Translations under genes and position numbers: made by a program
In this document: positions 1 to 64,000 of the stretch, piece by piece
How the letters are laid out: each line of letters begins with the position of its first letter
How positions within the stretch are numbered: the first letter of the stretch is position 1
The notes under the pieces: generated by a model
Told to the model about the DNA's origin: nothing
The model's database searches: none
Seen by the model: only the letters and a program-made list of their open reading frames with translations
NCBI GenBank assembly: GCA_964613715.1
Contig: CAZTJK010000003.1
Location: forward strand, 7,322 to 71,321
From: an uncultured Candidatus Saccharibacteria bacterium
GTDB taxonomy: Bacteria; Patescibacteriota; Minisyncoccia; Phycocordibacterales; GWA1-40-21
Length of the DNA stretch: 64,000 nt
Reading direction: 5' to 3'

Positions 1-27
1 TTTTTTACTGCGGCCACTGCCGGATGC

Positions 28-1470
28 ATGTCGGCGATTTTTATTGCTTCATTTTTTCATTTCGGATTTTCTTTTTTTCTTTTGATTGCGCTCTGTGCCA
101 TTGCCTGCGGTTTTTACCGTAAATTTTTCGCGCGTAGTGCGGCATCGCGTCATATTCTTCTCTGTCTTGCCATATTTCTCGCAGCTTTTTCTCTCGGCAC
201 ACTGTGCGCGGATATCAAGCACGCACATCCCGAGGCCGCTGTATTGTCCGACGTCATCGGTGCCCCTGTTTCATTTTCCGGCGTGATCGTCAGAGAACCC
301 CGGCAGACCGATTCGCGCACGCAGTCTGTCGTACATATCAGCAGCATGAATATCGGCAGCTCGACGAAAACCGTTTCTGCCAAGATACTCGTTGGCAGTG
401 GACTGTATCCGGAGCTTGCATACGGTGATTTCGTCTCGGTACACGGCACGCTCGAGCGGCCGAAGAATTTTTCCTCATTCGATTATCGGAGCTATCTGGC
501 CAAAGACGATATTGTGTACCAGGTCGATTTCGCGAGCGTTGCGATCGTCTCGCACGGAAACGGCAACCGCTTCATGCAATTCCTTTTTTCCATCAAGAAT
601 GCATTTCTCGACCGCCTGCGCCGTACGATCCATGAACCGGAGGCGGGACTTGCCTCCGGCATACTGCTCGGCACTGACAATGCGCTCGATGCGAGCACGA
701 CGGCCGCATTCCGCAGCGCCGGGCTGTCGCATATTGTCGCATTGTCGGGCTACAATATCACGATCGTCGCAAGTGCTATCGCAAGACTCTTTTCCTTTCT
801 GCCGAAAATTTATACTCTATCTCTCGGCGCTCTCGGTATCGTGCTCTTCGTGCTCATGTCGGGATCGTCTGCGACGGCGCTGCGTGCCGGCATCATGGCA
901 CTTGTCGTCATCCTTGCGCAGGCGTCCGGCAGGAAATACCAGATCGGCCGAGCACTTCTTTTTGCCGCGCTCGTCATGGTGCTGGCTAATCCTGACATTC
1001 TTGTTTTTGACCTATCCTTTCAGCTTTCATTTCTCGCTACGGTTGCCATCGTCTATATTGCGCCGATTCTCGAACGGAGCATGGTATTTCTGCCCGTGCG
1101 ATTCGGCATCCGCAATACTGTCGCCTCGACGCTTGCCGCAGAGCTTTTGGTGACTCCGCTTGTGCTCCACAGCATGGGCATGCTGTCGCTTGTCGCGGTC
1201 CTCGCGAATCTGTTCGTGTTGTTCCTCATTCCGGCTGTCATGCTTGCGAGCTTTTGTACTGGTCTCCTCGGTCTTTTGTGGCTGCCGCTCTCATTGCCAT
1301 TCGCGTGGATAGCATATGCATTGCTTGCCTATATTATTGCTGTCGTGGCCATATTTGCCCAGCTACCTTTTTCATCCATATCGATCACTTGGTTCTCATC
1401 AATGCTGATGATTCTTTCCTATGCATGTATCGGCGTATGGTTCTTTTCTCAAAAACATGAACATGCATAA
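28..1470 (+). CDS. comEC: ComEC/Rec2-family DNA internalisation channel, membrane part (DUF4131 plus competence domain)
   Basis: 480-aa polytopic membrane ORF. The motif LSHIVALSGYNITIV is typical of the ComEC competence domain. A separate MBL-domain ORF follows. Confidence 0.7.
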   Translation: MSAIFIASFFHFGFSFFLLIALCAIACGFYRKFFARSAASRHILLCLAIFLAAFSLGTLCADIKHAHPEAAVLSDVIGAPVSFSGVIVREPRQTDSRTQSVVHISSMNIGSSTKTVSAKILVGSGLYPELAYGDFVSVHGTLERPKNFSSFDYRSYLAKDDIVYQVDFASVAIVSHGNGNRFMQFLFSIKNAFLDRLRRTIHEPEAGLASGILLGTDNALDASTTAAFRSAGLSHIVALSGYNITIVASAIARLFSFLPKIYTLSLGALGIVLFVLMSGSSATALRAGIMALVVILAQASGRKYQIGRALLFAALVMVLANPDILVFDLSFQLSFLATVAIVYIAPILERSMVFLPVRFGIRNTVASTLAAELLVTPLVLHSMGMLSLVAVLANLFVLFLIPAVMLASFCTGLLGLLWLPLSLPFAWIAYALLAYIIAVVAIFAQLPFSSISITWFSSMLMILSYACIGVWFFSQKHEHA

Positions 1471-2263
1471 GCGATACATCACCTTTGCGATCCTTGCCTG
1501 CCTCTTTATCATTGCGCTTTTTGTCGCGTATGCTGTCTTTCGCGAAAGCGACCGAATGCTTCGCCTGACATTTTTACATGCGGGCGCGGGCGATGCGGTG
1601 CTCGTGCGCTCGCCGTCCGGGAACTATATACTGATCAATGCCGGAGCCGATGCATCCATTCTTCGCGCGCTCGGCCGCGCCCTGCCGTTTTATGTGCATA
1701 CGCTCGATCTTGTGATCACGACCGATCATGCAATTGGCCATATCGGTGGGCTGCCGAAAGTGCTCGATGCTTACGCCGTCAAACGGTATGTATCTCTTGG
1801 TAGTGCAGGAGATACTGTATCGCAAAGAGCAGCGCAGGAAATCATTGCAGCGAATCATATTGCTTCGGATACGCTGTATGAAGGTGACTCAATCAATCTT
1901 GGCGGCGGAGCCCGGCTTTCCGCGCTTTTTGTTGCCATGCAGGTACGGGCGCATGAGCAGTCGGTTGTGCAGCTTGCGTACGGGAAAACGCATGCCGCAT
2001 TTATTTCTGGACACATCGATCAATCTGCCATTCTCCGGCTGGGAATTCGGCTGCGAAGCGACATTGCTGACCTCAATACAATCGCAGTATTTTCTCCAGA
2101 GCTTTTTTCAGCGATCGCTCCGGCATATGTGATTGCACCATCGGGGACGAATTTTAATGCTTCAACCACGGATTTTTTCTCAACGCTCAAGACAGCCGTA
2201 ATCTCCACTGCTTCCGGCGAAGCGTCATTTTCCTCGGATGGAGAGGAATTTCAAGCCTTATAA
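1454..2263 (+). CDS. Metallo-beta-lactamase-fold protein with an N-terminal TM helix (the ComEC C-terminal nuclease-like domain, encoded separately)
   Basis: It lies in a different frame from the upstream ORF. The start ATG at 1454/1460 overlaps the upstream stop (ATGCATAA). The motif LTFLHAGAGDAVLV...TTDHAIGHIGG is a degenerate HxHxDH. An alternative start at 1421 is possible. Confidence 0.6.
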   Translation, partial: NMNMHKRYITFAILACLFIIALFVAYAVFRESDRMLRLTFLHAGAGDAVLVRSPSGNYILINAGADASILRALGRALPFYVHTLDLVITTDHAIGHIGGLPKVLDAYAVKRYVSLGSAGDTVSQRAAQEIIAANHIASDTLYEGDSINLGGGARLSALFVAMQVRAHEQSVVQLAYGKTHAAFISGHIDQSAILRLGIRLRSDIADLNTIAVFSPELFSAIAPAYVIAPSGTNFNASTTDFFSTLKTAVISTASGEASFSSDGEEFQAL

Positions 2264-2374
2264 TCAAACACATTTTCGTGTCCACAGCCACTGTTGTCTT
2301 TTTGAGGCTCTGGTATATAATTTTCCTTACAAACTCTTACGAGTGTATTTATTAGTTAATTATAGATAATCACA

Positions 2375-2782
2375 ATGGATGAAATGAAAAACAAAGGTGC
2401 AGGATCGGTCTTTCTCGGTCTTGTCATCGGCGTCATTATCGGCGTTGGCGGCCTGTGGACGTGGAATCACTTCTACGGCGGCTCGTCGCAGTCAGCGGTG
2501 ACCCAGGCGAACCAGGCCCAGGTCAAAGACCTGATCGCGAAGGTCGGAAAGCTCGTTATCTTGCCGACAGGCGAAGAGCCGGTCGTCGCAACGATCAACG
2601 ATGCCGCATCGCTCATCAAGCAGCAGGCATTCTACACGGGCGCGATCAATGGCGATGCTGTCCTTGTCTATCAGAAGGCGGCAAAGGCATTTGTCTATTC
2701 TCCGTCACGCAATATCGTCGTGAACGTCGGTCCAGTCTTCTTGCAGAATCAGCAGGCAGCAGCGACTTCCACGAAGAAATAA
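2375..2782 (+). CDS. hypothetical membrane-anchored protein
   Basis: 135-aa ORF with an N-terminal TM helix (VFLGLVIGVIIGVGGLW). It lies between the extended -10 TGgTATAtAAT at about 2313 and a terminator. Confidence 0.45.
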   Translation: MDEMKNKGAGSVFLGLVIGVIIGVGGLWTWNHFYGGSSQSAVTQANQAQVKDLIAKVGKLVILPTGEEPVVATINDAASLIKQQAFYTGAINGDAVLVYQKAAKAFVYSPSRNIVVNVGPVFLQNQQAAATSTKK

Positions 2783-2804
2783 ACCCTGAACGCAGGGAAA
2801 ACAA

Positions 2805-2840
2805 AAAGCCGGCTCGCTATGTGAGCCGGCTTTTTGTTTG
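2805..2840. terminator. bidirectional rho-independent terminator
   Basis: The hairpin aaagccggctcgctatgtgagccggcttttt sits between convergent genes. Confidence 0.6.
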
Positions 2841-2850
2841 TATTATTTTT

Positions 2851-3093
2851 TTAGATAATGCCCGCCTTGTGGAGGGTGGCGTATGCACCGTTCTTTTGGA
2901 TGGTCTTGATAGCGCGGGTGGAGAGCGTGAGCACGAAGGTTTTCTTCAATTCCGGGACATATACGCGCTTTTTCTGGAGATTGACGTATTTGCGGATCTT
3001 GCCGGTAGGGTTAAATTGCGTGGCGCGGGTTCTGTTCGAGTAGCCGCCTCCCATGATTGATCGCTTATTGGTGATTGCGCATGCTTTTGCCAT
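2851..3093 (-). CDS. rpmB: 50S ribosomal protein L28
   Basis: The 80-aa sequence MAKACAITNKR...NRTRATQFNP...VYVPELKKTFVLTLSTRAIKTIQKNG matches the bL28 family. Confidence 0.85.
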   Translation of the reverse strand: MAKACAITNKRSIMGGGYSNRTRATQFNPTGKIRKYVNLQKKRVYVPELKKTFVLTLSTRAIKTIQKNGAYATLHKAGII

Positions 3094-3141
3094 AGGTCTC
3101 GTATGCTATCATAGACGAAGCAGGAAGGCAACAGAAATCAT

Positions 3142-3744
3142 ATGATCATCATTTTCCAGATCCTCATCCTCATCTTTTCAGTCATGATACATGAAGTCTC
3201 CCATGGCCTTATGGCTCTTTCCTTCGGCGATCATACGGCGGAATACGAGGGAAGATTGACGCTGAATCCCGCAAAGCACATCGACATATTCGGCTCTATC
3301 ATCCTGCCATTTCTGCTGTTTATTACGGGCGCCGGCTTCATGATCGGCTGGGCAAAGCCGGTGCCATACAATGTCTATAATCTCCGCAATCGCACTATCG
3401 CCGAGCCGCTTGTCGCGCTTGCCGGCCCGCTGTCCAATCTCCTTATTGCTCTTTTCTTCGGCTTATTCATTCGTTTCATTACCCCGTCGGGAGCATTGCT
3501 CGAGATTGCAACCATCATCGTCATACTGAATATCAGCCTTGCCGTATTTAACCTCATCCCGATACCGCCGCTTGATGGTTCCAAGGTGCTTTTTTCGATA
3601 TTGCCTATCGGTGGCCGCTTCGTTTTTTCGCAATTTGCCGAAACATACGGCCTCTTGATCCTCATTCTGCTTGTCGGCTTTCTGCCGCGCCTCGTCATGC
3701 CGATTGTCAGTTTTCTCTTCAAGCTGATAACTGGACTTTCCTGA
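3142..3744 (+). CDS. site-2 protease family zinc metalloprotease (peptidase M50)
   Basis: It has the HEVSHG (HExxH) motif in TM1 and NLIPIPPLDGSKVL (the LDG motif), with a polytopic membrane topology. Confidence 0.75.
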   Translation: MIIIFQILILIFSVMIHEVSHGLMALSFGDHTAEYEGRLTLNPAKHIDIFGSIILPFLLFITGAGFMIGWAKPVPYNVYNLRNRTIAEPLVALAGPLSNLLIALFFGLFIRFITPSGALLEIATIIVILNISLAVFNLIPIPPLDGSKVLFSILPIGGRFVFSQFAETYGLLILILLVGFLPRLVMPIVSFLFKLITGLS

Positions 3745-3940
3745 GCTGGTGGATTGTCTTGCTATTTTCAACCGTTTGTATTATTATCGCTCTGACATTA
3801 GCTACTGGCTGTACGCAGTGTTCCTCCGCTTCCGGCGGATGAGTTCCAGAAGGAAAGAGTTGCGGGAATGTTCCACCCAAAATCACGGGACGTTTCTGTG
3901 ATTTTTTTGTTTTCATTTATCAAAGATAGTTTTATTCGAT

Positions 3941-4360
3941 ATGCCAACCATCAATCAGCTGATCAAACGAAATCGAAAGACGGCAAAGCGCAAGCCGAAG
4001 TCGGTAGCGCTCATGCGCGGTTTCAACACGCTTGAAAACCGCCCGACATACTTGAACTCTCCGTTCAAGCGCGGCGTCTGCATCAAAGTGACGACGAAGA
4101 CCCCGAAGAAGCCGAACTCCGCTATCCGCAAGATCGCGAGGGTGCGCCTTTCGAATGGCATGGAAGTCACCGCCTATATCCCGGGCATGGGCCATACGCT
4201 CCAGGAGCACTCGGTGGTATTGCTTCGCGGCGGCCGTGTGAAAGACGTCGGCCTTCGCTATCAGATCGTCCGCGGCGTCCTTGATGCGACGGGCGTGGAA
4301 GGTCGCAGAAAAGATAGAAGCTCGTACGGCGCGAAAAAGCCGAAAGCAGCCGGTAAGTAA
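3941..4360 (+). CDS. rpsL: 30S ribosomal protein S12
   Basis: The sequence [10 protein letters not shown]...[19 protein letters not shown]...[20 protein letters not shown] is canonical uS12. Confidence 0.97.
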
Positions 4361-4379
4361 TTTTCCCCTCTCAAATCCT

Positions 4380-4850
4380 ATGCGCAGAAAACTCAAAACA
4401 AAGCAACCGCTGAAGCCAGACTACAAATATCAGTCGGAAAAGATCGCGAAGCTCGTCAACTACGTCATGTATGACGGCAAGAAGTCCGTCGCAGAACGCG
4501 CCGTCTATGACATGCTCGAACTCATCAAGGAAAAAGCCAAAGTGAAGAATCCTGTCGAGGTCGTGGAATTGGCATTGTCCAATACCGCGCCGAATATGGA
4601 AGTCCGCTCCAAGCGTGTCGGCGGCGCCAATTACCAGGTGCCGATGGAAGTTCGCCCGGCTCGTCGATCCGCACTCTCCATGAAATGGATCGTCGAAGCA
4701 GCTCGCTCGAAAAAGGGTGCAGCGATTGCGGAAAAACTCTCAAACGAAATCATCGCAGCCTCGAAGAACGAAGGTGAAGCAGTGAAGAAGAAGGAGAACG
4801 TGCACAAGATGGCAGAGGCGAACAAGGCCTTCGCCCATTTCGCCTGGTAA
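4380..4850 (+). CDS. rpsG: 30S ribosomal protein S7
   Basis: MRRKLKTKQPLKPDYKYQSEKIAKLVNYVMYDGKKSVAER... matches the uS7 family. The start ATG at 4380 lies just after the rpsL stop. The ORF-track start at 4281 overlaps rpsL in another frame. Confidence 0.92.
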   Translation: MRRKLKTKQPLKPDYKYQSEKIAKLVNYVMYDGKKSVAERAVYDMLELIKEKAKVKNPVEVVELALSNTAPNMEVRSKRVGGANYQVPMEVRPARRSALSMKWIVEAARSKKGAAIAEKLSNEIIAASKNEGEAVKKKENVHKMAEANKAFAHFAW

Positions 4851-4997
4851 TTTTTCTTCAAATTTTCGCGCCTCGCTTCGTTGCCGAAAAAATTTCCTCC
4901 CGCGCAGTACTCCGGTACAGCTTGGTCGCAAATTTTTTCGGCGCCTGGCGATCCATCGAAAATTTTTTGAAAAATAGCAACATTACAACGTACAAGC

Positions 4998-5003
4998 TAT
5001 AAT
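4998..5003 (+). promoter_or_regulatory. -10 box TATAAT 6 nt upstream of the fusA ATG (leaderless arrangement)
   Basis: The sequence is gcTATAATcacattATG. Phased A/T tracts lie upstream at 4860-4980. Confidence 0.35.
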
Positions 5004-5009
5004 CACATT

Positions 5010-7175
5010 ATGAAACGAGATTATCCATTAGAAAAAGTACGCAATTTCGGTATTATCGCCCATATCGACGCAGGCAAGACGACGGTGTCGGAGCGCATTC
5101 TCTTCTATACCGGTTCGCAGCATAAGATCGGCGAAGTGCATGAAGGTGCGACGACGACCGACTGGATGGAACAGGAACGCGAGCGCGGCATTACGATCAC
5201 GTCGGCTGCCATCACCTGCTTCTGGAACCCGTCGTACATGCCGAAGGAGGACATTTCGAAAAAAGTCCGATTCAATATCATCGACACGCCGGGACACATC
5301 GACTTCACCGCAGAGGTGAAGCGCTCTCTTCGCGTGCTCGACGGCGCAGTCGTCGTGTTCGACGGCGTTGCCGGCGTGGAACCGCAGTCCGAGACCAACT
5401 GGCGCTATGCCGATGAAGGCAAAGTGCCGCGCATCTGTCTGATTAATAAATTGGACCGCACGGGCGGCTCATTCGAGCGCTCGTACCAGTCCATTCTCGA
5501 ACGCTTGACCAAAAATGCAGTAAGAATGCAATTGCCGATCGGCGCAGAATCCGATTTCAAGGGTCTCGTCGACCTGATGAAGATGAAAGCGTATTACTTC
5601 GAAGGCTCGATGGGCGAGAAAATCGTCGAGGGGGAAATTCCTGCCGAGATGATGGATGATGCAAAGAAATACCGCATCGAGCTCGTGGAGAAGATTGCCG
5701 GTGAGGATGAGAAGCTCATGACTGAATACCTCGAAGGCAAGGAGATTCCGCTCGCTGATTTGAAAGCAGCGCTCCGCAAGGCGACGATCGCAAACACCAT
5801 CGTACCGGTCTTTACCGGTTCTGCACTCAAGAACAAGGGCGTGCAGCTTACACTCGACGCCGTTGTCGACTATCTGCCATCTCCGCTCGATATTCCTCCA
5901 GTCAAAGGCGTGAACCCGAAGAATGGGGAAGAAATCGTCCGCCATGCATCCGATGCCGAGCCGTTCTGCGCCCTTGCATTCAAGCTCCAGAATGACCCGT
6001 TCGTAGGCCAGCTGACGTACTTCCGCGTATACTCAGGCAGCATCAGTGCCGGTACGTATATTTATAATTCAACGACGGGCGACCGTGAGCGCCTTGGCCG
6101 CATCGTGCGCATGCACGCAAACGATCGCGAAGACGTGGAAACCGTCTTTGCCGGAGAAATCGCGGCAGCCGTAGGACTCAAGAGCGCGAAGACCTCGCAT
6201 ACCTTCTGTGATGAAGCGAATCCGATCATTCTCGACCAGATCGTCTTCCCAGAGCCGGTCATTTCGCTCAGAATCGAGCCGAAGACGAAGGCTGACCAGG
6301 AAAAGATGGGCCTCGCGCTCAAGAAATTGTCCGACGAGGATCCGACATTCAAGATTAAGTCTGATTCTGAGACTGGCGAGACCGTCATGATGGGTATGGG
6401 CGAACTCCATTTGGAAATTCTCGTCGATCGCATGAAGCGCGAATTCAATGTGGAAGCGAATATCGGCAAGCCACAGGTCGCTTACAAGGAAACCATTACG
6501 GGCGAAGCAGAGAAGGAAGAGAAATACATCAAACAGACAGGCGGCAAGGGCCAATACGGCCATGTGCTCATCAAGATCAAGCCAATGGAGAAGCTTGAAG
6601 AGGGAGCCAAGATCCCGAAGAACGTCAAGCGCTACGACGAGTTCGAGTTCATCGACTCGATCAAGGGCGGCGTCATCCCGCAGGAATTCATCCCAGCCGT
6701 TGAAAAGGGCGTTCGCGAAGCAATGGAGCGCGGTATTGTTGCCGGCTACAAGATGGTGAATGTCTCGTGCGAACTGACATTCGGTTCCTATCACGATGTC
6801 GACTCGTCGGAAATTGCCTACAAGATCGCCGCGTCCCAGGCATTTCAGGATGCTGCGAAGCGCGCGCGGCCGGTCATTCTCGAGCCGATCATGAAAGTGG
6901 AAGTCGTCACCCCGGAGAAATTCATGGGCGATGTGTCAGGATCAATCAATTCACGCCGCGGACAGATCACGGAAATGTTTGATCGCGGTATGAACAAGGT
7001 CATCCGCGCGAACGTACCGCTCGCCGAAATGTTCGGCTACGTCACGACACTCCGCTCGATTTCCGAGGGTCGCGCATCATCAACCATGGAATTCGGCCAG
7101 TACGAGATCGTGCCGCCGAATGTGGCCAAATCGATCATCGAGGCTCGCGGGGTTACCTCCCAGCGCGTTTCGTAA
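5010..7175 (+). CDS. fusA: elongation factor G
   Basis: [10 protein letters not shown]-domain motifs, 721 aa, EF-G family throughout. Confidence 0.97.
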
Positions 7176-7192
7176 GAGACGCTCAATGCAGA

Positions 7193-7229
7193 AAACAGCC
7201 GGCCGCACAAAGCGCGGCCGGCTGTTTTC
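7193..7229 (+). terminator. rho-independent terminator after fusA
   Basis: aaacagccggccgcacaaagcgcggccggctgttttc. Confidence 0.6.
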
Positions 7230-7234
7230 ATTAT

Positions 7235-7263
7235 TTGACGTTTCCAACCTCATTTGCTACTAT
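7235..7263 (+). promoter_or_regulatory. sigma70-like promoter (TTGACG-17-TACTAT) for tuf
   Basis: Consensus-like hexamers with a 17-bp spacer. A 5' UTR of about 175 nt follows. Confidence 0.5.
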
Positions 7264-7444
7264 AGCGAAACGCACTGCGCTTTTTTCTTTTGTCCGGTTT
7301 TGGGCAAAAGTAGCGCAACGTTGCAAGTCGTAATTTACAAGTTTCCCAGTCCGCCCATGCGGCGAATGATGGGAGTAATCATATCTATTGGTTTTCGAGG
7401 CAGAGCCAATCTCGCGCGCTCCGCTTCAAAAATCAAAAAAACAT

Positions 7445-8647
7445 ATGGCAGAATTTTTGAGAGACAAACCGCACGTAAACGTCGGCACCATCGGTCACAT
7501 TGACCACGGCAAGACGACCCTTACCGCGGCTATTACCCATGTCCAGTCTTTGAAGGGCCTGGCAAATCAGATCGCCTACGATCAGGTCGCGAAAGCCTCC
7601 GAATCAGCAGGCCGCCGCGACGCATCGAAGATCATCACGATCGCGATCTCGCACGTTGAATACTCGTCAGACACGAGACACTATGCGCATGTGGACTGCC
7701 CAGGACACGCTGACTATGTGAAGAACATGATCACGGGTGCCGCCCAGATGGACGGTGCTATCCTCGTGGTATCCGCAGTCGACGGCCCGATGCCGCAGAC
7801 CCGCGAACACATCCTGCTTGCAAAGCAGGTTGGTGTGCCGAAGATCGTCGTCTTCCTCAACAAGTGCGATCTCGTCACCGATAAGGACCTTCTCGACCTC
7901 GTCGAGTCGGAAATCCGCGACCTTTTGACCAAGTATGGCTTTGACGGTGCAAATGCTCCGATCATCCGCGGTTCGGCAACCGGCGCTCTTGCAGCGACCA
8001 AGGCCGATGATGCGGGTGCAGCTTGCATCACTGAGCTTATGAAGGCGCTCGACACCTATATCCCGCTTCCAACACGCGATATCGACAAGCCATTCCTCAT
8101 GCCGATCGAAGACATCTTCTCCATTGAAGGTCGTGGCACCGTGGTTACGGGCAGAATCGAGCGTGGTCAGGTGAAAGTCGGTGAGGAAGTTGAAATCGTA
8201 GGTATCAAGCCGACGACAAAGACGACCATTACCGGTATCGAAATGTTCAACAAGCAGCTCCAGAGCGGCATGGCCGGCGACAATGCAGGCGTGCTCCTCC
8301 GCGGCACCAAGAAAGAGGATGTGCACCGCGGCCAGGTTCTTGCCAAGGCAGGAACGGTCACCCCGCACACCGAATTCGAGGCAGAAGTCTATGTCTTGAA
8401 GAAAGAAGAAGGAGGCCGCCATACGCCATTCTTCTCCGGCTACAAGCCGCAGTTCTACATGAGAACGACTGACGTTACTGGCGACGTGACCCTCGCATCA
8501 GGCGTGGAAATGGTCATGCCAGGCGACACCGTGACCTTCAAGGTCAAGCTCGTCGCTCCGGTCGCTCTTGAAGAGAAGATGCGCTTCGCATTCCGCGAAG
8601 GCGGCAAGACTGTCGGTTCCGGCGTTATCACGAAAGTCATCGCCTAA
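7445..8647 (+). CDS. tuf: elongation factor Tu
   Basis: [26 protein letters not shown]...[10 protein letters not shown]. The ATG at 7445 is preferred over the longer track ORF. Confidence 0.97.
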
Positions 8648-8682
8648 CCGACCGGGTGCTTGCACCCACCACAGAGCTCTTT

Positions 8683-9078
8683 ATGGAAAAAACAGCAGCA
8701 AAAAAGAATACAGCAAAGACCGCTGCGGCATCCAAAGTAAAAATGCCGAAAATGCCGGCAAAAGCCGACGCAACTTCGATCTTGCGCATCCGCGTCCGCG
8801 CGTATGATTCCAAGATCCTTGATGCGTCTGTAAAGCAGATCATTGAAACAGCGCTCCGCCACGACGCACAAGTCGTTGGTCCGGTGCCGCTTCCGACGGA
8901 AATCAAGAAATATACGGTCAACCGTGCGTCATTCGTCTACAAAAATGCGCGAGAGCAGTTTGAGATGAGGATACACCGCCGCTTGATCGATATTGTGAAT
9001 CCTTCGGCCAAAGTGATCGAGGCGCTCACCAACATGAGCTTGCCGTCCGGCGTGAACATTGATGTGAAGATGAACTAA
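8683..9078 (+). CDS. rpsJ: 30S ribosomal protein S10 with a Lys/Ala-rich N-terminal extension
   Basis: The core ILRIRVRAYDSKILD...RRLIDIVNPSAKVIEALT is uS10. About 30 extra N-terminal residues are present. Confidence 0.9.
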   Translation: MEKTAAKKNTAKTAAASKVKMPKMPAKADATSILRIRVRAYDSKILDASVKQIIETALRHDAQVVGPVPLPTEIKKYTVNRASFVYKNAREQFEMRIHRRLIDIVNPSAKVIEALTNMSLPSGVNIDVKMN

Positions 9079-9150
9079 GTGCGTATACCAGGGGCATGAT
9101 CCCGCACGCAAGAGCCTTGCGCGCGGGATCCTCTGCCATTAACGAAATCT

Positions 9151-9756
9151 ATGAAATTTACACTCGGGACAAAACAGAATATGACCCAGATCTTCGACGA
9201 GAACGGCACCGTCCACCCGGTGACCATCCTTGCCGCAGGACCTTTGACCGTCACCCAGGTCAAGACAAAAGATACCGACGGCTATGATGCCGTACAGGTC
9301 GCGTTCGGCATGCGCAAGGAGAAGAATATCTCCAAGGCAGTGCTCGGGCATCTGAAAGGCGTGCATGCGCGATTCATAAAGGAATTCCACACGGCGGATA
9401 CGTCGAAATTCAAAGTCGGCGATACGATTGACCTGTCTTCATTCACGATCGGCGACACGATCGAAGTGTCTGCCATCTCGAAAGGCAAGGGACATCAGTC
9501 GGTCATCAAGCGCCACGGTTTCCATGGCCAGCCACGAAGCCACGGCCAGAAGCATTCGGAAAACGCGCCGGGTTCCATCGGCGGCGGCTTGCGCAACAAG
9601 GTGCCGAAAGGCATGCGCATGGCTGGCCGCATGGGCGGGGAGCGCGTAACCGTGAAGAATTTGAAAGTCCTTGGCGTCGACAAGGAAGCGAATCAGATCC
9701 TCGTCGGCGGCGCAGTGCCGGGACGACGGGGAACGCTTGTCGAAGTGCGCGGCTAA
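9151..9756 (+). CDS. rplC: 50S ribosomal protein L3
   Basis: MKFTLGTKQNMTQIFDENG...FHGQPRSHGQKH matches uL3. Confidence 0.95.
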   Translation: MKFTLGTKQNMTQIFDENGTVHPVTILAAGPLTVTQVKTKDTDGYDAVQVAFGMRKEKNISKAVLGHLKGVHARFIKEFHTADTSKFKVGDTIDLSSFTIGDTIEVSAISKGKGHQSVIKRHGFHGQPRSHGQKHSENAPGSIGGGLRNKVPKGMRMAGRMGGERVTVKNLKVLGVDKEANQILVGGAVPGRRGTLVEVRG

Positions 9757-9767
9757 CCCTTACTACC

Positions 9768-10523
9768 ATGGAAAAAACTATGAAAAAAACAGAAACAGCG
9801 TCGGTGAAAAAGGTGAAAGCAGCGCCAAAGAAAGCGGCAGCAACATCAGCATCCGAAGCGCCGGTCTATAACCAGAGCGGCAAAGAAGTCGGCACCGTCA
9901 AATTGCCGGCAGCAGTGTTTGGCTTGTCATGGAATGCAGACTTGGTCCACCAGGTCGTCTATTCCATGCTCTCCGACCGACGCGTCACCTACGCGCATAC
10001 CAAAGGCCGCGGCGAAGTCCGCGGCGGCGGCAAGAAGCCCTGGAAGCAGAAAGGCACCGGCCGAGCACGCCACGGTTCTACCCGTTCGCCGATCTGGGTC
10101 GGCGGCGGCGTTGCGCATGGTCCGAATAATCTGAAAAATTATGAGCGCAAGATCAACAAGAAGATGAAGATCAAGGCGCTCTATACGATCCTTTCGAAGA
10201 AATTGAAGGATGGCGAAGTGCTCTTTGTCGATGCGCTTTCGATCGCAAAGCCGAAGACCGTAGACGCGCTTGCGATCCTTACCTCGCTTTCGAAGGTCAA
10301 GACCGCTTCCGATATTCTTTCGAAGAAAAAGAATAGCGCACTCATTGCGACCGCAGCAAAGAGCCCGGTCGTCGAAATGAGCTTTGCCAATATCGGCAAC
10401 GTCAAAGTCGACGAGCTTCGCAATATCAATCCGGTCGACCTCATGAATCTCAAATACGTCGTCATTGAGAATCCGGCCGAATCGGTGAAATTTATCGAGT
10501 CTAAGATGGCAAAGGCCAAATAA
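9768..10523 (+). CDS. rplD: 50S ribosomal protein L4 with an N-terminal extension
   Basis: [32 protein letters not shown] is the uL4 signature. Confidence 0.93.
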
Positions 10524-10528
10524 ATCCC

Positions 10529-10822
10529 ATGAACCACACGACAAAAACCGTGCTGCATGTCATCAAGCGCCCGCATATCACCGAAAAAGCCGGTATCAAG
10601 GCCGAGTCGCAGCATGTCTATACGTTCGAAGTCCTCAAGGGATCTTCAAAGAATGATGTTGCCAAGGCGATCACCGAAATCTACAAAGTCGTTCCGGTGA
10701 AAATCAATATGGTCAACCTTCCGGCAAAGAAAGTCGCACGGGGCGGCAAGGTCGGTCATCAGGGCTCTATCAAAAAGGCGCTTGTCTTCCTGAAGAAAGG
10801 GGATAAGATAGCGTTTATGTAA
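10529..10822 (+). CDS. rplW: 50S ribosomal protein L23
   Basis: The 97-aa sequence LHVIKRPHITEKA...VYTFEV matches uL23. Confidence 0.92.
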   Translation: MNHTTKTVLHVIKRPHITEKAGIKAESQHVYTFEVLKGSSKNDVAKAITEIYKVVPVKINMVNLPAKKVARGGKVGHQGSIKKALVFLKKGDKIAFM

Positions 10823-10832
10823 TTGTACTACC

Positions 10833-11684
10833 ATGAGAACCAACAGACCAACATCTCCGGGCCGCCGACACATGACATTTGTCACCTATCGCGGTGTGCT
10901 CACGGAATCAAAGCCGCTCAAAGCCCTCACGAAAGGCCAAAAAGGCCATTCCGGCCGCAATAACCGCGGACGCATCACCATGCGCCATCAGGGTGCCGGC
11001 CACAAGCAGGTATACCGCTTCGTGGACTTCATGTATGACAAAAAAGATATTCCAGCAACTGTGATGTCTGTGGAATACGATCCGTACCGCACCGGTTTCA
11101 TCGGCCTCGTAAACTATGCCGATGGCGAGAAGCGCTATACGCTCTTGCCGAAGGGTGTGAAGGCGGGCGACATGTTCCTGGTGTCCGAAAAGGCGGAGCT
11201 CAAGCCGGGCAACCGTATGCCACTCAAGAATATTCCGGTCGGTACCTTCGTGTATAACATCGAGATCAAAGTCGGCGGCGGTGCAAAGCTCGTCCGCTCG
11301 GCAGGATCATTCGCACAGATCGTCGCAAACGATGCAGGCTACGTGCATATCAAGATGCCATCGACCGAAGTCCGTAAGGTTCCGGAAAATGCATGGGCAT
11401 CGATCGGCAATGTTTCAAATGACGAGAACTGGCTCGTGAATATCGGCAAGGCAGGTCGTAGCCGCTGGATGGGTATTCGCCCGACGGTGCGCGGCTCGGT
11501 CATGAACCCGATGGATCACCCGTACGGCGGCGGCGAAGGCAAACAGGGCCGCGGCATGCGCTTTGCCAAGACCAAATGGGGTAAGCATGTCGGCAAAGGC
11601 CAGAAGTCGAGAACCCCGAAAAAGTACTCGAATTATCTGATCGTGAGCCGCAGAAAAGTAGGGAAGGCAAAGGACAATAAATAA
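10833..11684 (+). CDS. rplB: 50S ribosomal protein L2
   Basis: GRNNRGRITMRHQGAGHKQVYRF...MNPMDHPYGGGEGK matches uL2. Confidence 0.95.
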   Translation: MRTNRPTSPGRRHMTFVTYRGVLTESKPLKALTKGQKGHSGRNNRGRITMRHQGAGHKQVYRFVDFMYDKKDIPATVMSVEYDPYRTGFIGLVNYADGEKRYTLLPKGVKAGDMFLVSEKAELKPGNRMPLKNIPVGTFVYNIEIKVGGGAKLVRSAGSFAQIVANDAGYVHIKMPSTEVRKVPENAWASIGNVSNDENWLVNIGKAGRSRWMGIRPTVRGSVMNPMDHPYGGGEGKQGRGMRFAKTKWGKHVGKGQKSRTPKKYSNYLIVSRRKVGKAKDNK

Positions 11685-11696
11685 GTTTCAAATCTA

Positions 11697-11728
11697 AAGC
11701 GGCGCCTTACGGCGCCGCTTTACTTTTC
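11697..11728 (+). terminator. rho-independent terminator after rplB
   Basis: aaagcggcgccttacggcgccgctttacttttcc. It ends the S10 operon after L2. Confidence 0.6.
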
Positions 11729-11737
11729 CTGATTTTC

Positions 11738-11845
11738 TGCTACACTGCTTGCATAAGGCCAAAGACAACCGGCGGCATATGCAGAAGTCCGGTCGAGGTC
11801 CAAACGACACTCTCTGTCGGCCTTATCGGGTCGATTTTTTTATTT
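11738..11845 (+). promoter_or_regulatory. rplJ leader: an extended -10 (TGcTACACT) followed by a long-range helix and a U-tract (candidate L10-L12 autoregulatory attenuator)
   Basis: ataaggcc (11753-11760) pairs with ggccttat (11819-11826). The run tttttttatttc at 11834-11845 sits just before the rplJ RBS. Confidence 0.35.
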
Positions 11846-11866
11846 CAAAAATAAAAAGGAACAAGA

Positions 11867-12358
11867 ATGGCAATTACAAAAGAAAAGAAGAAAGAACTGG
11901 TAGCGGAAATCACAAAGGCACTCGCAGGCTCGAAGTCTGCAGTCTTTGTGAATTTCCACACGCTCAATGTCACGGACGAGCAGGCGATGCGCCGCGCTCT
12001 TCGTAAAGAAGGCGTCGGCTATTTGGTGGTGAGAAAAACGCTTGCCAAGCTCGCGCTTGCGGACGCAGGCATTGCTGGCACCATGCCGGAATTCGCCGGT
12101 GAGCTCGCACTTGTCTACGGCGATGATCTGACTGCTCCGGCGCGCGAATTCTACACGTTCCAGAAGAAATACAACGGCAATGTCAAAATTGTCGGTGGCA
12201 TCTTCGATGGAAAGTACATGAATATCGCGGAAATGACCGGTATCGCAGCCATCCCGTCCCAGCAGACCTTGTACGCACAGTTCGTCAATCTCATCAATTC
12301 CCCGATCCAGCGTTTCGCGGTCGTGCTTGATCAGATTGCAAAGACGAAGACAGTATAA
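11867..12358 (+). CDS. rplJ: 50S ribosomal protein L10
   Basis: [19 protein letters not shown]...[10 protein letters not shown] matches uL10. Confidence 0.9.
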
Positions 12359-12384
12359 TTTATCAACCTACACATAGAACAATC

Positions 12385-12780
12385 ATGGAAGAAAAGAAAG
12401 CAGTTGTGATTCCGGCGAAATTCGAAAAGCTTGTCGCCGAAATCGAAAAAATGTCAGTGATCGACCTCCACGAGCTCGTCAAAACGCTCGAGGAAAAGTT
12501 TGGCGTATCCGCAGCAGCAGTCGCAGTCGCGGGTCCTGCAGCAGGTGCAGCAGCGGCAGCGGAAGAGAAGACGGCCTTTACCGTCGAGCTCACCGATGCT
12601 GGCGCGCAGAAGATCGCCGTCATCAAGGTGGTCAAGGAAGCTCTCGCGCTCGGTCTTGCCGAAGCAAAGGGCATGGTAGATGCGGCTCCGAAGGTCCTCA
12701 AAGCGGACATGAAGAAGGAAGACGCGGAAAAGCTCAAAAAAGATATCGAAGCAGCGGGCGGAAAAGTTACCCTCAAGTAA
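12385..12780 (+). CDS. rplL: 50S ribosomal protein L7/L12
   Basis: An Ala/Pro hinge [20 protein letters not shown] is followed by the C-terminal domain [21 protein letters not shown]. Confidence 0.95.
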
Positions 12781-12800
12781 TAATTCGGCTCCTCAATAAG

Positions 12801-12838
12801 AAAAGGCGGTTTTTGCGAAGCAAAAACCGCCTTTTCTT
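12801..12838 (+). terminator. rho-independent terminator after rplL
   Basis: aaaaggcggtttttgcgaagcaaaaaccgcctttt. Confidence 0.6.
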
Positions 12839-12853
12839 ATGCGTCGTTTGCGG

Positions 12854-12859
12854 TATAAT
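12854..12859 (+). promoter_or_regulatory. -10 TATAAT 7 nt upstream of the ATG at 12867 (leaderless)
   Basis: cggTATAATgtgccccATG. Confidence 0.35.
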
Positions 12860-12866
12860 GTGCCCC

Positions 12867-13484
12867 ATGGAAATTTTGTCCAAGCTTTTCGGTAGCACGG
12901 CGCGGGTGAAGATCATGCGTCTATTTCTGTTCAATCCTGCTGATGCGTTCGATATGGATATGGTTGCCGAGAAATCCCATGTCGATGCCAAGACGGCGAA
13001 GCGCGAATGCGCGCTGCTTGCCCAAGCCGGTATGATCCGTCCGAAGGCATTTTTCAAGCTTACGACCCGCATGGTGCGAGGAAAGAGAGTCGAAAAGCGC
13101 CTAAAAGCGAAGGGCTATGAGCTCAATGGCCATTTCTCATATGTTGCCGGGCTCAAGCATCTCCTGATCAGCACGAAAACGCTCGAAGCGGGGGAGATTC
13201 TGAACCGGCTATCGAAAACCGGCAAATTGAAGCTGGTCATCATCGCCGGGATTTTCACGCGGGAAAAGGACAGCCGCCTCGATATCCTTATCGTCGGGGA
13301 CAATCTCAAGAAATCCGCCCTGGCGAGCGTCATCAAATCCATCGAAGCGGAGCTTGGCAAAGAGCTCCTCTACGCCTATTTCGAGACCAAGGACTTCCAA
13401 TACCGCCTCAGCATGTATGACAAGCTCGTAAAGGACGTACTCGATTATCCTCACGAGGTGCTCCTTGACCGGATGAGCCAATAA
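12867..13484 (+). CDS. winged-helix DNA-binding domain protein, hypothetical
   Basis: The N-terminal wHTH-like segment reads LFGSTARVKIMRLFLFNP...ECALLAQAGMI. The start at 12867 (MEIL) is preferred because the track start overlaps the rplL terminator. Confidence 0.45.
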   Translation: MEILSKLFGSTARVKIMRLFLFNPADAFDMDMVAEKSHVDAKTAKRECALLAQAGMIRPKAFFKLTTRMVRGKRVEKRLKAKGYELNGHFSYVAGLKHLLISTKTLEAGEILNRLSKTGKLKLVIIAGIFTREKDSRLDILIVGDNLKKSALASVIKSIEAELGKELLYAYFETKDFQYRLSMYDKLVKDVLDYPHEVLLDRMSQ

Positions 13485-13512
13485 AACCCGCCCGGCAAGG
13501 CGGGTTTGCAAT
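13484..13512 (+). terminator. rho-independent terminator
   Basis: aaacccgcccggcaaggcgggtttgc. Confidence 0.55.
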
Positions 13513-13619
13513 TATCCACACCTTGCTCGGGAAGCGGGCATCCGGGTGGTATAATACGGGGACAGTGGGATTATATCCGCACTAGCATTTATTAGGTTTC
13601 ATTAACAAATAATTCATTT

Positions 13620-14300
13620 ATGGTTACCTGGGCTGATGTGTTGTCTGCTTCATTGCAGAATGTATGGCTTGGCGTCGCGAATTTCATCCCGACTCTTTTG
13701 GCCGCTTTGATCATAGCGATCATCGGATGGGTCGTCGGTGCTTTGGCATTCAAGCTGGTGTCACAGCTCGTCAAATTGGCGAGAGTTGACAATGCCCTCC
13801 GGGCAGCAGGCGTGGAACGCTTTGTTGAAAAGGCCGGTTTCCGCCTCAACAGCGGCATGTTTATCGGCAAGCTCGTTGAGTGGTTCTTCGTGGTCGTATT
13901 CTTGGTCGCGTCACTCGATGTCTTGGGCTTGACCCAGGTCACGGCATTCCTCAAGGATGTCGTTCTCGGCTACTTGCCGCAGGTCATCGTGGCAGTCCTT
14001 ATCATCCTCGTTGCGGCTATTGTCGCTGAGGCCATGCAGAAAGTCGTTTCCGGCACTGCAAAGGCTGCGGATATGAAGTCGGCGAATTTCGCTGGCAAGA
14101 TCACGAAATGGGCTATCTGGATCTTCGCGATCCTCGCCGCTGTCATGCAGCTCGGCATTGCCGTTTCGTTCATCAACACCCTCTTTACGGGCATTATCAT
14201 AGCGGTATCGCTTGCTCTCGGCCTTTCATTTGGCCTTGGCGGTCAGGATGCTGCTGCGAAGTACATCGAAAAGGTAAAAGGAGAAATCGCAGAGCGCTAA
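13620..14300 (+). CDS. membrane protein with two conserved TM-helix repeats (MscS-type N-terminal TM_helix-like)
   Basis: Two internally repeated hydrophobic modules, each followed by a charged segment. 226 aa. Confidence 0.45.
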   Translation: MVTWADVLSASLQNVWLGVANFIPTLLAALIIAIIGWVVGALAFKLVSQLVKLARVDNALRAAGVERFVEKAGFRLNSGMFIGKLVEWFFVVVFLVASLDVLGLTQVTAFLKDVVLGYLPQVIVAVLIILVAAIVAEAMQKVVSGTAKAADMKSANFAGKITKWAIWIFAILAAVMQLGIAVSFINTLFTGIIIAVSLALGLSFGLGGQDAAAKYIEKVKGEIAER

Positions 14301-14318
14301 GCTCCGGTTTCATCTCGA

Positions 14319-14350
14319 AAAAAGCCGAAACGTATCGTTTCGGCTTTTTT
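14319..14350 (+). terminator. rho-independent terminator
   Basis: aaaagccgaaacgtatcgtttcggctttttt. Confidence 0.6.
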
Positions 14351-14438
14351 CATTTTCATTTCGCGAACAATTACAAGGCATTTTCTGCGCATATTACTTT
14401 ACAAATATCATAAAGAGATTTCTTCTGCATATTTTTTA

Positions 14439-14465
14439 TTGACGTGCGTGGGAGAGGAGTATAAT
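14439..14465 (+). promoter_or_regulatory. candidate promoter TTGACG-15-TATAAT
   Basis: -35 at 14439-14444 and -10 at 14460-14465. The 15-bp spacer is short. Confidence 0.35.
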
Positions 14466-14637
14466 TGAAGATGAGGATTACGAGTAAAGCATTATCCTCG
14501 TAAAAACATTTTAAGGGAGACTAACTTTTGCTGCGCCGTGGCGTATCATCGAGGTCACCCACCTAGAATATCTAGGGTAATGCTTATCTGGTAATCCGTA
14601 AGAGTATCCGTCCGCATTCCGGACGGATTTTCTTTTT
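14466..14637 (+). ncRNA. candidate small RNA, or an RNA leader that is terminated, of unknown class
   Basis: The unit of about 170 nt is bounded by a promoter and an intrinsic terminator (atccgtccgcattccggacggat plus a T-run) and has no ORF of 60 aa or more. The downstream gene has its own extended -10. Confidence 0.25.
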
Positions 14638-14644
14638 CACTCCG

Positions 14645-14653
14645 TGGTATAAT
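14645..14653 (+). promoter_or_regulatory. extended -10 TGgTATAAT 7 nt upstream of the ATG at 14661
   Basis: tggtataatagccgcaATG. Confidence 0.4.
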
Positions 14654-14660
14654 AGCCGCA

Positions 14661-15080
14661 ATGCTCCAGAAAAAACTGCTATTCCTCTCCGTCATTTCCA
14701 TTATGGTGATCGCCGTAGTGCATATCGTTTCTCTGCGCCTGTCCTGGTACTATACGCATCCATGGATGGACATCGTAATCCATATTCTTGGCGGTTTTTG
14801 GGTCGCGGCGACGGCGCTCTGGATGGCACTTCGCTTCGGGCATATTGATACGATCGTCAATTATCGCCGTAAGGCCTTCTTCATCTCCTTTGCGGCGGTA
14901 TTTTTGGTCGGCATTGCATGGGAAATGTTCGAGCTGCTCTCCGGCAATACGTTCCTGCACTCGGCGAATTTCGCTACCGATTCGCTTTCCGATATTCTCG
15001 ACAATTTCATCGGCTGTTTTTTCGCCTTTTTGTATGCAATCAGGATGAAGCGTTGCCGGGACGGCTTTATCTGCGAATAA
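14661..15080 (+). CDS. hypothetical polytopic membrane protein
   Basis: 139 aa, 4 predicted TM segments, Trp-rich. Confidence 0.45.
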   Translation: MLQKKLLFLSVISIMVIAVVHIVSLRLSWYYTHPWMDIVIHILGGFWVAATALWMALRFGHIDTIVNYRRKAFFISFAAVFLVGIAWEMFELLSGNTFLHSANFATDSLSDILDNFIGCFFAFLYAIRMKRCRDGFICE

Positions 15081-15087
15081 TTTTCTT

Positions 15088-16446
15088 ATGAAAATCACTT
15101 TTTATGGCGGGACGGGCAGTGTGACAGGGGCGAATTTTCTTGTTGAGCATGCAGGCTTGAAACTGCTCGTCGATTGCGGCCTGATGCAGGGGACCGAAGC
15201 CGCGGAATCTTTCAATCGCGATCCATTTCCGTACGATCCAGCTTCAGTTGACGTACTGGTTATCACGCATGCGCATATCGACCATATCGGCCGTATTCCA
15301 AAGCTCGTGCGAGACGGCTTCCGCGGGAAAATAATCAGCACGCCGCCGACGAAAGACATTTCGCATCTCCTGCTGCTTGATACTGCCGCGATCCTCGATG
15401 CCGAGTCTCGCCGTTCAGGCGTGCTTGCGCTCTTCGGAGACAAGGATGTCGAAGAAGCGATGAAGCTCTGGGAAACGCTGCCGTATCATACGCCGCGCGA
15501 TGTAGGTGAGGGTGTATCGATCTATTTGCGCGATTCAGGGCATATTCTTGGAGCATCCATGGTGGAAATAAGCACAGCTGGCACGAAAGCAGTATTTACG
15601 GGAGACCTCGGCAATTCGCCGTCGCTGTTGCTGAATGACACGGAAGATATTACCGATGCGAATTATATCGTCATGGAAAGCGTCTATGGCGACCGCAATC
15701 ACCAGTCGAAAGCCGAGCGCCAGGCCAAGCTTAAGGAAATCATCGCCGATACCATCGCGAACAAGCGGACGCTCATCATCCCGGCATTTTCCGTCGAACG
15801 CACCCAGCAGATGCTTTACGAGATGAATGAATTCTTTGAAGAGGACGGGCTTGCCGAAGTGCCGGTATTCTTGGATTCGCCACTTGCCATCAAGGTGACC
15901 AAGCTCTATGAGAAATACTCGTCCTATTTAAATGAGCATGTGCGTGACCAAATTGCCGAGGGAGATAAGGTATTCCGCTTCCCGAAGCTCAAGCTCACCA
16001 CGCTTTCCCAGGATTCGGCGAAGATCGAGCATACGGCGAGTCCCAAGATCATCATGGCCGGCAGCGGGATGTCCAATGGCGGCCGTATCGTGCACCATGA
16101 AAAGGATCATGCAGGCGATCCAAATGCCGTGATCCTGTTCGTTGGCTATCAGGCGGTTGGTACTTTGGGCAGGCAGCTCGAAGATGGGGCGAAGATGGTG
16201 AAGATAGACGGACAAGAAATCCGCGTGCGCGCAAGTATCAAGAAAATCGAAGGCTATTCCTCGCATAAGGATTCCGATCATCTCGTGTCATTTGTGGAGA
16301 CCGCTGCGCAAAGCGGCAAGTTAAAAAAGGTATTCACGGTCATGGGCGAGCCGAAATCATCGCTTTTTCTCGTCCAGCGCTTGCGCGACGATATCAATGT
16401 GCAAGGCGAGTATCCGGAGTATGGCGAAAGCATAGAATTAATCTGA
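15088..16446 (+). CDS. MBL-fold beta-CASP ribonuclease (RNase J / CPSF-like family)
   Basis: MKITFYGGTGSVTG...VLVITHAHIDHIGRIP (HxHxDH). The 452-aa length fits MBL plus beta-CASP. Confidence 0.7.
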   Translation: MKITFYGGTGSVTGANFLVEHAGLKLLVDCGLMQGTEAAESFNRDPFPYDPASVDVLVITHAHIDHIGRIPKLVRDGFRGKIISTPPTKDISHLLLLDTAAILDAESRRSGVLALFGDKDVEEAMKLWETLPYHTPRDVGEGVSIYLRDSGHILGASMVEISTAGTKAVFTGDLGNSPSLLLNDTEDITDANYIVMESVYGDRNHQSKAERQAKLKEIIADTIANKRTLIIPAFSVERTQQMLYEMNEFFEEDGLAEVPVFLDSPLAIKVTKLYEKYSSYLNEHVRDQIAEGDKVFRFPKLKLTTLSQDSAKIEHTASPKIIMAGSGMSNGGRIVHHEKDHAGDPNAVILFVGYQAVGTLGRQLEDGAKMVKIDGQEIRVRASIKKIEGYSSHKDSDHLVSFVETAAQSGKLKKVFTVMGEPKSSLFLVQRLRDDINVQGEYPEYGESIELI

Positions 16447-16529
16447 TTCTAGAGCTCTTTTTGACAAGGCTTTTTCTTTTGCTAGACTGATATCGTTGTT
16501 CTTTACTACATCGCGAAAGGAGTCGTGCA

Positions 16530-16691
16530 ATGTCAGCAGTACAAGCAAAAAGTGATTATGTCATCGCTCACATCGACACAGCATGCGATGGTTGCGAGCG
16601 AACGATTCCTCAAGGTACGGAGCATATTGTGATCATTCATAATATTGGTGGGGTTGAAGTTCCGCTCCACTACTGCCTGTTGTGTAATTAA
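16530..16691 (+). CDS. small zinc-ribbon protein (CxxC...CxxC)
   Basis: A 53-aa ORF that the track missed because it is under 60 aa. It reads MSAVQAKSDYVIAHIDTACDGCERTIPQGTEH...PLHYCLLCN. An RBS aaaggag lies 8 nt upstream and a terminator follows directly. Confidence 0.45.
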   Translation: MSAVQAKSDYVIAHIDTACDGCERTIPQGTEHIVIIHNIGGVEVPLHYCLLCN

Positions 16692-16692
16692 A

Positions 16693-16722
16693 AACTGCGT
16701 CAAAAAAGATGCAGTTTTTTCT
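16693..16722 (+). terminator. rho-independent terminator
   Basis: ctgcgtcaaaaaagatgcagttttttc. Confidence 0.6.
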
Positions 16723-16771
16723 ATATACATAAAAAAACGAGGGACAGATCATCCCTCGTTTATAGAGCTGC

Positions 16772-17875
16772 CTAGACAGCGACCAATTCCTGTTTCTCTA
16801 GAAGCATATCAGCGGCCTTCTTCAGCGCTGCGTATGCCTCCGGCGTATGTGCTCCTGCCGCCTCAAGCATAGCCGGTAGCTCGGCCGGGTCCGAAAACAG
16901 CGTGAGCGCATGTTCCCAGATAACCTTGCTCGCCTCGATTTTTCTCGAGACTATCTTGAAGTGAGCCAGGCATTCCCGGAGATTAGGCGTTGTAAGCGCT
17001 TTAACCTTGCATTCTTCGCCGACAAGCCTGTCGTACGTTTCTTGCACAACCAAGTACCGTTTGATTTCATCCGGGTTCGGATAGCTCGCGAGCTTTTTCC
17101 GATAGTCCTCAAGCGTCTGCAGCGGCTCGAATTGTTTCTCGAGCTTGGCATAGAAGAGATTATGGCCTTTCATCCGTACCTCTTCATGCAGATCCTTGAA
17201 TCGATCATACGAGATCGTCCCAAGGAGCATTACGCATTTCTTCTGCGTATCCGCAAGCGGGATTTTTCTCTTGATTTCAAGAGCCTCAAGCCCAGTTTCT
17301 TTTTTCAGCACTCTTGCTTCAAGCCCCGGGTCATATCCGAGGATCCTGTCCCGGATTTTCTTGCACGCTTTTGCGGTCTTCGCTTTTTCAAGAAACGCAG
17401 CGAGTTCCGCATTGAATTTCCGAGCGCTTTCCTCTTTTGCTTTCGTATGACCTGGTGCCTGCTCGTAAATACGCTCGTATTGCCGCATGGTTGTTGCGGC
17501 AGCGAGCTTTGGCAAAAGATCATCCGACAATAACTTATCCCGCTTTTCTGTGGCGAATGACTGCCCACTCGAGAGATAGTCCGGATATTTCTTCCGGATT
17601 TTCTCAATATCTGCTGGCGTATCCGCTTTTTTTACTTCTCTGATAAGACGATCATCCAAGAGATCATCGCGTTTACGTTCCGTCTTCCGTCTGAAGCTTT
17701 CGTCCGGAGCTGTGTCGATAAGCGCCTGGCATTGTTCCGGAGTCTCGGCCGCTTCGAATTGCGACTTCAGATCCGGCTTCAGCCCGAGAGCGATCTCGAT
17801 TTCTCCCATGATGCCTTTGCCGTTACCGGCAGACATTGCGAGCGCGTGCAGAACCAGCTTATTGTAAGAAGACAT
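16772..17875 (-). CDS. hypothetical Lys/Glu-rich alpha-helical protein, no recognisable domain
   Basis: 368 aa. The start at 17875 has a strong RBS (aaggaggaagtgt ATG). The longer track ORF was rejected. Confidence 0.55.
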   Translation of the reverse strand: MSSYNKLVLHALAMSAGNGKGIMGEIEIALGLKPDLKSQFEAAETPEQCQALIDTAPDESFRRKTERKRDDLLDDRLIREVKKADTPADIEKIRKKYPDYLSSGQSFATEKRDKLLSDDLLPKLAAATTMRQYERIYEQAPGHTKAKEESARKFNAELAAFLEKAKTAKACKKIRDRILGYDPGLEARVLKKETGLEALEIKRKIPLADTQKKCVMLLGTISYDRFKDLHEEVRMKGHNLFYAKLEKQFEPLQTLEDYRKKLASYPNPDEIKRYLVVQETYDRLVGEECKVKALTTPNLRECLAHFKIVSRKIEASKVIWEHALTLFSDPAELPAMLEAAGAHTPEAYAALKKAADMLLEKQELVAV

Positions 17876-17977
17876 ACACTTCCTCCTTTGTGAATGAACT
17901 GCTGTTACTGATTTTGATACTACTCTTAGGCCGGCTCTTGTCAATGAATGAAAAAACCGCCTTTCGGCGGCATTTCT

Positions 17978-18322
17978 TTATTTCGAGTGAGCGAGGATTC
18001 GCTTGAAGGCTTCCGGATGCGCGTCAGCGATCTCGGCGAGGACCTTGCGGTCGAGCTCGATGTTCTTCTTCTTGAGTGCGCCGATGAATTTGCTGTAGCT
18101 TGCACCTTGTTCGTGGAGCGCTGCGTTGATGCGGACATTCCAGAGTCTGCGGAAATCGCCCTTCTTGTCGCGGCGGCCTTCGAAGGCATTCGCGCCGGCA
18201 TGCATGATTGCGTCGATCGCTGCCGCTTCCTTGTTTCTGCGGTTCAGGCGATAGCCCTTGGTTTGCAGAAGTGTATTCTTTCTGCGCTTGTTCTTGATGA
18301 CGCCTCGTTTGACTCGTGACAT
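17978..18322 (-). CDS. rplT: 50S ribosomal protein L20
   Basis: MSRVKRGVIKNKRRKNTL...RRLWNVRINAA matches bL20. Confidence 0.95.
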   Translation of the reverse strand: MSRVKRGVIKNKRRKNTLLQTKGYRLNRRNKEAAAIDAIMHAGANAFEGRRDKKGDFRRLWNVRINAALHEQGASYSKFIGALKKKNIELDRKVLAEIADAHPEAFKRILAHSK

Positions 18323-18349
18323 GGTGGTAGTTTTACGGTTTCCTGGTAA

Positions 18350-18538
18350 TTAAAACATTCCCGGCAAAAAGCGTGCTTTTGCCCGTGCGGTAAAATGGAG
18401 CTGCATCGCCTTCTTCTTGCCGAGCTGGCTCTTGCGGCTCTCCTTGGCATTGAAATGGTCCTGACCTGCTTTGCGGCCGAGGATCTTTCCGTTGCGCGTC
18501 ACTTTCAAGCGCTTGGTGAATGATTTGTTGGTTTTCAT
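18350..18538 (-). CDS. rpmI: 50S ribosomal protein L35
   Basis: MKTNKSFTKRLKVTRNGKILGRKAGQDH matches bL35. The internal ATG at 18538 is the chosen start. Confidence 0.85.
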   Translation of the reverse strand: MKTNKSFTKRLKVTRNGKILGRKAGQDHFNAKESRKSQLGKKKAMQLHFTARAKARFLPGMF

Positions 18539-18548
18539 ATTGGTTTGC

Positions 18549-19067
18549 TTATTTCTTGGTGCCTTTCTCAAGCATCATCGTAAATCCTTTCGGACTTTTC
18601 TGCGGCTCTTCCGCGATACGATACTCGGTACTGATCAGCTTGAGTATGCGGGCCATGCGTTCCTTGAGGAATTTCTGGTCCAAATACTTGGCGCGCCCCG
18701 AGAGAAAGAGATTGAGCCGTACCCGGTGCCCTTCCGAGAGCCATTCGGAGGCCTTGGCTGCCTTCATGGCGAGATCGTGCTCGTCAGTGGCGATTTTGAC
18801 CTGAATGCTCTTGATTTCGACGTTCTGGACCTTGGCTTTCGACTCCTTCAGCTTCTTATTTTCAGCGTATTGAAATCTACCATAATCGGCGATTTTTGCA
18901 ACCGGCGGCACGGCGTTCGGCGAGATCTCGATGAGGTCAAGCCCCATCTCGACCGCCCGCTTCAAAGCCTCGCTTGTCGGCAATATGCCGAGGTTCTGGC
19001 CATCTTCAGTAATGACGCGCAATTCCGGCACGCGTATCTGATGATTCACTCGTACTTTCGTATTCAA
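18549..19067 (-). CDS. infC: translation initiation factor IF-3, non-AUG (TTG) start
   Basis: RVNHQIRVPELRVITEDGQNLGILPTSEAL...LDLIEISPNAVPPVAKIADYGRFQYAE matches IF-3. The first codon is TTG (19067-19065), and an in-frame stop 19 codons upstream precedes it. Confidence 0.9.
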   Translation of the reverse strand: MNTKVRVNHQIRVPELRVITEDGQNLGILPTSEALKRAVEMGLDLIEISPNAVPPVAKIADYGRFQYAENKKLKESKAKVQNVEIKSIQVKIATDEHDLAMKAAKASEWLSEGHRVRLNLFLSGRAKYLDQKFLKERMARILKLISTEYRIAEEPQKSPKGFTMMLEKGTKK

Positions 19068-19162
19068 TGTCGTAAAATTGATTATGCTGTCCTGCCGAAT
19101 GCGCGCGAAGGAGCGTTCGAATCAGGCCCTATTTGTATCATATTTTTGCCGTTCCGGCAATA

Positions 19163-19789
19163 TTATGCCAACGGATGATGCCAATGCCTGGTCACATGAT
19201 CTGCAAAAATATATGCGATGCATCCGACGAGTATCCCGCCAATGACATCCGAAGCGAAATGTACCGACAGATACATGCGGCTTGCTGCGATCAGTGAAAA
19301 GAGTAGTACGCTGAAAATCGCCGTTATAATCTTCATGCTTTTATTTTTTATGAGCGGCAGAAACAACAGCAGTGCGGAGAAAAGGAAAATCGTGGCGATC
19401 GTCGCATGGGCGCTCGGAAAGCTGTAGCCGCTTTCGGCAAGCAAGGTGCTTGCCGGTCGCACCCGCGCGATCGTTATTTTCAGAAATTCCGACATCGAAA
19501 TGCCGATGCCGGCCGCGATCGTGAATACGTACCAGTCATGCTTCTTTTTATGGGCGGCCAGGATTAGGCTGCCAATCAGAAAGATGAATGCCGCTTGCGC
19601 CGGGTCGCCAAGTGTCGTGAGTGTAAGCATAATGCGATCAAGAAGGGGAGTATGGGTGGCTGCCATGCTGGCTGCGATGTGTGCGTCGAATGCGGCAAGC
19701 CACGCGACATGGGCTGATACAAGAAAAAGGAGCGTGATGAATGCAAGTGTAAGGAATGTAAGCAATGAATATATTCCGTTTTGGCGCAT
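19163..19789 (-). CDS. PAP2-family phosphatase (undecaprenyl-diphosphatase-like)
   Basis: Motifs KITIARVRP, FPSAH and SRMYLSVHFASD in a 6-TM protein. The extended -10 TGcTACAAT sits 6 nt upstream of the ATG. Confidence 0.8.
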   Translation of the reverse strand: MRQNGIYSLLTFLTLAFITLLFLVSAHVAWLAAFDAHIAASMAATHTPLLDRIMLTLTTLGDPAQAAFIFLIGSLILAAHKKKHDWYVFTIAAGIGISMSEFLKITIARVRPASTLLAESGYSFPSAHATIATIFLFSALLLFLPLIKNKSMKIITAIFSVLLFSLIAASRMYLSVHFASDVIGGILVGCIAYIFADHVTRHWHHPLA

Positions 19790-19800
19790 GGACAGATTGT

Positions 19801-19845
19801 AGCAAAAAGAAAGGGCCGCAGCGAAGTTTGTGCTTCGTGCGGCCC
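19801..19845 (-). terminator. rho-independent terminator (minus strand)
   Basis: gggccgcagcgaagtttgtgcttcgtgcggccc, followed on the minus strand by tttctttttgct. Confidence 0.55.
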
Positions 19846-19907
19846 TGCGGCGTGTGTGCCCTGCAATCCCTCCCTGAAGGAGATTGCGAGCGTGAGCGCC
19901 AGGACTG

Positions 19908-20147
19908 TCAGTGGGCTACCCGTCGTGCCGGATGAATATCATGCATTCGCATGAACCGTTCGACTTCTTCCGGGGTGCCGGAAAAGATCAAGCGGCCGTT
20001 TGCATACAGATATTCGCGCGGCGGCACGTAGTAGCGGTAGGAAGAAGCGTCCGAGTTCCATTCCCATTGGTATCCCATATGGGCGACGCAACCGGATATG
20101 CTTGTTCCGAGCAGTATGAAAAGAAAAAAGAACGCATATTTTTGCAT
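19908..20147 (-). CDS. small putative lipoprotein
   Basis: The signal peptide plus lipobox MQKYAFFFLFILLGTSISGC points to a lipoprotein. The internal ATG was chosen as the start. Confidence 0.4.
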   Translation of the reverse strand: MQKYAFFFLFILLGTSISGCVAHMGYQWEWNSDASSYRYYVPPREYLYANGRLIFSGTPEEVERFMRMHDIHPARRVAH

Positions 20148-20235
20148 CACGCACCTCCCATCTCTTTTTACAGAGTACCGCATTTATAATATTTGTCAAT
20201 ACAGGTTCTCAGGGCCATTTTGCTATACTTTTTGC

Positions 20236-20868
20236 ATGAAAAACAACACACAAAATACTGATCTCGAGAATTGCTGCGATTGCGGCTCATGCGGCGATCT
20301 GGAAATGGTTGAAGTCGGCCAGAAAGTGCCGGCATTTGAGGCGAAAGCGCTTCATGGCGGCAAAGAAAAGAATATCAAGCTTGCCGATTACAAAGGGAAG
20401 TGGGTGATTGTCTTTTTCTATCCGAAGGATTTCACGTTCATCTGCCCGACCGAGCTTGAGGAAATGGCCGACTACTATGATAAGTTCAAGAAATTGAATA
20501 CCGAAGTGCTGTCAGTCTCCGTCGATACGGTGGAAGTGCACAAGGCATGGCAGGATGTATCAAAAGCGATCAAGAAAGTGAAATTCCCGATGCTCTCGGA
20601 CGCGACGCATGAGCTTTCTGAAATGTTCGGCACGTATATTCCGGAAGAAGGAGTGTCGCTCCGTGGCACATTTGTGATTGATTCGGACGGTGTACTCAAG
20701 TCGATGGAAGTGAATGATAATTCGATCGGCCGCTCCGCGAAGGAGCTCTACCGTAAGCTCCAGGCGGCGCAATTCGTCGCGACGCATGGCGGCAAAGTCT
20801 GCCCGGCATCATGGGAGCCGGGGGATGATACGCTTGAGCCCGGGCTTGATCTTGTGGGAAAGATATAA
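20236..20868 (+). CDS. 2-Cys peroxiredoxin (AhpC/TSA family) with a Cys-rich N-terminal extension
   Basis: It carries the peroxidatic FTFICPTE and the resolving GKVCPASW. The N-terminal sequence is MKNNTQNTDLENCCDCGSCGD. A -10 TATACT lies 4 nt upstream of the ATG. Confidence 0.85.
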   Translation: MKNNTQNTDLENCCDCGSCGDLEMVEVGQKVPAFEAKALHGGKEKNIKLADYKGKWVIVFFYPKDFTFICPTELEEMADYYDKFKKLNTEVLSVSVDTVEVHKAWQDVSKAIKKVKFPMLSDATHELSEMFGTYIPEEGVSLRGTFVIDSDGVLKSMEVNDNSIGRSAKELYRKLQAAQFVATHGGKVCPASWEPGDDTLEPGLDLVGKI

Positions 20869-20871
20869 AAA

Positions 20872-20904
20872 GAAAAACCGCTCTCATGTGAGAGCGGTTT
20901 ATTG
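20872..20904. terminator. bidirectional terminator
   Basis: aaaccgctctcatgtgagagcggttt sits between convergent genes. Confidence 0.6.
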
Positions 20905-21198
20905 TTCAGGCTCGAATTCGCTTGCCCAGTAGGTCGAGATCTGGCGGTCATCGAGATGCTCGACGAACCACAAGGTATCGCCGTCATGCGTCGGCACTTT
21001 GTAGAGCACTTTCGCGAGCATGTTGCTTTGCCGGTTTTTCAGGCGATCGGGCGAGACAAGATGGATCGGCTTTTCTTTGAGGGTGCCTGTGCGGATGCGC
21101 AGGCCTTTTGTAACGAGACTGCTGTCCATGATCGGCTCCTTTCGGGAAAAGATTCTGCCGCCATCATAGCATAGCTGCTTTTTTCCGAAAGGGGACAT
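20899..21198 (-). CDS. hypothetical protein
   Basis: 99 aa from the ATG at 21198. An alternative start at 21129 gives 76 aa. No recognisable domain. Confidence 0.35.
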   Translation of the reverse strand: MSPFGKKQLCYDGGRIFSRKEPIMDSSLVTKGLRIRTGTLKEKPIHLVSPDRLKNRQSNMLAKVLYKVPTHDGDTLWFVEHLDDRQISTYWASEFEPEQ

Positions 21199-21213
21199 GG
21201 TATACTCTTTCGT

Positions 21214-21564
21214 ATGATCGAATTTTTCAAAAATACGCTGCCAGGCGGCCTCGTCGCTCTCCTTTATTTCCTCCTGTTCTTTTTCATCGTGCCACTCGAT
21301 GTGAAATGCACGTATCATTCGCCCACCAATTACTGCGCGCAGCTCATTGAAAAAGATACATTGCCAGCATTTTTGCCGCCCACGCTCTTGCCGATCGACC
21401 TGACATTCTTTTCCCCGGTGTATCAGACACTGACATTTTTGACGCTTCACTTCACGCCGATTGATCCGAATGACACGGCACTCATCATTCTCTTGGATGG
21501 GGCAATCTTTTACTTGGGCGGCAGTATCGTGTGGGGATTGTTGCGGAAAATAGTAGGGCGATAA
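21214..21564 (+). CDS. hypothetical membrane protein
   Basis: 116 aa. The extended -10 TGgTATACT lies 7 nt upstream of the ATG. Confidence 0.4.
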   Translation: MIEFFKNTLPGGLVALLYFLLFFFIVPLDVKCTYHSPTNYCAQLIEKDTLPAFLPPTLLPIDLTFFSPVYQTLTFLTLHFTPIDPNDTALIILLDGAIFYLGGSIVWGLLRKIVGR

Positions 21565-21572
21565 GGTAGTGA

Positions 21573-21610
21573 AAAAAGGCGGGTCGCGCGAAGCGCGACC
21601 CGCCTTTTTG
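21573..21610. terminator. rho-independent terminator
   Basis: aaaaaggcgggtcgcgcgaagcgcgacccgccttttt. Confidence 0.6.
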
Positions 21611-21614
21611 TATG

Positions 21615-21637
21615 TTGTGGAGATGGCGAGAATCGGT
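21615..21637. repeat. partial direct copy of the tmRNA 3' end (acceptor/T-arm)
   Basis: ttgtggagatggcgagaatcgg resembles ttgtggagatgggcggaatcga at 21814-21836. Twelve nt match exactly and about 20 of 23 match overall. The copies are 199 bp apart. Confidence 0.5.
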
Positions 21638-21816
21638 CACGAATAAATTTCCTGACAGAAATTTTTCGCGACCCCGGCTCGCTATTTTTGCCTTTGCTTC
21701 GTAAAACAAAAATAAAGCTGCGCCCGTTCGATTCCGACGCACGCAAAGCAGTTTGCGTGCTCCTGAATCTTACTTATAAAAATAGCCCGACACGAAGTCG
21801 GGCTATTTTTATATTG

Positions 21817-22219
21817 TGGAGATGGGCGGAATCGAACCGCCGTGCAAATGATTGTTACCGATGATTCTACAAAGTCTAGTCGAATTTTTTCGCCGAAGCG
21901 AATTTAAGTGGAAAGGCTATAAGACGACAAAATACCTTCCTGCCGATTCTCTACAGTTCATATCGCGTCGAGAATCCGCGACATATACTCTGAATTATAT
22001 TCCACCCCGGTCCGAGTAATCAGATGTGCTCGGGCGGGACGTCGCTTAGGCTATTGCGTAAGCGAAGGACGCGTTCGAAACTCCGAAATACGGAGAGACG
22101 AGAGACGCGACCTTGCGAGAAATGCTGTTTGCATTTGTCATCCTGACGGTTAAGGAGTGTACAGGGTGCTCCACTTTGCTCATGCGGGAACGGATCAGTT
22201 GTCTAGGCCGATCATCCCC
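21817..22219 (-). ncRNA. ssrA: tmRNA (SsrA)
   Basis: The 5' end GGGGATGATCGGCCTAGAC pairs with the 3' end ...GGTTCGATTCCGCCCATCTCCA (tRNA-like T-arm and acceptor). An internal tag ORF reads ...ANSISRKVASLVSPYFGVSNASFAYAIA* (stop at 22046). smpB sits immediately upstream and a terminator immediately downstream. Confidence 0.85.
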
Positions 22220-22224
22220 ATGTC

Positions 22225-22671
22225 TCATTCGTTTTTCAATGTCCTCCGGATCTCGCGGTCCGATTCGCGCTTCCTGATGCTTTCGCGCTTGTCAGATTTC
22301 TTCTTGCCGCGGCCGATGCCAAGCTGTACTTTCAGCTTGTGTTTATTATTATACACTGAAAGTACGACTATCGTCAAGCCTTTCTGATTTTCCACTTTCG
22401 CGAGCCGCTCGATTTCCTTTTTTGTCAGAAGCAGGCGGCGGTTCCTGCGTTCGTCATAATCCTTTGGCGCATTTTTCGGCTGGAGCGGTGTCACAGCAGC
22501 GCCGATGAGGTATGCCTCACCTCCTCGGATCGTCGCGTATGCCCCATCAAGCGTCATGCGTCCCGCGCGAATCGCTTTCACTTCGATACCAAGCAGCTCA
22601 ATACCCGCCTCTATTTTCTCGAGGATTTCGTAGTTGAAATATGCTTTTCTATTTTCAGCGAATGCAGCCAT
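22225..22671 (-). CDS. smpB: SsrA-binding protein SmpB
   Basis: KAYFNYEILEKIEAGIELLGIEVKAIR...LLLTKKEIERL matches SmpB. The start at 22671 is preferred. Confidence 0.93.
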   Translation of the reverse strand: MAAFAENRKAYFNYEILEKIEAGIELLGIEVKAIRAGRMTLDGAYATIRGGEAYLIGAAVTPLQPKNAPKDYDERRNRRLLLTKKEIERLAKVENQKGLTIVVLSVYNNKHKLKVQLGIGRGKKKSDKRESIRKRESDREIRRTLKNE

Positions 22672-22765
22672 GCGGCAATGGTAGCAAAAGGGGAGAGAGT
22701 TGGGAAATAAAAAACGCCACACGATTTTCTCGTATGGCGTCTGTATGCGAGCATCAGCTTTCTGC

Positions 22766-23188
22766 TCAGGGAGTGTTCGCCTTCGCTTTTTCTGTGCTCA
22801 CCAGCTTGCTCTTTTCGATGAACGTAAACCACATATATGCTCGTCCTACATAACTCGGATCAATAACCCGGACTGCTTGCAGGATGACATATTTACCGGC
22901 ATCATTTCCAATCATCCGATTGAAAACTTCTTGCAAGGTCATTCCCTCAACTATCCTGCTGGATAAGTTCTCTGAGACGTCTTGTCGTACAGCGAGCGGA
23001 TCACTCACTTGTTCCATGGTGGCCGCTGGCGCCATATAAATGACGTCAGCCGAACTTGCTCCTTTACTGCTTTGTCCGCTGCTGCCGATCAGATAACCAA
23101 ACATGAAACTGCCTGTACCGGCATGGCTTGCGCCCGCGTTCATGAGGCAAAAAATCCCTACAACCAGTGCGGCGATATATGTACGCAT
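22766..23188 (-). CDS. hypothetical secreted protein
   Basis: Signal peptide MRTYIAALVVGIFCLMNAGASHA. 140 aa. Confidence 0.45.
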   Translation of the reverse strand: MRTYIAALVVGIFCLMNAGASHAGTGSFMFGYLIGSSGQSSKGASSADVIYMAPAATMEQVSDPLAVRQDVSENLSSRIVEGMTLQEVFNRMIGNDAGKYVILQAVRVIDPSYVGRAYMWFTFIEKSKLVSTEKAKANTP

Positions 23189-23335
23189 AGTACGCTCCTT
23201 TGTAATGAACTAGAATTGCAGGGTTTCATACCCCTGCCTGTTTTATATTTAAGCATTATTTATAATTATTGTCAATAGTTACGTATAGTTTGTCATTGTA
23301 AACATCATATTTTTCATGCTATTATTCGTTTCTCT

Positions 23336-25294
23336 ATGGATAATCCGAAGAACAAAAAGCAGGGGAAAAAGCAACCGGGCAAGGGCGCATCGCGCTTTTT
23401 CGGCGGGGGAAACGGCCCGATGTCGTATTTCACGAAGATCGGCAATGCGATCGTCATCCTCTTTGTCATTTCACTGCTCTATTCATTTCTTTTTGGCAGC
23501 TCGACTGCTGAACAGCAGATTCCGATCTCGCAGCTTGCAAGCGATATCAATGCTGGGCTCGTGCAAAAGATTGACGTGAAGTCTGACGACCTAACGATCA
23601 CCTATGCCACAACATCGGCAAATGCAGCTGCAGCAGTGAAGACTTCAAAAAAGGAAGAAGGCGTTGCGCTGACCGAGACGCTTGCGAACTACAAAGTCGC
23701 GCCGGAAAAGCTTGCAGTCGTGAATATCACGATCGAGAGCGATACCGGCTTTGGCTATTGGTTCCTCAATCTCGCGCCATTCGTTATTCCGCTCATTATT
23801 ATCGGTATTTTCATTTGGATGCTCATGCGACAGATGAAGGGGACGGGCATGCAGGCATTGTCATTTGGTCAATCGAAAGCGCGCATCATATTGCCAAGCG
23901 ACAAGAAGCAGCGCGTGACATTCGCGGATGTCGCTGGTGCAAAAGAGGCGAAAGAAGAGCTTGCTGAAGTTGTTGATTTCTTGAAGAATCCGAAGAAATT
24001 CCTCGATATCGGCGCTAAAATCCCGAAAGGCATACTCCTCATGGGCGCGCCAGGCACCGGCAAGACGCTCCTTGCGCGCGCAGTCGCAGGCGAGGCGGGC
24101 GTGGCATTCTTCTCGATTTCCGGCTCCGAATTCGTCGAGATGTTCGTGGGCGTCGGCGCTTCGCGTGTGCGCGACCTTTTCAAAATGGCGAAAGCTGCAG
24201 CACCAGCGATCATTTTTGTCGATGAGATAGACGCGGTCGGCCGTATTCGCGGCGGCGGCGTGGGCGGGGGAAATGATGAGCGCGAGCAGACACTCAACCA
24301 AATACTCGTTGAGATGGATGGCTTCGAGCAGAATGAGAAAGTGATCGTCATGGCGGCGACGAACCGCCCGGACGTGCTCGACAGCGCGCTTTTGCGCCCT
24401 GGTCGCTTCGATCGCCGTGTGGTGATCGACTTGCCGGATCGCAATGACCGCGAAGCGATACTCAAAGTACATTCGAAGGAAAAGCCATTTGCGGAAGATG
24501 TGAATCTCCGCACGGTTGCCGAGCGCACGCCGGGCTTCTCGGGTGCCGATCTCTACTCCCTTATGAATGAAGGCGCCATTCTCGCTGCGCGCGAAGGCCG
24601 TCAGAAGATTTCCCAATACGATCTCATCCGTTCCATCGAAAAGGTCATGATGGGCCCGGAGCGCAAGAGTCATATTCTCTCGAAGAAAGAAAAAGAAATC
24701 ACCGCGTACCATGAAGCAGGACATGCGCTCGTCTCATCCGTCTTGCCGTATGCCGATCCCGTGCACAAGGTCTCGATTATCGCGCGCGGCCGTGCAGGTG
24801 GCTATACACTCCACTTGCCGTTTGAGGACAAGCGCTTGCAATCGAAAAAGGAATTCATGGATGATATCGCGGTGTCCCTTGGTGGCTATGTGACAGAAAA
24901 GATGATGTTTGGCGATCTCACGACCGGCCCGTCGAATGACTTGCAGGTCGCGACCGCACTTGCACGTGATATGGTCACGAAATACGGCATGTCCGATGCA
25001 TTCGGCCCGGTAGCACTCGAGGGCGAAGGCGGCCGCACAATGTTCGGCAAAGGCGTCGGCGACAAGGAATATTCCGACAAGGTGAATGCCGAGATCGATC
25101 AGGAAGTGACGAATATTATGAATATGAATATGAAGCGTGCCGAGAAAATAGTTACGGATAATAAGAAGGCGCTTGATGCGATTGCGAAGAAACTCATTGA
25201 AACGGAAACGATCGAGCGGGAAGATTTCGAGAAGATTCTTGTGGCAAACGGGATCATGCCAAAGAAAAAGGAAGATATCGAACATCAGGCCTAG
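23336..25294 (+). CDS. ftsH: ATP-dependent zinc metalloprotease FtsH
   Basis: AAA+ Walker [24 protein letters not shown] zinc site, N-terminal TM. Confidence 0.95.
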
Positions 25295-25310
25295 GTTATT
25301 GTATTTTGCT

Positions 25311-25360
25311 CGTACCCAAAAGAAAAATGCGGAGCAGTCCGCATTTTTCTTTTGGGTACG
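25311..25360. repeat. long perfect palindrome (22-23-bp arms, 5-nt loop) acting as a bidirectional terminator. Its right arm includes the 3' end of tRNA-Ile.
   Basis: cgtacccaaaagaaaaatgcgga-gcagt-ccgcatttttcttttgggtacg. Confidence 0.6.
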
Positions 25361-25430
25361 CCCGCCTGGATTCGAACCAGGGACCACGAAGGTATAAGCT
25401 TCGCGCTCTAACCAGCTGAGCTACGGGCGT
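25357..25430 (-). tRNA. tRNA-Ile (anticodon UAU)
   Basis: Manual fold: acceptor acgcccg/cgggcgt, D-arm gctc-agctggtta-gagc, anticodon arm cgaag-cTTATAc-cttcg, T-arm cctgg-ttcgaat-ccagg. 74 nt. The 1-72 pair is A-U and CCA is not cleanly encoded. Confidence 0.75.
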
Positions 25431-25549
25431 ATGCGCCTATGCTATAGCAAAACGAGCTTCGCGGCAATTCATTTTCTTGCTGCAAGCGGGCCCGCATGCT
25501 AGGCTCAAAAAAGAAGCAGTCACAATCCTGAAAAAGAAAGGAGCCGGGC

Positions 25550-25825
25550 ATGGCCCTACCAGCAGATCATCTGATGGGAAACAAGCTTGCCGGGGCGCCT
25601 CCGCTCAGTCAGGCAGATCAGTCGAAACGCTACGGCGTCGTCTGGTACGTAAAAGAAACGGGTCTATGGTATTCGCCGTCGCATTTGGCCGATTTCAAGA
25701 CACAACGGGCGCGCGTATTGCGTTTCAAGAGAGAGAATGAGCAGGATAAGAAGAAAAACCTGAAGCTCCTCGATCAGACATTTGGGCTTGAGGACGAAGA
25801 TGGCACTGTCTATGCGCTGGATTGA
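25550..25825 (+). CDS. hypothetical protein
   Basis: 91 aa. RBS gaaaggag 6 nt upstream. Confidence 0.45.
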   Translation: MALPADHLMGNKLAGAPPLSQADQSKRYGVVWYVKETGLWYSPSHLADFKTQRARVLRFKRENEQDKKKNLKLLDQTFGLEDEDGTVYALD

Positions 25826-25906
25826 AAAGCGTGGAATCATACAAATGATTTCACGCTTTTTTCATGACGCTGCCATCCTGTCTCGCCACCATGCTATACT
25901 AGGGGC

Positions 25907-26158
25907 ATGGAACAAAAATTATGGTTCAAGGCAAAGCGCTACGGCTGGGGCTGGTATCCGGTATCCTGGGAAGGGTGGGTCATCATGCTTGCCTATATCG
26001 CCGCCCTCGTGAAAATATTCATCGTCATCGACCTGCGCTCGCATTCGGTGAGCGACCTGCTGATCGCTTTCGCGCCGAGCTTCATTATTATTACGGGCCT
26101 GTTTCTCACTATTTGCTACAAGAAAGGGGAGAAGCCAGCCTGGCATTGGGGGAAATAA
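25907..26158 (+). CDS. hypothetical small membrane protein
   Basis: 83 aa, Trp-rich N-terminus, 2 TM. Confidence 0.4.
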   Translation: MEQKLWFKAKRYGWGWYPVSWEGWVIMLAYIAALVKIFIVIDLRSHSVSDLLIAFAPSFIIITGLFLTICYKKGEKPAWHWGK

Positions 26159-26224
26159 GGCATACTTGACACTTATATAATATATAGGTAAAATAATATC
26201 GTTCATACCATAATAAAAACTACT

Positions 26225-26518
26225 ATGAAAGAAGGAGCATTGCTTGATCCGACTGATCGCCATGAAGAAGCAGCGAAGAAGCACGCAGAACGCATGGAGT
26301 ATCTCAAAACCCTTTCCGATGAGGAGCTGCACAAGGAGTTGCGCGGCCGTCCTCTCCTGCCGGCAACGCAGGAAGATATGGATGAAATTCTGAAGGATTT
26401 CATGGAAATCGACCGTGCTGAGCGCGAGCGCGCGTATCAGAAAGAACAGAAGCTTGCGGAGGAACAAGCACAGAAGCAGGCGGGCGAGAAAAAGCATGCA
26501 GATAAGAAAGTTGCTTAA
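26225..26518 (+). CDS. hypothetical charged protein
   Basis: 97 aa, Glu/Lys-rich. Confidence 0.4.
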   Translation: MKEGALLDPTDRHEEAAKKHAERMEYLKTLSDEELHKELRGRPLLPATQEDMDEILKDFMEIDRAERERAYQKEQKLAEEQAQKQAGEKKHADKKVA

Positions 26519-26527
26519 TCCATTGGT

Positions 26528-26926
26528 ATGAGTGAAACGCCGGACAGGCTGACATTTGCAGATTTCGAAGACGTGCCGAGCCCGGAAGAGCTTGAAAAGC
26601 TCAAGCAGCTCGAGAAAATGCTCGGCCAGCTGACGCGCGAGCAGCTCATCGAGAAGGCCAGGCTCTACGAAGACAATTTCAATGCCTCGATCGAAACGCT
26701 TGTAGATGCGAGTGCGTATACTCCCGAAGCGAAATCAGCGTACGAGCTGCGCAAAGCAGCACTCAAAGAGCTTGCCGAGCGTATTGATAGCGACAATAAA
26801 TTCCTGACAGCCCTCGAACATAAGGCTGTTGTGCTCGCGCATGAACACAAGCTTGATTGGCCGGAGCATTATGAGACGCAGAAGGGGAAGCATCTTGCGC
26901 AGTGGATCGCCGAGGGAAAGATATAA
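26528..26926 (+). CDS. hypothetical protein
   Basis: 132 aa, acidic. Confidence 0.45.
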   Translation: MSETPDRLTFADFEDVPSPEELEKLKQLEKMLGQLTREQLIEKARLYEDNFNASIETLVDASAYTPEAKSAYELRKAALKELAERIDSDNKFLTALEHKAVVLAHEHKLDWPEHYETQKGKHLAQWIAEGKI

Positions 26927-26932
26927 AAATAA

Positions 26933-26966
26933 AAAAGCCGGCGCGCGTTGCGTGCCGGCTTTTTGC
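26933..26966. terminator. bidirectional terminator
   Basis: aaagccggcgcgcgttgcgtgccggcttttt. Confidence 0.55.
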
Positions 26967-29125
26967 TATTCGAAATGTATTTCCGCCTTTTTTCGTTCTG
27001 CCAGCCGCGTTTTCACGAGCGGGAAATCTGCAAGCGACGGGTCTTGTGCGAGCATTGCTTCCGCTTCCGTGCGTGCCGCTTCCACCATCTTGATATTCTT
27101 GATCGCTTCCATGCCGATATCCGTGACGCCCCATTGCGCGCTGCCTGAAAGCTCGCCCGGGCCACGCAATTGCAGATCATATTCTGCAAGCTCAAAGCCG
27201 TTTGATGATTTTTTGAATGCAGAGAGTCGTTTCACTGTCTTCTCGCTTTTGGTCTCGGCAAAGACGAAGCAATATGCCTGATGGGTGCCGCGGATCACGC
27301 GGCCGCGCAGCTGATGAAGCTGTGCCAAGCCGAAGCGCTCTGCGCCCTCGATCACGATCATCGTGGCATTCGGCACGTTCACGCCGACTTCGACGACGCT
27401 TGTTGCCACCAGTATCTGAATTTTTCCATTCTTGAAATCCTGCATCACCGCTTCTTTTTCTTTCGGCAGCATTTTCGAGTGCAGTATGCCGATCGTTTCG
27501 GTCTTGAATACGTCGCGCGCAAGGCGCTTGGCTTCTTCAGTGACGGATTTGGCGATCACGGCGCTTTCTTTTGCTGGATCCGGCTCATCGATACGCGGGC
27601 AGATGACATATGCCTGCCTGCCGGTTTTTATTTCCCCGCGGATCTTTTCATAGGTCGCTTCGCGCGCTCCCGGCAGCACGATTTCAGTGATGATCGGCTT
27701 TCGCCCTGCCGGCATTTCATCAAGGAGCGACAAGTCGAGATCGCCATAAATGGTGAGCGCAAGGGTGCGCGGTATCGGCGTTGCCGTCATGGAGAGGAGA
27801 TGCGGATTCATGCCGTCTTTCGTGGCGAGCTTTTGCCGCTGTAGCGTGCCGAACCGATGCTGCTCGTCGATCACGACGAATGCTAAGTGCTTGAACTTCA
27901 CGGATTTCTGTATGAGCGCATGCGTGCCGATGAGTATCGGTATCTCGCCATTTGCCACCCATTTCAAAAGCTGCGTGCGGGAAATCTGCGTCGAGCTTTT
28001 CGGATTTACCTTCGAAGGGAATTTGCGGCATTCCGTGCCGGTGATGAGACCGACCTGTATGCCGAGGTGCGTGAAATACTCGATGAATGATTCGAAATGC
28101 TGCTTGGCGAGGATTTCGGTCGGCGCCATATAGGCTACCTGCAGATTACCGAAGCTTTTTCCGTTCGGCCGTGATGTCACGACGGTATATGCCGCAGTTG
28201 CAGCCACCGCCGTTTTGCCTGAACCGACATCACCTTCAAGCAGTCGTGCCATAGCATGGCCTTTTGTAAAATCTTTCATGATATGCGAGATAGCCTTTTC
28301 TTGGGCTCCCGTAGCTTGGAAAGGGAATCGGCCGGTAAAATCCGCGATATCCTTCGTGGTTTTCTCAATCTGGTATGCAGGCTCTTTGTCCCAGGCTATG
28401 CGCGAGAGCTTTTTTGCAAGCTGTATGAAAAAGATTTCTTCGAAGGCGAATCGCTTGCGGGCGGCAAGCGCATGTTCTTCTTTCTGCGGCGCATGGATCC
28501 AGATGAGCGCGGTGGCGAGCTTGGGGAGATTGTATTTCTCGCGCATCGCATCCGGAATCGCGTCCTCGGTATCTTCGAGCAGCTTTGCCTGGAAGATTTT
28601 CTGTATCGCGTGGTAAAACCAATTCGAGGTTATGCCGCGGCTTTCGGGATACACAGGATAGAGCGAATGCGCCTCGCCCTCTTCGCCAAAAAGCGACGCT
28701 CCGACACCGATCGGCAATTTTTCCACCACTTCTATTTTCGGATTCGAAAGATAGAGTGCTTCTTTTCGCTCGGATACCTTGCCATCCGCACGCACGAATG
28801 CGCCATCGTGTACCATCTTTGCGATATACGGCTGGTGGAACCACACGGCCTTGATGCTGCCGGATTCGTCTTCGATATATGCTTCCGACATGGGGATTTT
28901 CGTGCGGAAGCCTTTCGAGGTTTTTAGGCGGGAAATCCTGCCGAAAATCACCGCCTTTTCTCCAGCGGCGAGCGAGCCGATATTTCTTTTCTCCGACGTA
29001 TCGCCGTAGCGGGCGGGGAAATGATACAGAAGGTCCGCGACTGTAGCGAGACCAAGCTTTTTCAGCGCCTTTTTCTGCGGTTCCTGCAAGCGAAAGGCGG
29101 TTTCAAGTGGAGTGTCGAGCGTCAT
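26966..29125 (-). CDS. recG: ATP-dependent DNA helicase RecG
   Basis: 719 aa, wedge domain plus DEQH helicase motifs (VIDEQHRFG), Walker A GDVGSGKT. Confidence 0.93.
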   Translation of the reverse strand: MTLDTPLETAFRLQEPQKKALKKLGLATVADLLYHFPARYGDTSEKRNIGSLAAGEKAVIFGRISRLKTSKGFRTKIPMSEAYIEDESGSIKAVWFHQPYIAKMVHDGAFVRADGKVSERKEALYLSNPKIEVVEKLPIGVGASLFGEEGEAHSLYPVYPESRGITSNWFYHAIQKIFQAKLLEDTEDAIPDAMREKYNLPKLATALIWIHAPQKEEHALAARKRFAFEEIFFIQLAKKLSRIAWDKEPAYQIEKTTKDIADFTGRFPFQATGAQEKAISHIMKDFTKGHAMARLLEGDVGSGKTAVAATAAYTVVTSRPNGKSFGNLQVAYMAPTEILAKQHFESFIEYFTHLGIQVGLITGTECRKFPSKVNPKSSTQISRTQLLKWVANGEIPILIGTHALIQKSVKFKHLAFVVIDEQHRFGTLQRQKLATKDGMNPHLLSMTATPIPRTLALTIYGDLDLSLLDEMPAGRKPIITEIVLPGAREATYEKIRGEIKTGRQAYVICPRIDEPDPAKESAVIAKSVTEEAKRLARDVFKTETIGILHSKMLPKEKEAVMQDFKNGKIQILVATSVVEVGVNVPNATMIVIEGAERFGLAQLHQLRGRVIRGTHQAYCFVFAETKSEKTVKRLSAFKKSSNGFELAEYDLQLRGPGELSGSAQWGVTDIGMEAIKNIKMVEAARTEAEAMLAQDPSLADFPLVKTRLAERKKAEIHFE

Positions 29126-29197
29126 GGGTAGATTATAGCGGGATTTTCATGCTCCGTATATGCTATACTTGAATCCGTTATTTATTCATCTTTTACT

Positions 29198-29686
29198 ATG
29201 ACAATACTCACCACAGCAGAAATCATTACTCGCATCGCGATCGCCGTCGGTCTCGGCGCTATCCTTGGTCTTGAGCGCACTTTTGCCGGCAAGCGCGCTG
29301 GCATGCGCACCTACGCCATGGTCGCGCTCGGCGCTGCGGTATTCATTATTATTGCGCAAAATGTCATCGCGGGGCTCGCATCTGCCGTCGGAGCAAATCC
29401 GCTCGGCGTTGCCGGTGCCATTATTTCTGGTATTGGCTTCATCGGTGCTGGTCTTCTGATTTTCCATGACAATAAGGTGACGGGTCTCACGACTGCTGCC
29501 GGCCTTTGGGTCTCTTCCGCAGTTGGCATGGCCTCGGGATTTGGTTTTTTTAGTCTTGCAACGATGACGACTGTCGCAGCGCTCATGGTATTCACCATGT
29601 TCTGGTTCATCGAGCACGGATTCCTCAAGTTTACGAGCCGCAAGAATTCGGATTATACCGACGAAGACGAGAACGGGAAGAAATAA
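29198..29686 (+). CDS. MgtC/SapB family membrane protein
   Basis: MTILTTAEIITRIAIAVGLGAILGLER...GMRTYAMVALGAAVF matches the MgtC N-terminal domain. Confidence 0.8.
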   Translation: MTILTTAEIITRIAIAVGLGAILGLERTFAGKRAGMRTYAMVALGAAVFIIIAQNVIAGLASAVGANPLGVAGAIISGIGFIGAGLLIFHDNKVTGLTTAAGLWVSSAVGMASGFGFFSLATMTTVAALMVFTMFWFIEHGFLKFTSRKNSDYTDEDENGKK

Positions 29687-29698
29687 AAAAATGAATCA

Positions 29699-29736
29699 AA
29701 AAAGCGCCGGCCGCGAAGCGGCCGGCGCTTTTCATT
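29699..29736. terminator. bidirectional terminator
   Basis: aaaagcgccggccgcgaagcggccggcgctttt. Confidence 0.6.
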
Positions 29737-29740
29737 TTCT

Positions 29741-30190
29741 TTACTGCCACGCAGCAAGGATTGCTCCCATCACTGCCACTTCAGTGAGCAAGCTCACGGT
29801 ATCAAAAAGCCAGAGCTTTTTCGATCGGCCCATCCAGATCATTTCTACCGATGACGCCGCTGCGACAAAAAGCCACATCCATGCGCCAAGCACCGCGCCA
29901 CGGTACCAGCTGATCGCGCCCATTAGTGGGGAGGCGAATACGAGCCACATTGCTCCGGAGAGCACGAATGCCAGGACAACATTTGCGACATAGTTTGCAA
30001 ACATCTGCCCTTTCATGCCAGCAAACGTTTCCTTGCCGGTCGGGGTCACGTTTGCAAGCCGCATCCAGATTTTGCCGAAGAGCGGTCCATGAAAGAGAAA
30101 GCCGATGATAAAAGCTGCTGCTGCAGCGACGAGTATTGCGAGAATATTGATCGTGAACATGAGTGAATTATATAATAAGGCTGATAACAC
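29741..30190 (-). CDS. DUF1761-like membrane protein
   Basis: AILVAAAAAFIIGFLFHGPLFGKIWMRLA resembles the DUF1761 N-terminus. 149 aa, 4 TM. Confidence 0.5.
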   Translation of the reverse strand: MLSALLYNSLMFTINILAILVAAAAAFIIGFLFHGPLFGKIWMRLANVTPTGKETFAGMKGQMFANYVANVVLAFVLSGAMWLVFASPLMGAISWYRGAVLGAWMWLFVAAASSVEMIWMGRSKKLWLFDTVSLLTEVAVMGAILAAWQ

Positions 30191-30200
30191 TCTTAGTATA

Positions 30201-30455
30201 TCATTTTTTCTTGTCCTTCCAGTTCCACCACTTCAGCTTCTCGACATCACGCCCACCTTCGGCATAGTACACTGCCGTGCGAAATACATATAAGAGACAG
30301 CGGTCTTGCACCAGACCTGCGAATTTATTCGAGGCATCAAAGAGCTTTTCCGGATCTTTACCAGCGAGGTCTTTTACTTCCTGGATGCCGATTTCTTCCA
30401 AATCTTTCGCGATCGATTCCCCGACGCCCGGGATGATAGTAAGAGGAGATTTCAT
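30201..30455 (-). CDS. helix-hairpin-helix domain protein
   Basis: 84 aa. TIIPGVGESIAKDLEEIGIQEVKDLAGK is HhH-like. Confidence 0.55.
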   Translation of the reverse strand: MKSPLTIIPGVGESIAKDLEEIGIQEVKDLAGKDPEKLFDASNKFAGLVQDRCLLYVFRTAVYYAEGGRDVEKLKWWNWKDKKK

Positions 30456-30683
30456 TGTGCGGGGGCTCGTGAACGACGTTAGAAACGCAGTAATAAATTC
30501 CGACCAAAACTACTCCTTAAATATACCTGAAATTTCAGAAATGAAAAATTCGGATAGCACGCCTGAAATTATACCGGTCATAACCGATACAGACCAAGAC
30601 TCCTGAAGTTATCATCTTTTGTAACTTTCCTATAGAACTTATACACACCTAAACGCATTAGATTTAGGGTAAGTACAAACTAT

Positions 30684-30863
30684 ATGGAAATCTCAAAAGA
30701 AGGGATCGAGGAGTTTAAGCAAGCTCACTTGGAGGTATATGGGTATGAAATATCGGATGAGGAAGCGAGGGAGATAGCCCAGAGACTTGTCGGATTACTT
30801 TTATTGGTAGAAAGGCCGTTACCAGAAGACGTGGAACTAGAAAAAGATGAGGATGATTTTTAA
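30684..30863 (+). CDS. small acidic hypothetical protein (59 aa)
   Basis: ORF MEISKEGIEEFKQAHLEVYGYEISDEEAREIAQRLVGLLLLVERPLPEDVELEKDEDDF, which falls below the 60-aa track cut-off. It is speculative. Confidence 0.2.
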   Translation: MEISKEGIEEFKQAHLEVYGYEISDEEAREIAQRLVGLLLLVERPLPEDVELEKDEDDF

Positions 30864-30893
30864 TAATAAAGGATTGGATACGAGTTCACCACC

Positions 30894-31328
30894 TTAAGAA
30901 ATATCACGAGCAGGGCACACTAAAATATTTTTGCCTACCAGTTCCTTTTTAACTTTTCTGATCAACGCCGCATCATCAGAATAAACAGTTGTTTGAATTT
31001 GAAATAGTTGGGTTTGACGTTGATTTGCCGAGATTTCTGAAAACATAAGCAGTGTTGCCAGAATGGAAACGTCCCCAAATCCCGTCATGTTGTAAAAAGA
31101 ACGCCCACCATACTTGTTAAGAATCTGTCGGTAATGTTTAAGGTAAACTCCTTCATCAAAATCGTTAGTTTTGGAAATTGTAAATATTCGATCTGGAAGA
31201 TGTTTTTTATGAATTATTTCGGTCATCTCAACTTCATCCTCAACATCGGGTACCAAGAAATAATCATCTTGAAGAGTAAGATTATTTTTAAGGATATGTT
31301 GGACGGCGTTTGTATCAATGATGTTCAT
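30894..31328 (-). CDS. PIN-domain nuclease (VapC-like)
   Basis: MNIIDTNAVQHIL (the D-T-N motif). Later acidic residues are at PDVEDE, GFGDVSILA and SDDAALI. The start overlaps the upstream stop (ATGA). Confidence 0.65.
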   Translation of the reverse strand: MNIIDTNAVQHILKNNLTLQDDYFLVPDVEDEVEMTEIIHKKHLPDRIFTISKTNDFDEGVYLKHYRQILNKYGGRSFYNMTGFGDVSILATLLMFSEISANQRQTQLFQIQTTVYSDDAALIRKVKKELVGKNILVCPARDIS

Positions 31329-32521
31329 ATACCAAGCTCATTACGATATTTGCGATAGCCCTTTTTATTAGGTGCTCCCCATATCAAATATTGGGCCTGT
31401 GTACTTGGCAAAGTACCAGCTTGAATCGATCTGTTAATAGTTTGAAATGTAATTCGGCCGCAAAATTTTTCCACTGATGTTGAAATTCGTGGAGCGCGAC
31501 CTCGTCTTTTATTTTTTTTCGGAACATATGGTGGCGGTTTTAATGATTCGTATTCTTGCTTGGAGATAATTCCTCTCAGATGAAGAGTGGTAACCAGCGC
31601 CAGTGGAGAAACCTTTAGCTTGCTGGAAAGAGTATCGATTGTTGATCGGGTTACACGTTCCTTGCGTAGAGGTTCAACCTCTATTGATGGAATAAGGAGT
31701 TCTGACGTAATCGTGTGTAGTCTTGCCGGAACACCAGTTGCCTTCAACATTTTGGTTTTAAAATCCTTATCAAGAAAGTAGTTGTACTGCCCAAGACCAA
31801 TGATTGATAGGAGATAAACCAGTGTATAGATTTGCCGGCTTTCTACCTCATCCGGATTGACCTCGCTTGGAAGGAAAACAAAAGGTACCCGATCATCTTT
31901 AATGACAAAACCACTGGTGTTCCGGTAAACATCGCTTGATACGACCTGGTGCATCGGAAGAATCTTATGTGTCAGGACTCCTCGCGAGACAGTGATGTTT
32001 TTGCTTTCCACTTGACGAATAAGATATTCCAGCGCCTTTCCTTTTCCAGTAAAGCGCCACAATTGATTTCGATCAATTTCGAAATGAGAAAGGATCTGGT
32101 TCGCCGCTTGACTTGGTTGAAATCCATTTATTGACCCGCAGAATAGATTTTTAGGAAAAACAGTTGAAGTTGTCAGGAAATTTTGCTGACGGATTAACCT
32201 ATCGATGATGCGCTTCGAGGTGATATTCCCAGATCCTTTGCGTTTCGCAATAAGTTTGGGAGAGATTTTATATCGACGTTGCTTATCAATATGGTCGATT
32301 TGAATATCGAGATTAGCGGAAGTGAGAAAAAACATCTGCCAAGCAATTAGAATTATCTCGCTTTCTTTTTGGAGATCCGAAAAGTCGATTTGTCCATTGG
32401 TGAATGCAGTACTAAAAACAGGTCTGTTTATCAATCCTTCTTCGGGATAAATTTCAAGAATGCGTTTGACTACGCCATCTTCAATTTCTACGGAATTTGT
32501 ATCGTCGACTGTGACATACAT
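31325..32521 (-). CDS. hypothetical protein (398 aa) with a basic C-terminus, no recognisable domain
   Basis: Co-oriented and translationally coupled with the PIN gene. No P-loop or HExxH. The C-terminus KKNKRRGRAPRIS...KKGYRKYRNELGI is basic. Confidence 0.5.
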   Translation of the reverse strand: MYVTVDDTNSVEIEDGVVKRILEIYPEEGLINRPVFSTAFTNGQIDFSDLQKESEIILIAWQMFFLTSANLDIQIDHIDKQRRYKISPKLIAKRKGSGNITSKRIIDRLIRQQNFLTTSTVFPKNLFCGSINGFQPSQAANQILSHFEIDRNQLWRFTGKGKALEYLIRQVESKNITVSRGVLTHKILPMHQVVSSDVYRNTSGFVIKDDRVPFVFLPSEVNPDEVESRQIYTLVYLLSIIGLGQYNYFLDKDFKTKMLKATGVPARLHTITSELLIPSIEVEPLRKERVTRSTIDTLSSKLKVSPLALVTTLHLRGIISKQEYESLKPPPYVPKKNKRRGRAPRISTSVEKFCGRITFQTINRSIQAGTLPSTQAQYLIWGAPNKKGYRKYRNELGI

Positions 32522-32530
32522 AAAGTTGAC

Positions 32531-33352
32531 CTAATGAGTAGCTTCTTTTGGCGGATTGTATTCGATTTTTGGCGGTAGATCAGTCATTGCATAATGGACA
32601 AACTGCTGACCAAGTTCTGAAAGTTCATACAAATCTTCCTCATCGAAGGCTGATTCCATTGGTTTCGGGCCAGAGCGCGGCACCGGCGATCTTCTCTGGG
32701 GTGTTTTTCCGTAAAAATTACCTTCCGCATCTTTTTCCCGATGTTGTCGGATGATACCACCCATGTTGAGATCACGAATGAGGAGGCGATACAAACCAGC
32801 TTCTGGTGAGTCTTCACGCACTGGACCTTTGCCGATCTTCCGCCAAATCACTCCGCGACTTATTCCGTTTGTGTTATACACGGCAGCGATCACCTGGAAG
32901 TGTAATTCGGAGTAGGTCTTAAGCCAATCAATGAACAACCGTACCACATCGTCACTTGTAATGGTTGAAGCGGCAGCATTCGCAAGAATATTTCTGATAT
33001 AAACTCTTTTTTCCTCGCTTTCTGTCCCCGACCATTCGCGGAACGTTTTCTTCATAAGAGACTGATATTCCTTACTCTCGATCCTTTCGGCTACCTTGTT
33101 GTCATGCATATCAAGCCTTGCCATTATTTCGAGAATGGTTTGCTGTTTTTCTCGTAGTTCATCCTCAAGCATTTTTATCCAATGCTGAAAGAATTTGTTT
33201 ACTTTTTCCTGTTCGTTTTCAGACCAAGCCCCTGCCGCAGCTGAAAATAAGCCACCTGCGAATGGAACTGCGCCACCAATAACTTGCAATGCACCGCGCA
33301 CGATTTTCGGCGTTGGACCTTCTTCTGGTATATTTTTATTTTCTTCGGTCAT
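32531..33352 (-). CDS. hypothetical protein (273 aa) with a Gly/Ala-rich N-terminal hydrophobic segment
   Basis: The N-terminal segment is GALQVIGGAVPFAGGLFSAAAGAW. It overlaps the doc stop by 4 bp (ATGA) and sits 9 bp upstream of the next gene. Confidence 0.5.
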   Translation of the reverse strand: MTEENKNIPEEGPTPKIVRGALQVIGGAVPFAGGLFSAAAGAWSENEQEKVNKFFQHWIKMLEDELREKQQTILEIMARLDMHDNKVAERIESKEYQSLMKKTFREWSGTESEEKRVYIRNILANAAASTITSDDVVRLFIDWLKTYSELHFQVIAAVYNTNGISRGVIWRKIGKGPVREDSPEAGLYRLLIRDLNMGGIIRQHREKDAEGNFYGKTPQRRSPVPRSGPKPMESAFDEEDLYELSELGQQFVHYAMTDLPPKIEYNPPKEATH

Positions 33353-33810
33353 TGCGATACATCCTCAGATTGCATTGCGGCCATTTCTCTGTTATCAACC
33401 AAATGTTTTTCTATCGTTTCTGCTATTTGCTCCATGATGGTAATCCGTTCTGCTGGTTTGCTTCCTGCGATTCCCACCGCGAAATTATACAACTCTATCT
33501 TATTGATATTGAGCCATTTGCCATTTTTGTAGAGAAAATAGAATAGGCTCATGACCGCGATTCGCTTGTTGCCATTTTGGAATGGATGGTTCTTGATCAT
33601 GAGGTAAAAGAAGGTGCTGGCTTTACTCACAAGCCCTTGATATTGGTCTTTTTTGGCGAAACGGAAGAAGGGTGTTTTGATGCAACTTTCAAGCACGTTT
33701 GGAAACCGGGTACCAAAATCAGGGATCGGCTCATCCCAATTCATGAGCTTTTGAGCGAATGCAAAAGCAACGTATTCAATTTCATTGACCGTAATATTCT
33801 TTGTTCTCAT
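33349..33810 (-). CDS. doc: Doc/Fic-family toxin (death-on-curing-like)
   Basis: Fic motif HPFQNGNKRIAV (HxFx[D/N]GNKR). 153 aa. Overlaps the upstream HTH gene by 4 bp. Confidence 0.8.
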   Translation of the reverse strand: MRTKNITVNEIEYVAFAFAQKLMNWDEPIPDFGTRFPNVLESCIKTPFFRFAKKDQYQGLVSKASTFFYLMIKNHPFQNGNKRIAVMSLFYFLYKNGKWLNINKIELYNFAVGIAGSKPAERITIMEQIAETIEKHLVDNREMAAMQSEDVSQ

Positions 33811-34064
33811 TCCTTTCCGAGTTGCTTAAAGACATCCCCATACTCTATTAATGCCCGATCAATAGCTTTTTCTATTTCTTCTTTCTTTGTGGTTCCGATT
33901 GCCTTTCCAAGCAACTCTTCTAATGATTCATAGGGAATGACATAGTTACGTCCGACCTTCTGGGCTTTGATTTCTCCAGATTGGATCTTTTGGAAGACAG
34001 CTATACGGCTCAGATGCAGAATATTGGCTGCTTCTACGGTGGAATACATTGATTTTATAGTCAT
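33807..34064 (-). CDS. HTH (excisionase/MerR-type) DNA-binding protein, the putative antitoxin of Doc
   Basis: 85 aa. STVEAANILHLSRIAVFQKIQSGEIKAQKVGRNYVI is an HTH_17-like motif. It is the first gene of the operon. Confidence 0.7.
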   Translation of the reverse strand: MTIKSMYSTVEAANILHLSRIAVFQKIQSGEIKAQKVGRNYVIPYESLEELLGKAIGTTKKEEIEKAIDRALIEYGDVFKQLGKE

Positions 34065-34072
34065 ATTTGAAG

Positions 34073-34088
34073 CTTAACATATGTTAAG
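34073..34088. promoter_or_regulatory. perfect 16-bp palindrome cttaacatatgttaag, the candidate operator for the HTH antitoxin
   Basis: It lies 9-24 nt upstream of the antitoxin ATG on the minus strand. Confidence 0.45.
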
Positions 34089-34114
34089 TCTCAAGCAAGA
34101 CGATGAGCTAGCCA

Positions 34115-34160
34115 GTTCTAACATCGTCTCGGAAACAGTAACACTGGACTATGTTAGAAC
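34115..34160. repeat. 10-bp perfect inverted repeat gttctaacat...atgttagaac with a 26-bp spacer
   Basis: It sits between the island operon promoter and the tRNA-Ser 3' end and is followed by tttt on the plus strand. Confidence 0.4.
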
Positions 34161-34214
34161 TTTTGAAAATATCCTTGTGGATTTTGGTTTTTTTATTTGG
34201 GTAGGACTAAAAAG

Positions 34215-34303
34215 CGGAGACGGTGGGATTCGAACCCACGAGACCTTTAAGGGGTCTACCTCGTTAGCAGTGAGGTGCTTTCGGCCAGCTCAGCCACGTC
34301 TCC
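34215..34303 (-). tRNA. tRNA-Ser (anticodon GCU)
   Basis: Manual fold: GGAGACG...GCTGAGCTGGCCGAAAGC...cctca-CTGCTAA-cgagg, a long variable arm, T-arm cgtgg-gttcgaatc-ccacc, 3' cgtctcc. 89 nt. Confidence 0.85.
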
Positions 34304-34386
34304 GTATCCGCCCACGATAGCATATTCACTTCTATTATTCTACTTTTCTTGCCTTGCTCCTCGTGGTGCTCTTGCTATACTTGTGA

Positions 34387-34756
34387 TATGGCTCATCGAA
34401 ACATTCTCAACTTTCTTTTAGTACTGCAGCTTCTGCTCAATGCGCTTTGGTTCGTGCTTGCATACATGACGAAAAGCGCCGGCATCGCATATACGTCGGT
34501 ATTACTCTTGTGGATGTCCGTGATCGCAATTCTACTTTTCGCAAACCTGTCAAAAGGCATCGTCCTGCTCCTCGTACCATATATATTGTGGATATACGGC
34601 ATTTCCTACAGCACCTATTTTTCCTGGCAGGGGAATCAGGCGCTTGCGGCAGAGCCGGTGGCCTGCACCATGGAGGCAAAGCTTTGCCCGGATGGATCAT
34701 ATGTGGGACGTACGGGACCATCCTGCGAATTCGCTGCATGCCCAGGAGGGAAATAA
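34387..34756 (+). CDS. hypothetical membrane protein with a Cys-rich C-terminal tail
   Basis: 122 aa from the ATG at 34387, which has a TATACT -10 7 nt upstream. The C-terminus reads CTMEAKLCPDGSYVGRTGPSCEFAACPG. Confidence 0.4.
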
Positions 34757-34764
34757 TATAAAAA

Positions 34765-34806
34765 CAAAAAGCGGCGCGTGCGAAGCATGCGCCGCTTTTT
34801 GTTTTT
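34765..34806. terminator. bidirectional terminator
   Basis: aaaagcggcgcgtgcgaagcatgcgccgctttttgttttt. Confidence 0.6.
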
Positions 34807-34811
34807 AATTT

Positions 34812-35480
34812 TTAATGCGCGATCGCAATGCCAAGCACGTGTTTTGCACCGGCTGCCCGGAGCGTCTTCATCGCTTCATTCATGGTGGCGCCGGTAGTGA
34901 TGACATCATCAAGCACGATGATATTTCTTCCGCGCACTATTCTCGCATCTGCGGAAAATGAGCCGGCGAGATTTGCGAGGCGCTTCGCCCGGCCGCCAAG
35001 ACGGGATTGATGCGGCGTTGCTTTTATTTTCGATAATGCAGAAAGGGAAAGGGTGAGATTTTTCTCACCATCAAGCCGGGTGATTTCTCTGGCGATGAGT
35101 TCGCACTGATTATGCCCGCGCTCGCGAAGCGTTTGTCGATGCACAGGTATTGGCACGAGCAGGGGATCAGCGAAATTTGCAAAGAGAGTTGCATCGCCGA
35201 GCTCGTCGAGGAGGAATGTGTAGAGAAGTGCCGCGAATTTCCGCACAAGCGTGCGATTGCCGCGGTATTTTATTTCCCAAATTGCCGTTTTTACGATTGG
35301 ATACCGATAGGTAAAGAGCGCTGTGCAGTTTTTCGCAGACGTATCCTCCGCTTGCGGCACCGTTCCAAGGATTTCTTCCTCGGACATCGCTTCGATGGCG
35401 CCGACGTGCGCATCTTGCGGCACGATGATCGAAAGTACGGCATTCAAAAAGTTTTTCAACTGCTGCATATGATGGAACAA
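34812..35480 (-). CDS. comFC: ComF-family phosphoribosyltransferase-domain protein
   Basis: PRTase motif IIVLDDVITTGATM. 222 aa. Confidence 0.8.
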   Translation of the reverse strand: MFHHMQQLKNFLNAVLSIIVPQDAHVGAIEAMSEEEILGTVPQAEDTSAKNCTALFTYRYPIVKTAIWEIKYRGNRTLVRKFAALLYTFLLDELGDATLFANFADPLLVPIPVHRQTLRERGHNQCELIAREITRLDGEKNLTLSLSALSKIKATPHQSRLGGRAKRLANLAGSFSADARIVRGRNIIVLDDVITTGATMNEAMKTLRAAGAKHVLGIAIAH

Positions 35481-35539
35481 TCTCGTTGTAGGGCGATATT
35501 CGTGTGGTATAATACCATGAATAGTATAGAGTATTTCGC

Positions 35540-36661
35540 ATGAAGAACCCTTTTGCAGATCTGATCAGCAAATTCGCCCCGGCGCAGAAAAGCCCGAGCG
35601 TGCTTGGCATCGACATCGGCTCCTCCTCCGTAAAAATGGTGCAGCTGAAGAAAAAAGGCGGCAAAGCGATCCTTGAAACCTATGGTGAAATCGCACTCGG
35701 CCCGTATGCGGGGACGGATGTGGGGCGCGCAAGCGTGCTCGGAGCAGCGAAAGTATCGGATGCCCTGAAGGATCTTTTGCGCGAGGCCAATACCACGACG
35801 CTTGAAAGCGGACTCTCTATTTCCGTCGGCTCAAGCTTTATCGTGTTCATGAAATTGCCGAAGTCCGATGAAAAGCGTCTTGCTGAAATGGTGCCGATCG
35901 AAGCGCGCAAATATATTCCAGTGCCGATTTCTGAAGTTTCGCTCGACTGGTGGGCGATACCGCAGGATGAGAGCACCGTCTCCGAATTTCAGAATGGCCA
36001 GAAAGTGACCGAGGATAAAGAGTCCGAAGTATTGCTCATCGTCATTCACAATGATGCGATCACAAAAAATAAAGACATTCAAAAGCTTGCTGGTCTGAAC
36101 GTCAGCTTTTCCGAAGTGGAAATTTTCAGCTCGATGCGCGCAGTGCTCGAGCCGGCAATCGCGCCGCAGATGATCATGGATTTCGGCGCGGGATCGACGA
36201 AAGTATTCATTGTCGAGCGCGGCATCCTGAAAGCATCGCATGTGATCAACCGCGGCGCGCAAGATATCACCATCGCTATTTCGAAATCGCTCAACCTGCC
36301 ATTTGATGAGGCAGAAAAAGTAAAACGTATCCAGGGCATCACCAGCGGCGGAGTAGGAGCGAATATCGCCGAGGTATCATCCGTCACCATCGACTACATT
36401 CTTGCGGAAACCGGCCGCTTCGTCCTTTCATACTACAAGAAATCCGGCAAGAAATTGACGAAAACGGTACTCACCGGCGGCGGCGCTCTTTTGAAGGGTC
36501 TCAAGGAAAAGGCGCAAGCCGCATTCGAGACGCCAGTGGAAGTGGCGAATCCGTTTGCCAAGGTAGATTACCCCGCCTTTCTCGAAGAGACGCTCAAAAA
36601 TGCCGGTCCGGAATTCGCCGTTGCTATCGGCATCGCCATCCGCAAGCTCCAGGAAATATAG
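35540..36661 (+). CDS. pilM: type IV pilus assembly protein PilM
   Basis: Actin-like ATPase fold. VLGIDIGSSSVKMVQL. 373 aa. Confidence 0.85.
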   Translation: MKNPFADLISKFAPAQKSPSVLGIDIGSSSVKMVQLKKKGGKAILETYGEIALGPYAGTDVGRASVLGAAKVSDALKDLLREANTTTLESGLSISVGSSFIVFMKLPKSDEKRLAEMVPIEARKYIPVPISEVSLDWWAIPQDESTVSEFQNGQKVTEDKESEVLLIVIHNDAITKNKDIQKLAGLNVSFSEVEIFSSMRAVLEPAIAPQMIMDFGAGSTKVFIVERGILKASHVINRGAQDITIAISKSLNLPFDEAEKVKRIQGITSGGVGANIAEVSSVTIDYILAETGRFVLSYYKKSGKKLTKTVLTGGGALLKGLKEKAQAAFETPVEVANPFAKVDYPAFLEETLKNAGPEFAVAIGIAIRKLQEI

Positions 36662-36718
36662 TCCACACGGGATTTCTTGCCCGGGGCGCAGTTTTTCGTG
36701 ATATACTAAGCATAGGAA

Positions 36719-37342
36719 ATGGATACGAAATTCCAAACATCGTTCATACCGAAAAAGCCGATCGGGGATTCCCGCGGCTCCCGAGCGGGCATCAGCCTGT
36801 TTCTCCTCGTGTCGCTCATCATTTTCTTCATCATGGCCGGCATTGCCGCGTGGGTATTCCTCGAAAAGAAGATTCTCGTGCAGGGCATCGCGAGCCAGCA
36901 GGCAACGATCAGCACGAACAAGACCGGCCTGATTTCCGACCAGATCACGGTGCAGAGCATCGTGGATCTCAACTCCCGCATCATCGCCGCCAAGCAGCTT
37001 TTGGCGCAGCATATTTCGGTCTCGCCGGTATTCGCGTTTTTCCAGCAGACAACGCTCAAGAATGTGCGCTTCAATAATTTCAATTTTGCTGCAAGCGGCA
37101 AGGACGACAGCGGTAAAGTCGGCGTTTCTGTGCAGATGTCGGGCCTCGCCCGCGATTGGGAGACGGTGGCATCCCAGGCTGATGAATTTGGCCTGTCGGA
37201 ATGGCGCAATATCATCAGCCAGCCGAAAATCTCAAACTTGAGCCTGAACGGCGACGGCAGCGTGTCATTCGTCTTTACGGCGATCATCAATCCGGATTTC
37301 ATCGTCTACGGCAACCCGCAGGCGATCCCATCGCAAAATTAA
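36719..37342 (+). CDS. PilN-like bitopic pilus assembly protein
   Basis: 207 aa with a single N-terminal TM. It follows directly after pilM. Confidence 0.5.
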   Translation: MDTKFQTSFIPKKPIGDSRGSRAGISLFLLVSLIIFFIMAGIAAWVFLEKKILVQGIASQQATISTNKTGLISDQITVQSIVDLNSRIIAAKQLLAQHISVSPVFAFFQQTTLKNVRFNNFNFAASGKDDSGKVGVSVQMSGLARDWETVASQADEFGLSEWRNIISQPKISNLSLNGDGSVSFVFTAIINPDFIVYGNPQAIPSQN

Positions 37343-37346
37343 TAAC

Positions 37347-37916
37347 ATGAACTTCCTTTTTCCAATCATTCTCATCATCACATCCATCGGCCTCTTTTTC
37401 GGCTACATTGATCCGAACTACAAGGGCACTGGTGCAACCGGCGACTATACCACGATGGGCATCATTCCGCTGCGTGCCGAGCTTGCGAAGTATCAGGATA
37501 TCGCCAAGAGCTCCAACTCAATCGTCTCCGAGCGCGACAACCTGGTCAAGAAGAAAAATACGATTTCAAATGACGATCAGGCACGCCTCGAGCGTTTGCT
37601 GCCGTCGAATATCGACAATATCCGCCTGATCATCGAGATCAGCCAGATCGCCGCAAACCGCGGCCTCGTAGCCAAGAATATTTCTGTCTCCTCGAATGCC
37701 AAACCGGCAACTGCCGCCATCGGCCCGAACGATTCCCTCTATGGCACGCTGACAATGAACTTCACTGTCAACGCCTCGTACAGCAATTTCCTGAATTTCC
37801 TCTCGGATTTGGAGAATAATCTGCGTCTGGTCGATATCACCAATATCACGTTCGGGTCGAGCGACAGTGGTTTCTATGATTTTTCAGTGACGCTCAATAC
37901 CTATTGGCTTAAATAA
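37347..37916 (+). CDS. PilO-like pilus assembly protein
   Basis: 189 aa with an N-terminal TM. Called from its position. Confidence 0.45.
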   Translation: MNFLFPIILIITSIGLFFGYIDPNYKGTGATGDYTTMGIIPLRAELAKYQDIAKSSNSIVSERDNLVKKKNTISNDDQARLERLLPSNIDNIRLIIEISQIAANRGLVAKNISVSSNAKPATAAIGPNDSLYGTLTMNFTVNASYSNFLNFLSDLENNLRLVDITNITFGSSDSGFYDFSVTLNTYWLK

Positions 37917-37921
37917 TACCT

Positions 37922-38257
37922 ATGAAGAAAAACATCGTCATTTTCATCGTGATCCTGCTGACCGTCCTTGTCGTCTTCTGGTATCTGGGATCGGACAGTT
38001 CCACGAGCTCTGATTCTTCGCTTTCGGCGGGGGAAACCTCCGCGCAGTCTGCCGATGCGCAGTACATCTATTCGCTGCTGCAGAAAATGGCGCAGGTAAA
38101 ACTCGATGATTCCATGTTCTCCAACCAGGTTTTCCAGTCCCTGAAAGACAATACCGTGTCATTTCCGCCGCAGGCAGCCGGCCGCGATAATCCGTTTGCG
38201 CCGATCGGCAGCTCGGGCGGTCCGGTCTCCACGACGACGATTCGTATTAAGCAATAA
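37922..38257 (+). CDS. hypothetical secreted protein in the pilus operon (PilP-like position)
   Basis: 111 aa with an N-terminal TM or signal and a Ser-rich linker. Confidence 0.35.
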   Translation: MKKNIVIFIVILLTVLVVFWYLGSDSSTSSDSSLSAGETSAQSADAQYIYSLLQKMAQVKLDDSMFSNQVFQSLKDNTVSFPPQAAGRDNPFAPIGSSGGPVSTTTIRIKQ

Positions 38258-38263
38258 TTCGCC

Positions 38264-39985
38264 ATGAACGTACTTGAACTTTTGGCCAACAAAAAGGTCA
38301 TCGGCAAAGGCGACGTCGCGAAAATCGAGAAGCAGGCAAGCGCATCGGGAAAAACGATTGAAGAAATTCTCGAATCAAGCGGTGTATCCGCCGATGCGAT
38401 TCTCGATGCAAAAGGCGAGTACTACAATCTCCCGACGCAGAATCTCGAAGGCCGGGAAGTCGGCTTTTCAGTATTGAAATACGTGTCGAGCGACGCGGCG
38501 AACCGCTACGGCTTTGCGCCGATCGGCATCAAGGACGGTACCTTGGAGCTCGGCATCGTGGATCCGGAAAATATCGAGGCGCGCGACGCGATCAGCTTCA
38601 TCGTCGGCAAGCTCAATGTGCCCTACAAGCTCTTCGTCATTTCCGAAAAGGATTTTGCAAAGGTGATCGAAAGCTACAAAGGTCTTTCCGGCGAAGTAAA
38701 AAAGGCGCTCAATGAGCTCGAGACCGAGCTGTCGAGCGATGTCGAAGGCGTTGATATCATCAAGAATGAGGAGAAGCAGGAGAATCCGGCTGATACGCGT
38801 ATCATTGAAGATGCGCCGGTGACAAAAATCGTCGCGACGATTCTCCGCTACGCCACCGAAGGCAATGCCTCAGACGTGCATATCGAGCATATGTCAGACA
38901 AGATCCGCGTGCGCTTCCGCGTCGACGGCGTTTTGAATACCTCGCTCGTGCTTCCGGTCGAAGTGCATCAGGCGGTCGTTGCGCGCATCAAGATTCTCTC
39001 GAACATGCGTCTCGACGAGAAGCGCAAACCGCAAGACGGCCGTTTCAGCGCCAATATCGAAGGCCGCAAGATAGACTTCCGCGTGTCCACCTTCCCATCT
39101 TATTACGGCGAAAAAGTGGTGATGAGAATTCTTGACCAGGAAAAAGGCGTCAAGCCTTTGGAGCAAATGGGTCTCTTGCCGCGCTATCTCTCGATGGTCC
39201 GCGATGCGATGCAGCGCCCGTACGGTATGATTCTCATTTCCGGTCCGACCGGTTCCGGTAAGACGACGACGCTCTATTCTATGCTTCAGGAAATCAACAA
39301 GGATCAGAAAAACGTCCTCTCGCTCGAAGACCCGATCGAATACAATATTGAAGGCATGAGCCAATCGCAGGTCTTTCCTGAAATCGGCTACGATTTCGCG
39401 AATGGCTTGCGCACGACGCTCCGCCAAGACCCGGACATCATCATGGTTGGCGAGATCCGCGATAAAGAGACCGCGCAGCTTGCCGTGCAGGCCGCGCTCA
39501 CCGGCCACCTTGTGCTTTCGACTATTCATACCAATACCGCCTGCGGCGTGATTCCACGCCTCATCGATATGGGCGTCGATCCGTATCTGATTGCACCGAC
39601 CCTCATCCTTGCCATGGGACAGCGCCTCGTTTCCCAATTATGTCCGGGTACCGGCAAGCCGATCGAGGTGACCGGCAGCATGGAGGCAATGATCAAACAC
39701 CAATTCGATGATTTGCCGGCAGAATTCAGGAAAGAAATTCCGGAAACCGTGCAGCTATTTGAAAAAGAATCAACGCCGCAATGCCCAACCGGCACCAAAG
39801 GCCGCCTCGCTGTCTTTGAAATGTTCAAGATGGATCATGATATTGAAGAAGTCATCCTCAAAAACCCAGTGGAATCCGAAGTATTCCGCACTGCGCGCAA
39901 GAAGGGCCTGATTACGATGAAAGAAAATGCCATGATCAAAGCCATGGAAAAGGTGATCCCGTTCGAGGAAATCAACCAGCTCTAG
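38264..39985 (+). CDS. pilB: type IV pilus assembly ATPase PilB (GspE family)
   Basis: Walker A ISGPTGSGKTTTL, Asp/His boxes, tetracysteine CPGTG...CPTG. 573 aa. Confidence 0.93.
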   Translation: MNVLELLANKKVIGKGDVAKIEKQASASGKTIEEILESSGVSADAILDAKGEYYNLPTQNLEGREVGFSVLKYVSSDAANRYGFAPIGIKDGTLELGIVDPENIEARDAISFIVGKLNVPYKLFVISEKDFAKVIESYKGLSGEVKKALNELETELSSDVEGVDIIKNEEKQENPADTRIIEDAPVTKIVATILRYATEGNASDVHIEHMSDKIRVRFRVDGVLNTSLVLPVEVHQAVVARIKILSNMRLDEKRKPQDGRFSANIEGRKIDFRVSTFPSYYGEKVVMRILDQEKGVKPLEQMGLLPRYLSMVRDAMQRPYGMILISGPTGSGKTTTLYSMLQEINKDQKNVLSLEDPIEYNIEGMSQSQVFPEIGYDFANGLRTTLRQDPDIIMVGEIRDKETAQLAVQAALTGHLVLSTIHTNTACGVIPRLIDMGVDPYLIAPTLILAMGQRLVSQLCPGTGKPIEVTGSMEAMIKHQFDDLPAEFRKEIPETVQLFEKESTPQCPTGTKGRLAVFEMFKMDHDIEEVILKNPVESEVFRTARKKGLITMKENAMIKAMEKVIPFEEINQL

Positions 39986-40033
39986 GCATCTTTTTTGCAA
40001 GAGCGGGGAGTGATGCTATACTGATAACCGAAT

Positions 40034-40423
40034 ATGTCCGATACGAAGCGCATTTTAATAACTGATGACGACAAGTTTCTCTTGAGCATGTACTCGATGA
40101 AGTTCGAAAAGAGCGGATTCGAGGTGAAAATCGCTTCAAGCGGCGCCGAAGCGCTCGATACGCTGCGCTCCGGCTTCAAGCCGGACATACTTCTGTTTGA
40201 TCTCATCATGCCTATCATGGACGGCTTTGCCGTCTATGAGGCAGTCAAAAAAGAAAAGCTTGCTTCGGGGGCAATCGCGATCATGCTGACGAATCAGGGA
40301 CTGAGCACTGATATCAGCCGGGCGAAGGAGCTTGGCGTCGCCGGATATATCATCAAAGCGACGACGATCCCCTCGGAAGTGGTGAGCGAAGTACTGGCGA
40401 TTTATCAGAAGAGCAAGAAATAA
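40034..40423 (+). CDS. single-domain response regulator (CheY-like receiver)
   Basis: ILITDDD...DILLFDLIMP...GYIIK is a REC domain. 129 aa. Confidence 0.8.
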   Translation: MSDTKRILITDDDKFLLSMYSMKFEKSGFEVKIASSGAEALDTLRSGFKPDILLFDLIMPIMDGFAVYEAVKKEKLASGAIAIMLTNQGLSTDISRAKELGVAGYIIKATTIPSEVVSEVLAIYQKSKK

Positions 40424-40457
40424 AGAGTTCTTTTTATTCAATTAACGCTATATTGCG

Positions 40458-41519
40458 ATGGAATACAAAAAAGAGTTGGAAGAGCTGATCAAGATCGTGT
40501 TTCAGGAAGGTGCATCCGACCTGCATCTTGCGGAGGGAAAGCGACCAACAATCCGCGTTTCAGGTCTCTTGCTGCCGCTCGTCAAGCGCGACATGATCGA
40601 CCATGAATCGATGCTCGGCATTCTCTCGCAGCTTGTCACCAAGGAGCATCGCGAGATATTCCTCCGCGATAAGGAGCTCGATTTCTCTTATGCCATGGAT
40701 AATGGCGAGCGTTTCCGCGGCAATGCCTTTTTCCAGCAAGGACTCATCTCCATTGCACTGCGTCTCATCCCGAAAAAAATACGCAGCCTTGCCGAGCTCA
40801 ATCTGCCTGAGACGCTCAAGGTATTTGCCGACAAGCCACAGGGATTCTTTCTTGTCGTCGGTCCCGTTGGCCACGGCAAGACGACGACGCTTGCCGCGAT
40901 GATCGAGCATATCAATGAATCCCGCGCCGAGCATATCATCACGATCGAAGACCCGATCGAGTATGTTTACGAAGCGAAAAAATCGATCGTCGACCAGCGC
41001 GAAATCCGCCTCGATACGAAGGATTTTCCGACAGCGCTGCGCAGCATGTTTCGCGAGGATGTCGACGTGGCGCTCATCGGCGAGATGCGCGGATCGGAAA
41101 CCATCGGCACTGCTGTCACTGCAGCGGAAACCGGACACCTCATCTTCTCGACTTTGCATACCAATTCGGCCGCACAGACGATCAGCCGCATCATCGACTC
41201 GTTTCCGGCAGAGCAGCAGGCGCAGATCCGCATTCAGCTTGCCGGGTCGCTCACCGGCATCCTTTCGCAGCGTCTCATTCCGCGCATTTCCGGCGGCCTC
41301 ATCCCGGCATACGAACTGTTGATCAATAACAATGCCGTGGCGAACCTGATCCGCGAGAACCGCATCCATGAGATCGCAAGCGTGATCGAGACCTCTTCGC
41401 AGGAAGGCATGGTGGATCTCAACCGCAGCCTGTCCGAGCTTGTCTCCCGCGGGGAAATCACGGTGGAGAACGCGTACATCTACGCGACCGATACGAGAAT
41501 TTTGGAAAAAATGCTATAA
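40458..41519 (+). CDS. pilT: twitching motility ATPase PilT
   Basis: Walker A VVGPVGHGKTTTL and GEMRGSETI. 353 aa. Confidence 0.93.
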   Translation: MEYKKELEELIKIVFQEGASDLHLAEGKRPTIRVSGLLLPLVKRDMIDHESMLGILSQLVTKEHREIFLRDKELDFSYAMDNGERFRGNAFFQQGLISIALRLIPKKIRSLAELNLPETLKVFADKPQGFFLVVGPVGHGKTTTLAAMIEHINESRAEHIITIEDPIEYVYEAKKSIVDQREIRLDTKDFPTALRSMFREDVDVALIGEMRGSETIGTAVTAAETGHLIFSTLHTNSAAQTISRIIDSFPAEQQAQIRIQLAGSLTGILSQRLIPRISGGLIPAYELLINNNAVANLIRENRIHEIASVIETSSQEGMVDLNRSLSELVSRGEITVENAYIYATDTRILEKML

Positions 41520-41548
41520 TTACGGATAATTAAGTACGCGTATCACGG

Positions 41549-42757
41549 ATGACATTCAAATATACAACAATAGATGCGAGCGGCGCGAGCAAAGCGGGAA
41601 CCATCGACGCCATTAATATGGAAGTGGCGATCGCCGCGCTCCAGAAACGCGGCCTTTCCGTGGTCTCGATCAAGCCTGAAGAAGAGGGTGCCTCACTTTT
41701 TTCGAAAAATATTTCTTTCTTCGACCATGTGTCGAACAAGGATATCGTCATCCTGTCGCGCCAGATGGCGACCCTGTTCGAAGCGCAGGTTTCCGCACTG
41801 CGCATTTTCCAGCTCTTGGCCGTGCAGGCAGAAAACGCCGTATTACGCCGGAAACTGAAGGAAATCGTCGACGATCTGCAGGCCGGGAGCTCCATTTCGG
41901 CCGCGCTCGCGAAACATCCCGATGCTTTCTCGCAATTTTATGTGAATATGGTGCGCGCAGGCGAAGAGTCGGGCAAGCTCGATCAGACATTCATGTATCT
42001 TGCCGATCATCTGGACCGCACCTATGAAGTGAACTCGAAAGTAAAGACCGCCCTCATCTATCCGTCTTTCGTCGTCTTCACGTTCATTGCCGTCATGGTG
42101 CTCATGCTTGTTGTTGTCATCCCGAAAATCAGCGGCATTCTCAAGGAATCCGGACAGGCAGTGCCGATTTACACGAAAATCGTTCTCGGCTTCTCGAGCT
42201 TTCTTGTCAATTACGGCCTGTTTCTCCTGATCGGCCTTGTCGTCGGCGGATTCTTCCTTTTCCGCTATTCGCGCACCGAAACGGGAAAAGTCGCTTTTGA
42301 TGAGCTGAAAATTACCATGCCATTTGTCAGAAAGCTCTATTCAAAGCTCTATCTCTCACGCATCGCCGACAATATGAATACCATGATCGTTTCCGGCATT
42401 CCGATGGTCCGCGGCCTCGACATCACTTCGTCAGTCGTCGACAATCTCGTGTTCAAGCAGGTACTCGATAAGACCGTCGAAGATATCAAGGGTGGCAGCT
42501 CGGTATCGGACGCCATGGGCAAACATGAGGAAATCCCGGGCATTTTCGTGCAAATGGTGAAAATCGGCGAGGAAACCGGCCAGCTCGGTAATATCCTCAA
42601 AACGCTTGCGAATTTTTATCGCCGGGAAGTAACGAATACCATTGATGCGATGGTAAGCCTCATTGAGCCGGCCATGATTGTGCTCCTTGGTTTTGGTGTG
42701 GCATTTCTCATGGCATCCGTCCTTGTGCCTATCTACAATATTTCCGCAGGTATATAG
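41549..42757 (+). CDS. pilC: type IV pilus inner-membrane platform protein PilC (GspF family)
   Basis: 402 aa with two GspF repeats. Confidence 0.9.
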   Translation: MTFKYTTIDASGASKAGTIDAINMEVAIAALQKRGLSVVSIKPEEEGASLFSKNISFFDHVSNKDIVILSRQMATLFEAQVSALRIFQLLAVQAENAVLRRKLKEIVDDLQAGSSISAALAKHPDAFSQFYVNMVRAGEESGKLDQTFMYLADHLDRTYEVNSKVKTALIYPSFVVFTFIAVMVLMLVVVIPKISGILKESGQAVPIYTKIVLGFSSFLVNYGLFLLIGLVVGGFFLFRYSRTETGKVAFDELKITMPFVRKLYSKLYLSRIADNMNTMIVSGIPMVRGLDITSSVVDNLVFKQVLDKTVEDIKGGSSVSDAMGKHEEIPGIFVQMVKIGEETGQLGNILKTLANFYRREVTNTIDAMVSLIEPAMIVLLGFGVAFLMASVLVPIYNISAGI

Positions 42758-42965
42758 TCTTCGCTACAGTTTTAAAAAGCCTTATTTTCCCTAGTTATCC
42801 ACACCTATTTTTGCAAGGGTGTATAATTCTTTCGTAAGCTTGAATATTGCAATATTCGCGCTTTTCGGTTCGCTTCTCGCCTTGAGCAAGGAGAAAGCAA
42901 GCCGGACAGGCGGAAAAAACAAGCTCATTATTAAGGATTAATTTTTATCGATAGAAATTAAGATT

Positions 42966-43400
42966 ATGAAGATGAAAAAAGGTTTTACATTGATCGAACT
43001 CTTGGTGGTTATCGCCATCATCGGTATTCTTTCGTCAGTCGTGCTCGCCAGCTTGAACTCAGCACGCACGAAGGGTTCGGATGCGGCAGTGAAAGCAGCG
43101 ATGAACAATCTGCGCGCACAGGCAGCCCTCTACTATGATGGCACCGGCGGCCAGACCTACGACTCGTCATTGACGTCGATCGCCTGCAACGGCAGTGCGT
43201 CACACGGCTTGTTCTCTGCAGATCCTCAGGCGAAAGCGATCGCATCGAACATCGCTTCAAACTCAGCATCATCGACCTGTATGTCGACCTCGACAACATT
43301 CGCAGTGGTCGCTCAGTTGAAGGGCGGCAGCTATTGGTGCGTTGACAGCAGCGGTGCTGCAACCGGATCGACTGCAATCAGCGGCGGTCTTTGCCAATAA
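42966..43400 (+). CDS. type IV major pilin
   Basis: Prepilin leader MKMKKG|FTLIELLVVIAIIGIL and C-terminal Cys. Confidence 0.85.
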   Translation: MKMKKGFTLIELLVVIAIIGILSSVVLASLNSARTKGSDAAVKAAMNNLRAQAALYYDGTGGQTYDSSLTSIACNGSASHGLFSADPQAKAIASNIASNSASSTCMSTSTTFAVVAQLKGGSYWCVDSSGAATGSTAISGGLCQ

Positions 43401-43418
43401 AGAACATTATTTGTTCAG

Positions 43419-43450
43419 AAAAACGCCCGGCAACGGGCGTTTTTCTTTTA
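43419..43450 (+). terminator. rho-independent terminator
   Basis: aaaacgcccggcaacgggcgttttc. Confidence 0.6.
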
Positions 43451-43475
43451 CGGGCGGAAACGCTATACTATCTGC

Positions 43476-43982
43476 ATGAGATTTTCTTCGACATCGCGGG
43501 GGTTCAGTATCGCGGAAGTCATCGTTGTCATCGCAGTCATCGCGACATTGTCCGCGCTCGCGTACTCGTCCTTCAGTACCAATCGTGCGCGCAGCCGCGA
43601 TCAGCAGCGGGTTTCGGATCTCAATTACGTTGCGCTTGCGCTTGAGCAGTACTTGAATGCCAATGGGACATATCCGAGCGTTTTGAGCACTCTCGTTCCC
43701 GGATATATGGCCGCCGTGCCGGTACCGCCGACAACGCCGTCCGGCAATGCATATCAATATCATTATGTGCCGCTTGCTGCTGATTCGGCAGGCTCCCACA
43801 ACTGCACGTCTTATCAGCTCTGGACGACATTCGAGCTCTCGAATTCATACGTGAATGCGAAAGCGGGATTCGATTCGAAGAGCGGGGAAGTATCACGCGG
43901 CTATTTCTGCTACAGTCCGGCATCGACCGATCAGATCGACGCGTCGAATACGCCGCTTGTCTATGATGTCGTGCCGAAATGA
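43476..43982 (+). CDS. type IV pilin-like protein
   Basis: The N-terminus is GFSIAEVIVVIAVIATLSALAY. Confidence 0.7.
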   Translation: MRFSSTSRGFSIAEVIVVIAVIATLSALAYSSFSTNRARSRDQQRVSDLNYVALALEQYLNANGTYPSVLSTLVPGYMAAVPVPPTTPSGNAYQYHYVPLAADSAGSHNCTSYQLWTTFELSNSYVNAKAGFDSKSGEVSRGYFCYSPASTDQIDASNTPLVYDVVPK

Positions 43983-44758
43983 TCGCCGCTCCTTTTTTTG
44001 TTTTCATACTCGGCACTATCGTCGGCAGCTTCGTGAATGTGCTTGCGCTGCGCTATAATACCGGCCTGTCATTTTTTTCGGGCCGCTCAAAATGCTTTTC
44101 CTGCGGCAAAACATTGCAGGCGCATGAGTTGGTTCCCGTGCTCAGTTTCCTTTTCCTTGGCGGCAAATGCTCATCATGCAAAAGTAGGATATCCTGGCAA
44201 TACCCGCTTGTGGAGCTTGTAACCGGGTTTTTGTTTCTTCTGGCGTATCTTACCATCGGCGCCGTGCCAGCACTTCTGCTCTCTGTCATTATGATCGTTC
44301 TCTTGCTTGCCATCGGCCTCTATGATCTCAAGCACATGATCATCCCGGATGGCCTCGTATTTTTATTCGACGCCATTGCGCTTGTCTCGTTCTTCCTCTC
44401 AAACACCTGGCATCCGTTCTGGCAGTCGCTCGATTTCTGGGCCGGTCCGATACTCTTCGCATTTCTTGCGTTTTTCTGGCTCGTATCAGGTGGGCGGTGG
44501 ATGGGTTTTGGCGATGCGAAGCTTGTGATCGGCACGGGCTGGATGCTCGGTTTTTCCGGCGGTATCTTCGCGCTCATGCTCGCGTTTTGGCTCGGCGCAC
44601 TTTGGGGTATACTAGTGATGGTATTGGGCAGGATCGGCCTGACGAAGACGAAGCTCAAAGGCTCAAGCGAGGTGCCGTTCGCGCCGTTCATCATCTCTGC
44701 GGCGCTCCTCCAGCTTTTCGGGAATTTCGCCATCGCGCATGTTCTTTTCCCATACTAG
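43979..44758 (+). CDS. pilD: prepilin peptidase PilD (A24 family)
   Basis: Tetra-Cys CFSCG...CSSCK. Polytopic membrane protein. 259 aa. Confidence 0.9.
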   Translation: MIAAPFFVFILGTIVGSFVNVLALRYNTGLSFFSGRSKCFSCGKTLQAHELVPVLSFLFLGGKCSSCKSRISWQYPLVELVTGFLFLLAYLTIGAVPALLLSVIMIVLLLAIGLYDLKHMIIPDGLVFLFDAIALVSFFLSNTWHPFWQSLDFWAGPILFAFLAFFWLVSGGRWMGFGDAKLVIGTGWMLGFSGGIFALMLAFWLGALWGILVMVLGRIGLTKTKLKGSSEVPFAPFIISAALLQLFGNFAIAHVLFPY

Positions 44759-44762
44759 ACCT

Positions 44763-45386
44763 ATGGCATTCCACAAAGAGAGCAGAATACGACAACAGCA
44801 GCGAACGAATGGCGGCTTCACCCTTGTCGAGCTTCTGGTGACTATCGTCATCTTCGTATTGCTCACGAGCCTTGTCCTTTTCAGCCAGGGCAATTTCAAC
44901 AATACGGTGCTTCTGAATAATCTTGCATACGATCTCGCACTTTCTATCCGCCAGGCCCAGGATTATGGCACAAGCATCCGCGAGTTCGCATCCTCGACGC
45001 CGCTTTTCTCATCGTACGGCATGTATTTCAATACGACGGTGAGCAACAAGAATTTCGTCCTCTTTGCCGATACGACAGGGGACAATCGCTACAACGGCTC
45101 GGTCGCGCTCTGCCCGGCGAACGATCCAGAATGTATCCAGAAATATTCGATCAATAATGGCAGCTTCATCAAGTCTATCTGCGCCGGCGCGGACAGTGCA
45201 CACTGCAATGCGATCGCAAGCTACATGAATATCATGTTCAAGCGCCCGAATCCGGATGCCGGCATCTATATGGATGCCAATCCGACCGCACAAAATTACG
45301 CGGCGATCACCCTCTCGTCGGTCAGCGGCACGACGCGTACCGTGGTCGTGACATCAGTCGGTCAAATCTATGTCCAGAAAAATTAA
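44763..45386 (+). CDS. minor pilin / pseudopilin
   Basis: GFTLVELLVTIVIF. The start may be 44739. Confidence 0.6.
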   Translation: MAFHKESRIRQQQRTNGGFTLVELLVTIVIFVLLTSLVLFSQGNFNNTVLLNNLAYDLALSIRQAQDYGTSIREFASSTPLFSSYGMYFNTTVSNKNFVLFADTTGDNRYNGSVALCPANDPECIQKYSINNGSFIKSICAGADSAHCNAIASYMNIMFKRPNPDAGIYMDANPTAQNYAAITLSSVSGTTRTVVVTSVGQIYVQKN

Positions 45387-45981
45387 TCCTACAACTGCAT
45401 ACCGTTTCTCGCGGGGCTTCACCCTCGTCGAAATGCTCGTGTCTATCGCCGTCTTCATGTCGGTCATGGTGGTCGCTGCAGGTTCGCTCGTCTCGATCAT
45501 CAACGAGAATGACAAGGCGCAGAATATCAAAAGCGTCGTCGACAATGTGACATTCGCCATCGACAGCATTTCGCGCAATCTTCGCTCCGGCAGTGATTTT
45601 TCCTGCATCCCGACAAACGGTTCCTCATTTTCCGGCGACTGTTCGACGGGGGGACAGACCATTCGCTATTGGAATAGCACCGATGGTGCTTATACTGAAT
45701 ACCGCTTCGTGGATTCCGGCTCGATCAGTAGCAGCACGGGCAATATCCAGCGGGCAAGCGGCTGCGATGTAAGCGGCGTCTGCACTACGAGCTGGCAAAG
45801 CATTACCGCGCCGACGGCGAATGTCACCATTTCTAATATGGTATTTTATGTATTGGGAACCACGGCTGGGTTTCAGCCGCGCGTCCTCGTCACCGTCTCG
45901 GGCACTATCACATCGAAGGACGGTACGAAGACCGAATTCACGATGCAGACGACCGCATCAGAGCGCGTGCGCATTCAATAA
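45370..45981 (+). CDS. minor pilin / pseudopilin
   Basis: GFTLVEMLVSIAVFMSV. Confidence 0.6.
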   Translation: MSRKINPTTAYRFSRGFTLVEMLVSIAVFMSVMVVAAGSLVSIINENDKAQNIKSVVDNVTFAIDSISRNLRSGSDFSCIPTNGSSFSGDCSTGGQTIRYWNSTDGAYTEYRFVDSGSISSSTGNIQRASGCDVSGVCTTSWQSITAPTANVTISNMVFYVLGTTAGFQPRVLVTVSGTITSKDGTKTEFTMQTTASERVRIQ

Positions 45982-45988
45982 TCAAGTC

Positions 45989-46572
45989 ATGATCACATTT
46001 TCTCAAAAAACTGAAAAAGGATTCACGCTCGTCGAGTCGCTCGTCGCCATTTCCGTGCTCATGATCGCAATCGCGAGCCCGATGGCCATTTCCCAGAAAG
46101 GCCTATCGACGGCAACCCAGTCGAAAGATCAGATGATCGCCTCGTTTCTCGCCCAGGACGGTCTTGAAGCCGTGAAAAACATCCGTGATCAGATTGCAGT
46201 GAGCGCGTCCGCCGGTACTTCCTGGCTCACGGGCCTCGACAAATGCGTCTGTGCCGCCGGTAGTTGCACTAACTTCGCGCAATACTGCAATATCGACACG
46301 ACATATCCGGATCTCACCACTTCGGGCGCTGTGAAGCAGTACAATGAATCAGGCGTTAACCCATTGAAGACTAATACCGATATCAACGGTAAATTCATCA
46401 ATTTCAATTTGAGCGCTGCGACCGCCTCGATCTTTTCCCGCTATATCAATGTCTATCAGTCGACGGATAATCCGAACGAGGCGAAAGTCAATGTGCGGGT
46501 CTCATGGAATACACCATCCGGCATCCAAAATGTCACCATCACCGATTTCATTTATAATTATTCGGTCAACCT

Positions 46573-46576
<4 letters not shown>
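45989..46576 (+). CDS. minor pilin / pseudopilin
   Basis: GFTLVESLVAISVLMIAI. The ATG at 45989 is preferred over the longer track ORF. Confidence 0.6.
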
Positions 46577-49148
<2,572 letters not shown>

Positions 49149-49190
49149 GTATCGGATTCTCATTTTTATCCGTTGTGCTATAGTGTTTTC

Positions 49191-49475
49191 ATGTTGGAAA
49201 TCAAGGATATCGAGAAGCTCGGCAAACTCGCGCGCATAGAGCTGTCGGATGCCGAAAAAGCGAAATTCCTCAAGGAAATCGACCCTATTTTAGGATATGT
49301 GACCCAGGTGAATGCCGTCGTCTCTTCGATCGGCACGGATAAGAAAGTTCCGGAGCATCACAATATTACTCGTCTCGATACTGGCGTGACGGATACGGGT
49401 TCGAATACTGATGTGGTCGTGAAGAATTTCCCCCAAAAGGAAAGCAATTATCTGAAAGTAAAGAAAATCCTCTAG
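49191..49475 (+). CDS. gatC: Asp/Glu-tRNA amidotransferase subunit C
   Basis: 94 aa, GatC-like. The internal ATG at 49191 was chosen. Confidence 0.75.
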   Translation: MLEIKDIEKLGKLARIELSDAEKAKFLKEIDPILGYVTQVNAVVSSIGTDKKVPEHHNITRLDTGVTDTGSNTDVVVKNFPQKESNYLKVKKIL

Positions 49476-49477
49476 CT

Positions 49478-50917
49478 ATGACTATCGATCTCAAAAATCT
49501 GACTGTCGAAAAAGCGCATGCATCGCTCAGAGCAGGCGAGTACACGGCGACCGCGCTTGCACAGGCATATCTCGATGAAATAAAAAAGAAGGATGGCGCG
49601 ATCCACGCCTATCTTGAAGTCTATGACAATGTGCTCGCCCAGGCCGGATTTGCTGACAAGGCGATTGCTGCGGCGCGTGCGGCGAAAAAAGATTTTCCGC
49701 TTCTAACAGGTATTCCGGTCGCGGTGAAAGACAATATTCTCGTGAAAGGGAAGGTGGCAAGCTCGGCATCGAAAATCCTCGAGAAATATGTAGCGGCATA
49801 TGATGCGACCGTCATCGAGAAATTGCAGCGCGAGCAGGGTGCGGTGCTTATCGGCCGGACGAATATGGATGAATTCGCCATGGGCGGCTCGACCGAGAAC
49901 TCGGCATATGGTCCGACGAAAAATCCGTTTGACACCTCGCGCGTCCCGGGCGGCTCGTCCGGCGGCTCGGCTGCGGCGGTCGCAGCAGACATGGCACTTG
50001 TCGCGCTTGGCTCGGACACCGGCGGCTCTATCCGCCAGCCGGCGTCTTTCTGCGGGCTTGTCGGCTTGAAGCCAACGTATGGCGCGGTATCTCGCTATGG
50101 CGTTATGGCTATGGGCTCGTCGCTCGATCAGATCGGTCCGTTTGGCAAGACGGTGCGGGATGCAGAAATACTGTTCAATGCAATCAAAGGCAAAGACCCG
50201 ATGGACGGTACCTCACGCGATTTTCCGGAGAAAAAAGCCCCGGCAAAACTGAAAATCGGCGTGCCGCGTGACTTCTTGAGTATGGGCGGCATCGACAAGG
50301 CGGTGATAGACAATTTCAATGCATCGCTTGCGAAACTCAAATCGCTCGGCCACGAGATCGTGGATATCGCATTGCCGAATCTCAAATACTCGCTCGCAGT
50401 CTATTACATCATCGTGCCGGCGGAAGTGTCATCGAACATGGCTCGCTACGACGGCATGCGCTACGGCACGCGCATCGCGGGCGGGAACGGCATCGAGGAA
50501 TATCTCTTGTCGCGCCAGGCAGGGCTCGGCGCCGAAGTGAAGCGCCGCATCATTGTCGGCACGTATGTGCTTTCCTCCGGCTATTATGATGCGTATTACA
50601 ATAAGGCGAATATTGTCCGTGATCTTATCACCGCGGATTACAAGAAAGCATTCCAGACAGTCGATGTCATCGCGACGCCGACCACGCCAGACGCCGCATT
50701 CAAACTTGGTGAGAAAGTGAATGATCCGCTTGCCATGTACCTCGAGGATATATTTACCGTGCCGGTGAATCTTTCCGGCGTCCCGGCTATTTCAGTACCG
50801 TCCGGATTCAAGGAAGCATCAGGAACGCAATTGCCGCTCGGCATCCAATTCATCGCTGATCACGGCGGCGAATCCATTCTCTTTGCTGCGGCAAAAAGCT
50901 TCCGCGGCGAGAAATAG
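49478..50917 (+). CDS. gatA: Glu-tRNA(Gln)/Asp-tRNA(Asn) amidotransferase subunit A
   Basis: Amidase signature GGSSGGSAAAVAA. 479 aa. Confidence 0.93.
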   Translation: MTIDLKNLTVEKAHASLRAGEYTATALAQAYLDEIKKKDGAIHAYLEVYDNVLAQAGFADKAIAAARAAKKDFPLLTGIPVAVKDNILVKGKVASSASKILEKYVAAYDATVIEKLQREQGAVLIGRTNMDEFAMGGSTENSAYGPTKNPFDTSRVPGGSSGGSAAAVAADMALVALGSDTGGSIRQPASFCGLVGLKPTYGAVSRYGVMAMGSSLDQIGPFGKTVRDAEILFNAIKGKDPMDGTSRDFPEKKAPAKLKIGVPRDFLSMGGIDKAVIDNFNASLAKLKSLGHEIVDIALPNLKYSLAVYYIIVPAEVSSNMARYDGMRYGTRIAGGNGIEEYLLSRQAGLGAEVKRRIIVGTYVLSSGYYDAYYNKANIVRDLITADYKKAFQTVDVIATPTTPDAAFKLGEKVNDPLAMYLEDIFTVPVNLSGVPAISVPSGFKEASGTQLPLGIQFIADHGGESILFAAAKSFRGEK

Positions 50918-50944
50918 AGAAGCCCTCGTGATATACTATTTTGC

Positions 50945-51598
50945 ATGATACAGACGAGCGTAGACACGATGCACTCCTATGATCCGATTGCCATCCTGAA
51001 GGCCCTTCGAGACCTTATTTTCGGCATTCCGGGCGGCAAAACAGCGACGAGTACTCTCATTGGGCAGATCCATCAGACGGCTGCTGATGTGGCCCAAACT
51101 GCCCCGTATTATCTCATCAACCTGTTCGCCAAATACGCCGTATTCGCATTCCTGTTTTCCATCGCTATGCTTATCGTCATCGTGCTCTATGCCTATCGGT
51201 ATAATGCGACAAAAGACAGAATGATCAAAAAAATCGTGCCGCAGGGCAGCGAGGCCGGCGGAGATATGGCAGCTACTGAAGCGGAAAATCCGAAATGGAA
51301 GCTCGTGCAAGAGCATATCAATTCCGATGACCCGAACAAATGGAAGCTTGCCATCCTTGAGTCCGATATCATTCTTGCCGATCTGTTGGACAGCTTGCAG
51401 CTGCCGGGGGACGGCGTCGGAGAAAAGCTGAAAGCAGTGGAAAAATCTGATTTCAATACGATCGAGGATGCATGGGAAGCGCATAAGATCAGGAATGCGA
51501 TCGCGCATGAAGGATCTGATTTCCTCATCAATGCACGGGAAGCGAAGCGCGTGATCGGGCTCTACGAGAATGTATTCACCGAGTTCGAGATAATCTAA
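50945..51598 (+). CDS. hypothetical protein with one TM
   Basis: 217 aa, no recognisable domain. Confidence 0.4.
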   Translation: MIQTSVDTMHSYDPIAILKALRDLIFGIPGGKTATSTLIGQIHQTAADVAQTAPYYLINLFAKYAVFAFLFSIAMLIVIVLYAYRYNATKDRMIKKIVPQGSEAGGDMAATEAENPKWKLVQEHINSDDPNKWKLAILESDIILADLLDSLQLPGDGVGEKLKAVEKSDFNTIEDAWEAHKIRNAIAHEGSDFLINAREAKRVIGLYENVFTEFEII

Positions 51599-51622
51599 AA
51601 GGCCTCTTCCGAGGCCTTTTCA
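51597..51622. terminator. bidirectional terminator
   Basis: aaaaggcctcttccgaggcctttt. Confidence 0.6.
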
Positions 51623-51628
51623 ATTATG

Positions 51629-51702
51629 CGCGACCGAGCGGACTCGAACCGCCGACCTCCCGCGTGACAGGCGGGCGCTCTAACCAGCTGAGCTACGATC
51701 GC
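51629..51702 (-). tRNA. tRNA-Asp (anticodon GUC)
   Basis: GCGATCG-TA-GCTCAGCTGGTTAGAGC-cccgc-CTGTCAC-gcggg...GGTTCGAGTCC. Confidence 0.85.
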
Positions 51703-51750
51703 AACCCCGATAAAATAGCAGAAATATTGATTCTCGGCAATTTCATCGTG

Positions 51751-51821
51751 TGTCGATGGATGGAATCGGACCATCGTTTGAGGCTTATGAGTCCCCCGTT
51801 CTACCATTGAACTACACCGAC
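51751..51821 (-). tRNA. tRNA with anticodon CAU (elongator Met, or Ile2 with lysidine)
   Basis: Acceptor gtcggtg/catcgac with G1-C72 paired. Anticodon loop cTCATAa. T-loop tccgatt, which is atypical with C55. Confidence 0.55.
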
Positions 51822-51860
51822 ATTCGTCGCACTATAGCATTTTTCCTCTGAAAAACAAAT

Positions 51861-51897
51861 CAAAATGCTGCGCGCCCGAAGGGCGCGCAGCATTTTG
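51861..51897. terminator. strong hairpin between two tRNA genes
   Basis: caaaatgctgcgcgcccgaagggcgcgcagcattttg. Confidence 0.5.
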
Positions 51898-51904
51898 ATT
51901 CTTG

Positions 51905-51975
51905 TTGCGGGGACAGGATTTGCACCTATATCTTCAGGTTATGAGCCTGACGAATTACTGTTACTCTACCCCGCT
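51905..51975 (-). tRNA. tRNA with anticodon CAU that has initiator-like features (candidate tRNA-fMet)
   Basis: A1xA72 mismatch at the top of the acceptor stem, A11:U24 in the D-stem, and a perfect anticodon arm tcagg-cTCATAa-cctga. The D-loop lacks GG and the T-loop tgcaaat is atypical. The likely promoter is TTGATT-16-TATACT on the minus strand at 51984-52012. Confidence 0.45.
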
Positions 51976-52103
51976 AGTAGGGCAGTATACGCTGAAACAC
52001 TGAAAAATCAAGGTTCTGCTAGACTTGGTTGACAATATTTCTCGTAGCACGTATCGTGCATGATAGCTCGTTATTTTATATTTTACAGAAGGATGGTGGC
52101 GCC

Positions 52104-52421
52104 ATGGCCGATCAGCCAAGAGCTCCGAAAGAATGCGATAAAACTATCTACGAAAAGGGGATATTTGTTTGTATGACCGATAGTATCCCGGCGGATGCTA
52201 CGGAGCAGTGGGTTCAGAAAATTGCCAAACAATCCGGCCAGAAGGTTGATTGGTTTTTTATGGGAGGACGGATTGTCGTAAAAGCCCTGGGAGATATGCA
52301 AAAGGTGCGATCGGCTGTTCGTGCATTGACACCGGAGCACAACAGGCTTTTTCGGGAAGCAGCTCAAAGTAGGGTGCCGGGATTGTCTGCAGCTTCGATA
52401 GTCGTGCCAAAGCTTCTGTAA
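52104..52421 (+). CDS. hypothetical protein
   Basis: 105 aa from the ATG at 52104 with RBS gaaggatgg. The longer track ORF was rejected. Confidence 0.35.
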   Translation: MADQPRAPKECDKTIYEKGIFVCMTDSIPADATEQWVQKIAKQSGQKVDWFFMGGRIVVKALGDMQKVRSAVRALTPEHNRLFREAAQSRVPGLSAASIVVPKLL

Positions 52422-52432
52422 TCTGGGAGTGT

Positions 52433-52470
52433 TCGTATACGCGTACCATTCGGTACGCGTATTTATTTTA
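52433..52470. terminator. bidirectional terminator
   Basis: atacgcgtaccattcggtacgcgtat followed by ttatttta. Confidence 0.55.
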
Positions 52471-53419
52471 TGATTTTCTCTATCACCTGCCGTATTGCTT
52501 TCGGATCGGAAACGAGTGCGCCTTTGTCGTTTGTGACGGCAAGCGGCGCGAAGATAACGCGTTTGTCGGAGCGCTTCACGAATTTACTGAGCTCGACTTT
52601 GCTTTCGAGAGAATAGTTCAGCAGCACTTTTTTGGCGATCGGCGCATTATTCGAAACGATATGGTCGACTTTCGTGCCGAGGTATTTCTCGATCTCGCGG
52701 ATGAAATCGTCTGCGGTATAGTTGTCCGTTTCGCCGGATTTCGTCATGATATTCAAAAAGAGAATGATGGTCGCACCGCTTTTCTTCACGGCTTCCTTGA
52801 CGCCGGATGGCAAGAGCGTCGGTACGATGCTGGAATACAAATCTCCTGGAGAAATGATGATATAGTCGGCCGTGGTAATTGCTTTTTTCACATCACTCGA
52901 TGCTGAGACACGCGGCGACAGATACACGCTTTTGATGGAATGAACATTCGGATTCCAAAGCGGATTTTGCGCAATCGTATCGATATTCGTCTCGCCAGAA
53001 ATGACGCTGCCCATGGCAAGCTTCGCGCGCAATTCCGTCTTCTGTTCGGTGACCGGCAATACAGTATGGCCGTTGATATCGCAGATATCTGCCATAGTCT
53101 TCATTGCTGAACGGAGATTGCCCGTTTCCTCAAGGGCGAAGAAAAGGAGGTTCTTGATGGAGTGCCCCTCGATCGGCCCTGCGCCATAACGGTAGGAAAG
53201 AGCCTTTGCAAGCGCTGGCTTTCTCGAGAGTGCGACGATGCATTTGGTCAGGTCACCGAGGTAGCCGCTTGCGCCATAGGCGTCAGCGAGGATACCGGTA
53301 GAGCCTCCGGAATCGGTGCTCGGGCAGATCGCGGTAATGGCGATGTCTTTCGTATCCTTGAGTGCCGAGAGCACTTGCGAATGGCCGCTGCCGCCGCCGA
53401 GCGTGACGATATTTTTCAT
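52463..53419 (-). CDS. yvcK: YvcK/CofD-family protein (gluconeogenesis factor / UPF0052)
   Basis: MKNIVTLGGGSGHSQVLSALK matches the N-terminus of the family. 318 aa. Confidence 0.8.
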   Translation of the reverse strand: MKNIVTLGGGSGHSQVLSALKDTKDIAITAICPSTDSGGSTGILADAYGASGYLGDLTKCIVALSRKPALAKALSYRYGAGPIEGHSIKNLLFFALEETGNLRSAMKTMADICDINGHTVLPVTEQKTELRAKLAMGSVISGETNIDTIAQNPLWNPNVHSIKSVYLSPRVSASSDVKKAITTADYIIISPGDLYSSIVPTLLPSGVKEAVKKSGATIILFLNIMTKSGETDNYTADDFIREIEKYLGTKVDHIVSNNAPIAKKVLLNYSLESKVELSKFVKRSDKRVIFAPLAVTNDKGALVSDPKAIRQVIEKIIK

Positions 53420-53437
53420 AGTGGGTATTCTACGCGC

Positions 53438-53974
53438 CTAGGCATTTTTGACAAGCTGCACGGCGCTTTTCTCGAGCAGCGTTTTCTGGAGCTCCCGCGC
53501 GGTACCGATATCGATGATGTCGAGCACCACTTCCGATTCTTCGCCGTGCTTGCCGTCAGTGGTAGCGGCAGTGAGCACGATGATCTTGCCGATGCCGACA
53601 AGCTTGCCGAGAATACTTTCATCGATGTCGACATCCTGGATCTGGCGATAGGGAATGGATATCTCGTCCTTGCTGATAATGCCGCGATTGATCCTGAACG
53701 CGAAGTCATCGAGCATGATATGCGTGCCGAAATAGCGCCAGAGATTGACGAATAAGCCGATCGCGATCGCGGCGATCGCGAAAAGATAAAGTCCTCCGGT
53801 CAGGAAGAGGATAATCTTGTTCACGCCGTCTGCGCTCGTATAGCCGGAATGAAGGAAGAGGCCGATGACGGTATTCTTGAATGAGAGCAACGCAAGCGAA
53901 AGAAACAAAAGTATCACGCCCGGCAACAAGCCCTTGATCACGTAGGCGATAAGCGCGCGGAATCCAAGTGTCAT
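53438..53974 (-). CDS. membrane-anchored bacterial PH-domain protein (YdbS/YdbT-like)
   Basis: Two N-terminal TM helices are followed by a bPH_2-like domain. Confidence 0.6.
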   Translation of the reverse strand: MTLGFRALIAYVIKGLLPGVILLFLSLALLSFKNTVIGLFLHSGYTSADGVNKIILFLTGGLYLFAIAAIAIGLFVNLWRYFGTHIMLDDFAFRINRGIISKDEISIPYRQIQDVDIDESILGKLVGIGKIIVLTAATTDGKHGEESEVVLDIIDIGTARELQKTLLEKSAVQLVKNA

Positions 53975-54067
53975 GCTTCTATGCTAGCATAGAGTCCCTT
54001 CGAGGAGAACCATCTTTTCCTTTTGCAAAAAAGGGAAAAATCGCTTAGTATGCACAGTGCTTGCCGT

Positions 54068-54143
54068 GCCGTTGTAGCTCAGTCGGTAGAGCACGTCATT
54101 GGTAATGACGAGGTCACCAGTTCGATCCTGGTCAACGGCTCCA
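54068..54143 (+). tRNA. tRNA-Thr (anticodon GGU), CCA encoded
   Basis: GCCGTTG-TA-GCTCAGTCGGTAGAGC-cgtca-tTGGTAa-tgacg...GGTTCGATCC...CAACGGCTCCA. Confidence 0.9.
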
Positions 54144-54144
54144 G

Positions 54145-54217
54145 GCCACCTTAGCTCAGTTGGTAGAGCACATCTTTCGTAAAGATGGGGTCCGCGGTTC
54201 GATCCCGCGAGGTGGCT
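54145..54217 (+). tRNA. tRNA-Thr (anticodon CGU)
   Basis: GCCACCT-TA-GCTCAGTTGGTAGAGC-catct-tTCGTAa-agatg...GGTTCGATCCCGCG-AGGTGGC-T. It begins 1 nt after the CCA of the previous tRNA. Confidence 0.9.
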
Positions 54218-54219
54218 CA

Positions 54220-54960
54220 AAAGGACAGTTGCATTTTGTGTGCCGAGTGCTAGCATTTTCATATCCGAAAGAATTTCTGTCTGTAGGCTTTACGGCCATA
54301 GATAGGCGGATTGAGGAGCCTGGATTAGATACCCAGGTTGCGGTTGTGCAAGCGCGGACGTTGTCCGCGAGCATGGAGCCGGTTCTCGGCTATTCTGCAC
54401 AGGTAGGCCTGCGATTGCGATGGGCCACATGCCTTGTCTTGACCTCCGCCTTTGCCTTCTTTCGGATTCGGATGTTGTACCGCCGATTGCATTCGGCGGC
54501 TTAGAATCCTCCGCTTTCCATTGGGTAGCGGGGGATTTTTTATTTTAACTATGTTAGTATTTTATGGTTCAGAAAAGATGAGGTTTGAGAGGGTTCTTCA
54601 CGTCATGCTTGTCGCTTTCTGTTGTGTATGCCAGATTCAAAAACCACAACAGGTATGTTTCAAGTTGACGAACTTGTACACACCGCCTTTCCAATTTTTC
54701 TGGACAATAATAATCCCCGCGGCTTTGTCACGGGGATTTTTTGTGTCATTCTGTGCTTACTTGAGTTCAAAATGAATTGTGCTACTATTTTTGTAGGTTA
54801 GGGGCTCTCTCTCGTGCGCGAGGGAGGTACCACATCCGGATCGGAAAAAAGCTACCGATATAAGGACCGGCTGAAACGAACTTTCCCATAAATTCTGGCG
54901 AGTTCCTGCCTACCTGACCTATTCCCCTGTCTGCAGATGGGGGATTTTTTTATGGCCTTC
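54220..54960 (+). other. 740-bp non-coding region punctuated by three intrinsic terminators (54511-54545, 54713-54743, 54923-54952), candidate small RNA loci
   Basis: No credible ORF is present. The only track ORF reads through a terminator hairpin. Each of the three units of about 200-320 nt ends in a GC hairpin plus a T-run. Confidence 0.35.
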
Positions 54961-54976
54961 TGCTATACTCGACCCC

Positions 54977-55849
54977 ATGAAAGAAGAACTCGAAGCGAAG
55001 CTGAAATCATTGGAAGCCGACGTGCAACGCCCGGATTTCTGGACGGATAAGGCGAAAGCGCAGGCGACGCTCAAGGAAATCAATTTCCTCAAATCTGAAA
55101 TACTCGGCAAGAACAAATACGATGCGGGCCATGCCATCATGACCATCTTTTCCGGGGCGGGGGGCGATGATGCGGAGGATTTTTCCCGGATACTTTTTGA
55201 AATGTATTCGAAATATTGCGCCAAGCAGAACTGGGACTATCGCATCGTGGATGAGACGGAAAACGACCACGGCGGCTATCGCAATATCACGCTCGAGATC
55301 ATCGGGCCGAATGCCTACGGTCTCTTGAAGCATGAGTCTGGCGTGCATCGTCTCGTGCGCCTGTCGCCCTTCAATGCGAAAAGTCTGCGGCAGACTTCCT
55401 TTTCGCTTGTCGAAGTTGTGCCGAAAATTGATAAAGATGGCGAGATACAAGTCCCGGATACTGAGCTCAAGATAGATATCTCGAAAGCAGGCGGTCCCGG
55501 CGGACAGAACGTGAACAAGCGCGAGACGGCGGTGCGCATGGTCCATATTCCGACTGGTATCGCGGTACGCAGCGCTTCCGAGCGTTCGCAGCAGCAGAAT
55601 CGCGAGAAAGCACTCCAAGTATTGAAGGGCAAATTGTATAAGCTGAAAGAAGCGGAGGATAAGGCCAAGCAAAGCGGCATGCATATCTCGAAGACGGTAT
55701 CGATAGACTGGGGGAATCAGATACGCTCGTATGTCTTTCACCCGTATAAGATGATCAAGGATCATCGCACGGATGTGGAAACGGCGAATATCGACAAGGT
55801 ATTGAATGGCGATCTTACTGATTTCATCGACGCGGAGAAGAATCTATAA
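54977..55849 (+). CDS. prfB: peptide chain release factor 2, N-terminally reduced, with no programmed frameshift
   Basis: SPF tripeptide (RLSPFNAK) and GGQ (AGGPGGQNVNK). 290 aa. The extended -10 TGcTATACT lies 7 nt upstream of the ATG. No upstream CTT-TGA shift site is present. Confidence 0.85.
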   Translation: MKEELEAKLKSLEADVQRPDFWTDKAKAQATLKEINFLKSEILGKNKYDAGHAIMTIFSGAGGDDAEDFSRILFEMYSKYCAKQNWDYRIVDETENDHGGYRNITLEIIGPNAYGLLKHESGVHRLVRLSPFNAKSLRQTSFSLVEVVPKIDKDGEIQVPDTELKIDISKAGGPGGQNVNKRETAVRMVHIPTGIAVRSASERSQQQNREKALQVLKGKLYKLKEAEDKAKQSGMHISKTVSIDWGNQIRSYVFHPYKMIKDHRTDVETANIDKVLNGDLTDFIDAEKNL

Positions 55850-55853
55850 GAGA

Positions 55854-55895
55854 AAACTGGGCGGGCCTGCAAAGCAGGCCCGCCCAGTTTTATTT
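55854..55895 (+). terminator. rho-independent terminator
   Basis: aaactgggcgggcctgcaaagcaggcccgcccagttttatttc. Confidence 0.65.
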
Positions 55896-55924
55896 CTCCG
55901 GTAATACTGCTATACTATTCATTC

Positions 55925-56605
55925 ATGATCGTTTTCGAGAAAGTCAGCAAGATATACGCAGATGAGACCGTCGCGCTCGACGAGGTGACCGTCTCCATAG
56001 ATCCGAAAGAATTCGTCTCTATCGTCGGCCACTCCGGCGCGGGCAAGACCACCCTTATCAAGATGCTCCTGGCCGAGGAAAAGCCGACCTCCGGCCGCGT
56101 TTTTTACGAGTCCCTCGATATCCATAAGCTGAAAAAGAACGAGATCCATCATCTCCGCAGGAAGATCGGCACGGTGTTTCAGGATTTTCGCCTCCTGCCC
56201 AACAAGACCGTCTATGAGAACATCGCTTTTGCCATGGAAGTGTCCGGAAAAGGCGATGCGGAAATCCATGCTGATGTGCCGCATGTCTTGGAGCTCGTCA
56301 ATCTTGGCAATAAGGCATTTAATTTCCCGCACGAACTTTCAGGAGGAGAAAAGCAACGCGTCGCCATCGCCCGTGCCATCGTGAACCAGCCGGATATCAT
56401 CATTGCCGACGAGCCAACCGGCAATCTTGACCCGATCAATACCTATGAAGTCGTGCAGATCCTGAAGAAGATCAATGATCTCGGCACGACGGTCATCCTT
56501 ACCACCCACAACAAAGGCGTGATCGACAGCCTCGGCAGGCGTGTGCTCACCATGGAAAACGGCAAGGTGGTCCGCGATGACAAGACAGGTAAGTTTTCAA
56601 TGTAG
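55925..56605 (+). CDS. ftsE: cell-division ABC transporter ATP-binding protein FtsE
   Basis: Walker [11 protein letters not shown] and signature [14 protein letters not shown]. 226 aa. Confidence 0.93.
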
Positions 56606-56620
56606 TATAATGCAATAACG

Positions 56621-57553
56621 ATGTTCTGGCTCAATACCAAAAGAATTATCCGCTCCGGCCTTCAGAATTTCTTCAGGAACGGCTTCGTTTCGCTTTCATC
56701 CGTGCTCGTCATGACGATTACGCTGTTTATCATCGCTTCCGTAATGATTCTCGGCGGCTTTTTGAACTACAGCCTCAATCAGGTCAAGGAAAAGGTGGAT
56801 GTGAAAGTGTATTTCGTCACGACTGCCGATGAAAACGACATTCTTGCCATCAAGAAATCGCTCGAGGGGCTCGCTGAAGTGGCTCGTGTCGAATACACCT
56901 CACGCGACACAGCACTTGCCAATTTCCGTGACAAACACGCGGGCGACAGCCTCACGCTCGCTGCGCTCGACGAGCTTGGCGATAATCCGCTCGGCGCATC
57001 GCTCAATATCAAAGCGAAGGATCCGTCCCAATATGCCGGCATCGCCGAATTCTTGAATGGCAATAGCTCGGAGCTCCTGTCCAAAGACGGCTCGAAGATC
57101 ATCGACAGCGTGAATTATGCCCAGAACAAGATGGTTATTGATCGCTTGAATAGTATACTCAATTCAGCAAACAAGCTCGGCCTTTCGCTCGCCATCCTCT
57201 TCATCATCATCTCGGTGCTCGTGACTTTCAATACCATCAAGCTGACCATTTTCATGGCACGTGATGAAATATCCGTCATGCGGCTTGTCGGCGCCTCAAG
57301 CAAATACGTGAAGGGGCCGTTCGTCGTCTCTGGCGTATTTTGCGGCATCATCTCGGCATTCCTTGTCATCCTCTGTTTTGCTGTCATTACCTACGGTATC
57401 AATCATTATTACAGCGCCTATTTTGTCGGCTTCGATCTCTTCTCGTATTATATGCAGATCTTTTTCAAGATAGCGGGAGTTGTTTTCGGATCAGGCATAC
57501 TTGCCGGTGCCATCGCAAGCTATCTGGCAGCGCAGAAGTATTTGAAGAATTAA
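56621..57553 (+). CDS. ftsX: cell-division ABC transporter permease FtsX
   Basis: 310 aa. A TM helix is followed by a periplasmic domain and then 3 TM helices. It lies directly after ftsE. Confidence 0.85.
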   Translation: MFWLNTKRIIRSGLQNFFRNGFVSLSSVLVMTITLFIIASVMILGGFLNYSLNQVKEKVDVKVYFVTTADENDILAIKKSLEGLAEVARVEYTSRDTALANFRDKHAGDSLTLAALDELGDNPLGASLNIKAKDPSQYAGIAEFLNGNSSELLSKDGSKIIDSVNYAQNKMVIDRLNSILNSANKLGLSLAILFIIISVLVTFNTIKLTIFMARDEISVMRLVGASSKYVKGPFVVSGVFCGIISAFLVILCFAVITYGINHYYSAYFVGFDLFSYYMQIFFKIAGVVFGSGILAGAIASYLAAQKYLKN

Positions 57554-57560
57554 AAGGATA

Positions 57561-57596
57561 AAAGGGCGCGGGCCTTCGGCCCGCGCCCTTTTCCCT
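57561..57596 (+). terminator. rho-independent terminator
   Basis: aaagggcgcgggccttcggcccgcgccctttt. Confidence 0.65.
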
Positions 57597-57631
57597 TGAA
57601 AAAACGGCATTTTCAGGTATCATCAGCCGTA

Positions 57632-57702
57632 TTGCGGGATCGTCTAATGGTAGGACACGCCCCTCTGGAGGGTGGTATCTTGGTTCGAGTCCAAGTCCCG
57701 CA
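57632..57702 (+). tRNA. tRNA-Gln (anticodon CUG)
   Basis: U1:A72 (tgcggga/tcccgca), D-arm gtc-taatggta-ggac, anticodon arm cgccc-cTCTGGa-gggtg, T-arm cttgg-ttcgagt-ccaag. 71 nt. Confidence 0.75.
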
Positions 57703-57846
57703 GCAAAAAGAACACAGCGATTTTTGCTGCGGGAAGCAAGCGCAGAGCTTGCGTCTTGGACGAGAAGACCTTGAGTATATCGCACGGAGCCTTTGCGAGT
57801 ACGATACGAAAGGTGTACAGTGCCTGTAAGGAACGAGATGCGAAGC

Positions 57847-57862
57847 GGTCCAAGTCCCGCAG
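57847..57862 (+). repeat. exact 16-bp direct copy of the tRNA-Gln 3' end (gtccaagtcccgcagc)
   Basis: It is identical to 57688-57703 and sits 159 bp downstream, immediately before the AT-rich island. Confidence 0.6.
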
Positions 57863-57874
57863 CTAGCAAATCTC

Positions 57875-57880
57875 GGTATA
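57875..57880 (+). promoter_or_regulatory. -10 TATAAT 9 nt upstream of the ATG at 57890
   Basis: ctcggTATAATcatcaacATG. Confidence 0.3.
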
Positions 57881-57889
57881 ATCATCAAC

Positions 57890-58147
57890 ATGCTTGTTGT
57901 ATCGAAAAAAATTTCATTGCTTCTTCTCGGCATTACGGCTATCACCTGCTCCAGGATCTTGTTTCTTTGTATTAACGATCCTGAAGGCCCAAATCTGCTC
58001 GTCGTTCTAGGTATGGCAGCGATTCTCTACTTTTTGTCTTTGGCAGTATATGTATTCCTTCCCGCAACCGTCAGTCTCAAGAAGCTCCCATTGGCTATTT
58101 TGACACAGCTGCTCATAGCCGCCGGATTATATTTTTGTTTGCGCTGA
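57890..58147 (+). CDS. hypothetical small membrane protein
   Basis: 85 aa, 3 TM. AT-rich. Confidence 0.35.
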   Translation: MLVVSKKISLLLLGITAITCSRILFLCINDPEGPNLLVVLGMAAILYFLSLAVYVFLPATVSLKKLPLAILTQLLIAAGLYFCLR

Positions 58148-58268
58148 GAGTTCCAGCCTCGCACGAGCCGGAGTATTTTCTCATTTCTCATTCATGCATG
58201 CTATACTTGCATCCAGTTATAAGCTAAACATATTCATATGAATCCAGTCCTGCATTTCGAAAAAAGAT

Positions 58269-59111
58269 TTATCGCCATATTTTTCCGAATATCCTTTCAG
58301 ACAATGCTATAAGCTCAGAATCGTTTTTAATTGTTTCAAAAATAGGATCTTGATCATATTCTTTCCATCTTTCAAGGACTGACATTTTTAAGGCATCTTC
58401 TTTGAATTTCATCCCATCGAAAGAGCTGCCGCCTCCATAAGTCGAAACTTTTGGCCATTGAGCTACTTCTAGCTCGCAACCCAGCTTTTTTGAAAGCTCG
58501 AGCCTGTAATCCTCATCCAGGAACCATGTATTGAAGTTTATGGTAATTTTGTCAGGTAGATGATTTGTCATTCCCAAAAATTCTCGAGCGTGCGATTTCC
58601 AGACAGTTATCGTATGTGCATAAGCTGCGCTTTTTAGTTTGATATCCTGAAGCGTCAATTCTCGGCCGCTTTTTATCCTGCTTGCGATGAAATTATAAAT
58701 ATCTCGCAGAATGAGTATACATTTCCTATTTTTGTACGGAGCGAAGTGATTGGCAAAATCATCTACTGACATGGGTAAATGGGCAGGATCGAGATTCTCG
58801 AAATTCATCATTAATAGATTTTTTTCAGAATTGAAAATCCTTGTTTTTATATCCCTTGTTTCTGGAAGGAATTCCTTAAGCTTTTCCTTTACTAATCCAT
58901 GCTTGACCCAGCTATCGCTTATCTTAGAATAGTATTTTCTGTTATTATAGTGATATTGGACTCGGTTTTCGAATAGAGAGTCAGGCGATGAGAAATCGCA
59001 ATAATTGAAGAAGAATTTTTCCGGCCCAAATTGCTCGTAGATCCATTCCATGACCCCATGGTGGCCGCTACGGGACATCGCTATCACGAGGAATAAGTTT
59101 TTATTAGGCAT
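58269..59111 (-). CDS. sulfotransferase-like P-loop protein (tentative)
   Basis: 280 aa. The N-terminal LFLVIAMSRSGHHGVMEWI resembles a PAPS-binding 5'-PSB loop. AT-rich island gene. Confidence 0.35.
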   Translation of the reverse strand: MPNKNLFLVIAMSRSGHHGVMEWIYEQFGPEKFFFNYCDFSSPDSLFENRVQYHYNNRKYYSKISDSWVKHGLVKEKLKEFLPETRDIKTRIFNSEKNLLMMNFENLDPAHLPMSVDDFANHFAPYKNRKCILILRDIYNFIASRIKSGRELTLQDIKLKSAAYAHTITVWKSHAREFLGMTNHLPDKITINFNTWFLDEDYRLELSKKLGCELEVAQWPKVSTYGGGSSFDGMKFKEDALKMSVLERWKEYDQDPIFETIKNDSELIALSERIFGKIWR

Positions 59112-59126
59112 AGATTACTTATCAGT

Positions 59127-59618
59127 ATGGAAATAAAATCAAAAATTAGCAATACTGACGGAAGCGAGACAGAAATTACTTACATCGATACTCAATCGTT
59201 TGATAGTTTAGAGTGCGATAAAGTACGGCAAGCATACGGAGTATGTTTCCTCAACGGACAGATGCTCATTGTTTTTAATCGTAAACGCAAAGCCTGGGGA
59301 CTCGTGGGCGGCAGTCTTGAAGTAGGAGAAACCTATGAGGAATGTTTGAAAAGGGAGGTGGAAGAAGAGGCAAATATGCAGGTTCTTAATTTCCAGCCAA
59401 TCGGCTATCAAAAAGTGGATATTCCTGCAAAGGGATTCATATATCAGCTTCGCTATGTCTGTATTATTGAACCACTCGGTCCTTTTGTCGCAGATCCAGA
59501 CGGTTCAATTACTGAGATCAAGCTCATCGACCCTACAACTTACAAAGAGTATTTTGATTGGGGGGATATTGGCCATCATATCATTACCAAAGCAATCGAA
59601 ATCAGTCGGTCGCTTTAA
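59127..59618 (+). CDS. Nudix hydrolase
   Basis: Nudix box GGSLEVGETYEECLKREVEEEANM. 163 aa. Confidence 0.8.
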   Translation: MEIKSKISNTDGSETEITYIDTQSFDSLECDKVRQAYGVCFLNGQMLIVFNRKRKAWGLVGGSLEVGETYEECLKREVEEEANMQVLNFQPIGYQKVDIPAKGFIYQLRYVCIIEPLGPFVADPDGSITEIKLIDPTTYKEYFDWGDIGHHIITKAIEISRSL

Positions 59619-59680
59619 TTGACTAACCTTGACTTTTATAGTACTCTTCTTAGAGAAAACCTTTTTGAAAGGAGGGTGTC

Positions 59681-60214
59681 ATGCTCGATGAAATAGTTCA
59701 CATTATGCTGAAGCCTGACACTCTCGAGTGCGGCATCCGTAATGTAATCCTTGATGAACTGTTGAAGGTTGGCGGAAGCCTGATTTTTTCCAAACGGTTG
59801 GTTCTTACCATGTCGCAGATTTCAGTCATTTATCCTCACTTCGGTAATGAGAGGGCTAAAGGAGCAGTCTTCCATTATTTTACTTCCCGTGAAACCGAAC
59901 ATCTTGCTTTTGGGGGACCAAAAGGAATCCATGCTCGGTATCAAGAAGCGAAAGGAAAAACGGGAACCGGGATTGGTATAAAGGGAAAGTATTATACTCG
60001 ATATACCAAACTGACTGAGGACGAGCTCAGAAAATGGTTCGACGGGACTCTTGAGAACATACAAGATATTGATCTTGAAATGTTCGGAAGAGACATCCTC
60101 CATATTCCGAATTCTCCCGAAGAAAGTATAAATGATATCTTTTCTGTTTTTGAACCTTGTGAAATAGCTGTCATCAGCACGTGGTATCAGTTTCCGAAAA
60201 GAACTTGCGTGTGA
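59681..60214 (+). CDS. nucleoside-diphosphate-kinase-like protein (divergent)
   Basis: N-terminal IVHIMLKPD and RDILHIPNSPEE are reminiscent of the NDK NIIHGSD region. 177 aa. Confidence 0.4.
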   Translation: MLDEIVHIMLKPDTLECGIRNVILDELLKVGGSLIFSKRLVLTMSQISVIYPHFGNERAKGAVFHYFTSRETEHLAFGGPKGIHARYQEAKGKTGTGIGIKGKYYTRYTKLTEDELRKWFDGTLENIQDIDLEMFGRDILHIPNSPEESINDIFSVFEPCEIAVISTWYQFPKRTCV

Positions 60215-60238
60215 TACGCAAGTTCTTTTTTAAAAAAG

Positions 60239-60862
60239 ATGCAGGATAAAAAAATTGTCATCTTCGATTTTTGGCAAACTTTGGCTGACGCTCAGCTCAA
60301 GCCTTCTTTCTTGTTGGGATTTTTTCCACTACCCAAGCCAGATTTGCATACTTTTTTAACAAGACTTTCCAGTTCAGATCTTTATTTAAAAGATGTTGAG
60401 ACCATCAAGGGAGTAGCGAATTTCCTTTTGCATTTCGATATTACAGATAAGAAAATCGTCGAAAAGATATCTTCCGCCTGGAAAGATTTAATCAAGACTG
60501 TTTATATTATTCCCGGAGCTTTAAAAATGATATCCGATCTGAAAGCACATGGGCATGCGGTATGTCTCATGAGCAACACTGATAAATTCGGCCATGAGCA
60601 TTTTCCTTTCCCTGAATTTTTTAAAAAATTCGACATGTTTTTCCTTTCATATAAAGAGGGTTTTGCAAAGCCAGATTTAAAATGCTGGCAGATTATTCGA
60701 GACCGTTCGGGGTATACTTATGACGATATGATTATGATAGGGGATAGCATGGAAAATGATATCTTACCCGCTCATGAGCTGGGCATAGATTCTATCCATA
60801 TTCAGAGGCAGGGAGACTTTGGCGTAGTGTATGACCGCCTGATAAACCATTCCGATGTATAA
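60239..60862 (+). CDS. HAD-superfamily hydrolase
   Basis: Motif I VIFDFWQTLAD, motif II CLMSNTD, motif III K (KPD), motif IV GDSMENDI. 207 aa. Confidence 0.75.
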   Translation: MQDKKIVIFDFWQTLADAQLKPSFLLGFFPLPKPDLHTFLTRLSSSDLYLKDVETIKGVANFLLHFDITDKKIVEKISSAWKDLIKTVYIIPGALKMISDLKAHGHAVCLMSNTDKFGHEHFPFPEFFKKFDMFFLSYKEGFAKPDLKCWQIIRDRSGYTYDDMIMIGDSMENDILPAHELGIDSIHIQRQGDFGVVYDRLINHSDV

Positions 60863-61931
60863 ACTGAAAATCGCATTCGTATATCCAAAGCGTTATTCCT
60901 TTTATCCTCCTGATTATGTATCTAGAGGCTTAGGAGGAACCGAAAGCACTCTCGTGCTTCTCGCGAGAGCTATCGCTAGACTCGGGCATGCAGTCGAAGT
61001 GTATAATTGCTGCTTCAAGCCGGGCGTTTATGATGGTGTTGTCTGGAGTTCTCTGTTAGATATCGATTCAAAAAGAGAATATGACGTAGTCATTTCTTTG
61101 CGCCTTCTTGAGACATTCCGAGACTATCATTTCAATGCAAAGCTCCGTGCTTTGTGGATCCATGACGAAGCCCTGAGTGGTGCTGAAGATTTTGATAAGA
61201 ACGGGATTGTAAATACGTGGATTTCAGTTTCGGAAACTCAAAAGAAAAGCCTATGTCGAGATCAATATATCGAAGATACACATTGGTTCGTCACTCGCAA
61301 TGCGTATGATGAGGACATATATACTGACGAGCTGAGAAAGACGAAGAAGATAAAAAACAGAGCCATTTACTGCAGCGCTCCCGATCGAGGGCTTAAATAT
61401 TTGCTTGAAATGTGGCCTGCAATAAAAGCAGAGGTACCTGATGCGAGTCTCGTTGTAACTGGCAGCTATGCTCTTTGGGGTACGTCTGACGAGGAAAATA
61501 AGCGGATCTTCGCCGATATTTATTCAATGGCTGACAAAACCGATGATGTTCAAATTCTCCAGAGGGTTTCCAAGCAAGAACTCTCAAAACTTCAGGTAGA
61601 AAGTGAGGTCATGCTGTATCCTACGGATTTCAACGAGATGTTTTGTATAAGCGCCCTCGAGTGTTTTGCTGCTGGAACGCCGATTATTTCTTCCAAAAGA
61701 GCCGCGATGATTGAACGAGTGGAAGAAGGTAAAACAGGATTTCTTATCGATGGAGATCCGAAAAACCTTGATTGTAAAGAACGATTCATTGCAACCGCGG
61801 TGAGATTTTTGAATGATGAAAAGATGAAACATGAATTCTCAAAAAATACTCTTCGTTCTTCTGCGAAATTAAATTTCGATAATCTTGCTCGGGAATGGGA
61901 AATTGAATTAATGAAGCGCCTTGAAATATGA
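60855..61931 (+). CDS. GT-B glycosyltransferase (family 4-like)
   Basis: C-terminal EALECFAAGTPIISS...GKTGFLI matches the GT4 nucleotide-sugar binding region. 358 aa. Confidence 0.7.
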   Translation: MYKLKIAFVYPKRYSFYPPDYVSRGLGGTESTLVLLARAIARLGHAVEVYNCCFKPGVYDGVVWSSLLDIDSKREYDVVISLRLLETFRDYHFNAKLRALWIHDEALSGAEDFDKNGIVNTWISVSETQKKSLCRDQYIEDTHWFVTRNAYDEDIYTDELRKTKKIKNRAIYCSAPDRGLKYLLEMWPAIKAEVPDASLVVTGSYALWGTSDEENKRIFADIYSMADKTDDVQILQRVSKQELSKLQVESEVMLYPTDFNEMFCISALECFAAGTPIISSKRAAMIERVEEGKTGFLIDGDPKNLDCKERFIATAVRFLNDEKMKHEFSKNTLRSSAKLNFDNLAREWEIELMKRLEI

Positions 61932-63457
61932 AAGTGGCAATCGGAGTATGTGCGAGGAACGAAGAGGCATGCATTATCCAGACATTGGATTCAATCCTTG
62001 TGTCCGCAGCGAGGATTGAGAACCTAGATTGGTCGCTTTTCGTGTGTGCGAACGGATGTACTGACACCACTGTCGATCTCGTGAGAAGCTGGTGGAAGGG
62101 AAATCCCGGCTGTAAAGGCACTCTTGTTGTTTTGGATCAGGCGAATTTAGTCGAAGCTCAGAGGGAAATCGTAAATATTTCAAAAGCCGCAGGATATAGC
62201 TCTATTATATTTTTCGATGCGGATGTAGTAGTCGATCCTCTCTGTATAGGTGCATTATTGAACGCTGCTCAAGCGGATGAAGTTCAGGCTGTTTATGCAG
62301 TTTCAGTACCGATTACGAGAGACAAGCGGACTCTTATCGAGAGGGCTTTGAACCAATACGATCTCTCATCCTCTGTTTTCACTGAAAGGAAACATCTTCA
62401 TGGTCGGGGCTTCCTGATTAAGGACTGGTATATTCCCATGACAAGTCCCAAGCTTGTGGCTGATGATATGTATCTCTCTTTTTCCCTGCTTAAAAAATAT
62501 GGTCCTCAGTCAATAAAAAAAGTCCCTTCAGCAAAAGTTTATTTCAGACAGATAATTTCTTTTACGGACTTTTACAAGGCCTATCGTCGAAGGAGTATAG
62601 AATTAAATAAATGTCTTGCGCTATTCCCTGAATTCAAGCTATTACCGGCAGATCAAATAAATCGCAGGATACTTTGGAAAAAGCTTTTCAGCGAATCGTC
62701 CAGACGGCTACTCTTGTGGTTCGTGCTATTCTTCTTTAAATTAGTCTCCCGCATCCGATATGCATTTGAAAAGAATATTTCTGAAGAATGGATACCAACA
62801 GATACAAGCAAGAGAACAAAGTACAGACCCATACTGGTCCTTGTGGAGGGTCTTGATTGCTCTGGGAAAAAGACCGTCTCCCGGATACTTCAACAGAAAT
62901 TTTTGGACGCAGGCATTTCTTGCAGGGTTAATAAAGGCCCTCTGAATTCAAGGGGGTATAGAGCTCTCTCAAGATTAGTGAGCCTATACCCATTCCCAAA
63001 TGTTATCAGGTCTCTCGTTTACTCGCTGGAGGGTATTGGGGAAAAAGAATGGTTCCGATATTTTTCGACCCAAGTAGTAGTGCAGATTTCTTCACCATAC
63101 CGTAATTGGGCGTATGCACATTGCAATAAAAGCCACTTAAGAATCTTTATTTCCCAAAAAATAAAGAGGTTTATTGCGCACTACGATTTCATCTTTTTTC
63201 TCACGGCCCCTTACGGTATTCGTCTTCAACGTCATGCAGCGCAAGTTTCTTCGGGTGAGAATCCGGACCACATTGAAAAAAGATTTTTTGGAGAACAGAA
63301 GTTTAATGAAATGGAATTTATTCTGAAGAATCTTTTCAAAGTATCTAACCCAATTGATGCTGAATTTGACAGTTCGATCCAATCATCGGTAGCTATCGCT
63401 ACGGATATTTTTTCACGCGTTGTTATAAAAATCCCCAAAACATCAGACATTGTCTAG
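61928..63457 (+). CDS. fusion protein: a family-2 glycosyltransferase domain plus a thymidylate-kinase-like P-loop domain
   Basis: The N-terminus MKVAIGVCARNEEACIIQTLDSIL...DADVV is GT2. After about residue 300, ILVLVEGLDCSGKKTVSRIL is a TMK-like P-loop. 509 aa. Confidence 0.6.
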   Translation: MKVAIGVCARNEEACIIQTLDSILVSAARIENLDWSLFVCANGCTDTTVDLVRSWWKGNPGCKGTLVVLDQANLVEAQREIVNISKAAGYSSIIFFDADVVVDPLCIGALLNAAQADEVQAVYAVSVPITRDKRTLIERALNQYDLSSSVFTERKHLHGRGFLIKDWYIPMTSPKLVADDMYLSFSLLKKYGPQSIKKVPSAKVYFRQIISFTDFYKAYRRRSIELNKCLALFPEFKLLPADQINRRILWKKLFSESSRRLLLWFVLFFFKLVSRIRYAFEKNISEEWIPTDTSKRTKYRPILVLVEGLDCSGKKTVSRILQQKFLDAGISCRVNKGPLNSRGYRALSRLVSLYPFPNVIRSLVYSLEGIGEKEWFRYFSTQVVVQISSPYRNWAYAHCNKSHLRIFISQKIKRFIAHYDFIFFLTAPYGIRLQRHAAQVSSGENPDHIEKRFFGEQKFNEMEFILKNLFKVSNPIDAEFDSSIQSSVAIATDIFSRVVIKIPKTSDIV

Positions 63458-63532
63458 TATGTCCGGTTCGTAGTTTAAGAGGCAAGTATGGCATGGTATA
63501 CTCACTTATGTATGTGTGCAAGAAGAAAAACT

Positions 63533-63967
63533 ATGAATAAATCAAATCCAGTCGTACATTTTGAAATGGGATATTTCGATCGTGAGCGGATGAAGAAATT
63601 TTACGAGTCTGCATTCCAGTGGAAGATGCAGCAGCTCGGGAAAGAGATGGGGAGCTATGTCGTGGCACAAACAGCAGAGACCGATGCCAATGGCATGGTG
63701 AAAACGCCAGGCACGATAAATGGCGGCTTTTATCAGAAAGCAGAGAGCCCGGGTTCTCATGCACCGTCTGTTGTCATTTCCGTTCATGATATTCAGGCGG
63801 CAATCAAGGCAGTGAAAGCAGCAGGCGGTAAAATCCTCGGCGCTATGGATCAGTCCGGCAAGCAAAGCATGGAACCACAAATGATACCCGGCGTCGGCCT
63901 CTGGATTTCTATCGAGGATACTGAAAAGAATCGGGTAAGTATGTTGCAGCCGCTTGCCGGCAAATAA
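63533..63967 (+). CDS. VOC/glyoxalase-family protein
   Basis: MNKSNPVVHFEMGYFDRERMKKFYESAFQW is a VOC N-terminus. 144 aa from the internal ATG. Confidence 0.55.
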   Translation: MNKSNPVVHFEMGYFDRERMKKFYESAFQWKMQQLGKEMGSYVVAQTAETDANGMVKTPGTINGGFYQKAESPGSHAPSVVISVHDIQAAIKAVKAAGGKILGAMDQSGKQSMEPQMIPGVGLWISIEDTEKNRVSMLQPLAGK

Positions 63968-64000
63968 AATTATATGCATTGGAATCACGAGTATCATCCG

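What the first reader, a model, noticed from the sequence alone, without database searches (positions are those of the whole stretch)
14439..14637. Stand-alone promoter-to-terminator unit of about 170 nt with no ORF: a candidate small RNA
A TTGACG -35 (14439-14444) and a TATAAT -10 (14460-14465), with a short 15-bp spacer, are followed by about 140 nt of structured sequence. The structures include the hairpins gaggattacgagtaaagcattatcctc and ccacctagaatatctagggt. The unit ends at a strong intrinsic terminator (atccgtccgcattccggacggat plus tttctttttc, 14606-14637). The only reading frame inside is a 10-codon peptide (MRITSKALSS). The downstream gene at 14661 has its own extended -10 immediately after the terminator. 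This RNA is therefore unlikely to be simply that gene's leader.
Basis: seen in the sequence. Interest (0 to 1): 0.55.

Follow-up and report, generated by a model that had tools for sequence, protein, structure and literature searches.

The report
Miniature 6S-like RNA gene in Paceibacteria
This is a real, stand-alone small RNA gene conserved across a whole class of ultra-small (CPR) bacteria; it most likely encodes a shortened 6S RNA, the decoy that mimics an open promoter and sequesters RNA polymerase, and the standard RNA-family library misses it at its curated threshold.

Summary
TTGACG/TATAAT (15-nt spacer), a 126-nt rod-shaped fold (14474-14599), an intrinsic terminator (14606-14637) and no conserved ORF are all present.

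The unit is conserved, on the + strand, in 77 of 82 Paceibacteria genome loci. It is also present in about 78 of 80 metagenome loci found through its core motif. The -10 box sits 4-12 nt before the first stem and a terminator follows the last stem. Covariation is strong: 94% of cells paired, 34 of 39 pairs with compensatory changes, and slid controls near 40%.

The architecture is closing stem, A/U-rich central bubble of about 18 nt per strand, then apical stem. The invariant blocks (GGG...CCCACCU plus a hairpin in the 3' bubble strand) are those of 6S RNA. Rfam's 6S model is the only biologically plausible match in the three searches where it was significant. It aligns exactly on the RNA in the window (20 bits) and two close relatives (30-31 bits, E 1e-4 locally), but stays below the 46.4-bit threshold. 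It is not significant in a distant member.

Best reading: a shortened, divergent 6S RNA (confidence about 0.68). It is a new member of a known kind, of moderate interest. Binding to polymerase is inferred, not shown.

The parts
14439..14444 (+). -35-like hexamer TTGACG
   Evidence: Read. It lies 15 nt before the -10 box. TTGACx at 15-16 nt spacing recurs in close relatives.
14460..14465 (+). -10 hexamer TATAAT; predicted transcription start about 14471-14474
   Evidence: Read. A TAnnnT box ends 4-12 nt before the first paired base in 65 of 71 family members. The start site is inferred from spacing.
14474..14599 (+). Core of the RNA: a 126-nt rod (closing stem, central bubble, apical arm)
   Evidence: Covariance-model hit of 135 bits (R1) and 111 bits (R2); the antisense strand scores only 38 bits. 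The Rfam 6S model aligns to 14488-14585 at 20.2 bits.
14474..14484 (+). Outer closing stem, 5' strand; pairs with 14588-14598
   Evidence: Helix 1: 11 pairs, all with compensatory changes, 94.5% of cells paired.
14487..14495 (+). Inner closing stem (P2), 5' strand; pairs with 14577-14585. This is the stem a product RNA would unwind.
   Evidence: Helix 2: 9 of 9 pairs with compensatory changes. It aligns to CuGAgCC / GGuUCaA of the Rfam 6S consensus.
14496..14514 (+). 5' strand of the central bubble (CCUCGUAAAAACAUUUUAA), A/U-rich; predicted template strand for product RNA
   Evidence: It is left unpaired in the conserved structure; its length in the family is 16-23 nt. It aligns to the 16-nt unpaired stretch of the 6S model. 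The template role is inferred.
14515..14560 (+). Apical arm: GGG(14515-17)/CCC(14558-60), an A-A mismatch, GACU/GGUC, an internal loop, and a hairpin with a CGUG loop (14537-40)
   Evidence: Helices 3-5 are 92-100% paired with many compensatory changes. At 46 nt, this is the shortest arm in the family (range 46-150, median 63).
14561..14576 (+). 3' strand of the central bubble: invariant ACCU, then the hairpin CCUAG(14562-66)/CUAGG(14572-76)
   Evidence: CCCAC is invariant in the MAFFT alignment and the CCCACCUAG block is conserved in at least 60-90% of 77 sequences. Helix 6 is 96.9% paired and includes CG-to-UA/GC switches. It aligns to CCCACCUgg of the 6S model.
14577..14598 (+). 3' strands of the inner and outer closing stems
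   Evidence: Partners of 14474-14495.
14606..14637 (+). Intrinsic terminator (9-bp stem, 6 G-C pairs, followed by UUUUCUUUUUC)
   Evidence: Found by the scan. A hairpin plus U-run follows the rod in at least 57 of 71 members, with no sequence conservation.
14645..14663 (+). Context, not part of the RNA: extended -10 TGgTATAAT (14645-14653) and ATG 14661 of the 139-aa gene, a leaderless design
   Evidence: Read. The same pattern of a -10 box followed 6-9 nt later by ATG appears after the terminator in many relatives.

Best explanation
The unit is the gene for a shortened, divergent 6S RNA (ssrS-type) of a Paceibacteria (Patescibacteria/CPR) bacterium.

It is transcribed from its own sigma-70-type promoter and ends at its own intrinsic terminator. 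The RNA folds into a rod in which two helical arms flank a large, permanently open central bubble. By analogy with 6S RNA of E. coli and B. subtilis, the following steps are inferred and not shown here:

1. The rod mimics an open promoter and occupies the active-site cleft of the housekeeping RNA polymerase holoenzyme, damping transcription when nutrients are scarce.
2. When nucleotides return, the polymerase copies the 5' bubble strand and the adjacent inner closing stem into a short product RNA. The predicted start is near the U of CCUCGU, about 14501.
3. The product RNA displaces the 3' strand of that stem.
4. The RNA refolds around the conserved CCUAG/CUAGG hairpin of the 3' bubble strand, and the polymerase is released.

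Shown here: the conserved stand-alone gene, its strand, its covarying rod-and-bubble structure, and sequence and structure similarity to the 6S model. Inferred: polymerase binding, product-RNA synthesis and physiological role.
For: 1. Conservation. Model R2 finds one + strand copy in 77 of 82 Paceibacteria genome loci. It also confirms about 78 of 80 metagenome loci found through the core motif.
2. Stand-alone unit. The -10 box lies 4-12 nt upstream in 65 of 71 members, and a terminator follows in at least 57 of 71.
3. Structure. 94.3% of cells are paired; 34 of 39 pairs have compensatory changes; 583 compensatory cells were counted against 142 +/- 14 in shuffles; slid controls gave 36-44%. 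A MAFFT-only alignment, not fitted to the structure, gave 17 of 24 pairs with compensatory changes.
4. Strand. Many G-U pairs are present and the antisense score is far lower, so this is an RNA read from the + strand.
5. 6S-type architecture. The stems flank unpaired strands of median 18 nt each.
6. Rfam similarity. RF00013 is the only biologically plausible hit on the rod in the three searches where it was significant. It lies exactly on the RNA: window 20.2 bits, E 0.02; L010 31.0 bits, E 0.017 in a 62-kb search; L009 29.8 bits, aligned end to end with E 1.1e-4 locally.
7. Shared invariant blocks. The family's invariant blocks (GGG, CCCACCU) are the capitalised blocks of the 6S consensus.
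8. E. coli ssrS has the same CACCU-hairpin-GGGUU motif in its 3' bubble strand.
9. A 78-nt truncated B. subtilis 6S-1 still binds polymerase, templates product RNA and is released (PMC8876501). Short arms are therefore compatible with function.
Against: 1. The Rfam score is below the curated gathering threshold of 46.4 bits in every member tested.
2. In a distant member (L069) the 6S hit is only 12 bits, E 1.8. Eleven of 13 loci gave no 6S hit at E <= 10. The statistical link to 6S therefore rests on the window's own subclade.
3. My family models R1 and R2 do not retrieve E. coli 6S RNA.
4. The core is 126 nt (family median 137), against about 200 nt for described 6S RNAs (PMC8876501).
5. The RNA keeps a conserved position upstream of a DUF2238-like gene and a beta-CASP ribonuclease gene. 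That could point to a locus-specific role.
6. There is no expression or binding evidence.
Confidence: 0.68

Rival explanations
1. It is a new class of trans-acting structured small RNA that is specific to Paceibacteria and not homologous to 6S. On this reading the rod-with-bubble shape and the short GGG/CCCACCU blocks are convergent or coincidental, and its partner would be some other protein or RNA.
For: All Rfam 6S scores are sub-threshold. The hit in a distant member is not significant. The family models do not find E. coli 6S. The RNA is unusually short.
Against: Three members independently place the 6S model exactly on the RNA, one of them end to end with E 1e-4. The family's invariant nucleotides coincide with the most conserved 6S positions. 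Bubble size and the 3'-bubble hairpin match known 6S features (PMC8876501). No other Rfam family fits.
Confidence: 0.17
2. It is a cis-acting leader or attenuator. The rod senses a signal, and the terminator controls read-through into the downstream DUF2238-like and beta-CASP ribonuclease genes.
For: The RNA is on the same strand and immediately upstream of these genes in most loci: 77 of 82 loci anchored on the ribonuclease, and 37 of 54 loci anchored on the RNA. It ends in a terminator.
Against: The downstream gene has its own extended -10 box 7 nt before its ATG, and the same design recurs in relatives. The terminator sequence is not conserved and is separated from the rod by a linker, so no conserved anti-terminator pairing is visible. 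The downstream gene varies: it is the 139-aa gene, the ribonuclease, or neither. One contig carries two tandem copies, each with its own terminator. Rfam points to a gene class, not a cis-regulatory class.
Confidence: 0.1
3. It is a DNA-level element, such as a protein-binding palindrome or a mobile-element end, or it is a chance inverted repeat rather than an RNA.
For: The sequence is a long imperfect inverted repeat, and the antisense strand also folds well (z = -5.3).
Against: G-U pairs are frequent and would be C-A mismatches on the other strand. The model scores 111-135 bits on the + strand against 34-38 on the - strand. The promoter and terminator have a conserved orientation. There is a single copy per locus in a fixed syntenic position, which is not a mobile-element pattern.
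Confidence: 0.03

Closest known systems
6S RNA / SsrS (Rfam RF00013), e.g. E. coli ssrS and B. subtilis 6S-1
   Same: Both are stand-alone genes. Both form a rod with a closing stem, a large central bubble and an apical stem. The 5' bubble strand is A/U-rich and about 16-18 nt long. GGG...CCC flanks the apical side of the bubble and is followed by ACCU. The 3' bubble strand forms a small hairpin that overlaps the top of the inner closing stem. The Rfam model aligns on exactly these elements, and E. coli ssrS shows the same motif.
   Different: This RNA is 126 nt (family median 137) rather than about 185-200 nt. Relative to the model, about 12 nt per strand are missing from the outer closing stem and most of the apical arm is missing. 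It scores 20-31 bits against a threshold of 46.4. It is made as a primary transcript with an appended intrinsic terminator hairpin. It is linked to a DUF2238-like gene and a beta-CASP ribonuclease gene rather than to the fau/ygfA gene next to E. coli ssrS.
Engineered truncated 6S-1 RNAs (6S78, 6S82cp) of B. subtilis (PMC8876501)
   Same: Both consist of a central bubble flanked by short helical arms. The engineered versions still bind holoenzyme, template product RNA and are released. This shows that a minimal 6S can work.
   Different: Those are laboratory constructs with about 10-fold lower affinity. This would be a natural, conserved short form, and it keeps an apical arm equivalent to about 20 base pairs.
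Ms1 RNA of actinobacteria (6S-like RNA that binds RNA polymerase core; PMC9130861)
   Same: Both are rod-like, polymerase-associated small RNAs found in a lineage where a canonical 6S is not detected.
   Different: There was no Rfam hit to any family other than 6S on the rod. Ms1 is much longer, and the conserved blocks here are those of 6S.

Membership tests
6S RNA (RF00013) | Score at or above Rfam's curated gathering threshold (46.4 bits) | tested here: not met
   Scores were: window 20.2 bits, L010 31.0 and L009 29.8, L069 12.0. None of 20 further loci reached the threshold. E-values are nevertheless significant for L009 (1.1e-4 locally) and L010 (0.017 in 62 kb).
6S RNA (RF00013) | Rod-shaped secondary structure: closing stem, large central bubble, apical stem | tested here: met
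   Six covarying helices flank unpaired strands of median 18 nt each. The window's minimum-free-energy fold is a rod.
6S RNA (RF00013) | Conserved nucleotides around the bubble (GGG...CCC-ACCU; inner closing stem CuGAgCC/GGuUCaA) | tested here: met
   GGG and CCCAC are invariant in this family and CCU is nearly so. They align to the capitalised positions of the model consensus with high posterior probability.
6S RNA (RF00013) | Hairpin-forming 3' bubble strand that can compete with the inner closing stem (basis of product-RNA-induced refolding) | tested here: met
   The CCUAG/CUAGG hairpin is 96.9% paired and shows CG-to-UA/GC switches. Its 3' half shares two G residues with the GGGUAAU strand of the inner stem (read from the sequence). 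The comparable features in E. coli and B. subtilis are described in PMC8876501. Its role in refolding is inferred.
6S RNA (RF00013) | Length of about 160-200 nt | tested here: not met
   The core is 126 nt, or 166 nt with the terminator. The family range is 113-227 nt, median 137.
6S RNA (RF00013) | Reciprocal detection: a model of this family retrieves a bona fide 6S RNA | tested here: not met
   R1 and R2 give no hit on E. coli ssrS; the best scores, 5.9 and 7.3 bits, lie elsewhere in the locus. E. coli is phylogenetically remote, and no closer 6S sequence could be loaded.
6S RNA (RF00013) | Binds the housekeeping sigma holoenzyme and templates short product RNAs | not testable with these tools
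   This requires gel-shift and in vitro transcription assays.
6S RNA (RF00013) | Abundant, discrete transcript | not testable with these tools
   No transcriptome data were available. The conserved promoter and terminator are indirect evidence only.
Riboswitch / attenuator leader | Constant association with one regulated downstream gene that lacks its own promoter | tested here: not met
   The downstream gene varies or is absent. A -10 box sits 6-9 nt before the downstream ATG in the window and in many relatives.
Riboswitch / attenuator leader | Conserved alternative pairing between the sensor and the terminator (anti-terminator) | not tested
   No formal test was run. By eye, the terminators differ completely in sequence and are separated from the rod by a 5-9 nt linker.
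SRP RNA, RNase P RNA, tmRNA and other housekeeping RNAs | Match to the corresponding Rfam models | tested here: not met
   No such hits were found on 14455-14645 even at E <= 10. The tmRNA lies elsewhere in the window, at 21814-22219.

The most novel reading that the evidence does not exclude
The Paceibacteria RNA is a natural minimal polymerase decoy that is functionally coupled to its conserved neighbours. For example, the adjacent TTHA0252-like beta-CASP ribonuclease might trim its terminator hairpin or control its turnover, as RNase J1 does for 6S RNAs in B. subtilis (PMC10578484). Alternatively, it is not a 6S at all, but a new class-wide structured RNA with an unknown partner in organisms that otherwise lack a detectable 6S.
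Probability: 0.2. Interest if true: 0.6.

Novelty: new member of a known kind. Interest (0 to 1): 0.4.

Why it matters
6S RNA is described as present in nearly all bacteria (PMC8414754). I found no paper in the searchable library that reports it for Patescibacteria/CPR. Rfam's curated threshold misses this family in every locus tested.

If the assignment holds, these ultra-small, genome-reduced, probably host-dependent bacteria keep a global regulator of RNA polymerase. That fits a lifestyle with long starvation phases.

They would also keep it in a naturally shortened form, with a core of 113-137 nt. This would support in vivo what truncation experiments showed in vitro (PMC8876501).

The alignment of about 150 sequences and the covariance model made here could be used to annotate the gene across the class. 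They could also extend the Rfam 6S family.

Tried and rejected
- **Rfam at gathering threshold.** Nothing was found at the locus, either in the window or in 20 relatives.
- **Rfam on the whole window at E <= 0.5.** No other 6S candidate appeared.
- **Other RNA classes.** SRP RNA, RNase P RNA, Y RNA and riboswitch classes gave no hits at E <= 10. The PyrR, ctRNA and leader hits are terminator-driven noise.
- **Coding potential.** The 10-codon ORF is not conserved.
It has no covariation support.
- **Reciprocal search of E. coli ssrS with my models.** The result was negative.
- **Obligatory link to the beta-CASP gene.** This is rejected: 37 of 54 RNA-anchored loci have the gene downstream within 1.5 kb, and about 6 have neither usual neighbour.
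- **Key papers.** Wehner et al. 2014 and Barrick et al. 2005 could not be read because they are not held. I therefore cannot exclude that an OD1 or TM7 6S candidate was listed there.
- **Extension of the inner closing stem by the 5' CUAG motif.** This was inspected only by eye. Several members break it while keeping the 3' hairpin, so it was not adopted.

Full report
**What is in the window**

- TTGACG is at 14439-14444.
- After a 15-nt spacer, TATAAT is at 14460-14465.
- About 140 nt of structured sequence follows.
- An intrinsic terminator has its stem at 14606-14628 and a T-run to 14637.

The promoter scanner did not list the promoter only because it demands a 16-18 nt spacer. The upstream gene (13620-14300, a membrane protein with an MscS-type helix) has its own terminator at 14317-14351. 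The downstream 139-aa gene starts at ATG 14661, only 7 nt after an extended -10 box (TGgTATAAT, 14645-14653). It is therefore effectively leaderless.

The predicted 166-nt transcript folds at -62.4 kcal/mol (z = -5.7; 0 of 200 shuffles as good). The fold is one long rod plus the terminator hairpin.

**Organism and synteny**

The neighbouring 452-aa protein is a beta-CASP metallo-beta-lactamase ribonuclease. Its closest solved relative is Thermus TTHA0252 (E 3e-73). Its homologues are labelled Patescibacteria, Paceibacterota, Taylorbacteria or Minisyncoccia.

In the two nearest long contigs, the gene order L10, L7/L12, hypothetical gene, MscS-like gene, gap, beta-CASP, L20, L35, IF3 is kept. 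The gap contains a clear homologue of the RNA, with the same promoter and a different terminator. The 139-aa gene is missing there.

**A conserved RNA family**

- nhmmer with the window sequence found the element upstream of the beta-CASP gene in 37 further genome loci.
- A covariance model built from seven close sequences (R1) found it in about 71 loci.
- A model built from 49 sequences (R2) found it in 77 of 82 loci. All hits are on the strand of the beta-CASP gene, at E <= 4.6e-6.
R2 confirmed about 78 of the 80 loci returned.

The window holds one copy, at 14474-14599. It scores 135 bits (R1) and 111 bits (R2); the antisense strand scores 38 bits.

**A stand-alone transcription unit**

- In 65 of 71 members, a TAnnnT box (mostly TATAAT, TATACT or TACAAT) ends 4-12 nt before the first paired base.
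- A hairpin plus U-run follows the last paired base in at least 57 of 71 members, by a crude script that visibly misses some.
- Terminator sequences are not conserved.
- After the terminator, many loci show another -10 box 6-9 nt before the next ATG.
- The 10-codon ORF is not conserved.

**Structure**

On the 77-sequence alignment:
- 94.3% of cells form standard pairs, against 72.6% in shuffles and 36-44% when partners are slid;
- 34 of 39 pairs show changes on both sides;
- there are 583 compensatory cells, against 142 +/- 14 in shuffles.

That alignment is fitted to the model. An independent MAFFT alignment folded by RNAalifold gave 17 of 24 pairs with compensatory changes. Frequent G-U pairs fix the strand.

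The conserved fold has these parts:
- an outer closing stem (14474-84 with 14588-98);
- an inner closing stem (14487-95 with 14577-85);
- an unpaired, A/U-rich 5' bubble strand (14496-14514);
- an apical arm (14515-14560), which begins with invariant GGG/CCC around an A-A mismatch and ends in a CGUG or CUUG tetraloop;
- a 3' bubble strand (14561-76), with invariant ACCU and a covarying hairpin CCUAG/CUAGG.

Across the family, the bubble strands are 16-23 and 15-23 nt long, the apical arm is 46-150 nt, and the whole core is 113-227 nt with a median of 137. The window has the shortest apical arm. The second is the 3'-bubble hairpin.

**Identity**

Nothing reaches an Rfam gathering score here. 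In E-value mode, the only biologically plausible match on the rod is 6S RNA (RF00013).
- Window: 14488-14585, 20.2 bits, E 0.02.
- L010: 31.0 bits, E 0.017 in a 62-kb search against all families. L009: 29.8 bits. Both hits lie exactly on the RNA.
- L009 alone aligns to the model end to end (positions 1-187) with E 1.1e-4.

The alignments place the following elements on the corresponding model elements, with high posterior probability:
- the inner closing stem;
- the 16-nt unpaired 5' strand;
- GGGAGnnn...nnnCACCC;
- ACCU and the 3' strand.

The missing model parts are about 12 nt per strand of the outer stem and most of the apical arm. The family's invariant residues are the capitalised residues of the 6S consensus. 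E. coli ssrS, fetched for comparison, has CACCUUGAACCAAGGGUU where the window has CACCUAGAAUAUCUAGGGUA.

According to PMC8876501:
- the 3' bubble strand is the '-10-like' element;
- product-RNA synthesis starts in the 5' bubble strand (U44 in E. coli, nt 40 in B. subtilis);
- a 3'-bubble hairpin forms in free B. subtilis 6S-1, and in E. coli 6S bound to product RNA.

The same paper shows that 78-nt truncated 6S-1 RNAs still complete the 6S cycle in vitro.

**Limits of the 6S assignment**

- All scores are below 46.4 bits.
- Only the window's own subclade gives significant 6S hits. Eleven other loci gave none at E <= 10, and L069 gave 12 bits, E 1.8.
- R1 and R2 do not recover E. coli 6S.

I therefore rate the 6S reading at about 0.68. 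A non-homologous new small RNA is rated at about 0.17.

**Relation to neighbours**

In ribonuclease-anchored loci, the distance from the RNA to the beta-CASP gene is bimodal.
- It is 23-254 nt in 17 loci.
- It is 407-884 nt in 54 loci, where a homologue of the 139-aa gene lies in between. That gene has precomputed Pfam DUF2238.

In RNA-anchored metagenome loci with at least 1.2 kb downstream:
- 37 of 54 have the beta-CASP gene downstream within 1.5 kb;
- 30 have the 139-aa homologue directly downstream;
- about 6 have neither.

The upstream MscS-like gene is kept only in the eight closest loci. The linkage is therefore strong but not obligatory. Together with the separate downstream promoters, this argues against a cis-regulatory leader.

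The linkage might still be functional. In B. subtilis, the beta-CASP enzyme RNase J1 matures and degrades 6S RNAs (PMC10578484). That idea is speculation.

**Novelty**

6S RNA is a well-known class that is said to occur in nearly all bacteria (PMC8414754). I found no paper linking it to Patescibacteria/CPR. The two key survey papers are not held.

The finding is best filed as a new, shortened and divergent member of a known kind. It is a solid new gene annotation for a whole class of bacteria and is of moderate interest.

Noticed in passing
window 14645-14663: The 139-aa gene has an extended -10 box (TGgTATAAT) only 7 nt before its ATG, which is a leaderless design. The same pattern of a -10 box followed 6-9 nt later by ATG appears after the RNA's terminator in many relatives (for example L011, L012, L017, L050, L078). 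Leaderless mRNAs may therefore be common in this class.
   Followed up: partly
L143 285-413 and 593-713 (minus strand): One metagenome contig carries two tandem copies of the RNA about 180 nt apart. Each has its own -10-like box and terminator. The first copy carries an insertion in the closing arm. This is reminiscent of the paired 6S genes of Bacillus.
   Followed up: partly
window 16530-17944: A 53-aa ORF with two CxxC pairs (+ strand) and a 390-aa ORF without any Pfam match (- strand) sit between the beta-CASP gene and rplT. In L003 and L004, the beta-CASP gene is followed directly by rplT-rpmI-infC, so this looks like a lineage-specific insertion.
   Followed up: no
window 10833-12780: rplB (L2) stands apart from the usual S10 operon, just upstream of rplJ-rplL. 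The same arrangement is seen in L004.
   Followed up: no
window 14439-14465 and relatives: The unusually short 15-nt spacer between TTGACx and TATAAT is conserved in the closest relatives (L003, L004, L005, L009, L022). More distant members have 16 nt. A G-rich 'gGaG' stretch precedes the -10 box in many of them.
   Followed up: partly
L030 2235-2461, L027 2265-2445, L031 2648-2821: Some family members carry insertions of 50-100 nt in the apical arm, giving cores of up to 227 nt. The arm length varies more than three-fold, while the bubble and its flanks stay constant.
   Followed up: no
L033 2748-2901: A sub-threshold T-box leader match (52.1 bits, E 1.6e-8, threshold 93) lies downstream of the beta-CASP gene in one relative.
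   Followed up: no
window 21814-22219 (minus strand): A tmRNA gene scores 77.3 bits. Eight tRNA genes are also present elsewhere in the window, including an 89-nt long-arm tRNA at 34215-34303.
   Followed up: no
window 29648-29731: A sub-threshold match to the Rhizobiales sRNA Atu_C9 (27.2 bits, E 0.0037) covers only the 3' part of the model. It is probably a terminator-driven match.
   Followed up: no

Follow-up and report, generated by a model that had tools for sequence, protein, structure and literature searches.

A structured, protein-less unit repeating the tmRNA 3' end lies behind ssrA in a Patescibacteria genome and recurs behind tmRNA and tRNA genes of relatives

The ssrA locus

The window analyzed here, a 64,000-nucleotide stretch of a Patescibacteria genome, carries ssrA, smpB and a short non-coding interval downstream of ssrA on the minus strand, and a related element behind a tRNA-Gln gene on the plus strand (Table 1). 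The Rfam tmRNA model RF00023 aligns over model positions 1–374 to 21814–22219 (minus) at 77.3 bits (gathering score, 47; E = 2.8e-28); ARAGORN missed the tmRNA in the window, and Rfam was required to find it. The acceptor stem, GGGGAUG/CAUCUCC-A, is tRNA-Ala-like and, as read from the sequence, keeps the G3·U70 pair, while the T arm is GGCGG-UUCGAUU-CCGCC. The discriminator A at 21817 is followed by CAA, and CCA is therefore not encoded. Directly upstream, ending 6 nt before ssrA, lies smpB, whose homologues in 80 related loci, all from metagenome-assembled genomes of Patescibacteria/Paceibacterota, show 55–82% identity. The model score, the tRNA-Ala-like acceptor stem and T arm, the smpB neighbor and the tag frame establish that the window ssrA encodes a normal one-piece tmRNA.

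A candidate promoter is located roughly 130 nt upstream of ssrA, within the end of smpB. In the window, 0.7 kb separates ftsH from smpB, which we note as an adjacency only. Across the clade, the tmRNA T stem occurs in at least nine variants between otherwise invariant flanks.

Table 1. Features of the window at the ssrA and tRNA-Gln loci
Feature	Position	Strand	Basis and remarks
ssrA (tmRNA), one-piece	21817–22219	minus	Rfam RF00023, full model; nhmmer homologues in ~60 related loci
Tag reading frame	22046–22132	minus	Resume codon GCA 22132–22130, 28 codons, stop TAA 22048–22046; Rfam alignment and translation
smpB, 148 aa plus stop	22225–22671	minus	ATG at 22671; Pfam PF01668 on identical product
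Sigma-70-like promoter, TTGACG, 18-nt spacer, TATAAT	22348–22377	minus	Consensus scan, 11/12 positions; pattern match only
Terminator 1, left end of unit	21775–21813	minus	Perfect 17-bp palindrome, 5-nt loop
Decayed inverted copy of acceptor 3' strand	21763–21772	minus	TAAGATTCAG, relatives TGGAGATG; alignment with type-A relatives
P2 hairpin	21739–21760	minus	GCACGCAAA-CUGC-UUUGCGUGC, 9 bp and tetraloop; fold
Inverted copy of T-stem 3' strand and T loop	21726–21738	minus	GTCGGAATCGAAC; repeat search and T-stem match table
Short junction helix around P4	21722–21726 / 21674–21678	minus	Fold
P4 hairpin, U-rich 5' strand, A-rich 3' strand	21681–21718	minus	Fold; covarying in type-A and model alignments
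Long hairpin GGUCGCG...CGUGACC, type-A module	21635–21673	minus	Fold; RNAalifold helix, 12 pairs
Distal direct copy of tmRNA 3' end	21615–21635	minus	CGATT-CTCGC-CATCTCC-A-CAA
Terminator 2	21573–21609	minus	17-bp GC-rich palindrome, then T run; repeat search and terminator scan
tRNA-Gln(CUG)	57633–57703	plus	ARAGORN and Rfam
Type B element behind tRNA-Gln	57726–57863	plus	Covariance model R1, 39.2 bits, E 4e-6

The tmRNA tag

The consensus resume codon of the Rfam model aligns to GCA, with a 49-nt insertion in the tag region, and the frame translates to ANSISRKVASLVSPYFGVSNASFAYAIA, ending in ..FAYAIA. An initial annotation, made from the DNA letters, had recognized ssrA and proposed the same 28 residues and resume position. 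The gene identity is borne out by RF00023 and the adjacent smpB; the translation is identical, and the covariance model does not shift the resume codon further downstream, so that no normal short tag results. The annotation had also called the tag unusually long, which holds against model organisms but not within the clade, where no tag length is commoner than 27–28 residues and the tag sequence is conserved. Tags of 27–28 residues occur in 37 of 76 relatives' tmRNAs with the common layout ..SKVA..VSP[FY]FG..FAYALA, and ARAGORN finds homologous tags of 24–30 residues in relatives. Among 18 tags of 28 residues, third codon positions vary most often (23 of 28), followed by first (18) and second positions (16). 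The 28-residue tag is standard for this Paceibacterota clade.

Long tmRNA tags of ~27 residues, adapted to Lon protease, are found in Mycoplasma. The tags described here resemble these in belonging to a reduced-genome lineage, in their conserved length of 25–30 residues and in their hydrophobic/Ala end, but the sequence differs (..VSP[FY]FG..FAYALA). A conserved 27–28-residue tag with an internal VSP[FY]FG suggests a proteolysis-adaptor logic unlike that of E. coli in these reduced genomes.

The tmRNA 3' end is repeated downstream of ssrA

The 12-mer CCATCTCCACAA occurs twice in the window, at 21615–21626 and 21814–21825, where 0.28 occurrences are expected by chance. The match extends ungapped to 32 nt, 26 of which are identical (81%), at a spacing of 199 nt. 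In register with the tmRNA, the distal copy comprises part of the T loop, the 3' strands of the T stem and acceptor stem, and the discriminator; its T-stem strand reads CTCGC vs CCGCC in ssrA, and the CTCGC type is known from tmRNAs of other lineages. Each copy is followed by a palindromic terminator (terminators 1 and 2). No ORF is present within the 199-bp interval, and an exact-protein look-up of the 116-aa ORF downstream matched no record. An independent Logan assembly (SRR12313479, locus L084) is 100% identical over 20036–21844, across the whole interval and into ssrA, and the arrangement is therefore not an assembly artefact of the window. The runs SRR12313477–80 contain this genome at 100% identity.

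Could the repeat be a chance match of a short sequence? For the 12-mer alone this would be moderately unlikely, with two or more matches in only 1 of 100 shuffles. The extension to 26 of 32 positions, and the same arrangement at more than 25 other loci, each fitting its own tmRNA, refute this reading, to which we give practically no credence.

A family of units behind tmRNA and tRNA genes

The segment from 21813 down to 21615 is a partly decayed copy of a family of small protein-less units. In relatives, these units are ~130–230 nt long, have no ORF in any copy and are positioned exactly at the 3' end of tmRNA or tRNA genes. Their order on the gene strand is: palindromic terminator; inverted acceptor 3' strand; the 9-bp hairpin P2; inverted T-stem 3' strand and T loop; the core, built from two or three hairpins that covary; and a direct copy. 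The inverted copy represents the gene's last ~20 nt, split by P2, and the direct copy its last 16–20 nt. In a folded single strand the two copies pair, and the acceptor/T-stem helix of the neighboring gene is rebuilt.

Several parts of this layout are retained in the window. Terminator 1 has A-rich and T-rich flanks and can thus act in both directions; an equivalent hairpin is missing from empty sites in relatives (L100, compared with L076, L042 and L107). By analogy with empty and filled sites in relatives, terminator 2 is probably the original ssrA terminator. The inverted acceptor strand is decayed, the exact TGGAGATG being found at the corresponding position in relatives, while the inverted T-arm match extends over 16 nt with 88% complementarity to the tmRNA T arm at 21827–21842. 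In nearly all copies the P2 stem measures 9 bp; 9 of 9 pairs show compensatory changes, 98.6% of cells are paired, and the type-A long hairpin has a conserved G·U pair in five of eight sequences. The window copy folds with a z-score of −5.06. Searched against the relatives' elements with nhmmer, it matches those of L001 (E = 2e-19), L015 (6e-8) and L010 (2e-5), and it can be aligned column by column with seven type-A relatives. Its assignment to the family is based on the nhmmer matches and the type-A alignment, because the type-B covariance model does not score it as one full-length match.

In the element behind tRNA-Gln, an exact inverted copy GCTGCGGGA (57726–57734), P2 (57736–57752) and the inverted T stem (57753–57761) are followed by the core and by a 16-nt exact direct copy GTCCAAGTCCCGCAGC at 57848–57863. 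Its fold has a free energy of −53.4 kcal/mol (z = −3.69).

Behind ssrA, units are present at at least 25 loci, each matching the tmRNA sequence of its own locus. Exact inverted and direct copies are found in L015, L029, L076, L042, L057, L028, L007, L005, L010, L001, L012 and L047, and in 17 of 46 metagenome loci, the latter being the yield of a sequence pattern first validated on the relatives' loci. Other targets are tRNA-Ile(UAU) (at least 10 loci), tRNA-Ser(GCU) (L090) and, in the window, tRNA-Gln. The same core subtype occurs behind different genes, even inside one genome: core identity is 85% between the ssrA and tRNA-Ile units of L057, between L035 (Ile) and L090 (Ser), and between L029 (ssrA) and L116 (Ile-type arms). 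Permissive scans of 21540–21830 and 57620–57900 with Rfam 15 returned, besides tRNA-Gln itself, only terminator-like noise far below gathering scores, and literature searches found no description of such units. The units recur right behind tmRNA and tRNA genes of ultra-small (Paceibacterota) bacteria, and no Rfam family, phage match or paper was found for them.

Fold, covariation and strand

The covariance model was seeded from a single sequence with a hand-trimmed minimum-free-energy structure, because MAFFT, applied to whole units, misaligned their variable ends. It finds 33 copies at E < 1e-3. Since the alignment is fitted to the model structure, pair counts are inflated; with this caveat, 93.2% of cells are paired in the 33 copies vs 62.8% in shuffled controls, and double changes are seen at 41 of 42 pairs. 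The score for covariation reaches 0.603, compared with 0.165 in shuffles (0 of 500 reach 0.603) and at most 0.10 in slid controls, and six of six helices covary strongly. Covariation thus strongly supports the modeled fold.

One alternative, which we regard as rather unlikely and which is compatible with a mobile origin, is that the units are resident non-coding RNA genes, i.e., putative tRNA-like small RNAs transcribed with or just after their neighbors. The closing helix, which copies the acceptor and T stems, could be bound or processed by RNase P, RNase Z, the CCA-adding enzyme, EF-Tu or a toxin, and the RNA might be a decoy, a processing aid, or a regulator of a particular tRNA or tmRNA. 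The strong covariation of all the helices agrees with such a role, as do an excess of G·U over A·C (54 vs 23), a gene-strand fold that is the more stable one in 19 of 21 copies, and the conserved G·U pair of the type-A hairpin. The tRNA-Gln copy has no separate terminator between gene and unit, which makes co-transcription likely there, and in ssrA copies the closing helix has A-U at the position of the tmRNA's G3·U70, which would prevent alanine charging. In most copies, however, a strong terminator separates gene and unit, and room for a separate promoter is absent. The discriminator is also paired with position −1 in 18 of 29 copies, unlike in a tRNA-processing substrate, and the T loop is absent, the T-stem strand being followed by the complement of a T loop instead. 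Moreover, the 5' strand of the closing helix is lost in the window ssrA copy and many distal copies do not pair with the inverted T stem, so selection looks weak; patchy occurrence and tandem arrays also speak against a resident gene.

The proximal palindrome behaves differently with respect to strand: it contains 510 Watson-Crick pairs, 10 G·T and 9 A·C, without strand bias, and P2 is almost purely Watson-Crick. Because of this, DNA-level palindrome maintenance could explain part of the apparent covariation. In another reading, the whole unit would be a DNA-level by-product without mobility: terminator palindromes behind tRNA-type genes would extend into the acceptor and T-stem strands by intrastrand template switching (quasi-palindrome correction), nearby direct repeats would come from slippage, and shared cores from gene conversion. 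The near-perfect palindrome would fit, and the terminator palindromes of the window tRNA-Ile and of ssrA in L092 reach a few nucleotides into the acceptor strand where no unit is present. The inverted copy also tracks the host T stem, with 0–1 mismatch in 22 of 24 cases. We nevertheless consider this account highly improbable, since it leaves unexplained (i) the 9-bp hairpin that always splits the inverted copy at the acceptor/T junction, (ii) the conserved multi-hairpin core common to different genes and genomes, and (iii) the clean empty sites and tandem arrays of whole units described below.

Probable insertion behind ssrA

In L100, ssrA is followed directly by CAAAAATAACGAGC, and the same flank follows the distal copy in L076, L042 and L107; L094 and L101 show this pattern as well. 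L100 thus represents an empty site. Close relatives without a unit behind ssrA are L002–L004, L006, L008, L009, L011 and L013. At the other extreme, L087 carries a tandem array of whole units, and decayed arrays are present in L001, L012, L112 and L120. As in genomic islands, a direct repeat bounds the insert and the gene is restored, and the right end of the element has the same sequence as the target duplication. Logan contigs for the genome of the window were either identical to it or stopped inside ssrA; neither an excised or circular form nor an empty-site allele or strain-level presence/absence polymorphism was seen.

A candidate enzyme was searched for at several levels. No recombinase, transposase or reverse transcriptase was found among ~50 Pfam-scanned ORFs of the window, and inspection of ORFs in the relatives' flanks showed no recombinase-like gene. 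Larger ssrA insertions in relatives (e.g., L088 and L116) have flanks with only ordinary or unknown ORFs and, by the same inspection, no integrase. An autonomous parent was found neither in viral contigs (pattern scans with core and P2 motifs) nor in phage genomes (blastn).

These data bear on the initial annotation, which had reported the duplicated ssrA 3' end (as 21615–21637), interpreted it as an integrase footprint and suggested that the ~180 bp between the copies are the scar of a lost island. The duplication at 199 nt is confirmed, with a match that extends over 32 nt. It does mark insertion at ssrA, given the empty sites in relatives, where the flank beyond the distal copy abuts ssrA directly; no integrase gene was seen in or near any copy. 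The scar interpretation does not hold, since what lies between the copies is a self-contained, highly structured unit that is conserved behind ssrA and several tRNA genes of many relatives. That the repeat might belong to a conserved structured element unrelated to ssrA had been named as a finding that would speak against an insertion scar; such an element exists, but it is tied to the ssrA 3' end.

A random scar, with an integrase-bearing island in ssrA later deleted and attL and attR left close together, would account for a direct repeat that starts in the T loop and ends shortly beyond the discriminator, like the att sites of tRNA and tmRNA islands, and for the larger ssrA insertions in relatives; tmRNA gene fragments arising from island integration are a known phenomenon (PMC4131195). 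Against this, the interval is homologous to units in many relatives and is not random, the same ordered modules of 130–230 nt with covarying helices stand behind several different genes, no copy shows an integrase remnant, and attP × attB recombination yields no inverted target copy. The scar reading is largely refuted by recurrence and covariation, and we consider it very unlikely.

From their distribution, i.e., presence or absence with clean empty sites, tandem and decayed arrays, and shared cores, we infer that the units are non-autonomous insertion elements. The best explanation for the locus as a whole, which we hold with slightly better than even confidence, combines a normal tmRNA and its clade-specific tag, a decayed family copy, and non-autonomous elements inserted by an enzyme encoded elsewhere. 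This enzyme would be a site-specific recombinase or strand transferase that probably places the unit at the tRNA-like 3' end, and the repeat would be an att-like duplication from the T loop to 1–4 nt past the discriminator. By analogy with the phage CTX attP hairpin and integron attC, the substrate may be a folded single strand, the element's hairpin mimicking the duplex target. The left-end terminator carried by the unit would let transcription of the tRNA or tmRNA gene still terminate properly once the unit is in place, and the unit might additionally act through a transcript.

Two observations complicate insertion. Cores are common to several targets, yet ~40 nt of arm sequence always fits the neighboring gene, which counts against it, and no single recombination model fits both the host-tracking inverted copy and the distal copy, which deviates at 2–4 of the 5 nt in 7 of 16 cases. 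In L010, a perfect repeat of 48 nt adjoins a T-stem segment that differs at three of five positions. A tentative possibility is that the units constitute a new class of Patescibacteria non-autonomous elements that end in their target's sequence, in which a folded DNA or RNA strand presents the acceptor/T-stem helix and the arms are re-templated per target, with fast tmRNA T-stem turnover as a side effect.

Comparison with known systems

Non-autonomous derivatives of integrase islands are known as cis-mobilizable elements. Like the attL/attR sites of integrase islands (Islander/Williams class; PMC4131195), the units lie exactly at a tRNA-type 3' end, have a repeat from the T loop to past the discriminator and leave the gene intact; empty sites in relatives and tandem pile-up, with older units more decayed farther from the gene, are further similarities. 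They differ in being 130–230 bp long with an integrase in no copy, in having covarying hairpins instead of cargo in their interior, in adding an inverted target copy, and in a distal copy whose T-stem type often departs from that of the host.

A second comparison is with hairpin recombination sites. In 32 distinct copies, the target-derived stems pair (acceptor-like in 87% of cells, T-stem-like in 92%), and the units thus carry a hairpin imitating a duplex target, of the type found in the attP(+) site of phage CTX, used by XerCD, and in the attC sites of integrons, used by IntI. In both, two inverted segments pair into a duplex that imitates the target, and in the units these stems covary. One-strand exchange of the CTX attP type would give the observed order of target, hairpin tip, inverted copy, body and direct copy. 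Unlike the units, which stand behind tRNA-type genes, CTX attP and attC target dif or attI and belong to gene-carrying phages or cassettes.

Small structured repeats include MITEs, REP/BIME, palindrome-associated elements of the IS200/IS605 family and Rickettsia palindromic elements. The units share with them a short, non-coding, hairpin-rich sequence, several copies per genome, intergenic positions by terminators, a probable mobilization in trans and mosaic modules. As in MITEs, terminal inverted repeats are present, inverted and direct target copies forming both ends in relatives, with the left end decayed in the window ssrA copy. Unlike the short target-site duplication of a MITE, that of the units is 14–20 nt (48 nt once, in L010), far above the usual size, and no transposase-bearing relative was found in the viral contigs and phage genomes searched. 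We know of no repeat of these types whose ends reproduce the last 20 nt of the neighboring tRNA or tmRNA gene.

Finally, mascRNA (from MALAT1) and bacterial YrlA are tRNA-like processed RNAs. The units resemble them in an acceptor-like closing helix stacked on a T-stem-like helix, downstream of another transcript, but lack a T loop, D arm and anticodon arm, have a paired discriminator, and copy the helix sequence from the neighboring gene.

Several other identities were dismissed on anatomical grounds, because the motifs or partner genes that define them are missing: retron msr-msd, permuted or two-piece tmRNA, group I intron P1/P10 pairing, hammerhead and other small ribozymes, and C/D or H/ACA guide RNAs. 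A primer-binding site does not fit, as its inverted copy would complement a mature tRNA with CCA, and that of the units instead runs into the gene's genomic flank, not TGG. TIGR-Tas arrays, known from Parcubacteria, consist of tandem 36-nt units with box C/D motifs and two 9-nt spacers that pair with opposite DNA strands, and a Tas gene lies alongside (bioRxiv 10.64898/2026.07.30.739390). The units described here measure 130–230 nt, their two guide-like segments pair with one and the same strand, and no Nop-domain or Tas protein is encoded among the scanned ORFs.

In practical terms, duplicated tRNA or tmRNA ends in these genomes are not automatically island scars, and island finders that rely on repeats will call false islands in Patescibacteria. 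Mobile units would be gene-less 130–230 bp elements whose ends are specified by the target gene, and the question of how a tRNA-type 3' end is recognized and copied would be answered either by a novel recombinase specificity or by a novel use of a folded strand. If the units are transcribed, the RNAs would mimic the upper half of a single, specific tRNA or tmRNA, to which the T-stem variants of the clade may be linked.

The tmRNA gene and its tag

The tmRNA gene, ssrA, has the 5' end GGGGAUGAUCGG and the 3' end GGCGG-UUCGAUU-CCGCC-CAUCUCC-A, and retains the G3.U70 pair. The discriminator A at 21817 is followed by CAA, and thus CCA is not encoded. SmpB relatives (55–82% identity) all come from Patescibacteria/Paceibacterota metagenome-assembled genomes, and the remaining genes of the window are housekeeping genes (ribosomal proteins, EF-G, EF-Tu, FtsH, RecG, LigA, GatA, ComEC, type IV pilus cluster). 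The order tRNA-Ile(UAU), ftsH, 140-aa ORF, smpB, ssrA is kept in many relatives. ARAGORN made no call for the tmRNA gene in the window; about half of the tmRNAs of relatives (L001–L080, loci fetched for comparison) were also missed, yet found by Rfam and nhmmer, and tmRNA annotation in this phylum is likely incomplete.

Features of the window in and around the analyzed loci
Feature	Position	Strand	Remarks
ComEC and type IV pilus/secretion ATPase cluster	28-1467 and 35540-46573		pilus cluster: PilM, two T2SSE ATPases, T2SSF, prepilin peptidase, pilins
Terminator 2	21573-21609		perfect 17-bp palindrome after distal copy
Terminator 1	21775-21813		perfect 17-bp palindrome after proximal copy
ssrA (Rfam tmRNA match)	21814-22219	minus	77.3 bits (gathering score 47), whole model covered
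smpB	22671-22225	minus	148 aa; ends 6 nt upstream of ssrA
Sigma-70-like site	~130 nt upstream of ssrA		TTGACG-18-TATAAT, good pattern match
140-aa ORF	22769-23188	minus	no Pfam match
ftsH	23336-25294	plus
tRNA-Ile(UAU)	25300-25431	minus	no element
Second element, type B	57726-57863	plus	3' of tRNA-Gln(CUG); gene and element 57633-57863

The resume codon of the Rfam covariance model aligns to GCA at 22132-22130, with a 49-nt insertion needed in the tag region, and the frame translates to ANSISRKVASLVSPYFGVSNASFAYAIA with its stop at 22048-22046, a tag identical to that proposed in the initial annotation. The length given there was correct, but what had been called unusually long is ordinary for the lineage: tags in the 76 tmRNAs of the fetched loci range from 12 to 30 residues, and 37 have 27 or 28. 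ARAGORN calls AKNISSKVAGIVSPFFGVKDLTFAYALA and near variants as the tag in the nearest relatives, and short tags (ANLF..PALAYA type) are confined to more distant ones. Across 18 distinct 28-codon frames, the third codon position varies at 23 of 28 codons, the first at 18 and the second at 16, and VSPYFG and FAYA are kept in the window's GC-richer gene despite many synonymous changes. The third-position excess and the retention of these motifs show that the long frame is translated and constrained; it is a trait of the clade and not a peculiarity of one genome. Other bacteria, Mycoplasma for example, also have tags of such length. A candidate for the protein that reads the long tag is FtsH.

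The repeated 3' end of ssrA

The sequence CCATCTCCACAA occurs at both 21814-21825 and 21615-21626 (chance expectation 0.28 occurrences per window), and the longer match covers 26 of 32 positions at a spacing of 199 nt, the distal copy reading CGATT-CTCGC-CATCTCC-A-CAA in register (21635-21615). Between the copies, a repeat search detected a 16-nt stretch (21721-21736) with 88% complementarity to the tmRNA T arm. Another run, assembled independently in Logan (L084), agrees with the window at every position over 20036-21844, and the arrangement is therefore no assembly accident. Three such assemblies (L081, L082, L084) match the window at 100% identity, and all break within the final 30 nt of ssrA; two contigs that run in from the smpB side end at 21819, and one that runs in from the opposite side ends at 21844. 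These ends indicate a branch of the assembly graph, which could be caused by a related species with the conserved 36-nt 3' end (a common k-mer) or, equally, by structural polymorphism; public assemblies of the window's own genome contained no empty-site allele.

The interval had been read as a possible scar of a lost island. It is not debris, but a somewhat decayed member of a recurring family of structured units: it matches units of other loci in nhmmer (L001, E 2e-19; L015, E 6e-8; L010, E 2e-5) and aligns module by module with seven type-A units. Its inverted acceptor segment is degenerate, with TAAGATTCAG where relatives show TGGAGATG. The predicted fold of the gene's strand has −59.4 kcal/mol (z −5.06), and that of the opposite strand −54.2 (z −4.53).

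A family of units behind tmRNA and tRNA genes

In six related loci (L015, L029, L076, L042, L057, L028), the locus's own tmRNA 3' end is copied 161–226 nt downstream, with a fixed order of modules: (1) the gene end; (2) a palindromic terminator; (3) the acceptor 3' strand and discriminator in exact reverse complement, TGGAGATG; (4) P2, a 9-bp hairpin with a tetraloop; (5) the T-stem 3' strand and T loop, likewise reverse-complemented, e.g. GCGAGAATCGAAC; (6) a core of more hairpins; and (7) a direct copy of the gene end. Further units behind ssrA are present in L001, L005, L007, L010, L012, L047 and 17 of 46 metagenome loci fetched by their tmRNA 3'-end pattern. Core type A, that of the window's ssrA copy, contains GCGAG.CGGGGUCG and then a long AU-rich hairpin whose last bases are GUGACC; type B is made up of ACCUU..AAGGU, a U-rich/A-rich hairpin, GUAC(A/U)G, and a hairpin with a GUA loop. 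P2 falls into two main sequence families, each seen with either core type and either target.

The same cores, with about 40 nt of arm sequence rewritten to fit, stand behind genes other than ssrA: tRNA-Ile(UAU) in at least ten loci, tRNA-Ser(GCU) in L090, and tRNA-Gln(CUG) in the window. The tRNA-Gln element, better preserved than the ssrA copy, consists of an exact 9-nt inverted copy GCTGCGGGA (57726-57734), a 6-bp P2, an inverted T-stem copy, a core of type B and, at 57848-57863, an exact direct copy of 16 nt, GTCCAAGTCCCGCAGC, with no separate terminator between gene and element. Neither window element matched an Rfam family, permissive thresholds included, and we found no description of the family in Rfam or in literature searches. 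Small and structured, the units form a family located at the 3' ends of Paceibacterota tmRNA and tRNA genes. The window's tRNA-Ile(UAU) is followed only by a palindromic terminator, the stem of which extends 3–4 nt into the acceptor strand (GTACCC...GGGTAC).

Insertion behaviour

The view that the duplicated tmRNA end marks insertion at ssrA is borne out by empty sites in relatives. The close relatives L002–L004, L006, L008, L009, L011 and L013 have no unit behind ssrA. In L100, ssrA leads directly into CAAAAATAACGAGC.., the flank that lies 3' of the distal copy in L076, L042 and L107; L094 and L101 show the same empty/filled relationship, with flank CTGCTTCGCTC.. From these pairs, the inserted DNA comprises terminator 1, inverted copy, P2, core and one repeat copy, and the second hairpin in them is the host's original terminator. 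The repeat in fresh copies runs from inside the T loop to 1–4 nt past the discriminator (14–20 nt in total).

Whole, identical units stand in tandem in L087, and decaying units form arrays in L001, L012, L112 and L120. In L088 and L116, among other loci, old main-family units lie 2–2.6 kb away behind unrelated ORFs, displaced by later insertions. The cores do not group by target; identity is 85% between the ssrA and tRNA-Ile cores of one genome (L057), between L035 (Ile) and L090 (Ser), and between L029 (ssrA) and L116 (Ile-type arms). Empty sites, arrays, shared cores and mixing of P2 form the pattern expected of a small, recombining, non-autonomous insertion element, and we hold a non-autonomous, site-specific insertion element to be the most likely reading, with modest confidence.

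The inverted T-stem copy differs from the host's present T stem at 0–1 positions in 22 of 24 ssrA cases. The distal direct copy is off at 2–4 of 5 positions in 7 of 16, often reading CCGCC irrespective of host; in the window, the host strand is CCGCC and the distal one CTCGC. In L010 the two repeats are identical over 48 nt, whole terminator included, yet the T-stem segment beside them departs at 3 of 5 positions; this may be the start of a second, mostly deleted unit. A T-loop crossover, an acceptor-strand crossover, a staggered-cut duplication and an IS608-like guide each fit some of these facts, and none fits all. At least nine sequences are seen for the tmRNA T stem across the clade (GGCGG, GTGAG, GCGCG, GCGGG, GGTGG, CCGAG, GACGG, GCGAG, GTGGG; 3' ends of L001–L013, L040, L087–L132) between the invariant ATCATTTGCAC, TTCRATT and CATCTCCA. 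Such compensatory turnover of one helix is unusually fast, and may be linked to the units.

Fold, strand and the search for a parent

A covariance model seeded from a single unit (L076) and its trimmed minimum-free-energy structure was searched against the ~0.9 Mb of fetched loci and detected 33 copies at E<1e-3. In their alignment, which is fitted to the model, standard pairs fill 93.2% of pair cells (62.8% in shuffled alignments), both partners have changed in 41 of 42 pairs, and the covariation score is 0.603, compared with 0.165 in shuffles (reached by 0 of 500) and at most 0.10 when partners were slid by 1–3 columns. Compensatory changes in the local hairpins P2, P4 and P5 are also visible in plain MAFFT/RNAalifold alignments. 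The gene's strand folds more stably in 19 of 21 units, G.U cells outnumber A.C cells (54 vs 23), and a G.U pair occurs in the type-A long hairpin of 5 of 8 sequences; together these moderately favour the strand that runs in the direction of the tRNA or tmRNA as the one that folds. The proximal palindrome has no strand bias (G.T 10, A.C 9). The main alternative, or an additional role, is a resident RNA that mimics tRNA, which we consider rather improbable.

If the units are insertion elements, the folded strand could possibly offer a recombinase, encoded at another locus, a copy of the target helix. ORFs are absent from all units, and ~50 ORFs scanned in the window include no recombinase, transposase or reverse transcriptase. 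On ORF inspection, the flanks of larger insertions at ssrA in relatives hold ordinary or unknown ORFs and small GIY-YIG-like genes, with no integrase. Neither 2.9 million viral contigs, scanned by pattern, nor 50,697 phage genomes, searched by blastn, yielded an autonomous parent. The ComEC/pilus set is DNA-uptake machinery that could import foreign copies of such elements.

Other recurrent inserts

A different insert occupies the first 150–400 nt after ssrA in L018, L020, L021, L031, L035, L052 and L094, with inverted repeats CTCGACTCG..CGAGTCGAG, a GTCCCGAG..CTCGAGGGAC hairpin and a small, putatively GIY-YIG-like ORF starting MYFVYMIKN..LYIG. Another short unit directly follows ssrA in L011, L088, L090, L102, L103, L115, L117 and L123; it starts with CTAGAACAAAAATAGAAT, has a terminator hairpin inside and finishes with ..GTTCTAAC.TCCTCTA. 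The type-A core may in itself be a separate mobile module. A ~70-nt module (AGACGG..GAGTCGGGGTCGCG..AU hairpin..CGTGACTACA; L007 ~900-1015, L101 ~7600-7720 on the minus strand, L006 100-520) is inserted alone between 6-nt direct repeats (TGTACG or TGTGCG), and small arrays of it also occur at sites away from tRNA genes.

Follow-up and report, generated by a model that had tools for sequence, protein, structure and literature searches.

A recombinase-less islet of toxin-antitoxin and putative defence cassettes at the tRNA-Ser(GCU) slot of a Parcubacteria-type genome

Doc is a Fic-fold kinase which phosphorylates EF-Tu, halting translation unless it is restrained by its partner. Three-component toxin-antitoxin systems have been proposed in which a PIN-like gene lies downstream of an HTH-DUF955 gene, and these published systems keep the HExxH motif (PMC5499597); ImmA and CapP, in turn, are regulators that cleave repressors (PMC5499597; bioRxiv 10.1101/2022.04.27.489752). 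Genes resembling components of these systems were found together in a 3.8-kb islet next to tRNA-Ser(GCU), in a 64-kb stretch of DNA (hereafter the window) from a metagenome-assembled genome of Parcubacteria type (CPR). Taken as a whole, the locus is probably a horizontally acquired addiction/defence islet without a recombinase of its own, a mosaic of toxin-antitoxin and defence cassettes in the tRNA-Ser(GCU) slot, with one unusual gene pair (398-aa/PIN) lying within a fairly ordinary genomic islet. The features of the locus are listed in the table.

Table. Features of the islet and its borders (positions in the window).
Feature	Position	Strand	Basis
DUF1761 and Cdd1/HhH genes	29741..30455	-	Pfam DUF1761 7.5e-18, Cdd1 3.4e-26
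Left junction, AT-rich, non-coding	30456..30683	none	Sequence
Acidic 59-aa ORF, convergent with PIN gene	30684..30863	+	ORF list
PIN-domain nuclease (VapC-like fold), 144 aa	30894..31328	-	PIN fold, D-E-D-D residues
398-aa protein, ImmA/IrrE/CapP-like (M78/COG2856) peptidase fold	31325..32521	-	Fold match
273-aa orphan protein	32531..33352	-	Homologue searches
Doc (Fic-fold) toxin, 153 aa	33349..33810	-	Pfam Fic 6.4e-9; TIGR01550 DOC_P1 3.7e-13
HTH_17 (excisionase/MerR-type) DNA-binding protein, 85 aa	33807..34064	-	Pfam HTH_17 2.5e-7; TIGR01764 2.7e-8; ORF coordinates
Operon upstream control region, 149 bp, AT-rich	34065..34213	-	YTAACAT matches; inverted repeat
tRNA-Ser(GCU)	34214..34303	-	ARAGORN; Rfam tRNA 54.7 bits

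The GC content of the islet (30456-34213) was 0.408, compared with 0.505 in the remaining window, in agreement with the drop relative to both flanks that a preliminary description had placed between about 30.46 and 34.21 kb; tetranucleotide deviation along the window was also highest at 29.5-32 kb. GC at third codon positions (GC3) ranged from 0.30 to 0.48 among the islet genes, varying between cassettes, versus 0.635 ± 0.051 (minimum 0.502) in 32 core ORFs, with the two long islet genes 4-5 SD below the core. The islet is genuinely foreign in composition and horizontally acquired, and its GC matches that of typical relatives (0.33-0.47). Since its synonymous sites lie so far from the composition of the host, the islet has not drifted toward it, and of the earlier reading as an old, degraded island, or one acquired by another route, the word "old" found no support. 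Elsewhere in the window, a single region (57.8-64 kb) was equally AT-rich, and it also comes after a tRNA. At the left border, the DUF1761 and Cdd1/HhH genes had host-like GC3 values (0.587 and 0.541), and the non-coding junction, for which no match was obtained in the Rfam search, is the probable location of the promoter for the Cdd1/HhH gene, itself of native composition.

The right boundary corresponded, as previously described, to the 3' end of tRNA-Ser(GCU), which faces the islet and marks the precise point where similarity to relatives ends. The gene order PilM-ComF-tRNA-Ser…MgtC-RecG-tRNA-Ile was found in 38 relative loci, and none of the six islet ORFs was detected in these relatives with conserved flanks, so that the test by which the preliminary description could have been refuted did not refute it; the nearest of them are distant (RecG identity 61-78%), so this absence does not date the gain of the islet. 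The gap between tRNA-Ser and MgtC was 39 bp in L014 (a complete 682-kb chromosome, representing an empty site), 54 bp in L010 and 99 bp in L017, whereas the preliminary description had predicted that tRNA-Ser would be followed by the HhH gene at the empty site. As HhH/Cdd1 and DUF1761 were also absent from this slot in relatives (with a single 32% DUF1761 match elsewhere in L078), the variable slot spans positions 29687-34213. In most relatives the variable slot was filled with ordinary accessory genes and not with genes of mobile or defence type, and the excess of variable DNA 3' of the tRNA was weak (19 of 28 non-independent loci).

In three relatives (L025, L028 and L034), ORFs of 488-522 aa with Resolvase, Recombinase and Zn_ribbon domains overlapped the 3' end of tRNA-Ser, backing the proposal that this is an island insertion site. 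The L025 element (~5 kb) encodes a rolling-circle Rep and has the tRNA end directly repeated at its borders over 16 bp (15/16 matching), and the cargo of the L028 element is AT-rich. In this Paceibacterota (Parcubacteria) clade, the slot 3' of tRNA-Ser(GCU) is a place where integrative elements with a large serine recombinase attach. In the islet itself no integrase or transposase was detected (tyrosine integrases were screened within the islet), four large serine recombinases of relatives, used as tblastn queries, gave no match across the whole window, and no 26-mer matched the tRNA 3' end within 3 mismatches, consistent with what had been described before. The weak resemblance to the tRNA end noted at about 30461 was attributable to chance: the best local alignment at the left border scored 11, a value reached by 15% of random pieces (null distribution 9.0 ± 1.7). 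Because neither a recombinase remnant nor an att repeat was present, an integrative origin can be suggested only by analogy with relatives.

The islet genes form one tight minus-strand string, with 4-nt overlaps (HTH_17 gene with doc start, doc stop with 273-aa gene start, 398-aa gene stop with PIN gene start) or a 9-nt spacer between neighbours. The statement that all islet genes are on the minus strand thus held for these five genes, but not for the plus-strand 59-aa ORF, whose status as a gene is uncertain: the public assemblies L001, L002 and L138 annotate it as a gene, although no homologue was detected by tblastn in any fetched related locus and family searches gave no match. Based on the distribution of homologues, the islet is not one unit but combines at least three cassettes that move independently: HTH_17 with Doc, the solitary 273-aa gene, and the 398-aa protein with the PIN nuclease.

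The Doc toxin, HTH partner and PIN nuclease recognized in the preliminary description were recovered by Pfam/TIGR matches and fold. Doc carries an intact HxFx(D/N)(A/G)NKR motif (HPFQNGNKR) and matched the PHROG "Doc-like toxin" (4.5e-20), and its plasmid homologues are annotated as death-on-curing toxins. The 85-aa HTH_17 protein is presumed to be the antitoxin and repressor of Doc. The control region upstream contains four YTAACAT half-sites forming two inverted pairs: a palindrome (TTAACAT|ATGTTAA, 34074-34087), and CTAACAT (34118-34124) with ATGTTAG (34151-34157), the latter pair lying within an inverted repeat. This repeat, reported earlier as a perfect 10-bp one between the operon promoter and the tRNA, was confirmed and is longer than described, 15 nt with 93% complementarity (34114-34128 and 34147-34161). 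Of the five YTAACAT matches in the whole window, four fell in an 84-bp stretch upstream of the operon. An arrangement in two inverted pairs is more in keeping with an operator than with a fortuitous repeat, and from the sequence we infer that these are operator sites for the HTH_17 protein. The RNA fold of the region gave z = -3.55, and no sigma-70-like promoter was scored on its minus strand. Moreover, tRNA-Ser in the window lacks a downstream T-run terminator, whereas in relatives a hairpin and T-run follow the tRNA.

The 273-aa protein, with an N-terminal Gly-rich hydrophobic segment followed by helical regions, was one of the two proteins previously considered of unknown fold, and it remained an orphan: the family had no family or PDB match, except for one of 37 members to Abi_alpha (2.4e-4). 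The family is large, uncharacterised and moves between phyla, with 2659 homologues (501 representative clusters) and sequences 70-85% identical across Parcubacteria, Izemoplasmatales, Chitinivibrionales and Sulfurovum. Elsewhere the gene occurs without its islet partners, inside a type I R-M/Shedu/AAA_15 cluster, adjoining a serine recombinase or adjoining a transposase, and it is a candidate stand-alone defence or abortive-infection gene. No PADLOC model matched this protein or the 398-aa/PIN pair.

The other protein previously described as of unknown fold, that of 398 aa, has an ImmA/IrrE-like fold surrounded by additional N- and C-terminal helical domains, and the HExxH zinc motif is missing in 119 of 120 family members; neither it nor the PIN protein matched Pfam DUF955/Peptidase_M78 or DUF4411 at E <= 0.1. 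In the PIN family, all four acidic residues (D-E-D-D) are invariant. The two genes were adjacent in 41 of 41 usable loci, in varied contexts, where large serine recombinases (6 ORFs, and in addition L090) were, together with type I R-M subunits, the commonest neighbours; in L063, a DRT2 defence reverse transcriptase precedes a distantly related pair of this kind. Named homologues belong to Parcubacteria-type (CPR) bacteria, although most homologues carry no taxon name. The 398-aa protein is presumed to be the antitoxin, sensor or regulator partner of the nuclease, yet its size is atypically large for an antitoxin.

A chimeric joining of foreign DNA into the contig by assembly or binning can be practically dismissed: the sequence comes from a metagenome-assembled genome and its composition changes sharply at both edges, but both junctions were spanned in independent assemblies of three sequencing runs (L001, L002, L138), with the order TspO-tRNA-Ser-islet-Cdd1-DUF1761-MgtC in L001 and with L138/L139 extending from the islet edge through RecG and further; no strain-level polymorphism was found. 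It is also very improbable that the islet is native and its AT-richness intrinsic to toxin-antitoxin/defence genes, or due to relaxed or different selection while the core drifted to higher GC. Homologous modules are indeed AT-richer than their surroundings in L090 (0.30-0.40 vs 0.45-0.50) and L083 (0.41-0.47 vs 0.50-0.55), and the GC of the host (0.50) exceeds that of most relatives (0.33-0.47). However, the deviation is greatest at synonymous sites, an empty site exists among the 38 syntenic relatives lacking all islet genes, and each cassette occurs in unrelated contexts, the 273-aa gene even in unrelated phyla.

A more serious contender, though still somewhat unlikely, is an islet formed without any site-specific recombinase, either by DNA uptake and homologous recombination in the core sequences on its flanks or by piecemeal entry of cassettes into a permissive intergenic slot. 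The lack of recombinase remnants and att repeats agrees with such a route, as do the independent distribution and differing GC3 of the three cassettes, the adjacent competence-type genes (ComF-like, PilM) and the inversion of tRNA-Ser in many relatives, a sign of local rearrangement; furthermore, since the slot holds native-composition DUF1761 and Cdd1 genes that relatives lack there, genes come and go in it without leaving visible traces of mobile elements. It accounts less well for a boundary exactly at the tRNA 3' end, for recombinases at precisely this place in three relatives, for the habitual linkage of the 398-aa/PIN pair with large serine recombinases elsewhere, and for five genes so closely packed that stepwise insertion seems less likely than arrival of a pre-assembled block. 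Rather improbable is that the 398-aa/PIN pair was the regulatory (immunity) module of a serine-recombinase element, comparable to ImmR/ImmA or CapH/CapP, orphaned after decay of the element. The fold shared with the repressor-cleaving ImmA and CapP, and an orthologous large serine recombinase placed divergently 150-200 bp upstream of the pair in six loci, as is typical of element control regions, point in that direction. Nevertheless, the loss of HExxH makes repressor cleavage implausible, the pair also occurs without any recombinase, in type I R-M operons and beside DRT2, and a PIN nuclease with invariant acidic residues that is always coupled fits an effector better than a regulator.

Returning to the preferred reading of an addiction/defence islet, Doc would phosphorylate EF-Tu and stop translation unless held by its HTH_17 partner, which would bind the four half-sites and autoregulate the operon. 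Judging by fold and active-site residues, the PIN protein would be a VapC-like, Mg-dependent endoribonuclease. The 398-aa partner would have kept the peptide-binding peptidase fold without zinc binding via HExxH, and would keep the nuclease inactive, freeing it when triggered, for instance, by an infecting phage, by DNA damage or by element loss, a model suggested by gene order, translational coupling and strict co-occurrence. Overall, the modules would stabilise the DNA carrying them and/or abort phage infection. The least certain step is arrival, most likely in the cargo of a serine-recombinase element that integrated at tRNA-Ser and whose recombinase end was then lost; in relatives the recombinase abuts the tRNA, where the window has the operon control region, so that such a deletion would need to have been neat.

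Among known systems, tRNA-associated islands, including the large-serine-recombinase elements at tRNA-Ser of related Paceibacterota, likewise abut the tRNA 3' end, have atypical composition and accessory toxin-antitoxin/defence cargo, and are absent from relatives, and recombinase-bearing elements of relatives occupy the identical site; the islet differs in its very small size and in having no recombinase, flanking direct repeat, or replication or transfer genes. The HTH_17/Doc pair resembles the Phd-Doc type II systems of phage P1 and chromosomes in its Doc/Fic-fold toxin with kinase motif, in the short DNA-binding-protein gene that comes before it and overlaps it, and in the palindromic sites upstream, but the partner is not a Phd/YefM-fold antitoxin, and translational coupling extends downstream to a third gene (273 aa). 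Similarly to the HTH-DUF955 (COG2856, ImmA/IrrE) and PIN-like (DUF4411, COG2405, PIN_14/20/26) three-component systems (Matelska et al. 2017, PMC5499597; Makarova et al. 2009, PMC2701414), a PIN-like gene lies directly downstream of, and is co-transcribed with, an ImmA/IrrE-fold gene, and the pair occurs in defence islands and beside type I R-M genes; the upstream protein differs by the missing HExxH and by its length (~400 aa) with extra helical domains. The PIN fold is closest to VapC structures, with the four acidic residues conserved, and, as in VapBC type II systems, the toxin gene is second and overlaps the upstream gene, whereas the partner is a 398-aa pseudo-peptidase rather than a small AbrB/RHH/Phd/HTH antitoxin. 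In contrast to the damage-sensing protease-repressor regulators CapH/CapP, ImmR/ImmA and IrrE/DdrO, the catalytic His-Glu-His and a separate small repressor gene are lacking, and the 398-aa protein is coupled to a nuclease instead of to an operon under its control, being more like PrpR, in which the fold is used non-proteolytically.

GC content of the AT-rich islet (window positions 30456-34213, 3758 bases) was 0.408, vs. 0.505 in the remaining window, and among windows of the same length only the region from ~57.8 kb on was equally AT-rich. Tetranucleotide deviation from the window average reached its maximum at 29.5-32 kb, in line with the compositional drop between 30.46 and 34.21 kb reported in the preliminary description. 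The shift was largest at synonymous sites: GC content at third codon positions (GC3) was 0.30, 0.36, 0.41, 0.48 and 0.38 for the genes of the PIN nuclease, the 398-aa protein, the 273-aa protein, Doc and the HTH protein, respectively, compared with 0.635 ± 0.051 (minimum 0.502) in 32 long core ORFs, while the flanking DUF1761 and Cdd1/HhH genes were native-looking (0.587 and 0.541). As synonymous composition has not shifted towards that of the host, the proposal that the islet is old was not sustained. On the right, AT-rich DNA begins at 34213, directly against the 3' end of tRNA-Ser(GCU), and DNA similarity with relatives ends exactly at the same point, so that this edge had been correctly placed. 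Both junctions were spanned in three independent assemblies of different sequencing runs, and the islet is therefore not a chimeric join.

Features of the islet and large serine recombinases found beside tRNA-Ser(GCU) in syntenic relatives (window positions, unless a comparison locus, L, is named)
Feature	Position	Strand	Basis or remarks
HTH_17 / excisionase-type DNA-binding protein, 85 aa	33807-34064	-	Family matches
Doc toxin, 153 aa	33349-33810	-	Pfam Fic, TIGR01550, PHROG 'Doc-like toxin', motif HPFQNGNKR
273-aa protein	32531-33352	-	ORF; no family or PDB match
398-aa protein	31325-32521	-	ImmA/IrrE-like fold; no Pfam match
PIN nuclease, 144 aa	30894-31328	-	PIN fold; no sequence-family or PDB sequence match
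Acidic 59-aa ORF	30684-30863	+	Called as gene in public assemblies
tRNA-Ser(GCU)	34214/5-34303	-	ARAGORN and Rfam; 3' end towards AT-rich DNA
Large serine recombinase, 522 aa	L034 4127-5695		Intact Resolvase, Recombinase and Zn_ribbon_recom
Large serine recombinase, 518 aa	L028 7058-8614		Intact Resolvase, Recombinase and Zn_ribbon_recom
Large serine recombinase, 488 aa	L025 7927-9393		Intact Resolvase, Recombinase and Zn_ribbon_recom

Several features outside this AT-rich stretch were also recorded. Apart from the tRNA, an Rfam scan of the islet returned nothing above threshold; matches below threshold (Atu_C9, Thr_leader, BSnc120) clustered at 29648-29760, between the convergent MgtC and DUF1761 genes, where a bidirectional terminator hairpin is most likely, rather than an sRNA. 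To the right of tRNA-Ser, the match of ORF 34349-34756 to TspO/MBR was limited to the C-terminal half (profile positions 69-144 of 145), and this ORF could be truncated or have a wrongly assigned start; short TspO-like matches were seen in variable regions of a few relatives (L027, L029, L049). A second AT-rich region (57633-64000, GC ~0.39-0.43) lies directly after tRNA-Gln(CUG) (57633-57704, plus strand) and continues beyond the window end. Judged by eye, its ORFs seemed to encode sulfotransferase-like, Nudix-like and HAD-like proteins and glycosyltransferases, and no integrase-like ORF was apparent up to 64 kb.

RecG, encoded 1.3 kb from the left edge of the islet, was used as a query and retrieved 80 Patescibacteria/Paceibacterota loci (61-78% identity). 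Mapping of the window's proteins and tRNAs showed that relatives keep the order PilM, ComF, tRNA-Ser(GCU), a variable segment, MgtC, RecG and tRNA-Ile(UAU). The six ORFs of the islet were absent from all 38 loci that include tRNA-Ser, which represent genus and family distance only, so that the same five genes were never found in the same place and the foreign status of the islet was upheld. DUF1761 and Cdd1 were also missing at the slot in relatives (one DUF1761 match, with 32% identity, lay elsewhere in L078), and the variable slot in the window therefore comprises 29687-34213, instead of the island boundaries of 30456-34210 first proposed. The empty site had been expected to show tRNA-Ser directly followed by the HhH gene; in relatives it is MgtC that comes after tRNA-Ser. 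The two lie 39 bp apart in L014, a complete chromosome of 682 kb, and the distance is 54 bp for L010, 99 bp for L017 and 1-9.6 kb for the remaining ones. Most relatives' slots contained ordinary accessory genes (MurD-like ligase, P-type ATPase, MscL, GH1), and a few had defence matches (pAgo, SIR2, type II REase, AriA). The variable DNA was located on the 3' side of the tRNA in 19 of 28 loci with both anchors, a weak trend given that these loci are non-independent. At the strain level, looking up the exact proteins of the flanking genes yielded no other arrangement, and all records came from the runs of one project.

In about half of the relatives (L010, L017, L018, L025, L027-L030, L035 and L037, among others) tRNA-Ser(GCU) was inverted with respect to ComF and RecG, while the flanking gene blocks kept their order, a sign that local inversions around this tRNA have recurred. 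A second long-arm tRNA, 'Ser(ACU)', was predicted by ARAGORN near tRNA-Ser(GCU) in many relatives (L026, L028, L032, L037, L040, L045, L048, L052, L056, L059, L062, L069, L070, L076 and L079); a serine anticodon with A34 is unusual, and this is perhaps a wrong call or a tRNA specific to the lineage. Adjoining recG, at 25353-25431, is a tRNA-Ile with anticodon UAU, also present near recG in most relatives (L003-L082); isoleucine tRNAs of this kind are uncommon in bacteria, where the lysidine-modified CAU is usual.

No islet ORF matched an integrase, recombinase or transposase family, and tblastn of four serine recombinases of relatives against the window at relaxed E-values returned only trivial overlap with the tRNA sequence, in agreement with the absence of integrase and transposase noted earlier. 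By this search, no part of the window encodes a serine recombinase, and the islet retains no remnant of one. The lack of a clean copy of the tRNA 3' end also held, with no match within 3 mismatches, and the weak resemblance pointed out at 30461 can be ascribed to chance: the best local alignment of the left edge to the tRNA end scored 11, a value attained by 15% of random 500-nt pieces. Searching the relatives by tblastn with a recombinase that neighbours a 398-aa homologue located large serine recombinases in three syntenic loci, all of them located 3' of tRNA-Ser(GCU) and with ORF ends that overlap the tRNA 3' end by 13-55 nt. The element in L025 (4361-9393, ~5 kb) includes an adjacent rolling-circle Rep (REP_ORF2-G2P/RepSA-like) and has at its edges a 15/16 direct repeat of the tRNA 3' end, whose score was attained in 1 of 100 shuffles; that in L028 carries AT-rich cargo (GC 0.36 vs. 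0.45-0.50), including a Schlafen/AlbA_2 protein. Given the recombinases overlapping the tRNA end in three relatives and the L025 repeat, the 3' end of tRNA-Ser genuinely serves as an attachment site within the clade, as anticipated in the preliminary description. Located between two deeply conserved blocks, it constitutes a slot for large-serine-recombinase elements across this Paceibacterota clade.

Within the islet, the five minus-strand ORFs form one tight string, with 4-nt overlaps within the first three and within the last two, and a 9-nt spacer between the 273-aa and 398-aa genes. The statement that all genes lie on the minus strand is accurate for this string and fails for the plus-strand 59-aa ORF, for which no homologue was detectable in any fetched locus. 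The Doc protein scored 49.7 bits against TIGR01550 (cut-off 38.65) and 37 bits against Pfam Fic (cut-off 24), with its HxFx(D/N)(A/G)NKR motif intact (HPFQNGNKR); homologues on plasmids are annotated as death-on-curing toxins, and Doc alone matched candidate PADLOC models (PDC-S23/S05). It is preceded by the 85-aa HTH gene, which overlaps it by 4 nt. For the 273-, 398- and 144-aa proteins no significant defence model was found in PADLOC-DB v2, the only matches being marginal (PRTase_III-A, 7.8e-4; RmrA, 0.013). The 398-aa and PIN proteins had no Pfam (including Peptidase_M78/DUF955 and DUF4411), NCBIfam or PADLOC match at E <= 0.1, and the sole library match of the former was PHROG 2439 'transcriptional regulator' (8.2e-7).

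Sequence-profile searches of the PDB with the three uncharacterised families gave no meaningful matches, and structure prediction was therefore needed to assign folds. The two proteins initially considered of unknown fold fared differently: the 273-aa protein remains without family or PDB match, and the 398-aa protein has an ImmA/IrrE-like fold. Since the alignment of the 398-aa family contained no invariant His and no invariant Cys, and any HExxH zinc-binding motif occurred in only 1 of 120 members, this predicted fold is best described as that of a pseudo-peptidase. Going by the general ImmA/IrrE consensus, the position of the active-site helix is presumably occupied by RQIYTLxYLL. The PIN nuclease call was confirmed, with residues D5, E32, D86 and D119 invariant across 39 homologues.

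Between the operon and the tRNA (34065-34213) there are four YTAACAT half-sites arranged as two inverted pairs, out of only five occurrences on both strands of the whole 64-kb window. One pair forms the palindrome TTAACAT|ATGTTAA (34074-34087), 10 bp upstream of the operon start codon, and the other makes up the 10-bp inverted repeat described previously, which is real and reaches 15 nt if one mismatch is allowed (34114-34128 / 34147-34161). Autoregulated type II toxin-antitoxin operons usually have upstream operator sites, and the YTAACAT sites are candidate operators of the HTH_17 protein. A role of the inverted repeat as tRNA terminator was discarded, as no T-run follows it and the terminators of relatives are canonical hairpins with a T-run. 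Such a terminator stands directly after tRNA-Ser in relatives and is missing in the window, and no sigma-70-like promoter was scored between tRNA and operon; transcription may thus read through from the tRNA promoter into the operon.

The 398-aa family comprised at least 218 members of ~400 aa, most of them without taxon name and the named ones Parcubacteria-type; a few are labelled 'ImmA (M78)' by JGI, and no relatives were found in IMG/VR. The survey of the pair covered 49 loci from genomes and metagenomes, and in all 41 that extend past the 398-aa gene a PIN homologue followed directly, usually with a 4-nt overlap. No other islet gene accompanied the pair in any surveyed locus, except for a 273-aa homologue in L095. 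The top families among the 145 ORFs in the neighbourhood were large serine recombinases (6) and the type I R-M subunits HsdR (5), HsdS (4) and HsdM (3). Six loci have an orthologous recombinase (53-85% identity) in divergent orientation, 150-200 bp upstream of the pair. In L090 (4044-13625; GCA_964503215.1, CAZCYP010000001.1), the pair is part of an AT-rich island of ~9.6 kb that follows tRNA-Gln(CUG) and has an 18/21 repeat of the tRNA end at its edges; this island also encodes an N6 methyltransferase, a large serine recombinase and an AIPR abortive-infection protein. Islands bearing the pair after tRNA-Gln(CUG) were observed in L090, L097 and L099. A more distant pair was detected in L063 (281-5020), where a serine recombinase, a DRT2 defence reverse transcriptase (PADLOC, 6.7e-111), an ImmA-like protein (27% identity, without HExxH) and a PIN_4-like protein are contiguous, suggesting that the pseudo-peptidase/PIN family is broader than the sampled ~400-aa clade.

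The 273-aa family was larger (2659 proteins, 501 clusters at 50% identity). Members sharing 70-85% identity were found across Parcubacteria, Izemoplasmatales, Chitinivibrionales and Sulfurovum, a pattern that indicates frequent transfer between phyla. In the three contexts examined the gene was solitary, located inside a type I R-M/Shedu(SduA)/AAA_15 cluster, next to a serine recombinase and methyltransferases, and next to a transposase, and it had no conserved partner. From these contexts, the best guess is that the protein acts on its own in defence or abortive infection. The ~520-aa upstream genes in L132 and L134 were rejected as partners, being unrelated, as was a link to Pfam Abi_alpha, too weak with 1 of 37 members matching (2.4e-4).

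Taken together, the foreign origin of the islet is shown by its composition, its absence in relatives, its modular distribution and its boundary exactly at the tRNA. Its GC content (0.41) falls in the range usual among related Paceibacterota (0.33-0.47), as would fit a transfer inside the phylum; a phage or plasmid origin was dismissed, as matches to the islet DNA and to the 273-aa protein were absent from phage and plasmid collections. The favoured route is that the islet would have arrived as cargo of a serine-recombinase element integrated at tRNA-Ser, the recombinase end being lost later, because recombinases of this type are a habitual companion both of this site and of the 398-aa/PIN cassette. 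As the islet bears no scar, homologous exchange and stepwise assembly are plausible, if less likely, alternatives. The view of a single islet stands as regards foreign accessory DNA and gives way, as judged from gene distribution, to that of a mosaic whose cassettes move independently. Overall, the islet is an ordinary small tRNA-linked genomic islet of addiction/defence cassettes, and its preliminary description was essentially correct and its interpretation largely supported. Genomes of CPR/Patescibacteria are tiny, and knowledge of the ways in which accessory DNA is gained and maintained in them is scarce; in the present case, an integrase-less islet of only addiction/defence cassettes can persist in the tRNA-Ser slot. 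It also reveals two numerous uncharacterised families, pseudo-peptidase plus PIN and the highly mobile 273-aa protein (the latter likewise not represented in Pfam, NCBIfam, PHROGs or PADLOC), as candidates for new toxin-antitoxin or anti-phage functions. These findings extend known kinds and overturn no existing concept.

As for how these cassettes would work, toxins of the Doc family are Fic-fold kinases; they phosphorylate EF-Tu, which blocks translation, and a partner protein restrains them. Here the HTH_17 protein would neutralise Doc and repress the operon at the YTAACAT sites. The 398-aa/PIN pair would be a VapBC-like module in which the pseudo-peptidase keeps the PIN RNase inactive until a trigger frees it, a reading based on the presumed antitoxin gene being first, translational coupling, strict co-occurrence and the intact PIN active site. 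With HExxH lost, the fold must act by binding and not by cleavage, as PrpR does. Alternatively, the pair could be a control module of the serine-recombinase element, as the divergent recombinase arrangement beside it would suggest; yet the active site of the 398-aa protein is dead, and the pair also occurs without recombinase. The pair is a variant of a predicted, experimentally uncharacterised type of system, and it is not represented in Pfam, NCBIfam or PADLOC, PHROG 2439 being its only match in PHROGs. It is conceivable, although rather doubtful, that the HExxH-less ~400-aa/PIN pair is a distinct, undescribed two-gene abortive-infection/addiction system, alongside the 273-aa protein as a new single-gene defence factor. 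If true, a dead peptidase would serve as the trigger-sensing gate of an RNase, and the system would be the standard travelling companion of a large serine recombinase family, with named members of Parcubacteria type (CPR).

Compared with known systems, the first two genes share with Phd-Doc a Doc-subfamily toxin bearing the characteristic motif and an immediately upstream, overlapping small gene with predicted operator palindromes, whereas the partner is an HTH_17/excisionase-family HTH protein and not Phd/YefM. The PIN fold and four conserved acidic residues are common to VapBC, in which the upstream gene encodes a DNA-binding antitoxin of ~70-100 aa instead of a 398-aa ImmA/IrrE-like protein. 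An analogue described in the literature is the HTH-DUF955(COG2856)-PIN system, with a co-directional PIN gene immediately downstream of an ImmA/IrrE-fold gene (4-nt overlap). In this proposed three-component system the peptidase retains HExxH and presumably cleaves the HTH antitoxin (PMC5499597), while the 398-aa family lacks the motif and the islet proteins are not members of Peptidase_M78/DUF955, DUF4411 or another listed PIN cluster by sequence. Finally, the islet has neither integrase nor att repeats (flanking copies of the tRNA 3' end), two defining features of tRNA-integrated islands, with which it shares the position at a tRNA 3' end, the atypical composition and the absence from syntenic relatives.
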